From Mobula hypostoma (Eukaryota), in the NCBI RefSeq assembly GCF_963921235.1, contig NC_086108.1, forward strand, positions 34,598,001 through 34,662,000: a DNA stretch of 64,000 nucleotides, written 5' to 3'. Numbering within the stretch: the first letter of the stretch is position 1; each line of letters begins with the position of its first letter. The translations under genes were made by a program, and so were the position numbers. Below are positions 1-64,000 of the stretch, in pieces. The notes under the pieces were generated by a model. The model was not told the DNA's origin. It made no database searches and was given only the letters and a program-made list of their open reading frames with translations.

Positions 1-196
1 GTTTAACACAGTGACCTGGAGTCGTTCAGCCATTGACAAGGTCATTACTGTTCCTGGAGTTGGTGCATTTTGTGTCAAGAATGGTATGGTTTTGTGCAGC
101 TTGTGCTTTGTAACTGCACTTTGAAAATTTCCAAAGAATGCTGACTCGGAGATAAAACAGGATGTTTTCTTTTTCAATATTCTCCTAATGCCACTG

Positions 197-1050
197 AATC
201 ATAGAACAGCACAGTACAGGAACAGGCCCTTCGCTAGACTTATCTGCACCGACCCGGAATCCAATTAACCCCATCTGCTTGCACACGTTCCTGCCTGTTC
301 ATCTGCTTACCTAAGTGCTTGGCAGCACGTTCCAGGTGCCTCCCTCTGCGTATAAGGGAAGCAACTTGCCCCATGCATGTCTTTTCAATTTCCTCCTCTC
401 ACCTTAAATGTTTGTCCCTTTGTATCTGATATTTGTAGCCTGGGGTAAAGAACTGACTATCTGCTATACCATGCCTCTCATAATTGTGTAGACTTCTATC
501 AGGTCACACTCAGCCTCAGGGAAAATGATACGAGCTTGTCTATTAATCTCCTATCCAGGCAACATCCTGGTGTACTTTTGCATATCCATTCAAAAGAGTG
601 GTGACTAGAACAGCACATAGTTTTCGAAATGTTGCCTAACCAGCATTTTATACAGCTGCAGCATGATTCAATGACTTTTATACTCAGTGCCCTGACCAAT
701 GAAGGTGAGCATGCCATATGTATTCTTTACTTCCGTTTTTACTTGTATTGCCATTTTCAGGGAGCTATGTACATGATCCCTGCATGCATCAATTCTTCCA
801 AAGGTCCTGCCATGGCATGCACTGTAGCCATTCCTCTTTAATTTTTTCTCCCAAAGTTCAATACTTCACACTTGTCAGGATTAAACTCCAACTAATCTAC
901 GGTATATCCTGCTGAATCCCTTGGCAACATTCCTCACTATCACAACTGCACCTATTTTCCAGTCATCTGCAAAATTACTAATTAGACCTACAGTTCCATC
1001 CCTGTCCGTTATGTATCACAAACAATGGCCAGCCTAGCACTGGGATCATT
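197..1050 (-). mobile_element. CR1-type LINE 3' fragment (degraded RT C-terminus and 3' tail)
   Basis: Begins aatcatagaacagcacagtacaggaacaggcccttc, the reverse of a fish/shark CR1 3' end. Colinear with the better-preserved CR1 copies at 17850-19470 and 25100-26870. Confidence 0.75.
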
Positions 1051-1177
1051 TGCTAAGTATCGAGATATGATTGAGTTTGTAACTAGGTGATATACACAGC
1101 AAAGTGAAAGGGTTTTGAAATCATTTGCCGATGTCCAATTTCAGATGATTCCAAAAGAGTGATGTGCATGTGTTCTT

Positions 1178-1575
1178 TTATCGTCGTCACTATTCGCCAT
1201 GTTGTATGGTGTGGGAGATCATAGTCTTGACCATGATTGTTCTTAGCAATTTTTCTGTAGTGGTTTGGCAGTGCCTTCTTCTGAGCGGTGTCTTTACAAG
1301 ACGGATGACCCCACCCATTATCAGTACTCTTCAGAGATTGTCTTCTTGGTGTCAGAGGTCACAGAACCAGGACTCGTGTTATGCACCAGCTGCTCATAAG
1401 GATTGTCCTCCACCTGCTCCCATGACGTGACGCCGATCCGGGGGGCGGGGGGGGTGGTGGTGTTTGGGGCTAAGCAGGTGCTACACCTTGCCCAAGGGGT
1501 GACCCACTGGCTAGTGGATAGAAGGAGCGCCTTACACCTCCTTTGGTAGAGACATATCTCCGCTCTGCCACCCAC
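1178..1575 (-). mobile_element. ~390-bp non-autonomous RTE-type retroposon with BovB/Bov-A-like 3' end (copy 1 of 3)
   Basis: Minus strand reads agaaggcactgccaaaccact...aagaacaatcatggtc, resembling the RTE-BovB 3' motif AGAAGGCAATGGCAAACCACT. Highly similar copies at 59522-59865 and 63743-64000. Confidence 0.7.
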
Positions 1576-2067
1576 TTTTTCATTGTGTTCATTGTGGTCA
1601 GCATTTGTAGCCACCTGATGGAAAGGTGATGGTGAGCTGCAAGTGATCCTTCTGGTGAAGGTAGCAGAAGGGGAGTTCCAGCATTTAGATCCAGTGAGGC
1701 TGGCGCATGGCTTGGAGGGAAACCTGTAGGAGGTGGAGTTCGCAAGCTTCTGCTGCCCTTGTCCGCCATGTCACTGGAGGTCACGAGTTTGGACAGTGGT
1801 GCTTGAATACTCTGAGTGAGTAACTATGGAGCATTTTAAATGCTTGCAAAGAGTTCTTTCTTCATTTGGTCTCCATGTTATTGAGCTGCAGGGAGAGTGC
1901 ATGACTAAGGGGACATTCACATCCCACAACAAAGCCTTCCTGGCTACAACTTGGTGGAGGTATGTGCTGAAAAGTGCAACGAAGGCACCAGGGAAAATAT
2001 ATTGATGGAGAAACTCAGCAGGTCATAACAATGGGTACAGGTAGGGGAAGGATATGGAGCCACTGGA

Positions 2068-2696
2068 GGGGTGCAGAATGCTGCCTGGATTAGAGGTTTG
2101 GAGCTGTAAGAAGAGGTTGGAAAGACTTGGGTTGTTTTCTCTGGAGTGCTGGAGGCTGAAAGGAGAGCTGATAAAAGTTTAAAAAATTATGAGAGACATA
2201 GATAGTGTAAGCAGTCAGAATCTTTTTTTTTGCCCAGGATAGAAATGTTCAATACTAGAAGGCATAACTTTAAGGTGAAAGGGAGAAGACTTAAAGGAGC
2301 TGTGTAGGGTAGGTTTTTCTACACAGAGTGTGGTGAATGCTTGGAAAGCTTTGGGGGTGGAAGCAGGTACAATAAAGGCCTTTACAAAGTTTTTAGATGG
2401 ACATTGAATATGGAAGGTTATGGATCACCTAGAACAGATGGGGTTAATTTAACCTGGCATCACTGGAGGAATTTCTTAAGCCAGGGGGTGGTGAATCTGT
2501 GGAGTTCTGCTACAAGGGGCTGTGGAGGCCATGCCATTGGGTGTACTTAAGAGAGAAGTTCTTGATTAGTCGGGGCGTGAAAGGTGATGGAGAAAAACAG
2601 GAGAATGGGGTTGAGAGGGAAATAATCAGCCATGATGAAATGGTGGAGCAGACTCGATGGGCAGAATGGCCTAATTCTGTTCCTATGTTTTATGAC
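2068..2696 (+). mobile_element. Two adjacent CR1 3'-end fragments
   Basis: RT C-terminal motif (ggattagag...gacttgggttgttttctctggag...gctgaaaggagagctgata), then a second 3' end closing gcagactcgatgggcagaatggcctaattctgttcctatg. Confidence 0.7.
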
Positions 2697-2749
2697 ATAC
2701 TTGCCAAACTGGTGAACGAAAGGGCACATTCTTATGCTCCATTGTTCTA

Positions 2750-3190
2750 AGCAGCATCTGTGGAAGAAAAGGGATAGTCACCGTTTCATGTTGAGACCCT
2801 GTGTCGGGACTGAGAGTGTAGAGGGAGGACTGTCGGTGTATAGAAGTGAGGGATAGTGGGAAATGGGGGCTAATAGGTGGAACAAGATGGCTGAGGCGCA
2901 GATGGTGCCAGGTGGGGAAAGGGGGAGGTGGAAGTGCTGAGACAATGGCTGGTGGGTGGAATCAGATAAAGGAAAGGAAATAGGCAGGTTGGTAGAGATT
3001 GGAAAGGTGAACAATTAAGAAGAAACACAGGTGGATAGGTATGTGGGTGATGGGCAGATTGAATCAGGTGGGGTAGATGTGAGTGAGGGAGGGATGAAAA
3101 AGGTGAGCAAAGGAGATGCACTGGTGGGAGTGGGGAAAGGAGCATGGGAAGTGAGTTATATGAATCTGGAAAAGTCAACGTTCTTACTTT
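2750..3190 (-). mobile_element. Penelope-like element terminal repeat/3' region with decayed hammerhead motif
   Basis: Minus strand agtcccgacacagggtctcaacatgaaacggtgact...cagatgctgc is homologous to the termini at 20740-21650 and 54380-54515. Purine-rich spacer is typical of the family. Confidence 0.6.
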
Positions 3191-4199
3191 CAACTGTGGG
3201 AGCCCATAGTTTTGTTTTAGATATCAGTGGCCTACCAGGGGAAAGATTCCAACATTATCTTAGTGGGATTTAATACATTAGAAAAGAACTGGAGAAGTAA
3301 TAGTGGAAATTTGGCAAATTGGTTGGTAAATAAAATAAATGTGAAATAAAGATGGAGGAGGGGGACAGGAAGAAAAAGTAAATAAGATAAATATTAAAAG
3401 AACATTTTATTACGTGCTGAATAAGGCTGAATGATTTTTATGGCCTTTGTCCCTGACCGAGAAGGGTGATTGGCAAAATATTAACAAACGCCGTGTATAT
3501 TAGAAAGGTAAGCATGCTGTCAGGCTCGGGACCTCACATTTTGCAATGATTTAATGGACAAATGATCCAATAAGTTCAAGAACATAATGAGAAGGGGGTA
3601 GGACACAATGCCATGTCAAGTAAATAGCAGAGAAAGAGGTTCAGGAGATTTACACTGTGCTGTTTTAAAACCGAACGTGCATTGCTTGGCTCTGGGTTGA
3701 GCCAATAAAATAATTTGAATAGGGGTCACTCGTTTAATCTTGGAAGTTGAGAAATGAATCTGTTCACATCTAGAACCACATAATGATGTTTCTCCCTGTA
3801 ATCGTAGTTGAGGGGCAAATGTTGGGTAGGAGTCTTGAGGACTCTCCTGCTTCCCTTCCTTGCTCCTCAGAATTCCACCGTGGGTGGGATGAGCCTTGGT
3901 TTGCCATTTTACCGGTGGTACTAAGGACTTGGTCTCAATAGCTGTGCTCTGAAATCTTGCCAAGATCTGTCATCAAAGGCAACACCATTCTGGCTATGCC
4001 ACCTTCTTGCAGCTGGTATTGCGCAGAAGGTATAGTAACCTGGTCCCACACCACCACGTTCAAGAACAGCTTGGCTGGATCTTCTGGTCAGGATGAAACC
4101 ACCGAGTAACAGTTCCTCCGGTGACATCTTCCAGAAAGCAAATCTCTCCAGTTATTTCACTTTTCCTAATCCTTCTGCTTGTTCTTTTTGTCTTGCTTG

Positions 4200-5272
4200 T
4201 GTTACGGAAACTGTTGGAACCTGTGACGTACAGTTTGGAACTTGATCGAAGGATCCAGCGCTGTGCAGTGTCGGGAGAGCTGCCTTGTGAAGATTAGAGA
4301 TGGGCGGGGGGTGGGGGGAGTGCTGAAAAGGACCAACGAAACAAGCTGACTCTTGGAAAAACAGAGATGAAGCGCGGGGTCATGAATGACTTCATCTCGA
4401 AGCGGCGAGGAAGATTGAAGCATCAAGGTGAATGCGAAGGGTGTCAGTGATGCCTCCCAGGGTGACAACAGTCAACAGGGGGATCGGCACTTTTGGACGC
4501 AGATCAGAAACGTTCGGATCCAGGTTGGCAGTCACTCTTTTGAGAAGGACTGAATTTATGCAGCTGCCCTCCTCATATGCAGATGAAAAGCTATTTCTGA
4601 TACTTTTGAGATTTATGTGATTATTGGACTGTACTTTATTTTTTTTAGTGTTTTCTTTCTTACGGTCGATTGGCCATGGCGGGGGTGGGGGGAGACAGTG
4701 ATCAGTTAATTTCTTATCCGTGAGAATTAGGGTTGGTGGGGGTTTTGATACTACTGTTGCTGTTCTTTTCTGCAAATGAGGGGGTCAGAGATTGTTACTG
4801 TCACTGTTCTTTTTACGGTGGAGGGGGTCGGAGGTCGTTATTGTCACTGTTTTTTCTTCTGCGAGTGAGGGAGTTGGAGGTTGTTACTGTCACTTTTTTT
4901 CTACGGTTGGGGGGGTTGGAGATTGTTGTTTTTTTCTGAAGTTGAGGGGATTGGGGATAGTTATTGTCACTGTTTATTTTTCTGCAAGTGAGCGGGTCGG
5001 GGATTATTATTGTTGCTGTTTTTTCTCTGAGGGAGGGGTGGGTGATTTGATGCTATTGCCACTATTTTTTGTTCTGTAGGGGAGGGGATAAGGGATCTTC
5101 GGGTCTGCAAGTTTTGTTTCTTTTCCTTTTCATGCTGGGGGGGGGAGTGGGAATTGATGTCCTTTCTTTTATCAACTCTCATGGTTTTCCTGTATTTCAT
5201 GGCTATCTGGAGAAGACAAATATCAGAGTTGTACTGTATATCCATACTTTGACAATAAAATGAACCTTTGAG
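4200..5272 (+). mobile_element. Non-autonomous retroposon with Rex1/Babar-like 3' tail and an internal degenerate tandem array
   Basis: Ends ggctatctggagaagacaaatatcagagttgta...ctttgacaataaaatgaacctttga, shared with 44820-45232. The 5' boundary is uncertain. Confidence 0.55.
4730..5090 (+). repeat. Degenerate tandem repeat, ~35-46-bp unit, roughly 8 copies
   Basis: Recurring gagggggt(c/t)ggagattgttactgtcactgtt(c/t)tttt; gtcac recurs at about 4800, 4843, 4889 and 4966. Confidence 0.8.
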
Positions 5273-6284
5273 CTACTTCCCTACAGCCATGTAGTTCTGA
5301 AGCAACCAGCACAACCCTCATGACTATATTGTAGCAACACTGTGACCATTTTCACTAAAATGGACTTATTAAAAAATTCTATTTGTTTTAAATAAAATGT
5401 GTTTAATTTATGTTTAATTTGTTTTTCTTGTGACTGCTGCTTATGTGATGCTTGTAATGTTGCTGGAAGTGAGTTTTCTAATTCCCCCTGTGTATATGTG
5501 TACTTGTGCATAAGACTTCTCTTTGACCTCGGACCCACAACTTTCTCGACTGACAAACTGCAAAGTATATCTTTTAATCTCCTGAATGTGTTTGTTGATT
5601 TAGACATTAGTGACATTGTGTATGATTAAGCTGTGTGACCTGCCTTGCAAGATCTGAATCATTGCCCAGTGTGTCCCTGTTCCTTCCATTGTTCTTTGTG
5701 TGGGCTGTACTTACCGGACATTCAGCTACATTCTGAGACTGTGTTCTCATTGGATGAATCTTGCACATTTCACTGCCTTTACTACCTTTCTTTTTCTTTT
5801 TTTCCCATTGGTCCATTTTACCAGTTGCGAGGTAATTGAGTGCTGGTATTTGAGGGGATCGAAGTGGGTCATTAACAGCAAGAGTAGGCGTCTAACCGAG
5901 GCGTTCCCCCAGCAAGAGAACAAGCACTCACTCTCATTACTTCATTAGAAGACATTGTTCTGGTTCCCAGGAGGTCCCACGGCTGAAGCACTTCATTCTG
6001 GTCTGTGATCCTGCTTTCTCATACATGCACACAGACCTCAACCTGTTCAGGAACGGAGGCCAGCAATCAATGAGCCTCACAGGGTGCAAGCTGAAAGTAA
6101 ACTTCTGCACATGGTCCCAAGAAGGAGAAGCCCAAAGTATTGTGGTGTCAGAGACGCCGCAAAACTTCATGTCTCAGTTAGCCGCCTCCTCCTCTTGCTA
6201 CTGTGATCTCTGTTCCTGTTCTAAATCACTTAGATCTGCACTTGTTGAGTCTTTCTAATATACTTAGAACTAATCCCAGCCCTT

Positions 6285-7035
6285 GTTTCAAGTTCAAGTT
6301 TAACTGCCACTCAACCATACACGAATACCCATGAATACAGCCAAAGGAAACATTTTTACTCCGGGGCCAAGAGTCGCACACAGCACAAGGGACATATAGC
6401 ACATATAAGATAGCCAGTACATGTAAAATATCAGTAAAATACAGTCACACAAAAGAATATAGTCCAATACTCTGAGTCCATGAATGTGGCAGCAGTCAAT
6501 AGTGCTTGTTTTCTGCCGAGCAAACTCTGGGGGCAGCACTAACTCCAGCTTGGACGCCATGCCACACTGCCTCCAATGGAGCGCTCTTACTCTGACACCT
6601 CTCTCCTGGGCAGCTGTAAACAGGCGACACCGTGGCACGAGGCCTAGCCTTCACAATAATCGAGACCATGCAACTCCTCCACGGTCAGCCAATAGATCCA
6701 TGAATTGGACTTACAGCATTCCACGATGTCCAACGGGGTCCTGCAATCACAAAAAAAGTGACTAAGATGATCACTCACAGCTAGTCTGAACACCGCCTTC
6801 GCACACCAACTCCCTCTGATGTCTCTGTGGCACAGGCCGCAGCATGATCTGAGCCAAATCCAGCTCCTTCAGTTTCTCCACCTGTGAGGAACTTACTGAT
6901 GGGACAGACCTGCAGTACTTTAAGTTCTTAATGCCCAGCAGGGTCGTAACAAGTACGTTTAAGAAACGCAGTAACAAGTTTGGTTGGCCCTGTAGGAGCC
7001 GCTGTGATCAAATGCACTGCCTTCTTACTGGAAGT
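6285..7035 (-). mobile_element. ~750-bp non-autonomous retroposon with (TTGAAC)n-type tail
   Basis: Plus strand starts ttcaagttcaagtttaactg, the reverse of a Rex-like tail. Minus-strand 5' end cttccagtaagaaggcagtgc. No ORF. Confidence 0.5.
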
Positions 7036-8251
7036 AATCTGTTCAAGAGCATAGAGACTAACAATAAGTAGGCAGGTGTTTAACAATGGCTCCACTCTTC
7101 TGATTTCCCCACTTCCCTCAGCATCACTTTTTAAATTAAAGGTGACATCTTTTCATCAAAGTTATACTTGCTGAGCGATTAACCGCACTGAATTTTAACA
7201 ATCTACAGAATGCACAGTATGAGTGGGTGGTGGAGGCTGGGTACTCACACAATGTTTTAAATTAATTTAGACAAGCACTTGAATTACCAAAGCATGAAAG
7301 GGTACTTAATATTCTGCTTGATTGTGGGCCAAAGGGTCAGGGTCAGGGTCTGTGTCTGTGCTGCGTGACTTGCAAGTAACAAGTTGAGACTGACTTTGTA
7401 AGATGGTGTAGGATATTCTTTCTAGCAAAAGGTTTACAAGGCTGGTGTGACAGACAGGAGTGCCTAGTTCCTGTTTGTCAGGTCCTTTTTTTCGGCTAAC
7501 ATTAATATGGGGGAGGAAAAGGGGAAAATTAGCGCTGTTCTGCGAGATTCTTCGAAGTGTAGTCCTTTCTCGTCCTCAGACTGGTAAAACAAAAATCTCA
7601 GTTTGTCCCGGTGTCTGATCAGGACCCCGAGGAGCTGTTTGGCATCAGGACTTGTTAGGGTCTCAGTGCCAGCTGAAGACCACTTGGTTACCTGCATCAA
7701 AAGTGGGATGTGCCGCAGTCAGTCCACATTACTTAATGCGCTTGGGCAGTGTTGTGAAGAAGCGATTGTGTTGGTGTGACCTGGGAGGGGAGTGGGTGCA
7801 CAAGATTGACTTATCTTCTTATCTGTGTCATGGAAGATTCTGGCTTCAATTTGTTGCTTGTGGTCGAGAGAGAAGCCAAAAGAACTCAGTGAGGGATTCA
7901 CGATCGTATCGTGTCAGATTACTTAAGGAGCGGGTGAAGTTTTTTGCTGCCACAGTTCGCAGTGAATTCCTCTTGATGTTCGGGGATAGAGACCCATGTT
8001 TTCAAACCATGACCTGCTTGTCCGCTTTCTCCAAGTCCTTTAATGCTGGAGATAAACCTTAAGGGAATGTTTTTGAATGAAATTAAAGTCTCCTCACTGT
8101 TAATATAGGGACCCGCAAAAGCGGGGATACAGTATTTAATATTTAATTGTAATATTTGGAATTAATTCTTGTCTTACTGGAACATTTAGATATCTTGATA
8201 TTAAAAATCTTTCATCCTATCAAAGACCTCCTGGCTCTAGAAATCCTTCTC

Positions 8252-8490
8252 AGTAAAGCAGTTAGCGTGACACTGTTACAGCTCAAGGTATTCTGGAGTT
8301 CAGAGTTCAGTTCCAGAGCCACTCTGTAAGGAGTGTCTGCACGTCCTCACCATGGAAGGTGTGGATTTCTCTCTGGGTCCTCTGGTTTCTTCCTCCAGTC
8401 CAAAGACATAATCGGGCACTGTAAATTGTCCCCGGTTAGATCACGGTAAATCGGTTTTATCTGGGGTTGCTGGGGCAGTGTGGCTCAACC
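8252..8490 (+). mobile_element. tRNA-derived V-SINE (HE1-like)
   Basis: A/B-box-like head (agtaaagcagttagcg...gagttcagttcc) and V-domain gtggatttctctctgggtcctctggtttcttcctccagtccaaagac. Confidence 0.65.
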
Positions 8491-8768
8491 TAAATACAGG
8501 TTTCCCCCGCCATCCGAAGGTAGAGCGTTCCTATGAAACGGTTTGTAAGCCGAAATGTCGTAAAGCAAAGAAGCAATTACCATTTATTTATATGGGAAAA
8601 TTTTGTGAGCATTTGCAGACCCAAAAATGACCTACCAAATCATGCCAAATAACACATAAAACCTAAAATAACAGTAACATATAGTAAAAGCAGGAATGAT
8701 ATGATAAATACACAGCCTATATAAAGTAGAAATACTTTTCCACAATCATTACTGCACTGTTCTCCGTA

Positions 8769-8870
8769 GCAAAAATCTCACGCAAGCGCCGTCGGCAGAA
8801 AATCTCACGCAAGCGCTGTCAGCAGAAAATCTCACGCAAGCGCTGTTGGCAAATACACGGCGCAAGCGCT
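8769..8870. repeat. 27-bp tandem repeat, 3-4 copies, inside the Tigger element
   Basis: gcagaaaatctcacgcaagcgctgtc(g/a) repeated in tandem. Confidence 0.85.
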
Positions 8871-9051
8871 TTCCAGTAACCTTTAAGCTATGAAGCTGCC
8901 ACATCATACCAAATAACATGTAAAAATACACAGCCTATATAAAGTAGAAATAATGTATGTACAGTGTAGTATCACTTACCGGAATCGGGACAGCGCCGAG
9001 CACTCTGATGATGCTGTGTTAGGGTGAGTCGGAGTTTGGGTGGTGCAGTGG

Positions 9052-9379
9052 CCCCCACCCTCCAGGCTGCCGAGCGATACATTGCCGTGAAGCATGCAGG
9101 GGTGCAATGGTAGCCGGGAGGCACACAGTACATCTTTAATAAAAAAGCCAAAATAAACATGCTAATTAATTAGGTGCCGCTCAGCACGTAATTGTTGGCC
9201 CAGATCTGTGTCGATTTCCGATTGCATCGTCTGTGATCTGGGCCGACAATTACGTGTGGGCGGCACCTAATTAATTAGCATGTTTATTTGAGCTTTTTTC
9301 TTAAAGATGTGCTGTGTGCCTCCCAGCTACCATTGCATTCTCCACGAATTGGTATCTGTCCGTGGCCTGGGGGTTGGGG
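9052..9379. repeat. Long inverted repeat (hairpin) inside Tigger copy 1
   Basis: Arms 9103-9206 and 9235-9337 are near-complementary around a 28-nt loop. Weaker pairing extends to about 9052/9379. Confidence 0.9.
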
Positions 9380-12300
9380 TGGTGGGACACTGGGGTGTCA
9401 TCATGTCATCGTCTGTTTCCATTAGGGCAGGCAGGTCATCTTCTATCTCTGCCTGCCTCGATGTCGAAGGTCGAGGTTCGTCATCTGCTGTGGCTGATGT
9501 GGAAGGCTTGCTTGACTGCTGAGCCTCGCGCATTTTTCTTTCACACAGTTCTTTGTAAGGACTCAAACCATCCTGCAAATATCCCCTAAGCCGACGTACC
9601 CTTTCAAAATTAAAGTCGTACTTTATTATTACTCATTCGATTTCAATTGTTATCCTTTCCTCTTACAATTGCATCAGCTCTTCATCTGTCAGTTCTTGGT
9701 CACGGGATGCCAAAACCTCTTCAACATCATGTTCGTCAACTCCCACAAGCCAAACTCACTTTGTCCTTACTTTGTTCACCACTAACTATGTCTAGTTTTA
9801 CGCTAAGTGTAACACCCTTACGAGCTCTTTTAGGCTTTTCCAATACCAGAGAACTCATCTTGCAAACGGCTGCTCACAGGTACGTGTTTAAGCAATGCCA
9901 GCGAGAATGCAGTTCCGAATCCGGGGGAGAGCGACTGCTCGGGGCACGTGATGCCTTTTATCGCGCACTGATTTTTTTTCGTAACAGTGAAAACACCTTC
10001 TGAAAGCGAAAACAGGGTACTAATGTAGGTCTTTTGTAACAGTGAGGTTTTGTAAAGCAAACGTTCAAAAAGCGGGGGACACCTGTACCTTGTATTTTCC
10101 ATTTAAGTTCTTCTCAAAATGTATTTATTTGGCCTAGCTATTAGTCACACATCCTAGTATTTCCACACATGGCTCAGTCAAACTTTGCTTAACAGGAGAT
10201 AGGTTTCAGGAGGTGCCTTGAGCCTCTTTATTTTGTTAAAGGCACCTTATTGCTGCTACCTGATAAATGTTTTGAAGTGTTTTAGTACGCCCATGGGAGC
10301 AGGTTACAGGGAATGCCATTATGTGTGTCGCTGAACGGGGTGGGGGGGGGGGGGAGAGAATGTGGTCCAGATCGCCTGTCCAAATAGAAGTCCTGTTGCA
10401 GTGCCATTTTAGAAGCAGTGATTTGCTTATCCGTTGTCACACCACTGTAGGTACCAGTTTGGAAATTCAGCTCAGATTAGCCATGATCAAAGACTTTAAC
10501 ATGAGGCTACTGTATTGTATACTTCTCTCTGAAATTTGGTTTGATTGAATTCATTAAAGTTGTGAAACAGAGTGCAAAGCACTGAAGTTTCCAGGCAGTA
10601 TTATTAGTGCTACTGATTTTGAGATGTCAGACAAATTTTACTGAAATACTGTTTTGCTGCAGTTATATTTGTTCGATATCCTGTTACACTGTGTTATCCC
10701 TCACAGTTTGCCACCTTTCATCTTGTTCCAGAAGAGGGATGAATAATTACAGTACTCTTCCTTCTATGGGTCTAAAGGAGTTAAATTACAAGGGTGGTTA
10801 CACAGACTAGTCTAATTTAATTTGATGAACAGAACAATCTGATTGCTTCAGATGATCAAAGGAATTGTGAAGGCAGTAGTGAGCAACTATATCTTCTGCA
10901 AGGGCGGGGAGTGATTCTGAAACGAGAGAAGAACCTTGAAATGAAAACTGGGCAGTTCAGCTATTAAGAAACGTTCCTTAGCACAAACAGAAATGGAAAC
11001 CTGGAACATACTCAGTGTGTTCTTTTGTTAGACAGGGGTTTTAGAAACAAGGTTGGCAGATATAGTTGAGATTCCTTGGAGGTGAAATTTAGAACAAAAT
11101 GAGTGACCGTAAAATGAGGCTTTTGCCATTTGGAACTGAACTGTGGAAATGCGTTTTCAGTCAAAGGGTGAGGGACACGTAGTTCTCTTCACAGAAAACT
11201 GAATCTTGAGTAAGTTGCAATCGTCGTCACTTTAAGGTGTCAGGTTGTTATTTGTGTGAATGAAATGAGACAGAGGAAAAGCTGGTGAATGGCATTCAGC
11301 CACAGATCAGCTCTGATCTAATTGAATCCCCCCCCCCCCCAAGCAATGTAACAACCTTTTGCAGAATCCCAAAATATTAAGAGATCTTTATTCTCCCATA
11401 CTTTGGTAGCTAATTTAGGCAGAAAAATACCCATGGTAGCAAGTAATAGAATTCCTACCTTTTTGCACTTTTTTAAAATCAATCCAGAGGGAATGGTGCT
11501 TCAGAAATTACTTTTGATTATGGGGAAGTTATAATTGCACCAGGGAATTTTTGCAGAAAAAACATCTTGCATAAATACTCACTGGGTTGTTTAAAAGCCA
11601 TTCAATTCAACAATAATCCATTTACAGAATGTAGCTCACAGAGTCCCTCTGGGCACCTCGGCGAATGGCTACAACGGTGTTTGGTCAGTCAGTCTGGAGC
11701 ATTTAAGGCTGTAAAAAGTGTGAAGGTGTTGTTAGTCATGCAGCATTTCAGATTTGTGCTTGGAGCAACTGTAGATTGCAGCACAGGACTGCATTCCTAA
11801 GAATGAAGGCTAGGGATCTTGTAGCAGGACTGCTGTTTGTTGATTAGAGTAAGGGCTTGTCCAGTGTTTGTTGCCATGGTGTTGGTAGATGACCAGGATT
11901 GGAGAATGTTTTCAAGTGCAATAGAGTAAATTAGACCTTCCCAGGGTCTGACCCAATGATCTTCCCTTAGCCAGGTGTCTACACAGTGTTTACACTGCAA
12001 TAAAGGTTCCAGCATAGCAGGTCTCATCAATGGCTCTTCAGGCTACTGTTGCTAAGTATAAACACACTGTGGGAAGCCGACAAATACTCGGAATACTTGA
12101 CAGCTGCCACTGTAAGTGTCCCGAGCACTGAGAGAATATTTTATTTGAATGTAACACTCTCTGAAGCATTTGGTGTGTCCAAGCTGGTGGAAGGTGGTGT
12201 GATTTGTTTTTAAATTACTTGTTGCACGACCAGGTTCAGGAACAGTTACTTTCCTGCGGTCATCCGAATCAGGTTTATTATCACTGACCTATGTCATGAA

Positions 12301-12392
12301 ATTTGTTGTTCCGTGCAAGATTTAAAAAAAGCACTGTAAGTTACAAAATAAATAGTGAAAAAGATGAATAACAAGATAACATTTATTAAAAA

Positions 12393-12792
12393 ACCAGCAA
12401 GAGGACCACAACCTGCTCGTAGGGTTTGGAGGTTTGTGTACCTCAATGACCCAGAGATCTACGTTGGCTGGTGTCAGGGCTTTATGTTTTGGCTCTTGGT
12501 AGGGTCACCCATGCCAAACAAGTAAGAGGGTAGAGGTCCACCGGTCCTCCGGGTTCAGAGGTTCAGCTCAGGGCTAACAACCCTGACTGGCAAAACAAAT
12601 TGTTATGGAAACAGCAATGAAGATTCCTTCTACATCTGAGTGCAGCAGGATTCCCGAGTCTTCACCCGGGACTTACATGACTGAGGTTAGCAAAAAGAGG
12701 AAGCTACTGACATAATGAAGGAAGCCATGAATGGCACCAGAGATGGAGGACCTTCATTGCTGTCCAAAACACCAGTGGCATAACAGCAGTAA
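12393..12792 (+). mobile_element. Short RTE/Rex3-derived non-autonomous element (5'UTR fused to 3' tail)
   Basis: 5' part ctcaatgacccagag...ttggtagggtcacccatgccaaac...gggctaacaaccc resembles RTE/Rex3 5'UTRs. 3' part ccagagatggaggaccttcattgctg...gcagtaa resembles RTE 3' ends. Confidence 0.6.
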
Positions 12793-12804
12793 AGCATTCA
12801 TGAG

Positions 12805-13198
12805 AGAGACGCCAGGATGGTGTGTTACAAGGATGATGTGTTACCAGGGTCCAGGATGTCTCAGAACAGTTGCCTTATATTCTGAAGAGGGAGCGTGAGC
12901 AGCTAGAGGTCTTGGTGCACATTGGCACCAATGACATAGTTAGAAAGGCAGAAGAAGACCTATACAATGAGCAGGAACTCCAAGGTAGTAATCTAGATGA
13001 CTCCCACTGTCTCATGCTAGTCAAGGCTGGAATAGGATGATAGTACAGATGTAGGAGTTGCTAAGAATCTGGTGCAGGGGCAGGGTTTCATATTTTTGGA
13101 TCATTAGGATCTCTTATGGGGGAGATATGACCTGTGCAAAAGGATAGGTTACATTTGAACCTGAGGAGGACCAATATCCTCCCAGGTAGGTTTGCTCG
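12805..13198 (+). pseudogene. CR1 ORF1 (SGNH esterase-like) remnant
   Basis: Segments translate as RVQDVSEQL..ILKREREQLEVLVHIGTNDI, WCRGQGFIFLDH and DRLHLNLRRTNILPGRFA, typical of the CR1 ORF1 esterase. Contains stops and frameshifts. Confidence 0.75.
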
Positions 13199-13395
13199 CT
13201 GAATTTATAACATTTGTCATTGGTTGTATCAGTAAAGTTGGGCGAGAGGTGGCAGTGTTTTGTCTTTCCTAGTCAGCATCACATGAATGCATCATGGTAT
13301 GGGGGGGGGGTATCGCTTTCATCTGATGGTGCAGTACCATGTTATAGTTTTAAGGGCCCAACTGGAAATGGCCAATTCTGCCTGGATGTACAATA

Positions 13396-13400
<5 letters not shown>

Positions 13401-13446
<46 letters not shown>
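13401..13446. repeat. (GT)n(GC)n microsatellite
   Basis: Direct reading of the sequence. Confidence 0.95.
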
Positions 13447-14849
13447 CACGCACAAGTGCATATTTTAAATGGAATTAAGATGACAATCACAAAGTAGTGT
13501 TTATTTCCCATCATTATTTATGCTGGGGACATTGTTTGTAGTTGGCACCGGAGTTCATGTACAAACCAGGCTGGGAAGGGGCAGCAGGTTTTCACTTCGC
13601 CCTTGAGGAGATTATATGAACCCATTTTTTTTGCATGGGTGAATAAGCATCTGTCTGTTTGTCTGCCTAGCTATATCAGTGTTCACTCTGGCAATAGGTG
13701 CCTTGTTTTTGTAAGAGCATGGAGCTGTGTCATATTGCACACTGTGAAATTTCGCTGCTGAGCCATGCTTTGTGGCTACAAGTTTTAGTAATTAAATAAA
13801 GGCTGTCTTACGTCGATCCAGGTTTCATTATTTAGTGAAAAATGTGCAAAGTGAAGTCAAACAGAACCAAGTTATCCTTCCAACTTTTTATCTGAACCCA
13901 GGATATAGTGTTTAGCTCTCTATATGTGGTCCAGCATAAAGTTTTGTTGCTGCGTTTTATTAAGGTACAGTACTCTGAACAGTGGAGGGATTTCAGGTAA
14001 AGGGAAAGAACAGACAATTGAGCCAGTTCAGACAATTGATCATTGATCAATCATGATTCCTTCTTACCTCTTGATACCTTATGATAAATTGATCAGCCTC
14101 ACAAACTTTGATGAAGTTATTATCAAGAGAGTCTAGGCAAGGAGATTCCATTTTTGCGATAAATGCTCCAGAATGGCTAGGCTTTGATGTTTTCAATGTG
14201 ATTTCCTTCGCCTCTAATCCCCATTCTCCAAGAGCGGAACAGATTGCTATTGACCAATGGTATTAAATCCGTTCATAGTTTCAAACACCTTGAAGATGTG
14301 ATAACCTGATAACGTACACAATATCATTCCAAATTCCTGTAACTTCCTTTATCTGTAGATATCAGAACTGGCTGTTTCTGCAATGAGAAATCCTTCTGTG
14401 ATGGTGGTTGTATATCACCAACACGTGCCCCCCCCCCCACCACCATCAGTACACCCTGACCAGCTATTTAGAGTGCATCTCTCTTTTTTGTTATCTGCTA
14501 ACTCCTCCCCTCAATAACTCAACTCCACCCCCGAGTAATCCCTCCCTCCACCCTTCACAGTTATTCCCTGACAACCCCCTCCCACCTCCTCCTCTGCAGC
14601 TGAAAACTGCCACTGTACACAAGTTCATTGTCATGGTCGAACACACGTGGTATAAATGCCACAAACATTGGTTTACTGTAGCAGCAGCAAAGCACACTGC
14701 AACCATAACAAATATAAATTGCATGTGCTTAAATCAATATAAGTTATACTTAACTCACATGACAAAATAAACAAAAATAAACATGATGATAGTAGTGCAA
14801 ATTGAGGGAAATACGTATAGTCTGAGCTGGTGTTATTTTAAAAAAAAAT

Positions 14850-15140
14850 CCCAATTCAATAACCTAACTGGAATGGGAAAGAAGTGGTTATTGAAACTTG
14901 AAGTTTGGTCTTCAGGCTCCTTTACCTCATGCCTGATTGTAGCATTGAGAAGAGGGCATGGACTGCTGGTGGGGCTCCTTAATGATGGATGTCACTTTCC
15001 TGAGATGTGCTCTTGCAGATCTCCTTGATGATGAGATAATCTGTGTCCTTTAGGATCTGGGCTTGAGTCCGCCACTCTCTGTGGTCTCTTCCATTCCGAT
15101 TGATTGAAGTTTCCATATCAGGCCTTAATGCAGCCAGTTA
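14850..15140 (-). mobile_element. Rex1/Babar-type LINE 3' fragment (old)
   Basis: gagggcatggactgctggtggggctccttaatgatggatg is the reverse of the ASIIKDPHHPGHAL-coding motif seen at 17370-17420. Confidence 0.55.
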
Positions 15141-15435
15141 AGTCAGAGGTTCATTGACTTGACATGTCAACTGTTTCCCTCTACAAATGCTGCTGGACCT
15201 GCTGACTGTTTGCGGATTTTCTGGTTTTGTTTCAGATTTTCATCATCTATGTTTTTTCAGTTTTCATTCTGTTAAATCTGTTTGAGTCTGTACTGCTCTA
15301 TGACTCTAAAGCTCAGGCTAATCGAGCTGAGCAGTGCCATACCAATAACCACTTACTCAATGTCAGCAAGGTCAAGGAGCTGATTATTGACCAGGAGAAG
15401 GAAACCAGAGGTCCATAAGCCAGTCTTCTTTGGAG

Positions 15436-16337
15436 TGTTACGTACCCCTTAACTGGGTTGCCAAACCAGCAGAAATGGATCACTCAGTTGGAGTCTGGAT
15501 TACTAGAACTCAGAAAGTTTTATTAAAGAAACAAGCAACACAGTATTCTAATCAAAAGTATAATAAATGCAACAGTTCAGCAATGATAAACACACATGTA
15601 CACAGAATTAAGATAACAGGATCAATCAAGCTCTATCGTTGTCTAGGGGTAAATGACCAGTTTCAAAGTGACGCAAAGTTCAGTTCAATTTAGTTCAGTT
15701 CAGTTCGCAGTAATCGCTGCCGTGGGAGATGGACAGTGGGGGGAAGGAGAGAGAGAGCAAAACGAATGAATATTCAAACGGCTTCCACACAGACCTTCGA
15801 TATTCTTCGCAGTCAGCTTTCGGGCGAGCCCTTTGTGATGTCATCTGAGGTCACCGACCGTGACCCCCTCCGTTTCCCGATACGATCGTTTCTCTGCGGT
15901 GAACCTGGCACCCAGGCAAGGGTGGACACACACCAGGTTCCCGCCGATCGTGCCTTTCCACCCTGTGCGTCTATGGCCTGGTCCCACAACCGGCCTTCCA
16001 AAACTTCCCACCGACTTGTGGGAGACGCACCGCTTCCAGGGTCTCGTTACCTCGTGGTGTCGTGTGTGTCTTGCCTTAGCGAACCTGTCCCTTTTTATCC
16101 CCCCGCTGGGGTATCGCCTGTCCATCACTTCAAACAGTTCAGGGTTCAAAGGGGGAGCCGATCTTCACAGCTCTCCTTCCGTTACTCTCTCCCGTCCCTT
16201 CATTAACATCTCCAAATACTGCTCCATTGTTTTCCTTATCTCTCTTTCTCCTGAAGACAGGTGGCAGACCAACTGCTGATCCCACTGGTGCCAGCCCAGG
16301 CCAGCTAACATCTTAATTTATGTGTATTCTCGTCACA
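15436..16337 (-). mobile_element. Solo LTR, 902 bp (Gypsy- or ERV-type)
   Basis: GGAG|TGTTACG...CGTCACA|GGAG: TG..CA termini, short terminal inverted repeat and a perfect 4-bp TSD. AATAAA on the minus strand near 15520. CpG-rich. Confidence 0.85.
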
Positions 16338-16368
16338 GGAGGATCGGAGGTGGAGAGGATCAGCTTTA

Positions 16369-17058
16369 AATTAGATTAGGTTGTATTATGAGGTCACACA
16401 GTCCTCATTTATTGTCATTTAGTAATGCATGCATTAAGAAATGATACAATGTTCCTCCAGTATGATGTCACAGAAACACAAGACAGACCAAGACTAAAAA
16501 AACTGACAAAAACCACATAATTATAACATATAGTTACAACAGTGCAAAGCAATACCGTAATTTGATAAAGAGCAGACCATAGGCACGGTAAAAACAGGTC
16601 TCAAAGTCTCAAAAGTCCCATCATCTCACGCAGATGGTAGAAGGAAGACAACTCTCTTCCTGCCATGAACCTCCAGTGCCGCAAACTTGCCAATGCAGCA
16701 CCCTGGAAGCACCTGACCACAGCTGACTCTTGAGTCCATCTGCTAAACTTCGAGCCTACAACCAGCCCTCTGACACTGAGCACCATCTCTGCCAAATGCT
16801 TCGACCCTGGCCCCGGCCCTGGTCGCCAAGCCACAGGCAAAGACAAGGATTCGGGGCCTTCCCCTCCGGAGATTCTCGATTGCACAGTAGCAACGGCCGC
16901 GAAGCGGGCATTCCAGAAGTTGCTCCAGATGTTCCTCTGTGCTTCTCACGTCCGTCTCCATCAAGTCAGGATTGTGCACGGCATCCTACTTGACAAATAC
17001 AGATATCATTCACCGGAGAGGCCACACGCACTGTGTTGTGCCGCCATCTTCTCCTGCC
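16369..17058 (-). mobile_element. ~690-bp non-autonomous retroposon with (TCTAA)n tail (copy 1)
   Basis: Colinear with 35581-36214. Minus-strand 5' end gagaagatggcggc; 3' end AATAAA-like signal followed by tctaa. Confidence 0.8.
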
Positions 17059-18416
17059 TGAAATTCCTTGGTTTATTATTTTCAGACAACCTGTCCTGGG
17101 CCCAGCACGTAAGTGCAATTATGAAAAAAGCACAGCAATACCTCGGCTTCCTTAGGAGTTTGCAAAGATTTGGCATGAGAAGTAAAACTTTGACAAACTT
17201 CAAAAGATGTGTAGTGGAGAATATATTGACTGACTGCATCACAACCTGGTATGGAAACACCAACGCCCTTGAAATGATAATCCTACAAAAGTGGTGGATA
17301 CAGCCCAGCCAATTATGGGTAAAGCCTTCTCACCACTGAGCACATCCTACAAGAAATGCTGTCACAGGAGATCAACATCTGTCATCGAGGACCCTCACCA
17401 CCTGGGACATGCTCTTTTCTCACTGCTGCCATCAGAAAGAAGATACAGGAGCCTCAGGACTCACACCACCAGGTTCAGAAACAGTTATTATTCCTCAACC
17501 ATCAGGTTTCTTGAACCAATGGGGATAACTTTACTCAACTTCACCTGCCCCATCATAGAAATGTTCCCACAAACAGTGAATTCACTTTCAAGGACTTTTC
17601 ATCTCATGTTCTCAACATTTATTGCTTATTTATTTATTAATTATTTTTGTGTCTTTTATTGTATTTGTACAGTTTGTTGTCATTTGCACACTGGTTGAAC
17701 GCCGAAGGGGTGGTCTTTCACTGAGTCTGTTATGATTATTATTCTAAAGATTCATTGAGTATGCCCACAAGAAAATTAATCTCAGGATTGTATATGGTAA
17801 CACATATGTATTCTGATAGTAAATTTACTTTGAACTTTGATTACGTTTTGGAGTAATAGAATACTACAGCTTGGGCACAGATCCTTTGGCCCGGCTCATC
17901 TATGCTATCCAAGAAACCAAAATGAACTCATGTTTGGACCATTTCTCTCCAAACATTTTTCCTATCCATGTACCTGTCCAAGTGTATTTTAAATGTTATT
18001 ATTGTACATGCCTCAACCACTTCCTCTGGAAGCTCATTCCATATATGCACTTCCTTCTGCGTTAAGAAGCTGTCCCTCTGGTCTATTGTAAATCTTTCCC
18101 CTCTCACCTTAAAACTATGCCCTCTCATTTTAGATTCCCTTTCCCTGAGAAAAAGACTGTGTGCATTCCCCTTATCTATGCTCCTTATGATTTTACACAG
18201 CGCTAAGAATGCCCTTCATCTCCTATACTCCCAACGAAAACATCCTAGCTAGTCAACCTCTCCCTATAACTCAGGCCCTCAAGTCCTGAAAATATCCTTA
18301 TCGATCATCTTTGCATCTTTCCAGCTGAATAAAATCTTTCCTTTCCTACAGCAGGGTAAGCAAAGCTGTGTACAATATTCCAGGAGCAGCTTCACTAATA
18401 TTTTGTAGAACTACAG

Positions 18417-19164
18417 CAGGGGTCCCCAACCTTTTTTGCACCGCAGACTGGTTTAATATTGACAATATTCTTGCAGACCAGCTGACCGGGGTGGGGTGGT
18501 ATTCAAGTAGGGTTAAACTCACCTCAACATGCCTTTTACAGTTAGGGTTGCCAACTTTCTCACTCCCAAATAAGGGACAAAAGTAGCAGTCAAATCCTAG
18601 GACACTTTACCCAAGGAAAGACTCCCATGACCATGAAGCCTTGCGTGGGCACCTGTGTGTGCATGCGTGACATGTGCATGTGATGTGCGTATGCGCGTAT
18701 GTGGTGATTTTCTTTTCCCCCACAAATCGGTTTTGCCTTCATCTTCCTGAGTATACTGTACATATCAAATCATTCCTGCTTTTACTATATGTTAGTGTTA
18801 TTTACTTTCAGTTTTATGTGTTATTTGGTATGATTTGTTAGGTCATTTTTTGGGTTTGGGAACGCTCAAAAATTTTTCCCATATAAATTAATGGAAATTG
18901 CTTCTTCGCTTCACACCATTTCGGCACAAACGGTTTCATAGGAACGCTCTACTTTAGCGGGGGGAAATACGGGACAAACCAATTTAGCACACTATACCAG
19001 ATGTCCTGGCAAATACGGGACAGTTGGCAACCCTATGTTCAAGTTCAACAGTGCGTGACAGGGAATGAGGAAAGGTGCAGCTGACTCATATCCTTTCCTC
19101 ACGGCCCGGTAACACATGCTTTGTGGCCCGTACTGGTCCGCGGCCCAGTGGTTGGGGACCGCTG
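18417..19164. mobile_element. Composite non-autonomous hAT (Charlie-type ends), 748 bp
   Basis: AACTACAG|CAGGGGTCCCCAACC...GGTTGGGGACCGCTG|AACTACAG: TIRs with a perfect 8-bp TSD. Confidence 0.92.
18508..19035 (-). mobile_element. Nested hAT MITE (TAGGGTTGCCAAC ends) carrying a Tigger end fragment
   Basis: Reverse-complement homolog of 55959-56516. Flanked by tattcaag/tgttcaag, an 8-bp TSD with 1 mismatch. Confidence 0.8.
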
Positions 19165-20739
19165 AACTACAGCATAGCACCCAAGCACCTCTAGTCAATG
19201 CTCTGACTGCAGGCTAGCATGCCAACTGCCTTCTTCACCATCAACTTTCAGGGACCCATGTACTTGTACTCCTCAGTACTATTGTTCTGCAACACTCCCC
19301 AGGACCAAAATAATTCACTGTAAAAGCCTTACTCTGGTTCGACATCCGAAAATATACCTCACACTTAACTGTTTTGAACACCATTTGCCATTCCTGAGCG
19401 TAGTTACCCTGCTAGTCAAGATATCCTTGTAATTTTTGATGACCTCCTTCGCTGTGTATGACACCTACTTTTCCTGAGGCCCAGTACTGAAAACCAGCGG
19501 TTGTATCCAGAGGAGCTCTGGCCAAAGTTGTCTACACTGGAAACGTGATCAGTTCCCCCATTATGTTAAAGCTTCTTAAAAGGTGCAAAGGTTTCTTTAA
19601 TTAAAATAAAAAGTGCTGGAACTATTCAGCAGGTTAGGGTAGAGACTGAGAGAAAATAAAGGAAAGAGCAGATAGCAAAGGATTGTTAATTGCAATTGAT
19701 CTGTATGAAGGAAGTGTAAATAGAGGGAAATGTTTGGGAACAGCTTTCCATTGCACTTATGCAACATCTTCCCACCATCCAGGAATCCAAACTGTCCTCC
19801 TCAGTTGAAGCACTAACTCACTTCCAGCTCAGAATCATGTAGTCAATGTTCATGCAGTTTCTTACCCATGGGGTGGTGTTTGTAAAGCAGTCACTCAGTG
19901 CGGTTTGCATGGCTGTTTGATAGAACCCTGCTGCTCCATCTGCAAGGATGACCCTCAGCACCCAGTGGCCTGTCACATCAATTTTCCACCCCTTTTCAGA
20001 CTGACATCCATCTGCTCTTGCATTCTTCCAACAAGCTGGCAATAAATTGAACGCATTACTCTTTATATTCCATATTCCACCTACTGCCTTGGGATTCAAC
20101 ATTGAATTCAACCATTCCACAAAACCAGCATTTCCAGTCTTCTCTTTGTGTTCCACTGTGTTCTAAATCTCACAGCTCCAGCATCATACTGTTTTTTTTT
20201 TGTCATGTGCCCTCCTTCATCTTCTTCTACTTCCATCCCCTTCCAACAGATCCACTGCAGTTACCGGAACATCATCGCCATCCCTCAGTCAGCGCCAGTT
20301 GTTTCTTTATCCACTGGTGCTAACTTCAGTGTCTTCAGCATTTTCTGATTTTATTTCATAACACTTGAACAGTCTTTTTTTCTTTTGGTCGCCAGGGTTC
20401 CATCTGCTGATCCCATCTGCATGTTACTTTAACAAGAATATCAAAACCCCTTTCCTATTCACAAGTTCATCTATTGTTGACATTCACTATTGGGGAAACA
20501 TCGTTATTTTTCTGCTGAAGGACCTCTGCCCACAACAACATCTGTACTTTTTTCCATGGATGCTGACTGGCCAGCATTTTGTGTGTGATGCTTGGATTTC
20601 CAGCATCTGCAGATTTTCTCTTGTTTGTGATTGTTATTTTCCTGTCATGTATCCAAACTTTGGTTCCCTATCCATTACCACTTTTATATCCATCTGCTGT
20701 ATGGTTGTCTACAATCCATTTCCCTTCATAATGATGAGA

Positions 20740-21650
20740 AAGTCTGCTGTTGCTAGAAATCCAAAACAACACGCACAAAATGCTGGAGGAACTCAGCAGG
20801 CCAGGCAGCATCTATGGAAAAGAGTAAACAGTTGAAGTTTTGGGCCAAGACCCCTCAGCAGGACTGGAACAAAAGATGAGAAGTTAGATCAAGAAGAGGT
20901 AAAAAGCCAGAGTGGGAATAGAGGGAAAAAAAGGGGAGGGGAACTTCTTTTTACTGGAAGGAGAAATCAATATTCATGCCATCAGGTTGCAGGTACCCGG
21001 ATGGAAAATAAAGTGTTGCTCTTCTATCCTGAGGGTGGCCTCATCTTGGTACAAGTAGAGGCCATGGACTGACATGTCAGAATGGGAATGGGAATTGGAA
21101 TTAAAATGTTTGGCCACCAGGAAGTTCACTTTTGGTGGATGGTGTGGAGATGCTCGATGAAGTGGTCCCTCAATTTATGTTCCCTCCATGATTCCCTTGT
21201 CCATTTATCCCTTCCCCACTAATATCCCTCCTGGCACTTATCCTTGCAAGCAACCTAAGTGCTACACCTGCCCATTCACTTCCTTCCTCACCTCCATTCA
21301 GTGCCCCAAATAGTCCTTCCAGGTGAGGCAACACTTCACCTTTGAATCTACTTAGGTTGTCCATTGTGCTTGGTGCTCCCAATGCGAACTCCTCTACATT
21401 CTGAGACACGTCGTAAGTTGGGGGACCACTTCATCAAGCACCTCTGCTCCATCCTCCAAAAATGGAACTTCCCACTCCCCAGGTTTCACCTATCACCTTC
21501 CAGCTAGTCTCTTTCCCCTCCCCACACCCTCTTATTCTCGAGTCTTGCCCTTTCCTTTTCAGTCCTAAAGAAAGGTCTCGACCCAAAAGGTCAACAGTAC
21601 ATTCATTTCCATAGATGCTGGCTGACTTCCAGCATTTTGTGTGTGTGCTG
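20740..21650 (+). mobile_element. Penelope-like element: inverted 3' segment plus GIY-YIG endonuclease remnant and terminal repeat
   Basis: 21230-21450 translates GTYPCKQPKCYTC...SFQVRQHFT.ES..VVHC.WCSQCELLYI..RKLGDHFIKHL (GIY-YIG). 20740-21170 is the family's 3' region in inverted orientation. Hammerhead relics at 20830-20866(-) and 21561-21596(+). Confidence 0.85.
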
Positions 21651-22899
21651 CTTTAATCTATGCAATTTACCAGTGTACACAAGACAAAGGTATAGTAAAA
21701 CTCTGGCAGGCTTTGGATTACAATGTGGCAGGATAGAAGATTTTAAAAACTATTGAATGCTATTTCTATCAGTACCCCAACATAATTCACTTTTTTTATA
21801 AGTTACACAATATTATCATAAATTTTCCATCTAAGTTTAAATGGAGTGTGTGGAGCTGGAACCTGCTGAGCTGGATGTAAACACAAGAACCAGGTCCCCA
21901 ATGAGTAGAAAGTGAGGGTGACAAACATCACTTGGTGAGCCAGATGCTGAACCACTGGAATTTTGGAATAACATATGAATATGACAGTAGAAAATCAAAG
22001 CTCTAGTTGGATCACATTCACAGCACTTTGAGCAGTTCTAGGCATCAGATCATTAAACATTGATGGTACAACATGTTGGGTGATATATTACTTTTGAAAT
22101 ATGAGAGTTTCTGCCTCCCCTACAGTTATGAGCAAAGAATACCAGGCCATCACTCTATGTATTCAAAGAACTCCTCTTCGAGTTTCTAATCTTTCTATTT
22201 ATTAAATCTATATTCTCCTTTTATCATCTCCCTGCCAAGATAACTGGCAATATTTAGCCAACTCTCTAATAGAGATGAGCTCAATCTCCCTTCAACTTTC
22301 TTTCTTTTAAAGAATGAGCCCAACCTAGCCGTGTCTTTTCTCAGCTAAGTTTCCCCAACCTTGGCAATGTCCCAATAAATCCCTTCCCAAAAAGGCACAT
22401 GATTTGTGTTAACAGTTTCTTAAATTTGAGATTATTTTTGTTAAATAAAGACATCAAACATAAGTATTAGTTAGCATAAACATCATTCATAACAGAACGG
22501 GGTTGAGAGGCTTAGTAGAAATGGAACTATAGTCCCATAATTTTCCCTCAACAGCTCTCTGGGCAATGAATTCCTCACATTCACCAACCCCCTCTGAAGA
22601 AATTCCTCCTCACTGCTGTTCTAAAGGGATGTCTTTCCATTCTATGGTTCTTGCCACTGGTCCTAAACTCTCCCACTATAGGTAACATCCACTCTGTGTT
22701 CATTCTCTCCAGGCCTTGCAATATCCAGCAAATTCAATGAGATTTACCTCCACCCCACTTCCCTCTCATCCTTCTCAATCCCATCAAGTACTGTATAATC
22801 CCACAGCCATTCTCATACATTATTTTTTGTTCTTCGGATTGTTCTTGCAAACCTCTTCTGCACCAGCACATTATTCCTTGGGAATAGGGGATCCAAATG

Positions 22900-23130
22900 T
22901 GTAAGGAATTTGTATGTTTTCCCCGTGACTGCATGTGTTTCCACCGGATGCTCCTCCCACTGTCTGAAGACATACCAGTTGGTAGGTTAATTGGTCTTTT
23001 ATGAGGATCTTTGATAGGTACATGGAGCTTAGTAAAACAGAGGGCTATGCGGTAGGCAGTTTCTACAGTAGGTTACATGGTCGGCGCAACATTGTGGGCT
23101 GAAGGGCCTGTATTGTGCTGTAGATTTCTG
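22900..23130 (+). mobile_element. V-SINE body followed by a CR1-like tail
   Basis: gtttccaccggatgctcctcccactgtctgaagac V-domain, followed by tgtgggctgaagggcctgtattgtgctgtag. Confidence 0.6.
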
Positions 23131-23764
23131 TTACAGGTCCTCTGGTGAGCTGTCATTGTTGCATTTTGCTTATTGTAACCTGGAAGGGATCCATTCAGTT
23201 GAAAGAGTCAATCTCCGTTCTCAGAGCAGTATCATACTCCCCAGTTATTTCCCAATCACCTGTTCTCCCTCCCATGCCCAACAACTCTCCCAGATTCTCC
23301 TGCACTTGTTCACATGTAGGGGTAATTTCTAACAGCTTAGGGACCTGCCAGCCAGCACTTACTTGGGATATGAGAGGAAACCACAGCACCCTGAGGAAAC
23401 CCTTGCTGTTACTGAAGAGACTGTGCAAATGCCACGTAACAGCGGAGGTGGGGATTGAACCTAGGTTACTGGAGCTGTAATGCATGGGGTCTCCTGGATA
23501 TACCCTCTTGCTGCGTTGTCTCCAGTCTCCCGACGAATTACTCACTCGTATCTCAAGGAGTGAGTGAGTGAGAGTCATTCAAAAAATGTTGAAAGGAACA
23601 AATAACAAGAAAATGCTTTCTTTTCCACAGTCTTGATTGCTGACCGATATCATGAAAGAACTTGTGAGCATTTATTCACAACTGTTGCAATGCTAATTAG
23701 CTTGAGAATTTCCTCTGCTTGTTATATTTACCGGTAAACCTTAGAGTAATTATTAGGGTCATTT

Positions 23765-24140
23765 TGCTGGAGTGGCGGATGCTGAAGGCAGGCCTGATAA
23801 AAGTTAATAATATTGTGAGAGGCTTAGACAGAGTAAACAATCAGGATCTTATTCTGAGGGTTGAAATGTCTAATGCTGGATGCCGTACATTTAAGGTGAG
23901 AGGGGGAATTTTAAAGGGGAGGTGTGGAGCAAGGTTTTATTTTACAGAGTGGTGGGTGCCCAGAATGCACTGCTGGGAATGATGGTGGAGCTAAATACAA
24001 TAGGGGCATTTATGAGGCACTGATGCTTGTGAATAAGAAGCAACTGGAGCATTATGAACCAAGGGCAGGCTGAAGGGATTAGATGTCATTAGCATAATTA
24101 ATTCAGCACAACATAGTGGGCCGAAGGGCCTGTTCCAACC
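23765..24140 (+). mobile_element. CR1 3' fragment
   Basis: LEWRMLKAGLIKV..IVRGLDRV...VEMSN..G.RTFKVRGG; ends gtgggccgaagggcctgttcc. Confidence 0.7.
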
Positions 24141-25099
24141 ACTAAATCTGACATTTGATGCCTTGTTTTTTAATTTATTTATTATCTGGGATTTGGGTAT
24201 TACCAGCAAAGTCAGCATGAACAAGCCTGAGGAGGTGATGGTGAGCTGATGCTGTGAACCGCTGCAGTTTTCAGAGAGGTTTACCACAGAAACAGGTCCT
24301 TGTGCCAAACCAGTACTGACTTTCAACCACACATCCTCACTAATCCTGCGTTAATCCTATTTAAAAAAAATTTCACCCCACATTCTCATCAACATCTCCC
24401 AGGTTCTGCCACTCGTCAACACTCTTTCTGGTGAAGATACGTCCACTGTCAGTGCCATTGGGTCAGTTCCTAGGCCCAGACCCAATGAAGGAATGGTGAT
24501 ATTTATACTAAACAAAATGGTGTCTGCCGTGGAGGGTAATCTGCCGATTACTACTGGACCTGTTGCCTTGGTCCTCCTGGTGGGTAAGGTCATGGAGTTT
24601 GGGAGGTGCTATCACAGTATGCTGGATAAGTGACTTTAATATGTTTTATGCATGGCACCCAGGACAGTCATAGTCTGCCAGAGGTGAGTGGAGTGTATGA
24701 TTAGGATGCTGGATAGGTTTCCATCTTTGATTCCTATTCCTCCATGCAGCTAGTGAGAGTGCTACATCATGACCCTAACTTGTCTCTTGGTGGAATGGGC
24801 TGGGATTGTCAGAATCTGAGTCATTTACCACGTGATACTCAACATCTCGATTTCTTTTTTTGTGTAGCCATGGTATTTATGTGGCTGATGCACTGAGTTT
24901 CTGGTCAGTGGTGACTCCAATATAGTCTGTATGCACAAGATGTACACTGATATCAAGTTATGTTAACTCCATAAAAGTGAAAGTGCCATCTCCAACAAGA
25001 GAGAGTTTAACCATCTGTCTTTGACTTTCATGGTGGCATTACCATATCGTCCACCATTAACAGACTGGTTGACTTATTTGCCACTATACCAGGCAGCTC

Positions 25100-26870
25100 A
25101 TTACAGGCATCCACCATGCTGAGTAAAAAACTTACCCCTCACATCCCCCTTGAACCTTCCCTCTATCACCTTTGGTATGTGCCCTCTGGTATTAGACATT
25201 TCAACTCTGGGAAACATATACCCTCTGTCCACTCTTTCTATGCCTCCAATAATCTTGTAAACCTCTATCAGATTTCTCCTCAGTCTCTGGTGCTCCAGAG
25301 AAAACAATCCAGGTTTATCCAACTTCTCATGATAGCACATGCCCTCTAAACCAGACAGCATTCTGGTAAACCTCTTTTGCACCTCCTCAACATTGTTCCT
25401 ATTGTGGGGCAATCAGAACTCTACTCAATACTCCAGATGTGGCCTAACCAGAGTTTTATAAAGTTACAACATAACCTCCTGACTTGTGAAATCAATGCCT
25501 TGACTAATAAAAGCAGCATTCCACAAGCCTTCGCAATCACCTTATTGACCCGTGTAGCTGCTTTCAAGGAGCTTGGATCCCAAGATCTCTCTGCTCAGCA
25601 ACACTGTTAAGGACCTTGACCTTAACAGTGTCCTGGCTTCTTGCATTTGCTCTAGCTGGGTGCAACACCTCACATTTATCTGGGTTAATTTCCATCTGCC
25701 ATTTCTCTGCCCAGATCTGCAACTTATCTTTATTGTGCCATATTCCTTGCCAGTTTTCTACACCATCTACAATTCCACCTATACTTACCAACCCACCCAT
25801 CTACATTTTCATCCAGGTCATTTATATACATCACAAACAGCAGAGGTCCCAGCATGATCCCTGCGGAATTCCACTAATTACAGCCCTCCAGCTCAAATAA
25901 GTCCCTTCCACCACTACCTTCTATCTTCGATGCACAAACCAGTTCTGAATCCGAACAACCAGTTCATCGCGGACCCCATACATCTTAATCCACTAGATTA
26001 GCCTCGCATGAGGGACTTGTCAAATGCCTGACTAAAATCCATGTGGACAACATCCACCGTCCTACCCTCATTAATCTCACTCATCAACTTGTCAAGAAAC
26101 CCTATCAAATAGGTAAAGCACAACTTGCCACGCACAAAGCCATGCTGGCTCTCCCTGATTAGATCATGGGTTTCCAAATGCTGATATATCCTATCCCTAC
26201 GAATTTTCTCCAGCAATTTCCCTACAACTGACGTGAGACTCACCTATCTATAGTTCCCAGGATTTTCCCTTGCTTTCTTCTTCAACAGAGGTACATTAGT
26301 CATTTGTAGTCCTCCAGAACCTCACCTGTGGCTAGAGAGGGCATGAAGATACTGGTTAAGGGCCCAGCAATCTCATCTCTTGCCTTCTTCACTAATCTGG
26401 GGTAAATCCCATCAGGCCCAATACTTGCTGCTGCTTGACCTCTAAACGCCCTAACATATGTAAACTCTCAACACTGACCTCTTGGTCCTCCATATCCTTT
26501 TGCTTGTTAAATACTGAAGCAAAGTACTCATTAAGTACCTCACTCACATTCTCTGCATCCAAGCAAATATTCCCCCCTTTGTCGTTGAGTGGGCTCACTT
26601 CCTCCCTAGTTATCCTCTTTCTCCTTATGTATGTATAAAATGCCTTGGATTTCCTTGATCCTATTTGCCAAGGACTTTTCACGGCCCCTCTGGAAGGGTT
26701 TTCCTAATTCCCTTCTTTAGTTCTTTTCTGACTTCTTTATACTCCCCGTGTGGTTTGTTTGATCCTGACTTCCGAAGCTTTACATACTTTTCATTTTTCT
26801 TCTTGACTAAATTCATCACCTCTCTGGACATCCAAGGCTCTCTTATCTTTCTACCCCCATCCTTCCTTTG
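25100..26870 (-). mobile_element. CR1 LINE ORF2 (RT) pseudogene fragment, ~1.8 kb
   Basis: Minus ORFs: KAFYTYIRRKRITRE, SLTSVVGKLLEKI..ESQHGFVRGK..VDVVHMDFSQAFDK, WAEKWQMEINPDKCEVLH, VQKRFTRMLSGLEG. Confidence 0.92.
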
Positions 26871-27624
26871 ATAAGGTCTGGAGCCAAGTGGTCCTGGGTG
26901 AGTTGGAAAACAGGTATATTAATCACAGGTTCATCATGAGTAAGTGCTGCTCAGTATCACTATTGATAACTGAGCATAAACTGATTGGACAGTAGCTCGA
27001 TTGATTTACTTGCCTTTTGTGAATGAGAGGCACTTGGGCAATTTCACACATTTCTTCAGTAGATGCCAGTGAACAAATGAAGTCACTGTCAATTCACTGA
27101 ATCTATTCCAAAGTAGGAAAGGTGATTGACCGTCAATAAGCCAAATGAGTGGGTCAGTGGAAGAGGTGATCTGTTAAAAACCAAGTAGCTTTGTCCTTTG
27201 ACGGGAGATAAATTTTGATCCCAAACCTTTGTTGTTTAAGCCTGTGTTTTCTTTCAAACTAAGCTACTCTTTCTCAAGTTATTCACGGACCTAGATTCAC
27301 AAACTCGAATCTCCTCCACAACATTTCTAAAGTATCAATGTCAAAACACTCTAGCAATTTGGGCAAGGATAATTACAGTGTATGTTTGGATGTGTATGTG
27401 AATGAGTACATAGATTTACTTTGTAATCCATCCTTCTAACTTGATCACTGATCACATGACCAAGCTCTTCAGTGTTTACAGTGCAAGAGTTTTCAGTGGC
27501 TCTACCTAGAGGATATTGTTCATTGGCATCTACTTTGCTGTCAAGTATTCTGGATGCAGACAGCAATGCTTGGCAACATCGGTGTAATATTTCAGAATGT
27601 TAAAATTGAGCAACAATTAATATA

Positions 27625-27930
27625 TCTAGTGAAGCGCTGGCCCATAGCTCCAGCAACCCAAGTTCAATCCTGACCTCCAGTGCTCTATGTGTGGATTGTG
27701 CACATTTCCCTTTGGGAGCATTGGTTTCTGCTGTATCCCAAAGACGTGCAGGTTAGTATGGTACCTCAGTTAATTGCCCTAAATTGCTGGTGAGTGGTAA
27801 AATCTGAGGAGAACTGATGGGAGTCTGGGGAGAATTGAATGGTATTAGTGCAGCATTGGCACAGATGGGTGGTTGGGGGTCAGTACAGGTGATGGGCTGA
27901 AGGACATGTTTCCGTGATGTATGACTCTGT
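27625..27930 (+). mobile_element. V-SINE (HE1-like)
   Basis: gctccagcaacccaagttcaatcctgacc B-box region, tcccaaagacgtgcagg, and a CR1-like tail gatgggctgaaggacatgtttccgtg. Confidence 0.6.
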
Positions 27931-28071
27931 GGCTCTAACGACTTACCACATGAGCATCCATTCAAAGAATTGATCAATGGCTTTCTTTGTTCAGGTCATC
28001 AAACCTAATCTGCTTGGTGCTTTGTAACCAGAAGTTGCTGGAATCATGATTGTTACTTTACAACTAATGCG

Positions 28072-28869
28072 CAGACATCCCACCCTGCAAAAACTCATTT
28101 CAGGGAGGTAGCACCATCAATTTGCAGGAGACTTCCGGGAGAGGTGGGATGTCTGCAATAGAGTAGCTCCTTAGCAGCTGGCCAGCTAGTTTAAATAACG
28201 TTAGCTATGCTAATGAACGACTGACACCTGTTAAACTCACCTCAACATGTCTTTTACGGTCTTAACCCACCATGGGCAATAGAAAAGTCACTGTTGCAAA
28301 CAGTGCAGCGAGCAACACTGTCATTATTTTTGACCCCTATTAGGCAGGGGTACACTTCAGTGTAGTCTGGGGTGACCTACGTTTTATGTTTTTTTTGGAA
28401 CACTCTGCCACTCTCACTTTTTTTTGGAACTCTCTCGCTCTCTCTATTGCACACGTGCGTGCTCTGTTGCTTGCGTGCGTGCTGTCTCGCTCGTGGTCGC
28501 TCTCACTCACTCTTGCTTTTGCTCTCTCACTCTCGCTCTCTCACGCTCTCTTTCTCTCGCGCTTACTTTCTCGTTCTCTCGTGCTTGCTCTCTCGCTCTC
28601 TCTCTCACTTGCTTTCTCGCTCTCACTCTCTCTCTCACTTGCTTTCTCGCTCTCACTCGCACTCTGTCATGGTCACTCTCACTCGCGCTCACTCTCTCGC
28701 ACTTGCTTTCTTGCTCTTGCGCTTGCTCTCTCGCTCTCTCTCGCGCGTTCTCTCACACTTGTTCTAAAACAAAATCAATTTCCGGGACATCGTATATAAT
28801 TTGCAGATCAGGGAGCCACTATTAATTTGCGGGAGACTCCTGGACCTTCCGGGAGAGGTGGGATGTCTG
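28072..28869. mobile_element. Non-autonomous DNA transposon with CAGACATCCCACC TIRs, an internal extra right end and a (CT/CGCT)-rich core
   Basis: CAGACATCCCACC at 28072; GGTGGGATGTCTG ends at both 28155 and 28869. Low-complexity tract at 28430-28760. TSD ambiguous (aatgc on both sides). Probably hAT-like. Confidence 0.75.
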
Positions 28870-29047
28870 AATGCTTAGCAGTACAAGGAGGTGATATGAA
28901 GTTTTCTGTGTGTGTTTATCTATCTATCTATATATATGTGCCCGTGTAAAACTGAGACTGCAGCTGCTGCCAGGTATCACAATCCTTTTCATACAGGAGT
29001 TTCAAGGAGCTCTCAGAACCCAATCTTTTATCCATTCAGCATCACTA

Positions 29048-29195
29048 AATCACATTACTGTATCTTGTTACCACAGTGCTGTTTGTGAGGATTTGGTGTG
29101 GACAAATGGCAAATGTGTTGCCTATACTGCATTAATTCAGAAAATTAGTTGTGAAATGCTCTGGAATGCCCTTGGCTGATCATAGATGCAATCAA
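29048..29195 (+). mobile_element. Ancient DeuSINE (SacSINE1/AmnSINE1-like) 3' relic
   Basis: tgctgtttgtgaggatttggtgtggacaaatggc..tgttgccta...gtgaaatgctctggaatgcc resembles the recalled DeuSINE 3' region. Highly diverged. Confidence 0.45.
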
Positions 29196-30184
29196 TGACT
29201 TGTTCCTTCTTTGTGCTTTGTTATGCCACATTAAAATGCCTGTGAAATGAATGTAACCTTCAATGTTCTTCTCTGTCATCTGATGACAGTGATCCAAAGC
29301 TCTCCTGAAGCTTGAACTGCTAAAGGTGATGCTGTCTTATGAGATTAAAATGAACTGATGTAATCAGAAAATGGAAGGCCTTGTTTGCTATGTGCCAATG
29401 GCCCACTCTACCTGCAGACATTAGGATTCTGAGCTGACAACTGGTAAGAGGTGTAGAAATGAGCTGTCATTAACTAATTGCAATATAAATCACAGCCATC
29501 TGGACAAAGTCTTGATGAAGACATGCCCTGATTATTTGCCTGTACAGATACAATGTTGGGCTCAGTGCTTTGGGTTTAAATGAGGTGACGAATACTGAAA
29601 TAAATGAGAACATTTCCGTAGTGCTTCTAATTTAGGTAATGGAAACTTTCTTAAATTTAGCAAAGTAATTTTCTTACCAATTTAATATTCCTTGTCCTCA
29701 CATTTTATCTAACTTTGTACAAAGGCTAATTATAAAAACCTTTCAAGTTCAGAGCCTCAGTAATGGTATCTCTATTACTGTGCCTTAAATCTTCTTACTA
29801 TACTTTTTATTTTATCTGAAGTTTAAAGATTCTGCCAGCAATCTTGGGCATCCAAACATTATCTCTTGTCCATTTCGAACCGTATCCTGCTTGTGCAGTC
29901 CTATTTCTTTTGTTGTTAACATTGATAATAATAATAATAATTATTATTATAAACAGTCTACTGTGGGGGAGTGCGGGAATGAGAAAAGATGACCAAATCA
30001 ATGATAAATTGCAGATAACCTGGGTAGAAGGAAAATGGTTACAGTCAGTTTCTAAACTACCAATTTTATCCCCTTCCTTGTTGTTTTCATTGGCTGGTTG
30101 TTTCCAAATGACCTTAAGGTGAGCTGATTTTATGTTGTTTCCTAAAGGAAGAACCACTTCCACCTCTATATATTTCCATCCCCA

Positions 30185-30700
30185 TATAGAAATTGAACGC
30201 TGAGTGCAGGAGTTTCGGTCCATGCTGTTTGTACTGTGTGTGATGCCAAATTAAACTAATCCCATTTGTCTGAATATTACATTATTCCCTGGGAATTCAT
30301 GTGCCAGTCTGAAATCTCTTAAACGCCACTATTACACCTGCTTCCACCAACACCCCTGGCACCCCTACTTCCTGTGTACAACAAAAAAATCTTGCACCAC
30401 ACATCTCCCTTAAACTTTTCTCCTCTCAACTTACCTGCCCTCTAGAATTACCTACCCTGGGAAAAAGCTTCTGTCTGTCTACCCTATCTGCACCTCACAA
30501 ATCTTGTAAAATTCCATCTCCCCTCAGTCTCCAGCGCTCCAGAGAAAACAACTCTAGTTAATCTAATGTCTTGTTATAGCTGATATCCTCTAACCCTGTA
30601 AATCTCTTCCAAACCCTCGCCAAAGCTTCGGTGTCCTTCCTGTAATGACAGGACCAGAACCAGGACCAAGTGCGACCTAACCAAGTTTTATACAACTCTA
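30185..30700 (-). mobile_element. CR1 3' fragment
   Basis: catctcccctcagtctccagcgctccagagaaaacaac...ccagaac..aagtgcgacctaacc, colinear with 25250-25460. Confidence 0.7.
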
Positions 30701-31609
30701 ACTTTCATTTGTACCTCTTGGCTCTGGATGCAGTTGCAGGGGCAAAGATCCCAAAGAACCCACAGTGGAGGTAGTAATGCATGCAATAAAATGCTGCATT
30801 TCTTGACCTTGCCTTGTTCCTGCAAGCTTTTCAACTAATTAGCTTGTTCTGAAGTTTTGTCACAGTTGCAAACAGCAGCTTGTTTGCCTGTGGCATGGTT
30901 CCAAAGCTAGGTGTGTGATAGTGATTATCTTTAGAGTTAGGTGAGCACCAAATCTCAGCTGGACTATATCAATGAGATCAAAATATCAGGAGAGCTTTAA
31001 TGTTTTAGTAAAAAGAGAGTATTCAGTCAAAAATGGCATCTCCAGAAGGCAGCTCTGGACTCAGTATTGCTTTGGAATGTTTGCCTGTTTGACATGTTCC
31101 AGTCTTGTAAATGGCCAAAACCCCACAAACTGCGAACAAGAGGCAAGTCACGAAGGTAGAAACTGAACCTGGTCATTCGTGAGCGTGGTGAAAGTTACCT
31201 TTCGTTTTGCACACAAGCAATCTTCAACAACAGCTCAGTGCCCATTGTTCTTCATCGCTTCCTCCGTAACATACTCCTGTCTAGAGAGAAACATTTTGTT
31301 ACCAAGCTCCTTGACATGCAGTGGTGTCATTATTTTCCTGTAATCTTCTAGTGTCAAAGGCTTTGCTGAGATTACGGAATGTGCCAAATGGCAAGAGGGA
31401 TACCTGTTACTCTGTTACAGTTGATGTCAAATGTATTTTGTGCAGTTAAGTGGAATCATGGCTAGTGCAACAGGTTAATCTGCCAGAAAATGATTTTCTT
31501 TTATGCAATCTTCCTCTTCGAGTTAGTTCTCTGCATTGTCTGTAGTTGTGCACCTGGATAGAAACACTAATATAGAAAGCCTAGCACTGGGAAAATACCA
31601 AAGTTATTT

Positions 31610-31930
31610 GCGTCCGGGAGTCTTATGCCACAGAACTAAGCCCTTCTGCTCGCCACCTCTGATCTATCAACCACTCATTTACACATGGCACTAATTCAAT
31701 CTCAGTTCTACTCTGCTCCCCTTCCCCCCCATTCCCATCGGCTCCTCTCCGATTCTAGTACTCACCTACACAGGAAGGGGTGATTAACATGTCTCTGGAA
31801 TGCGGCAGCAAAGCAGAGCAGTTGGAGAAAACCCATGCAGTCACAGGAACAAAATTCAAATTCTATACAGACAGCACCTGAGGTGAGGACTGAATCCGGA
31901 TTGCCGGAACTGCTAACTGCACCACTGTGT
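31610..31930 (-). mobile_element. V-SINE (HE1-like), degraded
   Basis: ggaatgcggcagcaaagcagagcagttggagaaaacccatgcagtcacagg...cagacagcacctgaggtgaggactgaatccgg is the reverse of the V-domain and head. Confidence 0.6.
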
Positions 31931-32286
31931 CACCCAAAAAGGCATCAGGCAAAGGGAAGAGACGGATCAAAATTAAAACTAAATGCTGGAGACACCTGAG
32001 TAAGTTTTTTTAATCAGAAGTGTTGCTTTTTTTTATGAAAAGAAACAATTCTGATGAAAACTAATGTAAGGTTATCAGCATGGAACGGGCTCTCTCTCTC
32101 TCTCTCTCTCGCTGTCTTTCAACAATGTTTTCAATGCTAAACACCTTCACCATTCTTTGTTCTTATTTTTTCATTTTTTTTCCCTTTTTGAACACAATAT
32201 AGTTTATTGAGGTCTGGGCCTTCACACTGCCTCAAATTACGTGGTCATTGTTGTAAAGGAGGCAAATACAGTTAGTAATTGGTGCA

Positions 32287-32289
<3 letters not shown>

Positions 32290-32349
<60 letters not shown>
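32290..32349. repeat. (CA)n microsatellite
   Basis: Direct reading of the sequence. Confidence 0.95.
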
Positions 32350-32350
<1 letters not shown>

Positions 32351-32705
32351 ACAGGATACAGTTCAATAACCCACCAGGTTTGGATGATGGTGATGTTTGA
32401 AAATGGAATGTTTATCATGGCAATCTGAGCAGCTTCATTTCAATTTCATTCAAGGTGCACAGCTTAGTTGCTTTATTAAGAACAGCAGGGCAATTGTTTC
32501 TTTGAATTACTTGCAATATTTCAGTTTCTTGCAAGCAAAACAAAACCATCTGGTCATTCTTAAAGGCAGTCCTTGTGCAACTCTCTGACCACAGCATGAG
32601 CCTGACAGTTCTGCGCCGTGGTACGGGCTAGAAATGGAAATTGAGCTGGATCTCAATTTACACCCAAGAACCAAAGGTCCCCCCCGCAGATCATCATTCA
32701 AGTAA

Positions 32706-32960
32706 TTCAAGCAACACACATAAAAATTGCTGGTGAATGCAGCAGGCCAGGCAGCATCTATAGGAAGAGGTACAGTCGATGTTTTGGGCCAAGACCCTTT
32801 GTCAGGACTAACTGAAAGAAGAGATAGTGAGAGATTTGAAAGTGGGAGGGGGAGGGGGAGATCCAAAATGATAGGAAAAGTCAGGAGGGGGAGGGATGAA
32901 GCTAAGAGCTGGAAAGTAGATTGGCAAAAGGGATATGAGAGGATCAGGGGACGGGAGGCC
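32706..32960 (-). mobile_element. Penelope-like terminal repeat with hammerhead relic
   Basis: Minus strand: agtcCTGACAAagggtcttggcccAAAAcatcgact...gatgctgcctggcctgctg. Confidence 0.8.
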
Positions 32961-33984
32961 CATGTATTCAAATAACTCAACTTGCAGGTTTAATTGAAAT
33001 TGGGAAGATTCTCATTTAACCCAATGGATGTATTGTTAAAACATAGTAAAACCAAGATCTTATATAACACTTACAATAGCAAAATGGTTTAAAGAGAGGT
33101 ATCTTAGCAAAAGCTGACACGTCAAATGTGGAAACGAAATGACAGGTTTTGGATATCTTGAGGATTGTAGAACCAGGTGGTGGGGTAGGCAAATTGATGG
33201 AGAGGTTTAAAAATGAAGTCGAGGATATAAAAATCAAGGCTCCAGTGACCTGGAAAGCAATTTGGATTAGGGGTAATGAGCAGACAGGACTTGGAGCAAA
33301 TCAGGGTATGGGTCATTTTGGATGTTATCAAGTTCATGGAGAAGGAAAATGGAAGTGTGGGCAGAGAAATTGAGAAAGTCACACCAGTAAGTAATAATTG
33401 TGCGAACAATGAATCTAGTGGTGATGAGAATTGTGCTGTACTGTTCTGTGTTCTGTGAGTGTCAATTACTGCAAGCTATAATTCCCACTCCACAGCTTCT
33501 AACTTTTGACTGATTAGAGGTGATGTGTGCGCCAATTACTTCAAGATTATTCCCATAGAAACGATGCAAGTAATGGTCCCACTAACTTTTGCCAGTAAGT
33601 AGTCCAAGATTTTTATTTTCTTCCAATGAAGTAAATTAAATTCTAACTGCATCACATAGCAACCAAGGGGTTTGCCTTGTGTCAGAAGAGCCTGAGAAAA
33701 TGTGTGTTGGATTCATCTTATGACTGAATGCAGAACTAGGAGCAAGACACAGGAGCCTATTAATGTGGAAGGACATTAGAATCTTTTGCCCCTTAAGCCC
33801 ACTATACGGTGAGTCATATAATGCAGCATCACCAATTTTATCATGTTCAGTTAATATGTAGGAGATAGCTGATACCTCTACAGACCATCTCCACGTAATG
33901 GACCGATTCCATTTTTATAGATATCCATAAGATCATTTTGTCCATAAATCAGAAAATAGCAAAAAAAAAACTCAATTTCTGAAC

Positions 33985-35550
33985 TTTAGGATGAAGGAAC
34001 ATGGTTGACATTAGTCATGAGCAAGAAGGAAGCTTACTCAAGATTTAGGAAGCAAGGTTCACTCAAGGTAGCTGGGAAGGAGCTTAAGAATGGAATTAGG
34101 AGAGCTAGAAGAAGGCATGGGAATGGAAGAGCCTCCTCCACACTGTATTCTAAATAAAAGGCATTCTGTATGTACATGAAGAAGAGGAGGATGACTAGAG
34201 TGCGGTTAAGACCAATCAAGAATAAAAGAGAAGAAATGTGCCTGGAGTCAGAGGAGATGGTGGAGATCCTTAATGAATATGTTCCTTCAGAAATTACCGG
34301 TGAGAGGGACCTTGACAAATGTGAGCTATTATGCTAGAACATGCCATTGTTAAGAAAGTGGATGTGCTGGAACTTTTAAAAAACATTAGGATAGCTAAGA
34401 CCCTGTGGTCAGACAGGCTATACCCCTGCTTACTACGGGAAGTGAGGGAAGAGATTACAGCATCTTTGACAATTACCTATGTGCTCTTACTGGCCACACA
34501 AGTAGTACCGGAAGATTGGAGGTTGGTAAACGTTATTTCTTTGTTCAAGAAAGATAATAGGATAATCATGGGAAGTATAGACCAGTGACCTTTACATCAG
34601 TGGTGGACAAGCTATTGGAGAGGATTCTTAGAGGTGGGACTGAAAAGCATTTGCAGAAGCATAGTTTGATTAGAGACCTTTAGCATGGCTTTGTGAGGGG
34701 CAGATCATGCCTCACAAGCCTGATTGTATGCTTTGAGAAAGCAAGAAACCAAATGGATGAAGGTAGAGCAGTGGATGTAATGTATATGGATTTTAATAAG
34801 GCGTTTGACAAGTTTCCCCATGGTAGGCTCACTCAAGCAGACATGAGACATGGAATCCAGGGAAACTGGGCAGCCTGCATTCAAAATTGACTTGCAAAAG
34901 GTAGGCAGGGGTTGGTAGTAGATGGAGCATATTCTGGCTGGAAGTCCACGACCAGAGGTATTCTGCTGGTATCTTTTCTGGGACTATTGTATTGATTTTT
35001 ATATATGACTTGGATGGGAAAGTAGAAGGGTGGGTTAGTAAGTTTGAAGATGACATGAAGATATTGAAGGTAGTGTAGAAGGTTGTCATAGATTACAATG
35101 GGACATCAGTAGGATGCAGAACTGGACTGAGAAGTGGCAGATGGAGTTCAACCCAGATAAGTGTGAAGCGGTACACGGTGAAAAGTTGAACTTGAAGGCA
35201 GAGTATAAGGTTAATGGCAAGATTCTTAGCAGTGTGGCGTGATCCATGTCCATTAATCCCTCAAAGCTGCCACACAAATTGATAGGACGTTCAAGAAGTT
35301 GTGTGCTGTGTTGGCCTTCATTAGTCAGTGTATTGAGTTCAAGAGCCATGAAGTAACTATTAAACACCGGTTAGAGCACACTTAGACTATTGTGTTCAGT
35401 TATGGTCACCTCACTAGGAAGGACATGGATGTTAGAGTGCAGAGGAGATTTACCAGGATGCAGTCTGGATTAGAGAGCATGCCTTACAAGGAAAGATAGA
35501 GCAAGCTACAGCTTTTGTCTTTGGAGTGAAGGAGGATAAGAGGTGACTTG
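33985..35550 (+). mobile_element. CR1 LINE ORF2 (RT) pseudogene fragment
   Basis: LYPCLLREVREEI..VPEDWRLVNVISLFKK and GRSCLTSLI..AVDVMYMDFNKAFDKFPHGRL, followed by the RT C-terminus. Confidence 0.92.
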
Positions 35551-35580
35551 AATCAGAATCAGATTTAATATCACTGGCAA

Positions 35581-36214
35581 ATTAGATTAGATTAGATTAG
35601 ATTATGAGGACCCGCGATCCTCTTTTATTGTAATTTAGTGATGCATGCATTAAGAAATGATACAATATTCCTCCGGTGTGATATCATAGAAACACAGGAC
35701 AGACCAAGACTGAAAAACTGACAAAAACCAAATAATTATAACATATAATTACCACAGTGCAAGCAATACCGTAACGTGATGAAGAACAGGCCATGGGCAC
35801 GGTAAAAAATAGTTCAAAGTCTCTCGAAAGTCCCTCATCTCACGCCGACGAGAGAAGGAAGAAAACTCTCCCTGCCATGCCCGACCAGTCCGACTCTGAG
35901 TCGTCCGAAAATTTCGAGCCTCCGACCAGCCCTCCGACACCGAGCACCATCTCTGCCGAGTGCTTCGACCCCAACCCCGGCCGCCAGCAGCAGGGAAAGC
36001 CGAGGATTTTGGGGCCTTCCCTCCGGAGATTCTCGATCGCACAGTAGCAGTGGCAGCAAACCGGGCATTTCAGAAGTTTCTCCAGACGTTCCTCCGTGCT
36101 TCTTACGGCTGTCTACATCAAAACAGAATTGTGCACGGTACCCTATTTAACAAATACAATATCATTTCACCGGAGAGGCTGCGCGCGCTGCGTTGCGCTG
36201 CCATCTTCTCCTCC
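35581..36214 (-). mobile_element. (TCTAA)n-tailed non-autonomous retroposon (copy 2)
   Basis: (attag)4 at the left end; colinear with 16369-17058; CpG-rich; minus 5' end gggaggagaagatggcagcg. Confidence 0.85.
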
Positions 36215-36359
36215 CACCAACTATTGCCATGCAATTTGTTGTTTTGTGGCATCAGTACATTGCAATACATAACTTTTCTGTTAAGTACAATGTGTGATGA
36301 ACAAGTGTAAGGTAAAGATTGCTTACTAGTAGCACATAAATTCAGAGTCAGAAATGATG

Positions 36360-36461
36360 GCAATCCCAAGCTATCGCATCTTATATTCCAAGATCTGAAG
36401 AAATCTGAAACCCGAAACATTTCCAGCCCCAAGCATTTTTGGCTAAGAATTACTCAACCTA
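36360..36461. mobile_element. Tigger4/MER46-like transposon end
   Basis: Reverse complement taggttgagtaattcttagccaaaaatgcttggggctggaaatgtttcgggtttcagattt resembles the recalled MER46/Tigger4 terminus. Followed by TA. Confidence 0.6.
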
Positions 36462-36529
36462 TACAGCAAACTATGCAAATACACAAAAAATGTAATAAAT
36501 TTAAAAAACTAATATGAGAACATAAGTTC

Positions 36530-36670
36530 ACAAGCAAGAGAAAACCTGCAGATGCTGGAAATCCAACTTACACACACAAAATGCTGAAGGGTTTCGGCCC
36601 AAAACATTGACTGTACTTTTTTCCATGGATGCTGCTTGGCCTGAGTTTCTCCAGCATTTTGTGTGTTGCT
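36530..36670. mobile_element. Head-to-head pair of Penelope terminal-repeat fragments
   Basis: cacacaaaatgctg on the left is complementary to cagcattttgtgtg on the right. Hammerhead relic tgaagggtttcggcccaaaacattgact at the junction. Confidence 0.7.
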
Positions 36671-37512
36671 GAGAACATGAGTTGTAGATTCCTTGAAAGT
36701 GAGTGCATTGTGTGCAGTGATCAGTTCAATGTTGAGGTGAGTGAAGTCATCCGCTCTGGTTCAGGAGCCTGATGGTTGAAGGGTAGTACCTATTCCTGAA
36801 CCTAAGGCTCCTGTACCTCTTTCCAGTCACAAGGGTCTCACTAAAAACCCAATGTAACAACTTTAAGTGCTTTTTCAGTGTTGGTTGAAAGAATATTTTA
36901 TGTATTATAAAGGAAGTACCCTATTTATACCTTTGAAATAGTTTTATTTTGTATATACATCTGTAGCATTATAGTCAACGTAAAATAGTGCCTATAACCT
37001 GTTAAAACATAACATTAACCATATATAGAATAATTAATGTAGTTGACCAAAAAACAAATTCAGCAACTAATGGAGACTGTGGTGGGTCGGTCCATGAAAG
37101 TCACAAGTGGGCCACAAGCAGAAAAAAGCTGAGATCCACTGGATTTGGCGAGTTAATAGCGGTGCATTTTGTTCTTGGTACACACTGCAGCACTAAGTAC
37201 CAATAAACATACTGCATATGGAGCCAATTAAGTAAGTTGCTTTGGCACAGATAGCACTAAATGTGGTTGGAGCCACACTCATTCAGGTTTGTAGGGAATA
37301 TTCTACTGTCCTCTCGTCCTCTCCTTGGGCATAGTAGTTAGTAGAAATTGATTGGGATGTCACCAAATAAATCTTGCACCACTTGACACTGGGACTTATG
37401 CCCGTTCTTGTGGCAAGAATATTTATTTTCCTTGTTCAATAGGCTAAATAGAAAAGCATTCACTTATATCAAGATACTAATCTGATTTCAGTTTGCTCTA
37501 AATTTAACATTA

Positions 37513-38820
37513 CAGGTGTCCCCCGCTTTTCGAATGTTCGCTTTATGACACCTCGCTGTTACGATAGACCTACATTAGTTACCTGTTTTCGCTAACAGAA
37601 GGTGTTTTCACTGTTACAAAAAAAGGCAGCGCACGCCCCGAGCAGCTAAGCTTCTCCCCCAGAAATGCATTCTAGCCGGCATTGCTTAAACATGTATCTG
37701 TGAGCATCTGTGCTTTATGTCAATGTATTTTGAGCATCCGTTAGCAAGATGAGTTCTAAGGTATCGGAAAAGCCTGAACGACCTGGTAACGGTGTTACAC
37801 TTAGCGTAAAACTAGACATAATTAAGCGTTTCGATCGTGGTGAACGAATTAAGGACAAAGTGAGTTTGGCTTGTGAAAGTTGATGAAGATGATGTTGAAG
37901 AGGTTTTGGCGTCCCATGACCAAGAACTGATAGATGAAGAGCTGATGCAATTGGAAGAGGAAAGGATAACAATTGAAACCAAATGCAGTAGCAAACGGAC
38001 CGAAAGTGAAGTCGTCCAGGAACTGGACGTGAAGCAACTGCGTGAGATTTTCGCTGCAATTATTGCAGAAAAGTACAACTTTAATTATGAAAGGGTACGT
38101 AGGTTTAGGGCATATTTGCAGGATGGTTTGAGTGCTTACAAAGAACTGTATGATAGAAAACTCCGTGAGGCTAAGCAGTCAAGCATACTGTCGGTTTTCA
38201 AGCCTTCCACATCAGCCACAGCAGATGACGAACCTCGACCTTTGACAGTGAGGCAGGCAGACAGAGAAGAAGATGACCTGCCTGCACTGATGGAAACAGA
38301 CGAAGATGAGATGACACCCCAGTGTCCCACCATCCCTACCTCCGAGTACTCAGCCTAACACACCATCATCAGTGTGCTCGCTGTCTTCCCGATTCCAGTA
38401 GGTGATATTATGCTGTACATACATTATTTCTACTTTATATAGGCTGTGTATTTTTATGTGTTATTTTGTATGATTTGGCAGCTTCGTAGCTTAAAGGTTA
38501 CTGGAGAGGGTGTTTCTGCCGAGAGTGCTTGTGTGAGATTTTCGCTACGGTGGTGGACAGTACAGCAATGATTGCAGAAAAGAATTTCTACTTTATATAG
38601 GCTGTGTATTTATCATATCATTCCTGCTTTACTATATGTTACTGTTATTTTAGGTTTTATGTGTTATTTGGCATGATTAGGTAGGTTATTTTTTGGGTCT
38701 GCGAATGCTCAGAAATTTTTCCCATATAAATAAATGGTAATTGCTTCTTCACTTTATGACATTCCGGTTTACGAACCATTTCGTAGGAACGCTCTATCTT
38801 CGGATGGCGGGGGAAACCTG
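37513..38820 (+). mobile_element. Internally deleted Tigger/pogo transposon (copy 2)
   Basis: TA|CAGGTGTCCCCCGC...GCGGGGGAAACCTG|TA. ATG at 37749 gives MSSKVSEKP..VTLSVKLDIIKRFDRGERIKD (CENP-B-type HTH start), joined out of frame to the C-terminus VDEDDVEEVLASHDQELIDEELMQLEE. The DDE domain is absent. Confidence 0.92.
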
Positions 38821-38829
38821 TATTTATTT

Positions 38830-41613
38830 CCTTAACAATCAGAACCACATGACCAACAGAGCACCACAGTACAACTAATGAATTTTTGAATATCTGATTG
38901 CAACTTGGTTAAAGATAGTCGAAGATCACCTCTCATAACATCAAGGCGGTTACGGGGTTTTGATAGCAGGCGAAGAGCTTGACGGAAAACCACGTTCAAT
39001 GAGATAAGGAGTAGGAAATCCAATTAAAACAACTTTGCTTTGTCCCAGAGCTCTGGAAACTTATTTTGAATTTCACTAATTATACAGAAATTTTGCTTGA
39101 CCTGCTACATCACCTTGCAACTCAATTAGACATTCTTGCAACATGATGTCAACTTCATTCACATTCACCCCAAATGAATCCACCACCCAGTCTGGAATAT
39201 GCATCTCCAGCAGGTCTCTGAACCAAAATTCCATATCAGTGTGCAATTGTTTCCAATGATCAAGACATACAACCAGATCATCATCCTGCAATTTTAGTTT
39301 AAGAGTGGCCAGTGAAGGAAATTGCAATAAACTCACAACATCCAATATTGCTGCTGAAAAGTTTGAGTTTTCCAAGCAAAGTGGCTCTTTGCATGATACA
39401 GTATGTGATTTCAGTTTTTTCCTTGTAACTGTGTTTAATGAATTCTGTTTTTAAAATATATCTGAAAGATAAAATATGTCAGACTTAGCAGTGACAATTT
39501 GTTCTTCAAATTGCCTATCACTTAGATTGCTACAATACTATCCCGAAGTGCAACCAAGTGACAATGACAGTTACCTTTTGATAACCATCGCAACTCTGTC
39601 TGCATTAGTAGCTGCTTTCCTCACAAAGTTGTTGGAAAAGATGATTTTGAAGTGCGTAAGACTTGATGAAGTTGACAGCTATTATTACAGCAGCAAGGGT
39701 GCTGTGCAAACGTCCTCCCAATTTTTTTGTAACCAAGGGCTGACGATGAATGACACAGTGTATGCAAAAAATGTCAGGCACAGCACTTCTCAGATGAGCA
39801 ATGAATCCTCTGTATCTTCCTACCATCAAAGCAGCACCATCAGTTGCACAAGCTAATATATTTTACAGCAGAATATTGTTTTCTAAGCAATAGTTCTTTA
39901 CTTCTTCAAAAATTGTTTCACCTTTGGTATGTAAGCTTTCGTCACTGGCCTGAGAATCATTCATATGTCATCAGAAGGGCTTCATTATCACATAATGTGC
40001 ATTCATCGATTTGTAGAGCTAACTCCTTAACTTGCAGTTGTGCAAAACTAGTTGTTTTTCCACATCATTGGACATTTCATCGATACATCTTGATACTGAT
40101 GAGCTGCTCAGGGGAATGGCTTGAATAAGTTCGTATTAGTTCTGATTCATTACAGTAGAAATTGTAAAAAAAAACTGCAGGCAGAATCAATGACTCACCT
40201 ATATTATGTGGCTTGCTGGCTCTGCAATTAAGATTGAAATCTAATAGGATACAAGTAAACTTTTGTCTGTCTTGGAATATTGTCACAGTAGCTATAGGTA
40301 ATATAAAAAAGAAAAAAATTTTAAAATATATATAATTGTGTGAATATATATACTGTCTATATGTGAGTATGTCTTGAGATATATATATATAAGAGTAACA
40401 ACAATGCAATTGTAGGCTCTATAGAAAATTGTAAATGTCAAAGAATGATAATAAGCATTATTCTCCCCCCACCCCACACACGCACACACACATGCACACA
40501 CACACACACACTCACACACACACTCACACACACTCACACACACTCACACACACACACTCACACACACACACACTCACACTCACACACACACTCACACACA
40601 CACACACACACACTCACACACACTCACACACACTCACACACACTCACACTCACACACACACACATACACACACACTCACACTCACACTCACATACACATA
40701 CACACACACTCACACTCACACTCACACACACATGCGCGCACACACACTCACACACACACACACACACGCACACACACTCACACACACTCACACACACACT
40801 CACACACACACACATACACATACACACACATTCACACACACACTCACACTCACACATACACACACACTCACACTCACACTCACACATACACACACACCCA
40901 CACTCACACTCACACATACACATACACCCCACACACACACTCACACTCACACACACATGCGCGCACACACACTCACACACACACACATGCACAAACACAC
41001 ACTCACACACACACGCACACACACCCCCCCACACACACACACACACTCACACACACACACTCACACTCACACACACATGCGCACACACACACTCACACTC
41101 ACACACACATGCGCGCACACACACTCACACACACACACACGCACACACACCCCCCACACACACACACACACTCACACACACACACTCACACACACACACA
41201 CATGCACACACACGCACACACACGCACACACACACATATACACGCACACACACGCACACCCCATACACTCACACACACACACACGCACGCACACACACTC
41301 ACACACACATACACATACACACACACTCACACTCACACTCACACACACACACGCACACGCGCGTGAAGCTATTTTGCTGCCTCATTTGCATAATCTAGCA
41401 TATTTCCCCATTCATTTCATTCAGTGTTCCAATTAACTTTGATATATTCATTTTTGATTTATATATTTTAGTAATATTTCATTAGAACAGTAAGCTTACC
41501 ATGGCCCATTCAGAAACTCATGTGGCCCCCAGTTTCTTGTTTTTTGCTTGTGTCGCCTACGACATCGGACATGGACACCTGGGGAGCCACATGGCTCATG
41601 CTGAAAACCACTG
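38830..41613 (-). mobile_element. Degraded hAT Charlie/Buster transposon (ZBED5/SCAND3-like transposase pseudogene, ~38850-40280)
   Basis: Minus fragments KPHNIGESLILPA, MVGRYRGFIAHL..CIHCVIHRQ.LV.K..AVNFIK, RFRDLL-like FRDLLEM.IPDWVV and RNRLD..GDLRLSLTKL. Charlie-like end (gctgaaaaccactg) at 41613. The other end was not found. Confidence 0.8.
40475..41363. repeat. ~890-bp compound (CA)n/(CACACT)n microsatellite
   Basis: CA repeats interspersed with CT, TA and CG variants. Source of the His/Thr-rich spurious ORFs. Confidence 0.95.
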
Positions 41614-41789
41614 GCCTAATCTACTGCAAGAACACTGCTCTAATCTTCACAAATTACCACCAAAAGGAACAGGCACTTCAGGCTTTGCATTGTCCTGACT
41701 TGGAACCATTCCTTCATTGTTGCTGGGTCTGAATCCTGGAACTTTCTGTCCAGCTGCACGGAGTGCCATCACCAGAAGACCAGTGGCAT

Positions 41790-42085
41790 GGCAGTGGATA
41801 GAGCTGTTACTTTATACCTACAGCAACCCGGAGTCGGTCCTGATCTCCATTGCTATCTGTGTGGAGACTCTGTGACATCGTGATTCCTCCTTTCTCACTG
41901 ATATCCTCTCACTTTCCAAATGCATGCATGTTAGTAGCTTAATTGGCCATTGTAAATTGTCCCTCGTGTGCAGGTAAGTGGTAGGATCTGGGGAGAGTTA
42001 TTGGGAGAATACGATGTGATTAGTGTAGAATTGGAGAAGGGATTCTTGATGGTCACTGTACTGAAGGGCTTGTAACTCCTATAAC
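41790..42085 (+). mobile_element. V-SINE (HE1-like), degraded
   Basis: gcaacccggagtcggtcctgatctcc...ttaattggccattgtaaattgtccc...gaagggcttgta. Confidence 0.55.
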
Positions 42086-42159
42086 TCAATTAAGTGCCAG
42101 CCTGCTTGCAACACCATATTCCCTCAAACTTAAATAAAAAGTCATGATAATTCACAGTT

Positions 42160-42906
42160 ATTATTTTGGAGGACCTGTACTGGGCCCGGCATATCAGTGT
42201 AATTATGAAGAAAGCACAGCAGCATCTCTACTTCCTTAAGAGTTTACAATGATTCTGCATGACATCTAAGACTTTGACAAACTTCTATAGGTGTGTGGTG
42301 GAGAGTATATTGACTGGATGCATCACATCCTGGTAGGGAAACACCAATGCCCTTGAATGGAAAATCTTGCAAAAAGCAGTGGATACGGCCCAGTTCATCA
42401 CAGGTACAGCCCTCCGAACTATTGTACATTTACATGAAGCGTTGTCACAGGAAAGCAGCATCTATCATCAGGGACCACCAAACCATCCCCCCACCACCCC
42501 CACCCTCTCTTCTCGCTGCTGCCATCAGGAAGAAGGTACAGGAGCCTCCGGACTCATACAGGTTCAGGAACAGTTATTACCCGTCAACTATCAGCACTCA
42601 ACTTCACTTGCCCCATCATCAAAAAGCTCTCACAACCTATGGACTCACTTTCAAGGATTCTTCATCTCATGTTCTTGATATTTATTGCCTAATTATTTAT
42701 CATTATTATTATTATGTCTTTCTTTCTGCGTTTATACAGTCTGTTGTCTCATAACGATTGAATCCCTAAGTTGGTGTGGTCTTATTGATTCTATTATGGT
42801 TATTATTGTATCATGGATTTATTGAGTAGACCTGCAAGAAATTGAAGCTCAGGTTGTATATGTTGACATATATGTACATTGATAATAAATTTACTTTGAA
42901 CTTTGA
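42160..42906 (+). mobile_element. Rex1/Babar-type LINE 3' fragment
   Basis: Colinear with 17075-17840 (KTLTNFYRCVVESILTGCI; RCHRKAASIIRD; RFRNSYYPSTI). Same tail. Confidence 0.85.
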
Positions 42907-44074
42907 AATCTAAAACACAACTATGAATGATCAATCAGGCAAGTTTAACTGGAGAGAATGTATTCAGTGACAAAAGCAGTTGCTTATCCTGTGTTCTGCA
43001 GAAAAAAATGTTTTATCTGATGGATTTATGTTACAAAGTCAAAGTAAAATCATATTTAATTCTTTTAAGCAATATTCTAATATCTTTGGTGTCTAAAGTT
43101 TAGCTGAGGCTAAACCAGATCTGATTCATGTTCCCCTCAAAGGAGGATCTCTCACGTGAACACACAGACAGAATGGTTTTCCTTTTTATCAGTGGGGCAA
43201 GGGAACTATTATGACATTTACAAATCTCACCCAAATGATTCATTTTCATTGCAACACCCTAAAATGCAAATTTACAGATGGAATTCATAATCTCAAATCT
43301 TCCCATGCAAATTCTGTGCCCAGGGATTGTTAAATTATTGTTCACTCCCTATTTACATGATTATTGACATATAACCAATGGCAAAAATGCTGATTGAAGA
43401 GTAAGCCTTGTTTCATTTGCAAGACAAATGATTGAGTAACACTGCAGTGAACATTAACTGTTCAGGGTGTTCAACTGGAACCTGGAAATGAGTCCGTATT
43501 CTAAGCTGGCAGGAAATAGAATTTAATTGCATAGTATTTTATGGGCCTCAGTTATGAATTGAGTGACCAAGAAAGGATTTAAATCACTTCTTTAGAAAAA
43601 AAATAACGCATATCTGGTTTACTAATTTGAACAATTTAACATGATTTCTAGTTCTTCAACCTATTCTTCAACTATTGACCACTAGTATTCTAGAGAAGAG
43701 GAAAATAAGTCAGTGTGGGGGAGTATAAAGACATTAAGGCAATTCTGTGGCAAGCACCAAAGAATTGGGGCAAACAAGTGCTTGATACAAAGAAGCATGG
43801 ACTGACGTCTTCAAAAGTTGACTGTCGTAATGGTGGTTTTGTTGTAAAAGAGAGCGTGAATAATGGAGCACAATTTTGCCATTCAGAGCCTGCCAGCTAA
43901 AGAATGCTGCAGAAAGGAAAAAAGTCAAAGTTGAGTTTATTATTGTATGCACGAGTATGTACACACAGGTGAAATGAAAAACTTACTTGTAGCAGCATTC
44001 ATAAGGAAAATATAAACATAAATTTTGCAAAGAAGAATGCAATTACAATAAAAAATAGCAAAGTATATTTTATA

Positions 44075-44236
44075 AACACAAGAGATCCTGCAGATTCTGG
44101 AAATCTTAAATGCTGGAGCTCATTAGGTCAGACAGCATCTATGGAGAGGAATAAGCAATTGATGTTTTGAGTCGATTGCTGATTCTGAAAGATAGACTGT
44201 TTATTCCTCTCCACAGATTCTGCCTGACCTGCTGAA
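44075..44236. mobile_element. Palindromic pair of Penelope terminal-repeat fragments
   Basis: aggtcagacagcatctatggagaggaataagca on the left is complementary to tgtttattcctctccacagattctgcctgacct on the right. Confidence 0.7.
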
Positions 44237-44819
44237 AGTTCATTTTAGTGTGAACTGATCAAAGTGATCATAGCTTTGCTAAACTCTGGTGATCTTGTGC
44301 CAGTTGATTTAAGAAATCACATTAATTAATGAATTCACCAGGCATGTTGTACATAGCAAGGTCCCACAAAATGAAATGAATTTATATTGATGCATAGGTT
44401 GTGATCAAAGTTTTCAAATGTAGAGGAAGCAGGCTTAATTTATTTTTCTGGTATTGTTGGTTCATTGGTAAAGACTACAGTCTCCACTGGGGCTACATTT
44501 CCAATGATGCCTGAGACTTGCTAAGCTTCCTTGGCGCCTGTGTACAATGCTCCTTCGGTCAACATATTCTGGATAGATCATGAAACCATATATTTCACTT
44601 CTTTTATGTCTTTTACATTTGTTTTTCACCTTGAATGTGATTCTGGAAATGTTGAAGCCTGTGATTTGCAGTTTGGAGATTGTTTGGGTGTTTCAGCACT
44701 CTGCAGTCTCCAACAGTATTCTCGTGGTGAGAATACTGTGGGACGGGGTACGAGCCAGTGTTTGACTCCATTTCTCCAATGAAAGCTTCCACTGTTGGCC
44801 ATTTAAAGTGACAAAGGGG

Positions 44820-45232
44820 ATTGAAACATCGAGGCGAATATGGAAAATGATCGCTCTGCTACAGATAGGGGAGATTACCTGTTGATTGCTAGTGGGATCG
44901 CTCTGCTACGGACAGGATAGGCCTGCCGCTGGGCCCGGAGAATGTCACCCAATTTTTCTGCATTTTGGATATGGACTTGGACTATAGACTTTTTTTCAGT
45001 CTTATAATTTTTTATATTCTGTGTTTTTCGCCTGATCTTTCATGTTTTTTTGTGTATGCAGGGGTGGGGGATTTGGAGGTCAATATGCCTGATCCATTTT
45101 TGTTCAGTTTTTTATGCAAGTAGGGATTTGGGGATTGATGATGGTACCACTGTTCTTTTCTTTCCTGGTTTCGTGGCTATCTGGAGAAGAAGAATCTCAG
45201 AGTTCTACACTTTGATAATAAATGAACCTTTG
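44820..45232 (+). mobile_element. Non-autonomous retroposon related to 4200-5272
   Basis: Shared 3' end ggctatctggagaaga..aat(c/a)tcagagtt...ctttgataataaatgaacctttga. Confidence 0.55.
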
Positions 45233-45479
45233 ATTAGGCTTGGATTAAATCGGGCGTTTGCTAGGTGGCACGGTAGGGCTAGTCCACGCTGTAGCCCAAT
45301 AAATAAACAAATAGATAAATAGAATGGGAGAAGAAATCTGGGCTCAGAGAGTGGAGTGGAGTGCTGGTGTGTGTGCAAGTTGGGATGGGTTTCTGATCCA
45401 ACACAGGGTTAGCTTGATGAATCTTTCTGGAAGTGCCAGAATCTGATTGCACTCCCCTGAAGAGTTTGTGTTGCGTTAA

Positions 45480-45722
45480 GACCATCACCCTTATTGAAGT
45501 ATAGGCCGTTGACAGCAGCTAGTTAGAGTCCTTGTCATGGGCCAGCCTTCAAGTTGTCCCCAGGTGTAGCCCATCTTCTTGGTGTCCTTCCTCTCCCAAT
45601 GATGGTCTTTGGAGCTCCTGTTGGTGTTTCTGTAGCTCTGGGTTTTTATAGGTTAGGGTTGCAAGCTCCATGCAATCCTCAACCTTTCACAGCGGGTTTG
45701 GGACCATCCACGGTGAAGTTTA
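45480..45722 (-). mobile_element. ~240-bp RTE-derived SINE-like element with a 5' twister-like motif
   Basis: Minus strand: twister-like head, then gcaaccctaacctataaaaaccc (RTE 5'UTR-like), then ggctacacctggggacaacttgaaggctggccc...gctgctgtcaacggcctatac (RTE ORF end/3' tail-like). Confidence 0.7.
45673..45722 (-). ncRNA. Degenerate twister ribozyme motif
   Basis: TAAACTTCACCGTGGATGGTCCCAAACCCGCTGTGAAAGGTTGAGGATTG compared with the twister pattern UAACnCnGCC...GGUCCCAAGCCCGGnnAAAnGnGGAGGG. Confidence 0.6.
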
Positions 45723-46139
45723 GAATAATTTATTGCGTGTTAAATCTAATTCTGAGTTTCTCACTTGGAATTCACTGGTAGATGTTGTCCATTATTTCCT
45801 ACCTTGCAAACCAATATATTATACCAACACCTTAATATCTTAATCGCTACTTCAATCAAACCCAAATTCTAATTTTAATAATTATTGCAGCTAAATTTTT
45901 TGGTTGATATTTTCTCATTGAAGAATAAATTGGAATTCATATATGTTGTCAACAAATCAGACAGCACGTGTGGATAGAGGAAAATAATTAACGTTTCATG
46001 TTGAAGACTCTTTCTTGGTTTGGTTTAGTTTCTGGAAGAAGGCACAACAAGATCAACATTTTGGTTTCATTTTGACTTGCTGCTTGTGAGTCAGCAAAAC
46101 TGAAAGTGTCCAATGCCATTCACCCATTTTTTTCTTTAT

Positions 46140-46385
46140 TGATTGACTGATTGATTGATTGAATAGGCCCTTCCAGCCTTTCAAGCCATGCCACCCAGCA
46201 ACCCCTAGTTTAACCCTCACCAAATTATGGGTCAATTCACAATGAACAATTAACCTACAAACCGAACGTCTTTGGACTGTGGGAGTAAACCAGAGCACCC
46301 GGAGTAAACCCATGCAGACACGGGCAGGACGTACAAAATCCTCCCTGACAGTGGTGGGAATTGATCCCGAGTCACTGGAACTGTA
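46140..46385 (-). mobile_element. V-SINE with (ATCA)n-like tail
   Basis: cgtctttggactgtgggagtaaaccagagcacccggagtaaacccatgcagacacggg is the reverse V-domain. (gatt)n at the left end. Confidence 0.75.
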
Positions 46386-49307
46386 AATATTTGACAGTTA
46401 ATTACCTTCCTTGCTGACTTCGTAGTGGTACGTGCAGAGCTGTGGGACAGTCAAGACGTGTCCTGAAGAAGTTGATCACGATGCCAGTTCATCATCATGC
46501 CCTGGTTCACCACTGCCCCCAGTTCCTTCCACCTAATCCTTGGCACTGCAGAGATTTGATCAGAGGGTCACATCCCCAATGGAGAGACCTAGGGTAGCTT
46601 GCTCATATGAGCATGGTTTTATTTCCTCCCCAGGAAAGGCAAGTATAAGCTCATGGAAAATAATTGTTTATTAAATCAAACCAACACAATTTTATATACT
46701 TTTTAATTCAATTGATGGAATTTACCTACAAGTGGGTATAACTAGTAATGAGCTGGATGTGGTTACAAGCCGGCGTCTTGGTAGAAATGAATGGTAGAAA
46801 TAATTTTCCCACTTGCTTTTGTTGAAGCTGTCTTAAACCCATTAAACCAAATAATAAATGTTTGCGTCAGTTACATTTTATGGGCATGGTATACCTTTGG
46901 ATATAATGAAATTTAAAACACAGTTAGACTTGTCAGGTTTGTCACAGCTGTGCGACTAGTGGTTTGATATGGTATTACAGCGTAGTATTTGGCTGCCCTG
47001 TTTTAAAAGTAGAGTGCCAGAGAGAATAGTTGTCAGCGACAACAGATAAGCCGTTAGTATTGTGCATTTGTATTGCTAATTGAATCTTTAATGTTTTACT
47101 GCACCACTGTTTCCTGGGCTGAAGTAATTACACGACCCAAATACATCCATAATAATTACAATCTCTGATGAATATTGCGAAAGATCTATTAACTGCAAAG
47201 TCCTCTCTGCTTCATAGACTCAACAACTTTTTGTTACGACTGACTGATCAGCACTGCTTTTCAGAAGCAGCCAAGGAATGTAAAATCTGCTTCAAAGGCC
47301 TTGTGCTTTTGAATTTAGCTCTGCAGTTTATGATATGGTAATACACATTTACGAATTAATTCTGCTTTGGTCTGATAAAGTTACAAAACCAAAGATGTGC
47401 TTGGCTGCATTGCCACTGACTGACAGAGGCCAGTACTGGAGAAAGACCAGCACAGGCTGTTTATATCAAACCATATAGATAAGCAACATGCTGCAAACAA
47501 TCCTGAGACAAATTCCTGGAACGCTGCTGGAACAAACGCTTTTTCAGCGTAATCAAAAAGATTCAGTTCAGTTCGAAGGCCAAGGTTGAGCCTTTGGCTC
47601 TTTTCCACTTTGTTACTTCTTGCTGGCAGCTCTCTGAATTTCACAAGTGAACAGTCATTTCATTCTAATAACACTGTCCCACTTGCTGTACAGTCAAGAA
47701 TTGACATTCGGATTTTTCTATTGCCTTTGCAACTACAGTATAAAGGGATTTTTCTTAATGGCTGGTATGTCTTTGTGTTCCTGAAAATAATCATTGTTCT
47801 TCCTTGAGAAACGTTTGAAATCTTGGGTACAATTGTTGCCATCGGAATTGTTTATTTACACATTGACTGTGTCTCACAGCTCTATATGATCCACTGAATT
47901 TCTCATCACCATCTTTTCACACTTCGATGTGTCACGTCAGTGTTCTGTGATGTTTTAACTGTCTACTGGTAAGATTTGTGATTACATGAGAAGGAGCCAG
48001 TCCTAGCCACTGGCACAAGCACGTGTGTTTGCCTGGAGGGACACTCTGACCCTTTTGCATTGACACTGCGTTTCTGAAATGTGCTTGGCACTACACACTG
48101 GTACAGTTGTGTTTGTGTGCCGGCTGTGCGTGGACCACAGCACATAGCTCTTTCAAATAGTCATACTGTCTCTAATGCATTAGTAAGATGGAGAGAACCC
48201 TTTTCTATAAAGGGAGAGACTGCTTTGTTCTGTCATTGCAAACCAATCTCAGGAGCAGCCTGGAAGAAATTGCAGGAATCAACTACAAAAAAAACGTGGG
48301 GAAACTTTCCTGGGTTTCCTGTAAAATTCCAATGAAAATCCATCAGTTTGAAACATTAATTCTCCCTCCTGTCTTTTTGAGTATTTCCATTATTTACAGT
48401 TTTGAAAACCCAGGTCTCAGCCAGCCAAACAGCCCTTGAGGAAAGAGAAGTAAATCATTGTTACAGGTCAGTGACTCTTCCTCAAACCTGAGAGGAAGAG
48501 TAGAGGGCTTACAGTTTTCAAAACTATATGGAAGTTAAGACCATAAAGAGCATGACCAGTGCCTTTGCTAGAGGTACTTTAAAAGGGGGGGAGGGGTGAG
48601 ATAGGAGCATAAATATCATGATGGTAAATGATGACAGCAGTTTACCCAAAGTTGGAAAAATCAATGTTTATTCCAGAAGGCGGCAAAGTATCTCAATGGA
48701 AGAGAAGATGGTGTTTGGACAACGAAGGAAGCCACAAGTAGACAGATCAGAATGGGAATGGGATTAAGAGTTAATGTATGCTTTGTTTTGAGACCAACAC
48801 CGGTGAATGGCAAGCTTTAATGGGTGTGCATTAGAGAGTAGACTGTAGAGGAGGATAGAAGGTAGATGAGGGAAAGTAGAAACAGATTCCAGCTGAGATG
48901 TTCTTACTGGCCCTGGAGCTGCTACCGAGCTACTTGCAGGCAAAATTATAGTTATTGACTCGTCAAGGGTATCTGAAACAGCATGTGAAGTGAAAGATTT
49001 AGGCTTCTGTTATTTTCATTTGTCTAAAGTACCCAAGTTAGCATATCCTCCCCACCTCCCATCTTGTCCTTCATCCCCACTAATGGTTCTCTTTCTCACC
49101 TCCTTTACTTATCAATATATAGCACTGGTGTTGCTGCTTATTGGTGCACAGAGTTTGTCAAACAACCAATCAGCGTCGAGAATCCCTGCCCATGTCACAA
49201 CTAAGTTGATGTAACGATGACCAATCAGATGACTGCTAAGTATATAAAGGCCAAGCATTCAGAGGACACACCACATCTTTGGTCAAAGATGGGAGGGTAA
49301 AGTGTAG

Positions 49308-49310
<3 letters not shown>

Positions 49311-49374
<64 letters not shown>
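49311..49374. repeat. (GT)n(GA)n microsatellite
   Basis: Direct reading of the sequence. Confidence 0.95.
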
Positions 49375-49375
<1 letters not shown>

Positions 49376-50094
49376 TTGGGTGAAGGGATTTAGAATGTAT
49401 GTCTAGTGCACATTCTGGAGCATAGGGTAGCGGTAATGCACCATTAAGCTGGATACCAACCGCCATAAAACAAGATACAGACAGACAGACAGACACACCA
49501 CAAGTGAACAGCACACAGATGGCGATGTCTCCTCGTAGGGTGATGAAACATTTGCAAATGCATTGCCAGGATCGGAGAACAGCTCAACCCAAGCATCAAC
49601 CACCCGAGCTGCGTATTTGCTGAGTTGTCTCCAACTGCTTGTCTCCCTCCAGCAGCTGTCCCCCACCTTCAAGCTCCCATCCCTTGCTCCACTCCATCTA
49701 TTGTTTTTTCACCTTTTCCCCTCTCTCTTTGCCTACCTCCATTTATGATCCACCTGCCACACTTTTTCCACTTCAACTCCGCTCAACTCCTCTGGAACCA
49801 CCTGCCTGTCATCTTACACCCCTCTTCATTCCACCAGTGGCCACAGAGTCCTTTCTTGCTCCCCCCACCCCCCCATGTTGGCTGTCCTGCCTCTCCACGG
49901 TGTTTTCCACACAGAAATATATGCCGGAACTGTCGATGATTTCTTTCTACGTGCTGATGCTGCTTCACCCACTGATCCGCTCTTTTGCAGATTGTGTGTC
50001 AGCGTTTCCACACGAGAGCCTGATCGTTTTTTATGCTGTCCTCTTCGGCACTGAGTAGCTGGCTTCCTGCATTTCCTACAACACTGCTTAATCT

Positions 50095-53000
50095 GCCCAC
50101 AACTACCCCTACACCTCCTCCCTCACTACCATTCAGGGTCCCAAACGGTCCTTCCAGGTGAGATGAAACATCACCTGTGAGTCTGCTGGGGTCATCTGCT
50201 GTGTCCAATGCTCCCGTTGTGGCCTGCTGTATATCAGTGAGTCGCAACATAGATTGGGAGACTGCTTCATCAAGCACCTTCGCTCCGATCACCTCAAAAA
50301 GCAGGATTTCCCGGTACCCACCCATTTCAATTTTATTTTTCATTCCCACTCCGACACGTCAGTCCATGGCCTCCTCTACTGCCACGATGAGACCACACTC
50401 AGGCTGCAGGAGCAAGGCCTTATATTCCATCTGGGTAGCCTCCATTCTGATGCCATGAACATCGACTCCTGGTAGTTGCCCTCCCTCTCCTTTACCATTC
50501 CCCATTCCTGTTTCCCTCCCTCTCCTTTACCATTCGCCATTCCTGTTTCCCTCTCTCACTTTACCATTCCCCATTCCTGTTTCCCTCTCTCACTTTACCA
50601 TTCCCCATTCCTGTTTCCCTCCCTCTCCTTTACCATTCCCCATTCCTGTTTCCCTCCCTCTCCTTTACCATTCCCCCCCTCTCCTTTACCATTCCCCATT
50701 CCTGTTTCCCTCTCTCACTTTACCATTCCCCATTCCTGTTTCCCTCTCTCACTTTACCGTTCCCCATTCCTGTTTCTCTCTCTCACTTTACCGTTCCCCA
50801 TTCCTGTTTCCCTCCCTCTCATTTACCATTCCCCATTCCTGTTTCCCTCCCTCTCCTTTACCATTCCCCATTCCTGTTTTCCTCCCTCTCCTTTACCATT
50901 CCCCATTCCTGTTTCCCTCTCTCACTTTACCATTCCCCATTCCTGTTTCCCTCCCTCTCCTTTACCATTCCCCGTTCCTGTTTCCCTCTCTCACTTTACC
51001 ATTCGCCATTCCTGTTTCCCTCCCTCTCCTTTACCATTCCCCATTCCTGTTTCCCTCCCTCTCCTTTACCATTCCCCATTCCTGTTTCCCTCCCTCTCCT
51101 TTACCATTCCCCATTCCTGTTTCCCTCTCTCACTTTACCATTCCCCATTCCTGTTTCCCTCCCTCTCCTTTACCATTCCCCATTCCTGTTTCCCTCTCTC
51201 ACTTTACCATTCCCCATTCCTGTTTCCCTCTCTCACTTTACCATTCCCCATTCCTGTTTCCCTCCCTCTCCTTTACCATTCCCCATTCCTGTTTCCCTCT
51301 CTGACGTTACCATTCCCATTCCTGTTTCCCTCTCTCACTTTACCATTCCCCATTCCTGTTTCCCTCTCCTTTACCATACCCCAATCCTATTTCCCTCTCT
51401 CACTTTACCATTCTCCATTCTTGTTCCCCTCTCTCACTTTACCATTCCCCGTTCCTGTTTCCCTCTCTCACTTTACCATTCCCCATTCCTGTTTCCCTCC
51501 CTCTCCTTTACCATTCCCCATTCCTGTTTCCCTCCCTCTCCTTTACCATTCCCTATTCCTGTTTCCCTCCCTCTCCTTTACCATTCCCCATTCCTGTTTC
51601 CCTCTCTCACTTTACCATTCCCCATTCCTGTTTCCCTCCCTCTCCTTTACCATTCCCCCCCTCTCCTTTACCATTCCCCATTCCTGTTTCTCTCTCTCAC
51701 TTTACTGTTCCCCATTCCTGTTTCCCTCCCTCTCCTTTACCATTCCCCATTCCTGTTTCCCTCTCTCACTTTACCATTCCCCGTTCCTGTTTCCCTCTCT
51801 CACTTTACCATTCCCCATTCCTGTTTCTCTCTCTCACTTTACCGTTCCCCATTCCTGTTTCCCTCTCCTTTACCATTCCCCATTCCTGTTTCCCTCCCTC
51901 TCCTTTACCATTCCCCATTCCTGTTTCCCTCTCTCACTTTACCATTCCCCATTCCTGTTTCTCTCTCTCACTTTACAGTTCCCCATTCCTGTTTCCCTCT
52001 CCTTTACCATTCCCCATTCCTGTTTCCCTCCCTCTCCTTTACCATTCCCCATTCCTGTTTCCCTCCCTCTCCTTTACCATTCCCCATTCCTGTTTCCCTC
52101 CCTCTCCTTTACCATTCCCCATTCCTGTTCCCCTCTCTCACTTTACCATTCCCCAATCCTGTTTCCCTCCCTCTCCTTTACCATTCCCCATTCCTGTTTC
52201 CCTCTCTCGCTTTACCATTCCCCATTCCTGTTTCCCTCTCTCACTTTACCATTCCCCAATCCTGTTTCCCTCCCTCTCCTTTACCATTCCCCATTCCTGT
52301 TTCCCTCTCTGACGTTACCATTCCCATTCCTGTTTCCCTCTCTCACTTTACCATTCCCCATGCCTGTTTCCCTCCCTCTCCTTTACCATTCCCCATTCCT
52401 GTTTCCCTCTCTCACTTTACCATTCCCCATTCCTGTTTCTCTCCCTCTCCTTTACCATTCCCCATTCCTGTTTCCCTCCCTCTTCTTTACCATTCCCCCC
52501 CTCTCCTTTACCATTCCCCATTCCTGCCATTCCTGTTTCCTCTCTGTTCTACCATTCGCCATTCCTGTTTCCCTCTCTCACTTTACCATTCCCCATTCCT
52601 GTTTGTCTCCCTCTCCTTTACCATTCCCCATTCCTGTTTCCCTCTCTCACTCTACCATTCCACATTCCTGTTCCCCTCTCTCACTTTATCATTTCCCATT
52701 CCTGTTCCCCTCTCTCACTTTACCATTCCCCATTCCTGTTTCCCTCTCGCACTTTACTATTCCCCATTCCTGTTTCCCTCCCTCTCCTTTACCATTCCCC
52801 ATTCCTGTTTCCCTCTCTCACTTTACCATTCCCCATTCCTGTTTCTCTCCCTCTCCTTTACCATTCCCCATTCCTGTTTCCCTCCCTCTTCTTTACCATT
52901 CCCCCCCTCTCCTTTACCATTCCCCATTCCTGTTTCCCTCTCTCACTTTACCATTCCCCATTCCTGTTTGTCTCCCTCTCCTTTACCATTCCCCATTCCT

Positions 53001-54515
53001 GTTTCCCTCTCTCACTCTACCATTCCACATTCCTGTTCCCCTCTCTCACTTTACCATTCCCCAATCCTGTTTCCCTCCCTCTCCTTTACCATTCCCCATT
53101 CCTGTTTCCCTCTCTCGCTTTACCATTCCCCATTCCTGTTTCCCTCTCTCACTTTACCATTCCCCAATCCTGTTTCCCTCCCTCTCCTTTACCATTCCCC
53201 ATTCCTGTTTCCCTCTCTGACGTTACCATTCCCATTCCTGTTTCCCTCTCTCACTTTACCATTCCCCATGCCTGTTTCCCTCCCTCTCCTTTACCATTCC
53301 CCATTCCTGTTTCCCTCTCTCACTTTACCATTCCCCATTCCTGTTTCTCTCCCTCTCCTTTACCATTCCCCATTCCTGTTTCCCTCCCTCTTCTTTACCA
53401 TTCCCCCCCTCTCCTTTACCATTCCCCATTCCTGTTTCCCTCTCTCACTTTACCATTCCCCATTCCTGTTTCTCTCTCTCACTTTACTGTTCCCCATTCC
53501 TGTTTCCCTCCCTCTCCTTTACCATTCGCCATTCCTGTTTCCCTCTCTCACTTTACCATTCCCCATTCCTGTTTGTCTCCCTCTCCTTTACCATTCCCCA
53601 TTCCTGTTTCCCTCTCTCACTCTACCATTCCACATTCCTGTTCCCCTCTCTCACTTTATCATTTCCCATTCCTGTTCCCCTCTCTCACTTTACCATTCCC
53701 CATTCCTGTTTCCCTCTCGCACTTTACTATTCCCCATTCCTGTTTCCCTCCCTCTCCTTTACCATTCCCCATTCCTGTTTCCCTCTCTCACTTTACCATT
53801 CCCCATTCCTGTTTCTCTCCCTCTCCTTTACCATTCCCCATTCCTGTTTCCCTCCCTCTTCTTTACCATTCCCCCCCTCTCCTTTACCATTCCCCATTCC
53901 TGTTTCCCTCTCTCACTTTACCATTCCCCATTCCTGTTTGTCTCCCTCTCCTTTACCATTCCCCATTCCTGTTTCCCTCTCTCACTCTACCATTCCACAT
54001 TCCTGTTCCCCTCTCTCACTTTATCATTTCCCATTCCTGTTCCCCTCTCTCACTTTACCATTCCCCATTCCTGTTTCCCTCTCGCACTTTACTATTCCCC
54101 ATTCCTGTTTCCCTCCCTCTCCTTTACCATTGCCCATTCCTGTTTCCCTCTCTCACCCTTTGTCCTTACCTGCTTCTAGTGCTCCTGCCCCTTCCCTTTT
54201 ATCCATGGTCTTTCACCCTCTCCTATCAGGTTCACCCTTTATCTTTTTCACCAATCAACTTCCCAGTTCTTTACTTCATCCCTCCCCTTCTCCAGGTTTC
54301 ACCTATCACCTACCACCTACCACCTTGTATTTCTTCTTCCCCAATCCCCTTCTCCTTACTCTGATCTCTCCTCTGCCTTTCTAGCCCCAATGAAGGGTCA
54401 CGGCCCAAAACATTGACTGTTGGATCTTTTCCATGGATACTGCCTGACCTGCTGAATTCCTCCAGCATTTTGTGTGTGTTGCTTTGTATTTCCATCTGCA
54501 GGTTTTCTCGTGTTT
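50095..54515 (+). mobile_element. Penelope-like element 3' portion (GIY-YIG remnant plus terminal repeat) expanded by an internal minisatellite
   Basis: 50100-50475: TIQGPKRSFQVR*NITCESAGVICCVQCSRCGLLYISESQHRLGDCFIKHLRS and HSDTSVHGLLYCHDETTLRLQEQGLIFHLGSLH. The element resumes at ~54150 and ends with a hammerhead relic and cagcattttgtgtgtgttgc. Confidence 0.88.
50476..54152. repeat. ~3.7-kb minisatellite of interleaved 35-bp and 34-bp units
   Basis: Units CCCTCCCTCTCCTTTACCATTCCCCATTCCTGTTT (35 bp) and CCCTCTCTCACTTTACCATTCCCCATTCCTGTTT (34 bp), about 105 copies. Confidence 0.97.
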
Positions 54516-55169
54516 GTGTCGCTCCATCCATTGTTTTTTTTTCACCTTTTTTTCCTCTCTCTTTGCTTGTCTCCTTGCTGTCCTCTTCTGCACTAGATAG
54601 CTGGCTTCATTGCAGCTATGGATGTAGACTGTGTGTCCACAGCTATATCTGGCTACCTGCATTTCCTACAACACTGCTTGATCTGTCTGGTGGGCAGAAA
54701 CTACTGGGTATTATAATCAATGCAATATGAAGTATTAGTAGGTTATTGCTCATTAATCTGCCAAGTCCTGGCAGCTGTGCGATATCTGCAATTCGATTTG
54801 ATTGTGGATATGTGAAATATGCAGAATGTGTTTGTTAAGGTGCTACTTATCTACTGTTTTCTGCTTTAACGTTTCCTGCCTCTACTTCATCACATTACAC
54901 ATCTATTTGCTGTTTGCTAAAACTATTTGTCATTTTAGCCCTTTGTCTGTCTACTTTGGCCACAGAATCTGTATTATTCTTAATCCAGGAGCCTTTGGGC
55001 ATTAACTTTGTAGCATCGTCGTGTTGATTCTTTATATTGTGAAAGTAATACAAAAGAAAAGTTGCAAAAATTGCATGAACAAACCTTAATTCTTCAACTC
55101 ATTGGGGAAAAGAAACTTACAGGATTTAGGAAGATTAATATGACCCTTGGAATTCCATATGGAGTAACT

Positions 55170-56950
55170 AGATACAAGAAATCTGAATCAAGTGATCAAG
55201 AGGTCCACCAGGCCAATTCCAGGGAGGAGAGGATTGAGAGATATCATCGGCAACCCAGCCTGGGGCGGCAAGGCCTCGGCTCTGCACACTTGCAACAATG
55301 GGAGAGTGCAAGTGCAAGGGTTAGGGATGACACGGTCCACGGTCCACGGAACCGTGAGGACAAAAGTCAGTTATCGAAGGCAGTGCAGTTGGGGTAACAG
55401 GGTGCCTGGACAAAATGGGATCTTCCCAAGTGCAAGATCAATTGGGCTGAGCTTTGGAGACTGGAGCCCTTCCGCATTTCTTTCCTCCTGCAGTCTGTGT
55501 ATGACACTCTCCCTGCACCATCACAGCTGCACACAAAGGGGCTGAGAGAGGACCCTAACTGCAAGCTTTGTGGTCAGCAGTGTTCACTGGCACATGTGCT
55601 ATCAGGATACAAAACAGTTTAACACAAGGACAGTATAGGTGGTGCCACGACAAGATTCGGCTGTCCCTGGTTGATACACTGGAATGGGAGAGGTGTAAAA
55701 GGAGACCGGCTGGCAGAGCGGCAAACAGGGCAGTCATTTTCATCAAGGAGACAGCCATGCCAGTCATATCAAAGAGGCCTAAATCCAATCTGCTGCAAAC
55801 TGCCAATTCCTGGGAGATTTGGGTCAATGTGGGGAGGAAGCTATCGTTCCCGGAAGTGGTGCAAACCACACTTCGACCAGACATCATACTGTGGTCCAGT
55901 GAATACAAGAGAATCATCCCGGTGGAGTCTGCAGTACCGTGGGAGGAAGGTTGTGAGACAGGGTTGCCAACTGTTCCATGTTAGCCAGGACATCCCGTAT
56001 ATTGGGCTAAATTGGTTTATCCCTTATGGGTCCACCCTTGTCCCGTATTTCCCCCGCTAAGGCAGAGTGTTCCTATTAAACCGTTCGTAAGCCGAAATGG
56101 TGTAAAGTGCAGAAGCAATTACCGTTAATTTATATGGGAAAAATTTTTGAGCATTCCCAGACCCAAAAAATAACCTACCAAATCATACCAATGACACATA
56201 AAACCTAAAATAACACTAACATATAGTAAAAGCAGGAATGATACGATAAATACATGGCCTATATAATGTAGAAATAATGTATGTACAGTGTATCAGAATC
56301 GGGAAGATTAAGCCAAAACCGATTTATAGAAAAAAATCAGCATGTACACATATGTGCACGTCACGTATGTGCACGTCATGTATGCACACGTCACGCCTGC
56401 GCACACAGGTGCCCGCGCAAGGCTTCATGGTGGTGTTTCTCGGGGTAAACACAAGTGTCGCGTATTTGACTGCTACTTTTGTCCCTTATTTGGGAGTGAG
56501 GAAGTTGGCAACCCTAATGTGAGGAGTCCCACTAAAGGAAAGCCGTGAAGTACCAGTCCTTAGTCCAGGAGTTCAGGGACAAAGGATGGCAGACGTGACT
56601 ATTCCCCATGGAGATTGGCTGTCGAGGGTTCCTGGCAAGGTCAACATGGAGGTTGCTGTCTGTGCTGGGCCTTGAAAAGAGCAAAAACCAAGCAGGTCAC
56701 AGGATGGGGGAGGAAGCAGGAGGAGCCTCTTGCTGGGTGTGGAGCAGGCGAGAGGAGTTGAGCTGGAAGTCAGGAGCAGATGGGCAGTGACTTGGCCACC
56801 ACTGCTGACCTGCCAACTGGAGAGTGTAGTGGCTAACTGTCGAGACATTCGATGAAGATTGGGCACCACCAGAAAACATCTGCTCCTGTCTGAAGGCTAC
56901 GTTGACTTCATCAGGTAACTAAAGAGAGCACCCCGGTGCATGAGCAAATG
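55170..56950 (+). mobile_element. HERO-type (R2-group, RLE endonuclease) non-LTR retrotransposon, 5'-truncated
   Basis: Fragments: LRDIIGNP..GRQGLGS, QGAWTKW..WAELWRLEPFRISFLLQSVYDTLP, CKLCG..SLAHVLSG (zinc knuckle), YRWCHDK, LRPDIILWS..VPWEEGC, KYQSLV..GW..FPMEIGCRGF, ASCWVWSRR. Confidence 0.85.
55959..56516 (+). mobile_element. hAT MITE (558 bp) carrying a Tigger end fragment, inserted in the HERO endonuclease domain
   Basis: ttgtgaga|CAGGGTTGCCAAC...GTTGGCAACCCTA|atgtgagg gives an 8-bp TSD with 2 mismatches. 56048-56305 matches the Tigger end at 8501-8990. Confidence 0.88.
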
Positions 56951-56952
56951 AG

Positions 56953-57300
56953 TAACGCACACAAAATGCTGGAGGAACTCAGCAGGTCATGCATCATTTT
57001 TGGAAATGAATATGTAGTCGACATTTCAAGCCGAGACAATTAATCAGGACTGGAAAGGAAGGGGGAAGAAGTCGTAATAGGAAGATGGGGGGGCAGGGGG
57101 GATAGGGGAAGGAGCATAAAAAAGAAAGTGATAGGTGAAGCCAGGTGAGGGGGAAGATGAATGGGGGAGGGGGCTGGTGAAAAACCAGGACGTGATGGGT
57201 GGAAAAGGCGAAGGGCTGAAGAAAGAGGTACGAAAGGAGAGTGGACCATGTGAGAAAAGGGAGGAGGGGATCCAGATGGAGGTGATAGATAGGTCAGGAA
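56953..57300 (-). mobile_element. Penelope-like terminal repeat with hammerhead relic
   Basis: Minus strand agtcCTGATTAattgtctcggcttGAAAtgtcgact; plus strand cacacaaaatgctggaggaactcagcaggtca. Confidence 0.8.
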
Positions 57301-57569
57301 AGCAATGGCTGATTAACACACTAATACAAAACAAACTCACAGGAGGTGTAGTCCATGTAAAGGACCAATGGGGGACAGTTACAATGCAATGCCACAAATA
57401 AATCAAAATAAAGGCATAGAAATTTGCTCTAATAGTGAATTGGTGTGAACATGATCAACTAAATGGCCCTTCTGTACTAGGATCCTACTATGAATTTTCA
57501 CCAAACCGCCTTTGCACTCAATTCTTGGGGACATATCCTGTGTGATACCTTAAAATAAATAAGTTTGAT

Positions 57570-57960
57570 GAATGGACAATCAGAAGTTAGAGGTGAACTG
57601 GTTGGATCTGTGCTACTTGGAAGAATGAGGAATAACTACATCCATCGTAAAGGGGGTATGACAGCGTAGATATTGGGATGTTTTCAGAAGTGGGAGAGCT
57701 TTGAATGAGGGGATGAGGCAAGAGGCCAGTCATTTAAAACCAAAATGTATAGAAAGTTCTTCCCACAGAGGGTGGTAAATCTCTTAAATTTTCTGCCCCT
57801 AAGAATTGTGGAGACCAGCTCGTTAGAAGTAATTAAAGTGGTGGCAGATATATTTTTAAAGGATCGGGGGATGGTGGGCTTTGGGGATCTGATACAGAGA
57901 ACAAGTTAAGAGTGGGTTAGATCAGTTATGATCATTTGAATGATAGGGCAAACTTGAGAT
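57570..57960 (+). mobile_element. CR1 3' fragment (old)
   Basis: ttcttcccacagagggtggtaaatctc...gatcagttatgatcatttgaatg. Confidence 0.55.
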
Positions 57961-59521
57961 GAAGACCCAGAGACATCAACTGTCCATTTCCTTCCAGAGA
58001 TGCTGCCTGACCTGCTGAGTTCTTCCAGCGTGTTGTGAGTGTCTTCTTTGCTTCTCCGGGTTCCAGCATCTGTAGTTTCTTGTGCATGCCCATTAAGAGA
58101 TTAGGTGGCCCATTTTTCTATTTTCTTGGGTTTCTCATGTTGGACATGACTAGTCCTCGTCCATATTTGGGGCATGGTTAAGAATGCATTCTGAGCATTT
58201 CATCCTGTGGTGAAAGAAAGATTCATGTTCTGAGTTTTGTGTGGTGGTGTTGGTAGTAGTTGTGTGGAGCAAAGAGCTTTGAAGAATTAAAATGCAACCA
58301 GTTTTCATTAGAGAGGGGATATGGTCCAGGATGTGAAGACTGGAAGATATAGATATGTCTATGAAGTTGGAGCATGTGATTTGACTGCTTTCACCAGAGT
58401 ACAGGAAATAAGCATAAAGTAAACTACAAAATGGTGGAAGCACTTGGGTCAGGTAGCATCTGTGGGAGGAGAAATGGATTTGAAATTTCAGGTCAAAGAG
58501 CTTACATCTAAACCAATGACTTGCATCATTGACCTGAGAAGTTTTTCTCTCCACAAAGGCAATCTGATCTTTCGAGTACCCCAGCATTACCTGTTTTTAT
58601 TTCAGGTTTCCAGCATCTGCAGCTTTGACTTTCAACCAAATTAATCAGCTTGTAGAGGGTTCAGAGATTGAAAAGAATTTCTTCCTCCTGTCCCCATGGT
58701 ATCAGAATATGCACCGTCGAGAAAGCAGCTGACTGAAGGAGTTGGTTAAGTATTGGTTGGCAAGTTATGAAGAAAAGTGTATGCACCAGAGATAAATTAC
58801 TCCACAGAAAATTGTGATTCATGGAAATATCAACTATTAGCATATCCAGTTAGGACTGAATAATGTAGATTGTTTCATATGACTGATGTTGATTTCTTGC
58901 TCAATTATCTTCAGGGTCACAGAGCAATTTCATAGAGCTTCATCTTTGTCAGTATTGCTTTTCTGGTTGTGTAGATGTCCCAGGAGAGGAAATTAACATC
59001 GAGAATGTCCATAAGTAAGCAGATTGTGCATGGTCTGTTAAAAGGAGCTGCATCTTTAAGCTAACTGGAAAATTTTGTCCCTTAGACCTTGAACTGCAAC
59101 TTTGCAAATAGATCTGCAAAGCAGTAGCCAAGTTGTGAAGGCACTACAAACAGCAATGCTGGAATAACCCAATATCACAAACTGACATGGTCCTTCAGTA
59201 TGGAGCCTTTCAAATGTCTTCTTCAGTTTCTGATAACTCCGCCTTTATCTGAACTGACCAGTAGTCTGGGTTACTGGCTCAGTACTTTTATTCTTCATTA
59301 GCATAACCCAACCTGCTTCTTTGTCACTCTCCCTCTGTGCCATTAATAATTCATCTCCATTGGCACTTTGGCCTAGATCTACAACAGATACACCCTTGCT
59401 CTATCCATTCCTGCCCGCCTTCCATCCAGTTTGAAACTAATGTTTTCATTCTTTGTCTCAGTTTTGATGAAGAGTCCTCAACCTTTGCTCTATGCAGATG
59501 TTGCCTGATCTCTCAGATCAT

Positions 59522-59865
59522 TTGTTATATGGTGTGTCTTACGGCATGGGCGACCATGGTCTTTCCATGATCATGATTGTCCTTGGCAATTTTTCCACAG
59601 AAGTGTTTTGCCATTGTCTTCTTCTGGGCAGTGCCTTTACAAGGCGGGTGACTCCAGCCAATATCAACACTCTTCAGAGTATTAGTGTTAGTGGTCGCAT
59701 AACCAGGACTTGTGATATGTACCAGCTGCTCAAATGACCATCCACCACCTGCTTCCATGGCTTCACGTGACCCTGCAGAGGGGCTAAGGGTGACCTGCAG
59801 GCTAGTGGAGGGAAAGAGCATCTTATACCTCCTTTGGTAGAGATATACCATCATACCACCACCCA
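59522..59865 (-). mobile_element. RTE/BovB-tailed retroposon (copy 2)
   Basis: Colinear with 1178-1575, with a short internal deletion. Confidence 0.75.
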
Positions 59866-60004
59866 GGATTTTCTGAGTACATCTTGCATTTGGTGTCCTT
59901 GTTTCAGATCTCCATTATCTACAGGTTTTGTTTATTTTCATCTGATATTCGGTGCTGGTGGTGTTAATTGAGGGATACATCTTGACCAGAATATTGCGAC
60001 CATT

Positions 60005-60530
60005 TCAAAGTTCAAAGTAAATTTATTGTCAAAGTGTGTATATGTCACCACATACTTGCTCAAGATTCACTTTCTTGCAGGGATCTGCAGGGAAAAAGAG
60101 AAATGCAATAGAATTTTACAAAAAAAACTGACAGAAGACTGACAAACACCAATATGCAAAAGAAGGCAAGTTAACGCAGGAAAGGTACTGCGAACATGCG
60201 TTGTAAAGAGTCTTTGAGTCTGTAGGTTGTAGCATGGTTTCGGAGTAGCACTGAAAGAAGTTAACTTTGCCAGTTCAAAAACTGGATGGTTGTAGAACTG
60301 TTCCTGAACCTGGTGGCTGGCATCTTAGGCTCCTGTACCTCCTGCCCAATGGTAGAAGCAAGAGGAGAGCATGGCCTGGATGGTGGGGGCATTTGATGAT
60401 GGATGCTGCTTTCTTGTGACAGCGCTGTATGTAAATGTACTCAATGGTGGAGTGGGCTCCACCTGTGATGGAATGGACTGTACTCACCCGCTTTCTGTAG
60501 TCCTTTATGCTCTTGAACATTGTCAGGTAG
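60005..60530 (-). mobile_element. Rex1/Babar-type LINE 3' fragment
   Basis: Minus ORF IEYIYIQRCHKKAASIIKCPHHPGHALLLLLPLGRRYRSLR; reverse tail ttcaaagttcaaagtaaatttatt. Confidence 0.8.
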
Positions 60531-61854
60531 TACACTCTCCACTGTGCATCTAGAGAAGACTGCATCTTTGGAATATGTCTCAGGATCCTCTCCCTCTTGA
60601 TGAGAATGCTCTGGCGTGATAAAAACAATGTTTATCTATCTGTCTGTCCTGCTCCCATAGGCCATGCATGTCTTCTCTGTGGGAAGCATTTGAAATATTT
60701 ATTTATATCATCTAAACGAGAAACAAACATAAAAGAATGCAGATGCTGGAATCTGGAGTAACTGGTGGATCTCAGCGGGTTGAGAAGTACATCCAACTCA
60801 GTTCTTCCGTAGATTGCTGCATGAAACAATTTGCATTCCTGTCGAAAAATAGAAGAGGGCATGGGTCTGTGGAGAATGTTTGAGGTTACATATTCCATCT
60901 CTAGTTCGGCATCCATTCTTGTAAAATAATATCTACATTATTAGACCAAAATAACATTTGTGTGTGATTTCTACCTCTGTCGTTGCCCACTGTTGTCATC
61001 TGAAAACCCAGTGATGTTAATCAACAGAGATCTAATGGGACCAGCAGCCAGGCTGAGGCTTGCCAACAGCTGTTTCTGTCAGTGTGAACTTGTCTCCTGA
61101 ACAATTTAGCAGAGGGCGAATAAAATCTGATCTGAACGCTTCTTAGGATAGCAGTGTGTTCTAGGGGAGAAAGTCTGAAGTTTAACTTTGCCTGGTTTAC
61201 AAGGATGGTCTTCGAAATATTTCCACAAATGCTTTCTAAAAATATTTCCAAAGCAGCTTTGAGCAAAAGTCATTCAAGTGTATTTGAGATCTGAGACTAA
61301 ATGAAGGTAGAGCACTATACTGATGGTCTTTCATAATGATTTAAAACCACAAAAAAAATTGTTTCCTAACATTTGTTTTGCAGTCCTTTAGATATAGGGG
61401 AAACAGTTTGCTGCACACATTTACTTAATGAAAATCAAGTCTTAGCTTACTGACAGAAGAAATTACATTTGATATTGTTTGTATTTCTTCACTGTGCCGT
61501 CAATCAGAGAATGGAGCTGAAAAGGTCCTGCACTCCTGCACAACAAACAGGTCAGACACGTAAAAAGGTGCATGGGATCTGAGGGAATTTGGATCCAGAA
61601 TTAGCTCAGCATCAGGAAGCAGAGACTGACAGGTATTTTTATGACAGCAGTACAAGGCTCTGCAAAGATTAGAGCTTAGACTCTTGCTTTCTGCAGTTTA
61701 TATTGATGAGGCAGAGTCAAATGTAGGGGACATGATGAAGAGGTTTGCAAAACTTAAAACAAGATTAAGTGCATAGCTGACAGGAAGGAGGAATACTTTT
61801 GATTGGTTATTTGGGCACAGAAAGGTGACAAATTAAATTTAATCTAAAAAGATG

Positions 61855-62642
61855 TTCAAAGTAAATTATCAGAGTACGTATATGTCACCATATATCACCC
61901 TGAGATTCATTTTCTTGTGGGCATTCACAGTATAACAGAGAAATATAATAGAATCAGTGGAAAAACTATACCCAAAGTTTGGCAAGCAATCATTGTGCAA
62001 AAGATAATGACAAATACAAAAAAAATTAGTAAATAAATAATAATGAGAACATGAGTTGTTGAGTCCTTGAAAGTGAGTTCATAGGTTGTTGAATCAGTTC
62101 AGTGTTGAGGTGAGAGAAGTTATCTACGCTGGTTAAGGAACCTGATGATTGAAGGGTAAAAAATCTTCTTGTACCTAGTAGCATGAGACCTAAACCTCCT
62201 CTACCTCTTCCCCAATGACAGTAGCAAGAAGAGAGCATTATGGTGGGGTTCTTGATAATGAATGCTGCTTTCTTCTGATAACACTCTTTATTTGCTCAAT
62301 GGTGGGGAAGGCTTTTCCTGTGATGAACCAGGCTGTATCTACTACTGAATATAGGCTTTTCTGTTCTTGGGAATTGGACATTGGACATTCGTAACAGTCC
62401 GTGATGCAACCAGTCAGGATACTCTCTACTATGCATCTATAGAAGTTTGTCAGGATGTTAGTTGATATGCTGAATCTGTACAAACTTCTAAGATAGAAGA
62501 GGTGCTGCCTATATAATGACACTTGCTGGTCCAAGTATGGATCCTCTGAAAAGGAAATGCCAAGGAATTTTAAGTTACTGACCCTCTCCACCTCTGATCC
62601 CCAAATGAGGAATGGCTCATGAACCTCCGGTTTCTTCCTCCT
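61855..62642 (-). mobile_element. Rex1/Babar-type LINE 3' fragment
   Basis: Minus ORF ERVSNLKFLGISFSED...FYLRSLYRF..ILTNFYRCIVESILTGCIT. Confidence 0.85.
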
Positions 62643-62674
62643 GAAAAAAAAGATTAAACCCTAATTTGAATACC

Positions 62675-62710
62675 AATCCTGATGAAGGGTCTTGGCCTGA
62701 AACATCAAGT
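62675..62710 (+). ncRNA. Minimal type-I hammerhead motif in a Penelope terminal repeat (best-preserved core; repeat extends to ~62805)
   Basis: aatc-CTGATGA-AGG-gtcttgg-CCT-GAAA-CATC-aagt. Both catalytic boxes and stem II are intact; stems I and III are mutated. Confidence 0.7.
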
Positions 62711-63139
62711 CTTTAATCCTTTCCAGAGGTGCTGCCTGACCTGCTGAGTTCCTCCAGCATTTTGCACATGTTACTCTGGATTTTCAGCATCAGCAGAATC
62801 TGTTGCGTTGAGGATGAAGTGATGTATTATGGAAGATGCAGCAGGGAACGAAGTGAACATACAATAAATGGGAGGATATTGAGTAATGTAAAGGAGAGAT
62901 CTTAAGGCACATGTCCACAGATAAAATGGTAAAGTACAGCATGAACACTGGCATTTCCATAGCAATGTGAAAATATATGCAGGTATGTCCTTCTGCAATG
63001 AACAGGACATTTCCATTCTTGCTAATTAGTAATTGCTCTGAATCATAAGCAAAATAATGAGAATTGTTGTCAACTGGATTATCAAATGGCACTTAGACAC
63101 CAATAACCTAACCACAAATGCTAAGTTTGGATCTTGCAA

Positions 63140-63600
63140 GGGCCATTCCACATGGCCTCAGTACAGGCTTGGTCCAGACATGGAACAAAGAGCTGAAATC
63201 TAGAGTTAAGATAAGAGTGATTACTCTCGACATGGAGGCAGTTCTGACTGAGTATAGCATCAAGGGTTGCTGGTAAACTGAGCATTATCATCAGCAAGGG
63301 GACAACGTTCCAATGGCTGAAGTCTTACCACACCTAAAGGTCAATGGTTGTAGTTGTCAAAAGTCAGAGTAATACTGCAGGAGTTTCTTGGTATTCTTCT
63401 TTGTCCAACTATTTTCAACTTCATCATTGACCTTTCTTTGATCATAAAGTTATAAGTGGTGATGTCCACTGATAATTGCACGGTGACTACTTAGCAAATG
63501 AGGTAGTCCAACTCCATATGCAGCAACACCTTGTAGGCACGGGTTGATAATTGGCAAGTGATTTTCATGCCACAGCACTGCCAGGCAATGGCCATCTCCA
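63140..63600 (+). mobile_element. Old CR1-clade LINE RT fragment
   Basis: LVQTWNKELKSRVKIRVITLDM...; GSSLVQ-like ttgtccaactattttcaac; gataattggcaagtgattttcatgccacag (W..W...F.P motif). Confidence 0.5.
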
Positions 63601-63742
63601 ACATGAGCTGCTGCCACAAAGTGCCTAAGTCCCAAGTTCAATCCTAATCTCAGCTGCCATCTGTATGGTGTTTGCACGTTCACCCTGTGACTGGGTGGAT
63701 TTCTTCTGGGTACTCCTGTTTTCTCCCACATCCCAAAATTCA

Positions 63743-64000
63743 TTTGTTATGTATGTCTCATATAACTTGGGTGATCATGGTCTTTCCATGACTATGCTTA
63801 TTCTTGGCAAATTTTTCTACAGAAGGAGATGGCCATTGTCTCCCTCTGGGCAGTGTCTTTACAAGACAGGTGACTCCAACCGTTATCAGTACTCTTCAGA
63901 GATTGTCCGCCTGGCATCAGTGGTTGCATAACTGGGACTGTGATATGCACCAGCTGCTTATACAACCATCCACCACCTACTCCTGTGGCTTCATATGACC
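63743..64000 (-). mobile_element. RTE/BovB-tailed retroposon (copy 3, cut by the window edge), inserted into a V-SINE starting ~63605
   Basis: Colinear with 1178-1430 and 59522-59770. Preceded by gtactcctgttttctcccacatcccaaa (V-domain). Confidence 0.75.

What the first reader, a model, noticed from the sequence alone, without database searches (positions are those of the whole stretch)
62675..62710. Dispersed minimal hammerhead ribozymes in Penelope terminal repeats
Seen: related motifs at ~2776-2811(-), 20830-20866(-), 21561-21596(+), 32774-32809(-), ~36585-36612(+), 54383-54418(+), 57016-57052(-) and 62675-62710(+). Their consensus is AGTC-CTGATGA-AGGG-TCTCGG-CCC-GAAA-CGTC-GACT: stem I AGTC/GACT, both catalytic boxes, stem II, and a loopless palindromic ACGT in place of stem III. 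Known: Penelope-like elements carry minimal type-I hammerheads thought to cleave as dimers. Inference: this very abundant repeat has seeded roughly one hammerhead relic per 8 kb here. Every copy has lesions, many at CpGs, so the ancestor may be active while these copies are not.
Basis: partly seen in the sequence, partly recalled or inferred. Interest (0 to 1): 0.7.

Follow-up and report, generated by a model that had tools for sequence, protein, structure and literature searches.

The report
Decayed Penelope-element minimal hammerhead relics
The motifs are real but ordinary: broken leftover copies of a small self-cutting RNA motif that Penelope-like jumping genes are already known to carry at their ends, scattered here through the DNA of what is probably a ray.

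Summary
All eight motifs are present at the stated places and far beyond chance. They mark the 3' ends of 5'-truncated copies of a very abundant Penelope-like element (PLE). Three lie directly downstream of GIY-YIG endonuclease remnants whose closest proteins come from rays; the linker motif points to Neptune/Nematis, not Penelope/Poseidon. It fits the published minimal-hammerhead consensus of metazoan PLEs (Cervera & de la Pena 2014). Stems covary in a small alignment with relatives. All eight copies carry core lesions; CpG bases are hit three times as often as others, and the core decays no slower than its surroundings: relics. Corrections: family fragments number about 19, not 8; two motifs are arms of one inverted insertion; no ORF flanked by two repeats is in the window. 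Cleavage was not tested; folding favours an inactive dimer, and a published PLE hammerhead cut only with protein. This scan reported the same kind before, in this genome and three others. Known kind, low interest.

The parts
62675..62710 (+). Focal minimal hammerhead relic: stem I 62675-62678/62707-62710 (2 of 4 pairs left), CUGAUGA 62679-62685, extra A 62686, stem II 62687-62690/62695-62698, GAAA 62699-62702, palindrome broken (G16.2>A), former cut site after 62706
   Evidence: the only one of the 8 with both boxes intact
62673..62797 (+). Whole focal PLE fragment: 5'-truncated at the hammerhead, with the long 3' tail
2776..2811 (-). Hammerhead relic, most diverged copy (10 mismatches, 4 in the core); probably another or older subfamily
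20508..20620 (+).
20830..20865 (-). Hammerhead relic (A6, G12, G16.2 lesions); minus arm of an inverted insertion, long tail to about 20740
20960..21132 (-). GIY-YIG endonuclease C-terminal remnant about 95 nt upstream of the 20830 motif
   Evidence: tblastn with P0001, E 1e-17
21212..21477 (+). CX4CxxC linker and GIY-YIG remnant; plus arm of the same inverted insertion
   Evidence: tblastn E 7e-25; translation
21561..21596 (+). Hammerhead relic (G5, G12, C15.2 lesions); short tail to about 21654
32774..32809 (-). Hammerhead relic (G8, G12, G16.2 lesions) with 3' UTR upstream
36527..36668 (.). Small head-to-head inverted insertion: minus arm tail only (long), plus arm partial hammerhead 36585-36612 (short tail)
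44073..44241 (.). Head-to-head inverted pair of partial hammerhead/tail fragments
48416..48722 (-). Old PLE copy: endonuclease C-terminus at 48722-48648 (weak match) and a heavily decayed hammerhead near 48490-48450
   Evidence: tblastn E 0.002; nhmmer E 0.005
50107..50466 (+). Best-preserved GIY-YIG endonuclease remnant (one in-frame stop; 73% identical to P0001)
50475..54156 (+). 34/35-bp minisatellite of about 105 units, lying between the endonuclease stop and the rest of the 3' UTR of the same copy
54383..54418 (+). Hammerhead relic (U4, G5, G12, G16.2 lesions) ending the 50107-54509 copy; long tail
57016..57051 (-). Hammerhead relic (G8, C15.2 lesions; stem II 2 of 4 pairs) with about 250 nt of 3' UTR upstream
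57966..58080 (+). Fragment with 3' half of the hammerhead and long tail
58426..58626 (.). Older head-to-head pair: minus arm 58496-58426 (short), plus arm ending at about 58626 (long tail)
   Evidence: (family D19); plus arm read by eye

Best explanation
The motifs are dead copies of the minimal type-I hammerhead that sits in the 3' end (pseudo-LTR) of a very abundant C-terminal-endonuclease Penelope-like retroelement with a Neptune/Nematis-type linker, in an elasmobranch, probably a myliobatiform ray. Shown: the order endonuclease stop, pyrimidine-rich 3' UTR, hammerhead, tail, all in one sense; two preferred 3' ends about 30 nt apart; head-to-head inverted insertions; neutral, CpG-driven decay. 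Inferred: reverse transcription starts 60-100 nt downstream of the cut site and usually stops early, so nearly every insertion carries the hammerhead and little else. Since genomic copies run unbroken across the cut site, their templates were uncut or re-joined RNA. In the source element the motif has no helix III of its own; two copies in a tandem transcript would pair their ACGU palindromes to form a double hammerhead and cut after GUC, probably slowly and with help from the element's protein. After insertion, methylation-driven deamination at three CpGs that sit on working positions (11.1-12, 15.2-16.2, 17-1.1) disables most copies.
For: Motifs real and non-random. Endonuclease remnants upstream of 3 of 8 motifs, UTR homology upstream of 2 more. 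Closest proteins from Mobula and Hypanus, 71% and 64%; these match GIY-YIG just below the curated cut-off, and longer relatives match RVT_1. Corrected consensus from over 1,000 contigs per loose-end class in two DNA runs; 137,152 and 153,372 contigs laid. Match to the published consensus CUGANGAH-G..C-GAAA-palindrome-UH. 3 of 5 pattern-only metagenome hits have a PLE ORF upstream. Covariation 0/500 shuffles on three of five measures. Core and non-core decay alike, 10 of 76 against 17 of 140, p 0.83. Two 3' ends and inverted pairs match the PLE signature in PMC8557442.
Against: No cleavage assay. No RT remnant, full ORF or ORF flanked by two repeats in the window. The active double hammerhead scores -14.7 kcal/mol against -15.8 for two monomers and -28.5 for an inactive swapped dimer (the model ignores core tertiary contacts). 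Covariation rests on 11 sequences, with several stem II bases fixed by my search pattern; 2 of the 5 metagenome hits show 0-1 contiguous stem I pairs and 2 have no PLE ORF. No Rfam hammerhead match. Neptune against Nematis was not resolved; no tree with named references was built.
Confidence: 0.9

Rival explanations
1. The motif is a hammerhead-shaped RNA signal whose job in the element is not cutting (for example a fold that presents the nearby reverse-transcription start, or a passenger); even the source element's copy rarely cuts in vivo.
For: Genomic copies run across the cut site. Inactive dimer register is favoured in folding, helped by the GUCGAC palindrome (-10.3 against -3.1 kcal/mol for ACGU). 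In the anole Poseidon element, catalytic mutants did not affect insertion in vitro and no RNA-seq reads ended at the cut site (PMC11167929). Naiad PLEs proliferate without canonical hammerheads (PMC8557442).
Against: Catalytic-core letters, including the extra base and the palindrome, are conserved across metazoan PLEs, and the anole motif does cut, with C3/G8 rescue, when the protein is present.
Confidence: 0.3
2. The short copies are an independent non-autonomous family (SINE-like or non-LTR retrozyme) that spreads on its own circular RNA, not truncated PLE ends.
For: Several copies are only 100-130 nt long. Retrozymes derived from PLE pLTRs are reported, including in one chondrichthyan (10.64898/2026.07.22.740005).
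Against: 5' ends are ragged, from inside the hammerhead to inside the endonuclease, while 3' ends are fixed. No tandem array of the hammerhead unit in the window. No helix III.
Confidence: 0.06
3. One or more copies here, the focal one in particular, have been kept by the host as working ribozymes or regulatory RNAs.
For: The focal copy keeps CUGAUGA, GAAA and all four stem II pairs.
Against: It has lost the palindrome, the closing C2.1-G1.1 pair and half of stem I. Its divergence is like that of the others, and the core decays at the background rate. No host gene family was found among 145 of 171 longest frames (a weak test for short exons).
Confidence: 0.02
4. The hammerhead likeness is accidental, produced by choosing CpG-corrected letters.
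For: The plain majority of the 8 copies lacks GAAA; Rfam finds nothing.
Against: Independent contig consensus restores G12 and G16.2; intact cores with compensated stems occur downstream of related PLE ORFs.
Confidence: 0.01

Closest known systems
Minimal hammerheads (min-HHR) of metazoan Penelope-like elements (Cervera & de la Pena 2014, PMC4209133)
   Same: Type I; CUGAUGA plus one unpaired base; G10.1-C11.1; GAAA; C15.2/G16.2 palindrome with no loop 3; short helix I; mostly dispersed single motifs from 5'-truncated elements; opposite-strand pairs 100-700 bp apart. The Acropora Neptune example has the same layout.
   Different: Stem II is short (4 bp). No cartilaginous fish is in the paper's Fig. 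S3 alignment or Table S1 as read. Abundance of the family appears far above the 4,000-9,000 motifs reported for coelacanth and Xenopus, but those counts were of intact motifs and mine are contigs of decayed copies.
Poseidon element of Anolis carolinensis, PAc (Frangieh et al. 2024, PMC11167929)
   Same: Hammerhead in the pLTR; two 3' ends defining a 30-40 nt tail downstream of it; A/T-rich flanks.
   Different: Other clade (no CX2-5CxxC linker). In PAc the ORF starts inside the hammerhead; here the frame that opens in the tail matched none of 122 related proteins.
Neptune and Nematis clades of C-terminal-endonuclease PLEs (Craig et al. 2021, PMC8557442)
   Same: CX2-5CxxC linker before GIY-YIG (window 21212-21400; 87 of 96 homologs with a YxGET-type motif); 5' truncation; inverted 5'-truncated arm; tail at one end.
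   Different: Clade not fixed by a tree; no full-length copy in the window.
Non-LTR retrozymes (Li, Clavereau, Pollet 2026, 10.64898/2026.07.22.740005)
   Same: Type I hammerhead, PLE-derived, reported in one chondrichthyan.
   Different: Retrozymes are tandem units of fixed length; these are dispersed, ragged truncations still attached to endonuclease DNA.

Membership tests
Metazoan PLE minimal hammerhead (family consensus) | CUGANGA and GAAA boxes | tested here: met
   Loose-end consensuses from over 1,000 contigs; not met by the plain majority of the 8 window copies
Metazoan PLE minimal hammerhead (family consensus) | One unpaired base between 9 and 10.1; G10.1-C11.1 pair | tested here: met
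   A in 7 of 8 copies and about 95% of depth at 20854; fold; feature from PMC4209133
Metazoan PLE minimal hammerhead (family consensus) | Palindromic 15.1-16.1 stretch with no loop 3, then NUH | tested here: met
   ACGU then C in the contig consensus; palindrome intact in 0 of 8 window copies
Metazoan PLE minimal hammerhead (family consensus) | Helices I and II supported by covariation | tested here: met
   11 sequences: 80.8% paired against 67.5% shuffled, 13 double changes, 0/500; small set, some stem II bases fixed by the pattern; L002 and the truncated 36585 copy left out
Metazoan PLE minimal hammerhead (family consensus) | Sits downstream of a PLE ORF in the same sense | tested here: met
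   3 of 8 window motifs; 3 of 5 metagenome loci
Metazoan PLE minimal hammerhead (family consensus) | Present in both pLTRs flanking a full ORF | tested here: inconclusive
   No full ORF or RT remnant in the window; no whole genome held
Metazoan PLE minimal hammerhead (family consensus) | Cleaves as a dimer, not as a monomer | not testable with these tools
   Folding only; active dimer not favoured in the model
Active hammerhead ribozyme (the 8 window copies) | Intact 13-nt core and stems | tested here: not met
   8 of 8 have core lesions
Rfam hammerhead families | Score above threshold | tested here: not met
   No hammerhead hit in the window at E<=10 or in L001-L005 at E<=1
Neptune/Nematis PLE | CX2-5CxxC linker before a C-terminal GIY-YIG | tested here: met
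   criterion from PMC8557442
Neptune/Nematis PLE | Placement in an RT tree with named clade members | not tested
   No named reference elements were at hand
Penelope/Poseidon clade | Linker Zn-finger absent | tested here: not met
   Linker present
Non-LTR retrozyme | Tandem units each with a complete hammerhead | tested here: not met
   No such array in the window; rest of genome not searchable

The most novel reading that the evidence does not exclude
This ray family may carry hammerheads at a density high enough to burden the host, with CpG decay acting as a built-in off switch under selection. Three of the motif's four CpGs sit on working positions and are more decayed (3 of 24 intact) than the loop CpG (4 of 8 intact; p 0.047, post hoc). 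A crude independent-site estimate leaves about 1.5% of copies with an intact core; on a family of order 100,000 that is of order 1,000 loci that could cut host pre-mRNAs as dimers or with the element's protein. The host would then be purging intact sense-strand copies from transcribed DNA.
Probability: 0.07. Interest if true: 0.55.

Novelty: new member of a known kind. Interest (0 to 1): 0.12.

Why it matters
Little in itself: it adds a ray family to a kind of ribozyme described across animals in 2014, and the copies here are dead. Its use is as material. A family this abundant allows a well-powered test of whether intact hammerheads are depleted from the sense strand of introns, and whether 5' truncation points cluster at the cut site. 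Both bear on the open question of what PLE hammerheads do in vivo.

Tried and rejected
Rfam scans of the window and of five relatives: no hammerhead hit. A loose hammerhead descriptor on the window gave 4 matches against 5.2 expected, so the descriptor alone says nothing; only the focal copy among the 8 matched. The motif with up to 3 mismatches: 0 matches. No whole genome is held, so the genome-wide count of intact copies could not be made. Viral contigs: no pattern match and no protein relative. Pfam on the window's 102-aa endonuclease remnant alone: no GIY-YIG hit. Expression: no RNA holder listed; two runs guessed to be RNA laid 11,323 and 15,891 contigs, but contigs show neither strand nor ends, so nothing is concluded on expression or cleavage. 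Depth profile was not used as copy number or truncation profile, since it depends on likeness to one diverged copy. The idea that the frame opening in the tail is the start of the PLE ORF: no match among 122 related proteins; most of these lack their N-terminus, so it is open. The idea that 5' truncations cluster at the cut site: starts are scattered in the 21 regions aligned. Host gene search: 145 of 171 long frames against Pfam gave only two LINE-associated ALKBH8_N hits and one sub-threshold DUF. L002 was left out of the covariation alignment (no PLE ORF, 1 stem I pair, 55% GC). Lunse et al. 2017 on dimer cleavage is not held and is known to me only through a review passage. Earlier findings by sequence: none.

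Full report
Setting. The window is CpG-poor animal DNA (CpG observed/expected 0.31) full of repeat fragments. No whole genome is held. The closest proteins to its best endonuclease remnant are annotated from Mobula hypostoma (71%) and Hypanus sabinus (64%), and further relatives come from sharks and marine invertebrates. The source is an elasmobranch, probably a myliobatiform ray (inference).

Observation. Seven full-length copies differ from the 36-nt motif at 5-10 places; the 36585 copy is cut short at its 5' end. The best match in any of 200 dinucleotide shuffles had 13 mismatches. Each copy is recovered by a profile built from the other seven at E 3e-7 to 3e-29. The family is denser than one per 8 kb: 19 of 22 profile hits have E<0.01, with none in the reversed window. 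The copies are not all separate events; 20830(-) and 21561(+) are two arms of one insertion.

Consensus. The correction is right. Laying public contigs on 20690-21170 placed 137,152 records from run X1 and 153,372 from X5; these are contigs, not copy numbers. Loose-end consensuses from 1,052-1,208 contigs each read through the region with the CUGAUGA box (ends at 20832) and with GAAA, the ACGU palindrome and GAC (ends at 20826). At 16.2 and 1.1 about half the depth shows G and, at 16.2, 45% shows the deaminated A. The fold has stem I AGUC/GACU and stem II GGGU/GCCC (pair probabilities 0.66-0.98), one unpaired A after A9, and no helix III. This fits the published consensus of metazoan PLE hammerheads in every listed feature (PMC4209133).

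Link to Penelope-like elements. tblastn finds endonuclease remnants at 21132-20960(-), 21212-21477(+), 50107-50466(+) and, weakly, 48722-48648(-), each upstream of a hammerhead in the same sense. The query proteins match GIY-YIG just under the curated cut-off; longer relatives match RVT_1. Copies 32774 and 57016 share the pyrimidine-rich 3' UTR. The focal copy is only 62673-62797; its upstream flank is a different LINE-like relic on the other strand. No RT remnant was found with 122 related proteins, so 'terminal repeat' is inferred from the family, not seen. A CX4CxxC linker precedes the endonuclease in the window and in 87 of 96 homologs scored; by PMC8557442 (passages) that marks Neptune or Nematis and excludes Penelope/Poseidon.

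Insertion signature. 3' ends fall near +60 to +79 and +91 to +98 or beyond from the cut site, and about 2,000 contigs per DNA run end at each of 20767 and 20774 with mixed A/T-rich flanks. Four head-to-head pairs (20740-21654, 36527-36668, 44073-44241, 58426-58626) have the long tail on one arm and the short end on the other (the last plus arm read by eye). PMC8557442 describes this inverted arm and one-sided 30-40 bp tail; PMC11167929 (main text) ties the tail to two reverse-transcription starts.

Outside check. A pattern for the hammerhead alone, run on the metagenome collection, gave 5 loci. Three have a PLE ORF upstream in the same sense. Stem I, which the pattern did not constrain, forms 5 and 6 contiguous pairs of different sequence in L003 and L005, 2 in L004, 1 in L002 and 0 in L001. 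On 11 sequences (7 window copies, 4 loci; L002 and the truncated copy left out), 80.8% of cells pair against 67.5% in shuffles, with 13 double changes; 0 of 500 shuffles reach three of the five measures, 26 and 45 reach the other two, and slid registers give 21-42%. The set is small and the pattern fixed some stem II bases.

State of the copies. All 8 have core lesions and none keeps the palindrome. CpG bases are changed in 25 of 64 cases against 27 of 216 elsewhere (p 7e-6). Non-CpG core and non-core bases decay alike (10 of 76 against 17 of 140, p 0.83), which gives no sign of selection to keep the core, on a small sample. G12, the general base (PMC6155905, passage), is lost in 5 of 8. The focal copy is the least damaged in the boxes, but has lost G16.2, the closing pair of stem I and half that stem; from general knowledge of the hammerhead it should not cut. 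Opposite-strand arms cannot supply each other as partners in one transcript (inference).

Mechanism. Shown: anatomy, linkage, truncation pattern, decay. Inferred: in a tandem transcript of the source element, two motifs pair their ACGU palindromes and cut after GUC. Against easy cleavage: the double hammerhead scores -14.7 kcal/mol, two monomers -15.8, and an inactive swapped dimer using the overlapping GUCGAC palindrome -28.5 (tertiary contacts ignored). Published results agree on weak activity: no monomer cleavage and low dimer cleavage for a Schistosoma motif; cleavage only with protein, and no need for it in insertion, for the anole element. Genomic copies cross the cut site intact, so their templates were uncut or re-joined.

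Novelty. The kind was described in 2014. Searches for a report on shark or ray PLE hammerheads found none specific; a search on CpG decay of such motifs found none. The library lacks most subscription papers. A 2026 preprint reports hammerhead-bearing retrozymes in one chondrichthyan (parts 1-3 of 5 read; its supplements were not seen and may list this family). Of PMC4209133 I read parts 1-2 of 4 and parts 1-2 of 3 of supplement file 2; file 1 could not be searched. Of 10.1101/2025.06.08.657570 I saw passages and section 7, with no mention of Penelope. Lunse et al. 2017 was not available and is cited through PMC6765202 (passage). This scan noted the same kind four times before, once in this genome; those notes agree and are not counted as evidence.

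Verdict. Observation confirmed, interpretation supported with corrections, new member of a known kind, interest 0.12. The boldest open reading is selection against intact copies, hinted only by a post hoc p of 0.047.

Noticed in passing
window 50475-54156: A 3.7-kb minisatellite of about 105 units of 34/35 bp lies inside one PLE copy, between the endonuclease stop and the rest of the 3' UTR; it may have grown from the UTR's first bases.
   Followed up: partly
consensus positions 16.2-1.3: A second palindrome, GUCGAC, overlaps the cut site and allows a self-duplex stronger than the ACGU helix III, a possible off conformation.
   Followed up: partly
window 20763-20812(-), 62724-62790(+) and other tails: Just after the hammerhead, a pyrimidine run ending in AG is followed by ATG and a short open frame kept in several copies; a splice acceptor or the element's ORF start are both possible. 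No match to related proteins.
   Followed up: partly
window 9103-9337: A near-perfect inverted repeat with 81-nt arms (93%) and further internal symmetry, inside a longer repeat also present inverted at 37511-38826.
   Followed up: no
window 62012-62660(-), 16734-17698(+), 42164-42754(+), 60278-60631(-): Related relics of a LINE-like family (ALKBH8_N hits in two of them); one abuts the focal hammerhead head to head.
   Followed up: partly
window 55559-55984(+): Open frame with an RPDIILWS stretch that recalls restriction-like-endonuclease retrotransposons (recalled; no Pfam hit).
   Followed up: no
window 37864-38358(+) and 39076-39450(-): Open frames that resemble DNA-transposon remnants (Tigger-like and hAT-like; recalled, no Pfam hit).
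   Followed up: no
L004 203-3530(+): An 820-aa open RT-endonuclease PLE frame with an intact minimal hammerhead about 840 nt downstream, in a metagenome contig.
   Followed up: partly
L005 2043-2069(-): Intact minimal hammerhead with a 6-bp stem I but no PLE ORF in the 2.4-kb contig.
   Followed up: no
P0002, P0006, P0110: PLE protein fragments are annotated as isoforms of host genes in ray genomes, probably read-through of gene models into the element.
   Followed up: no
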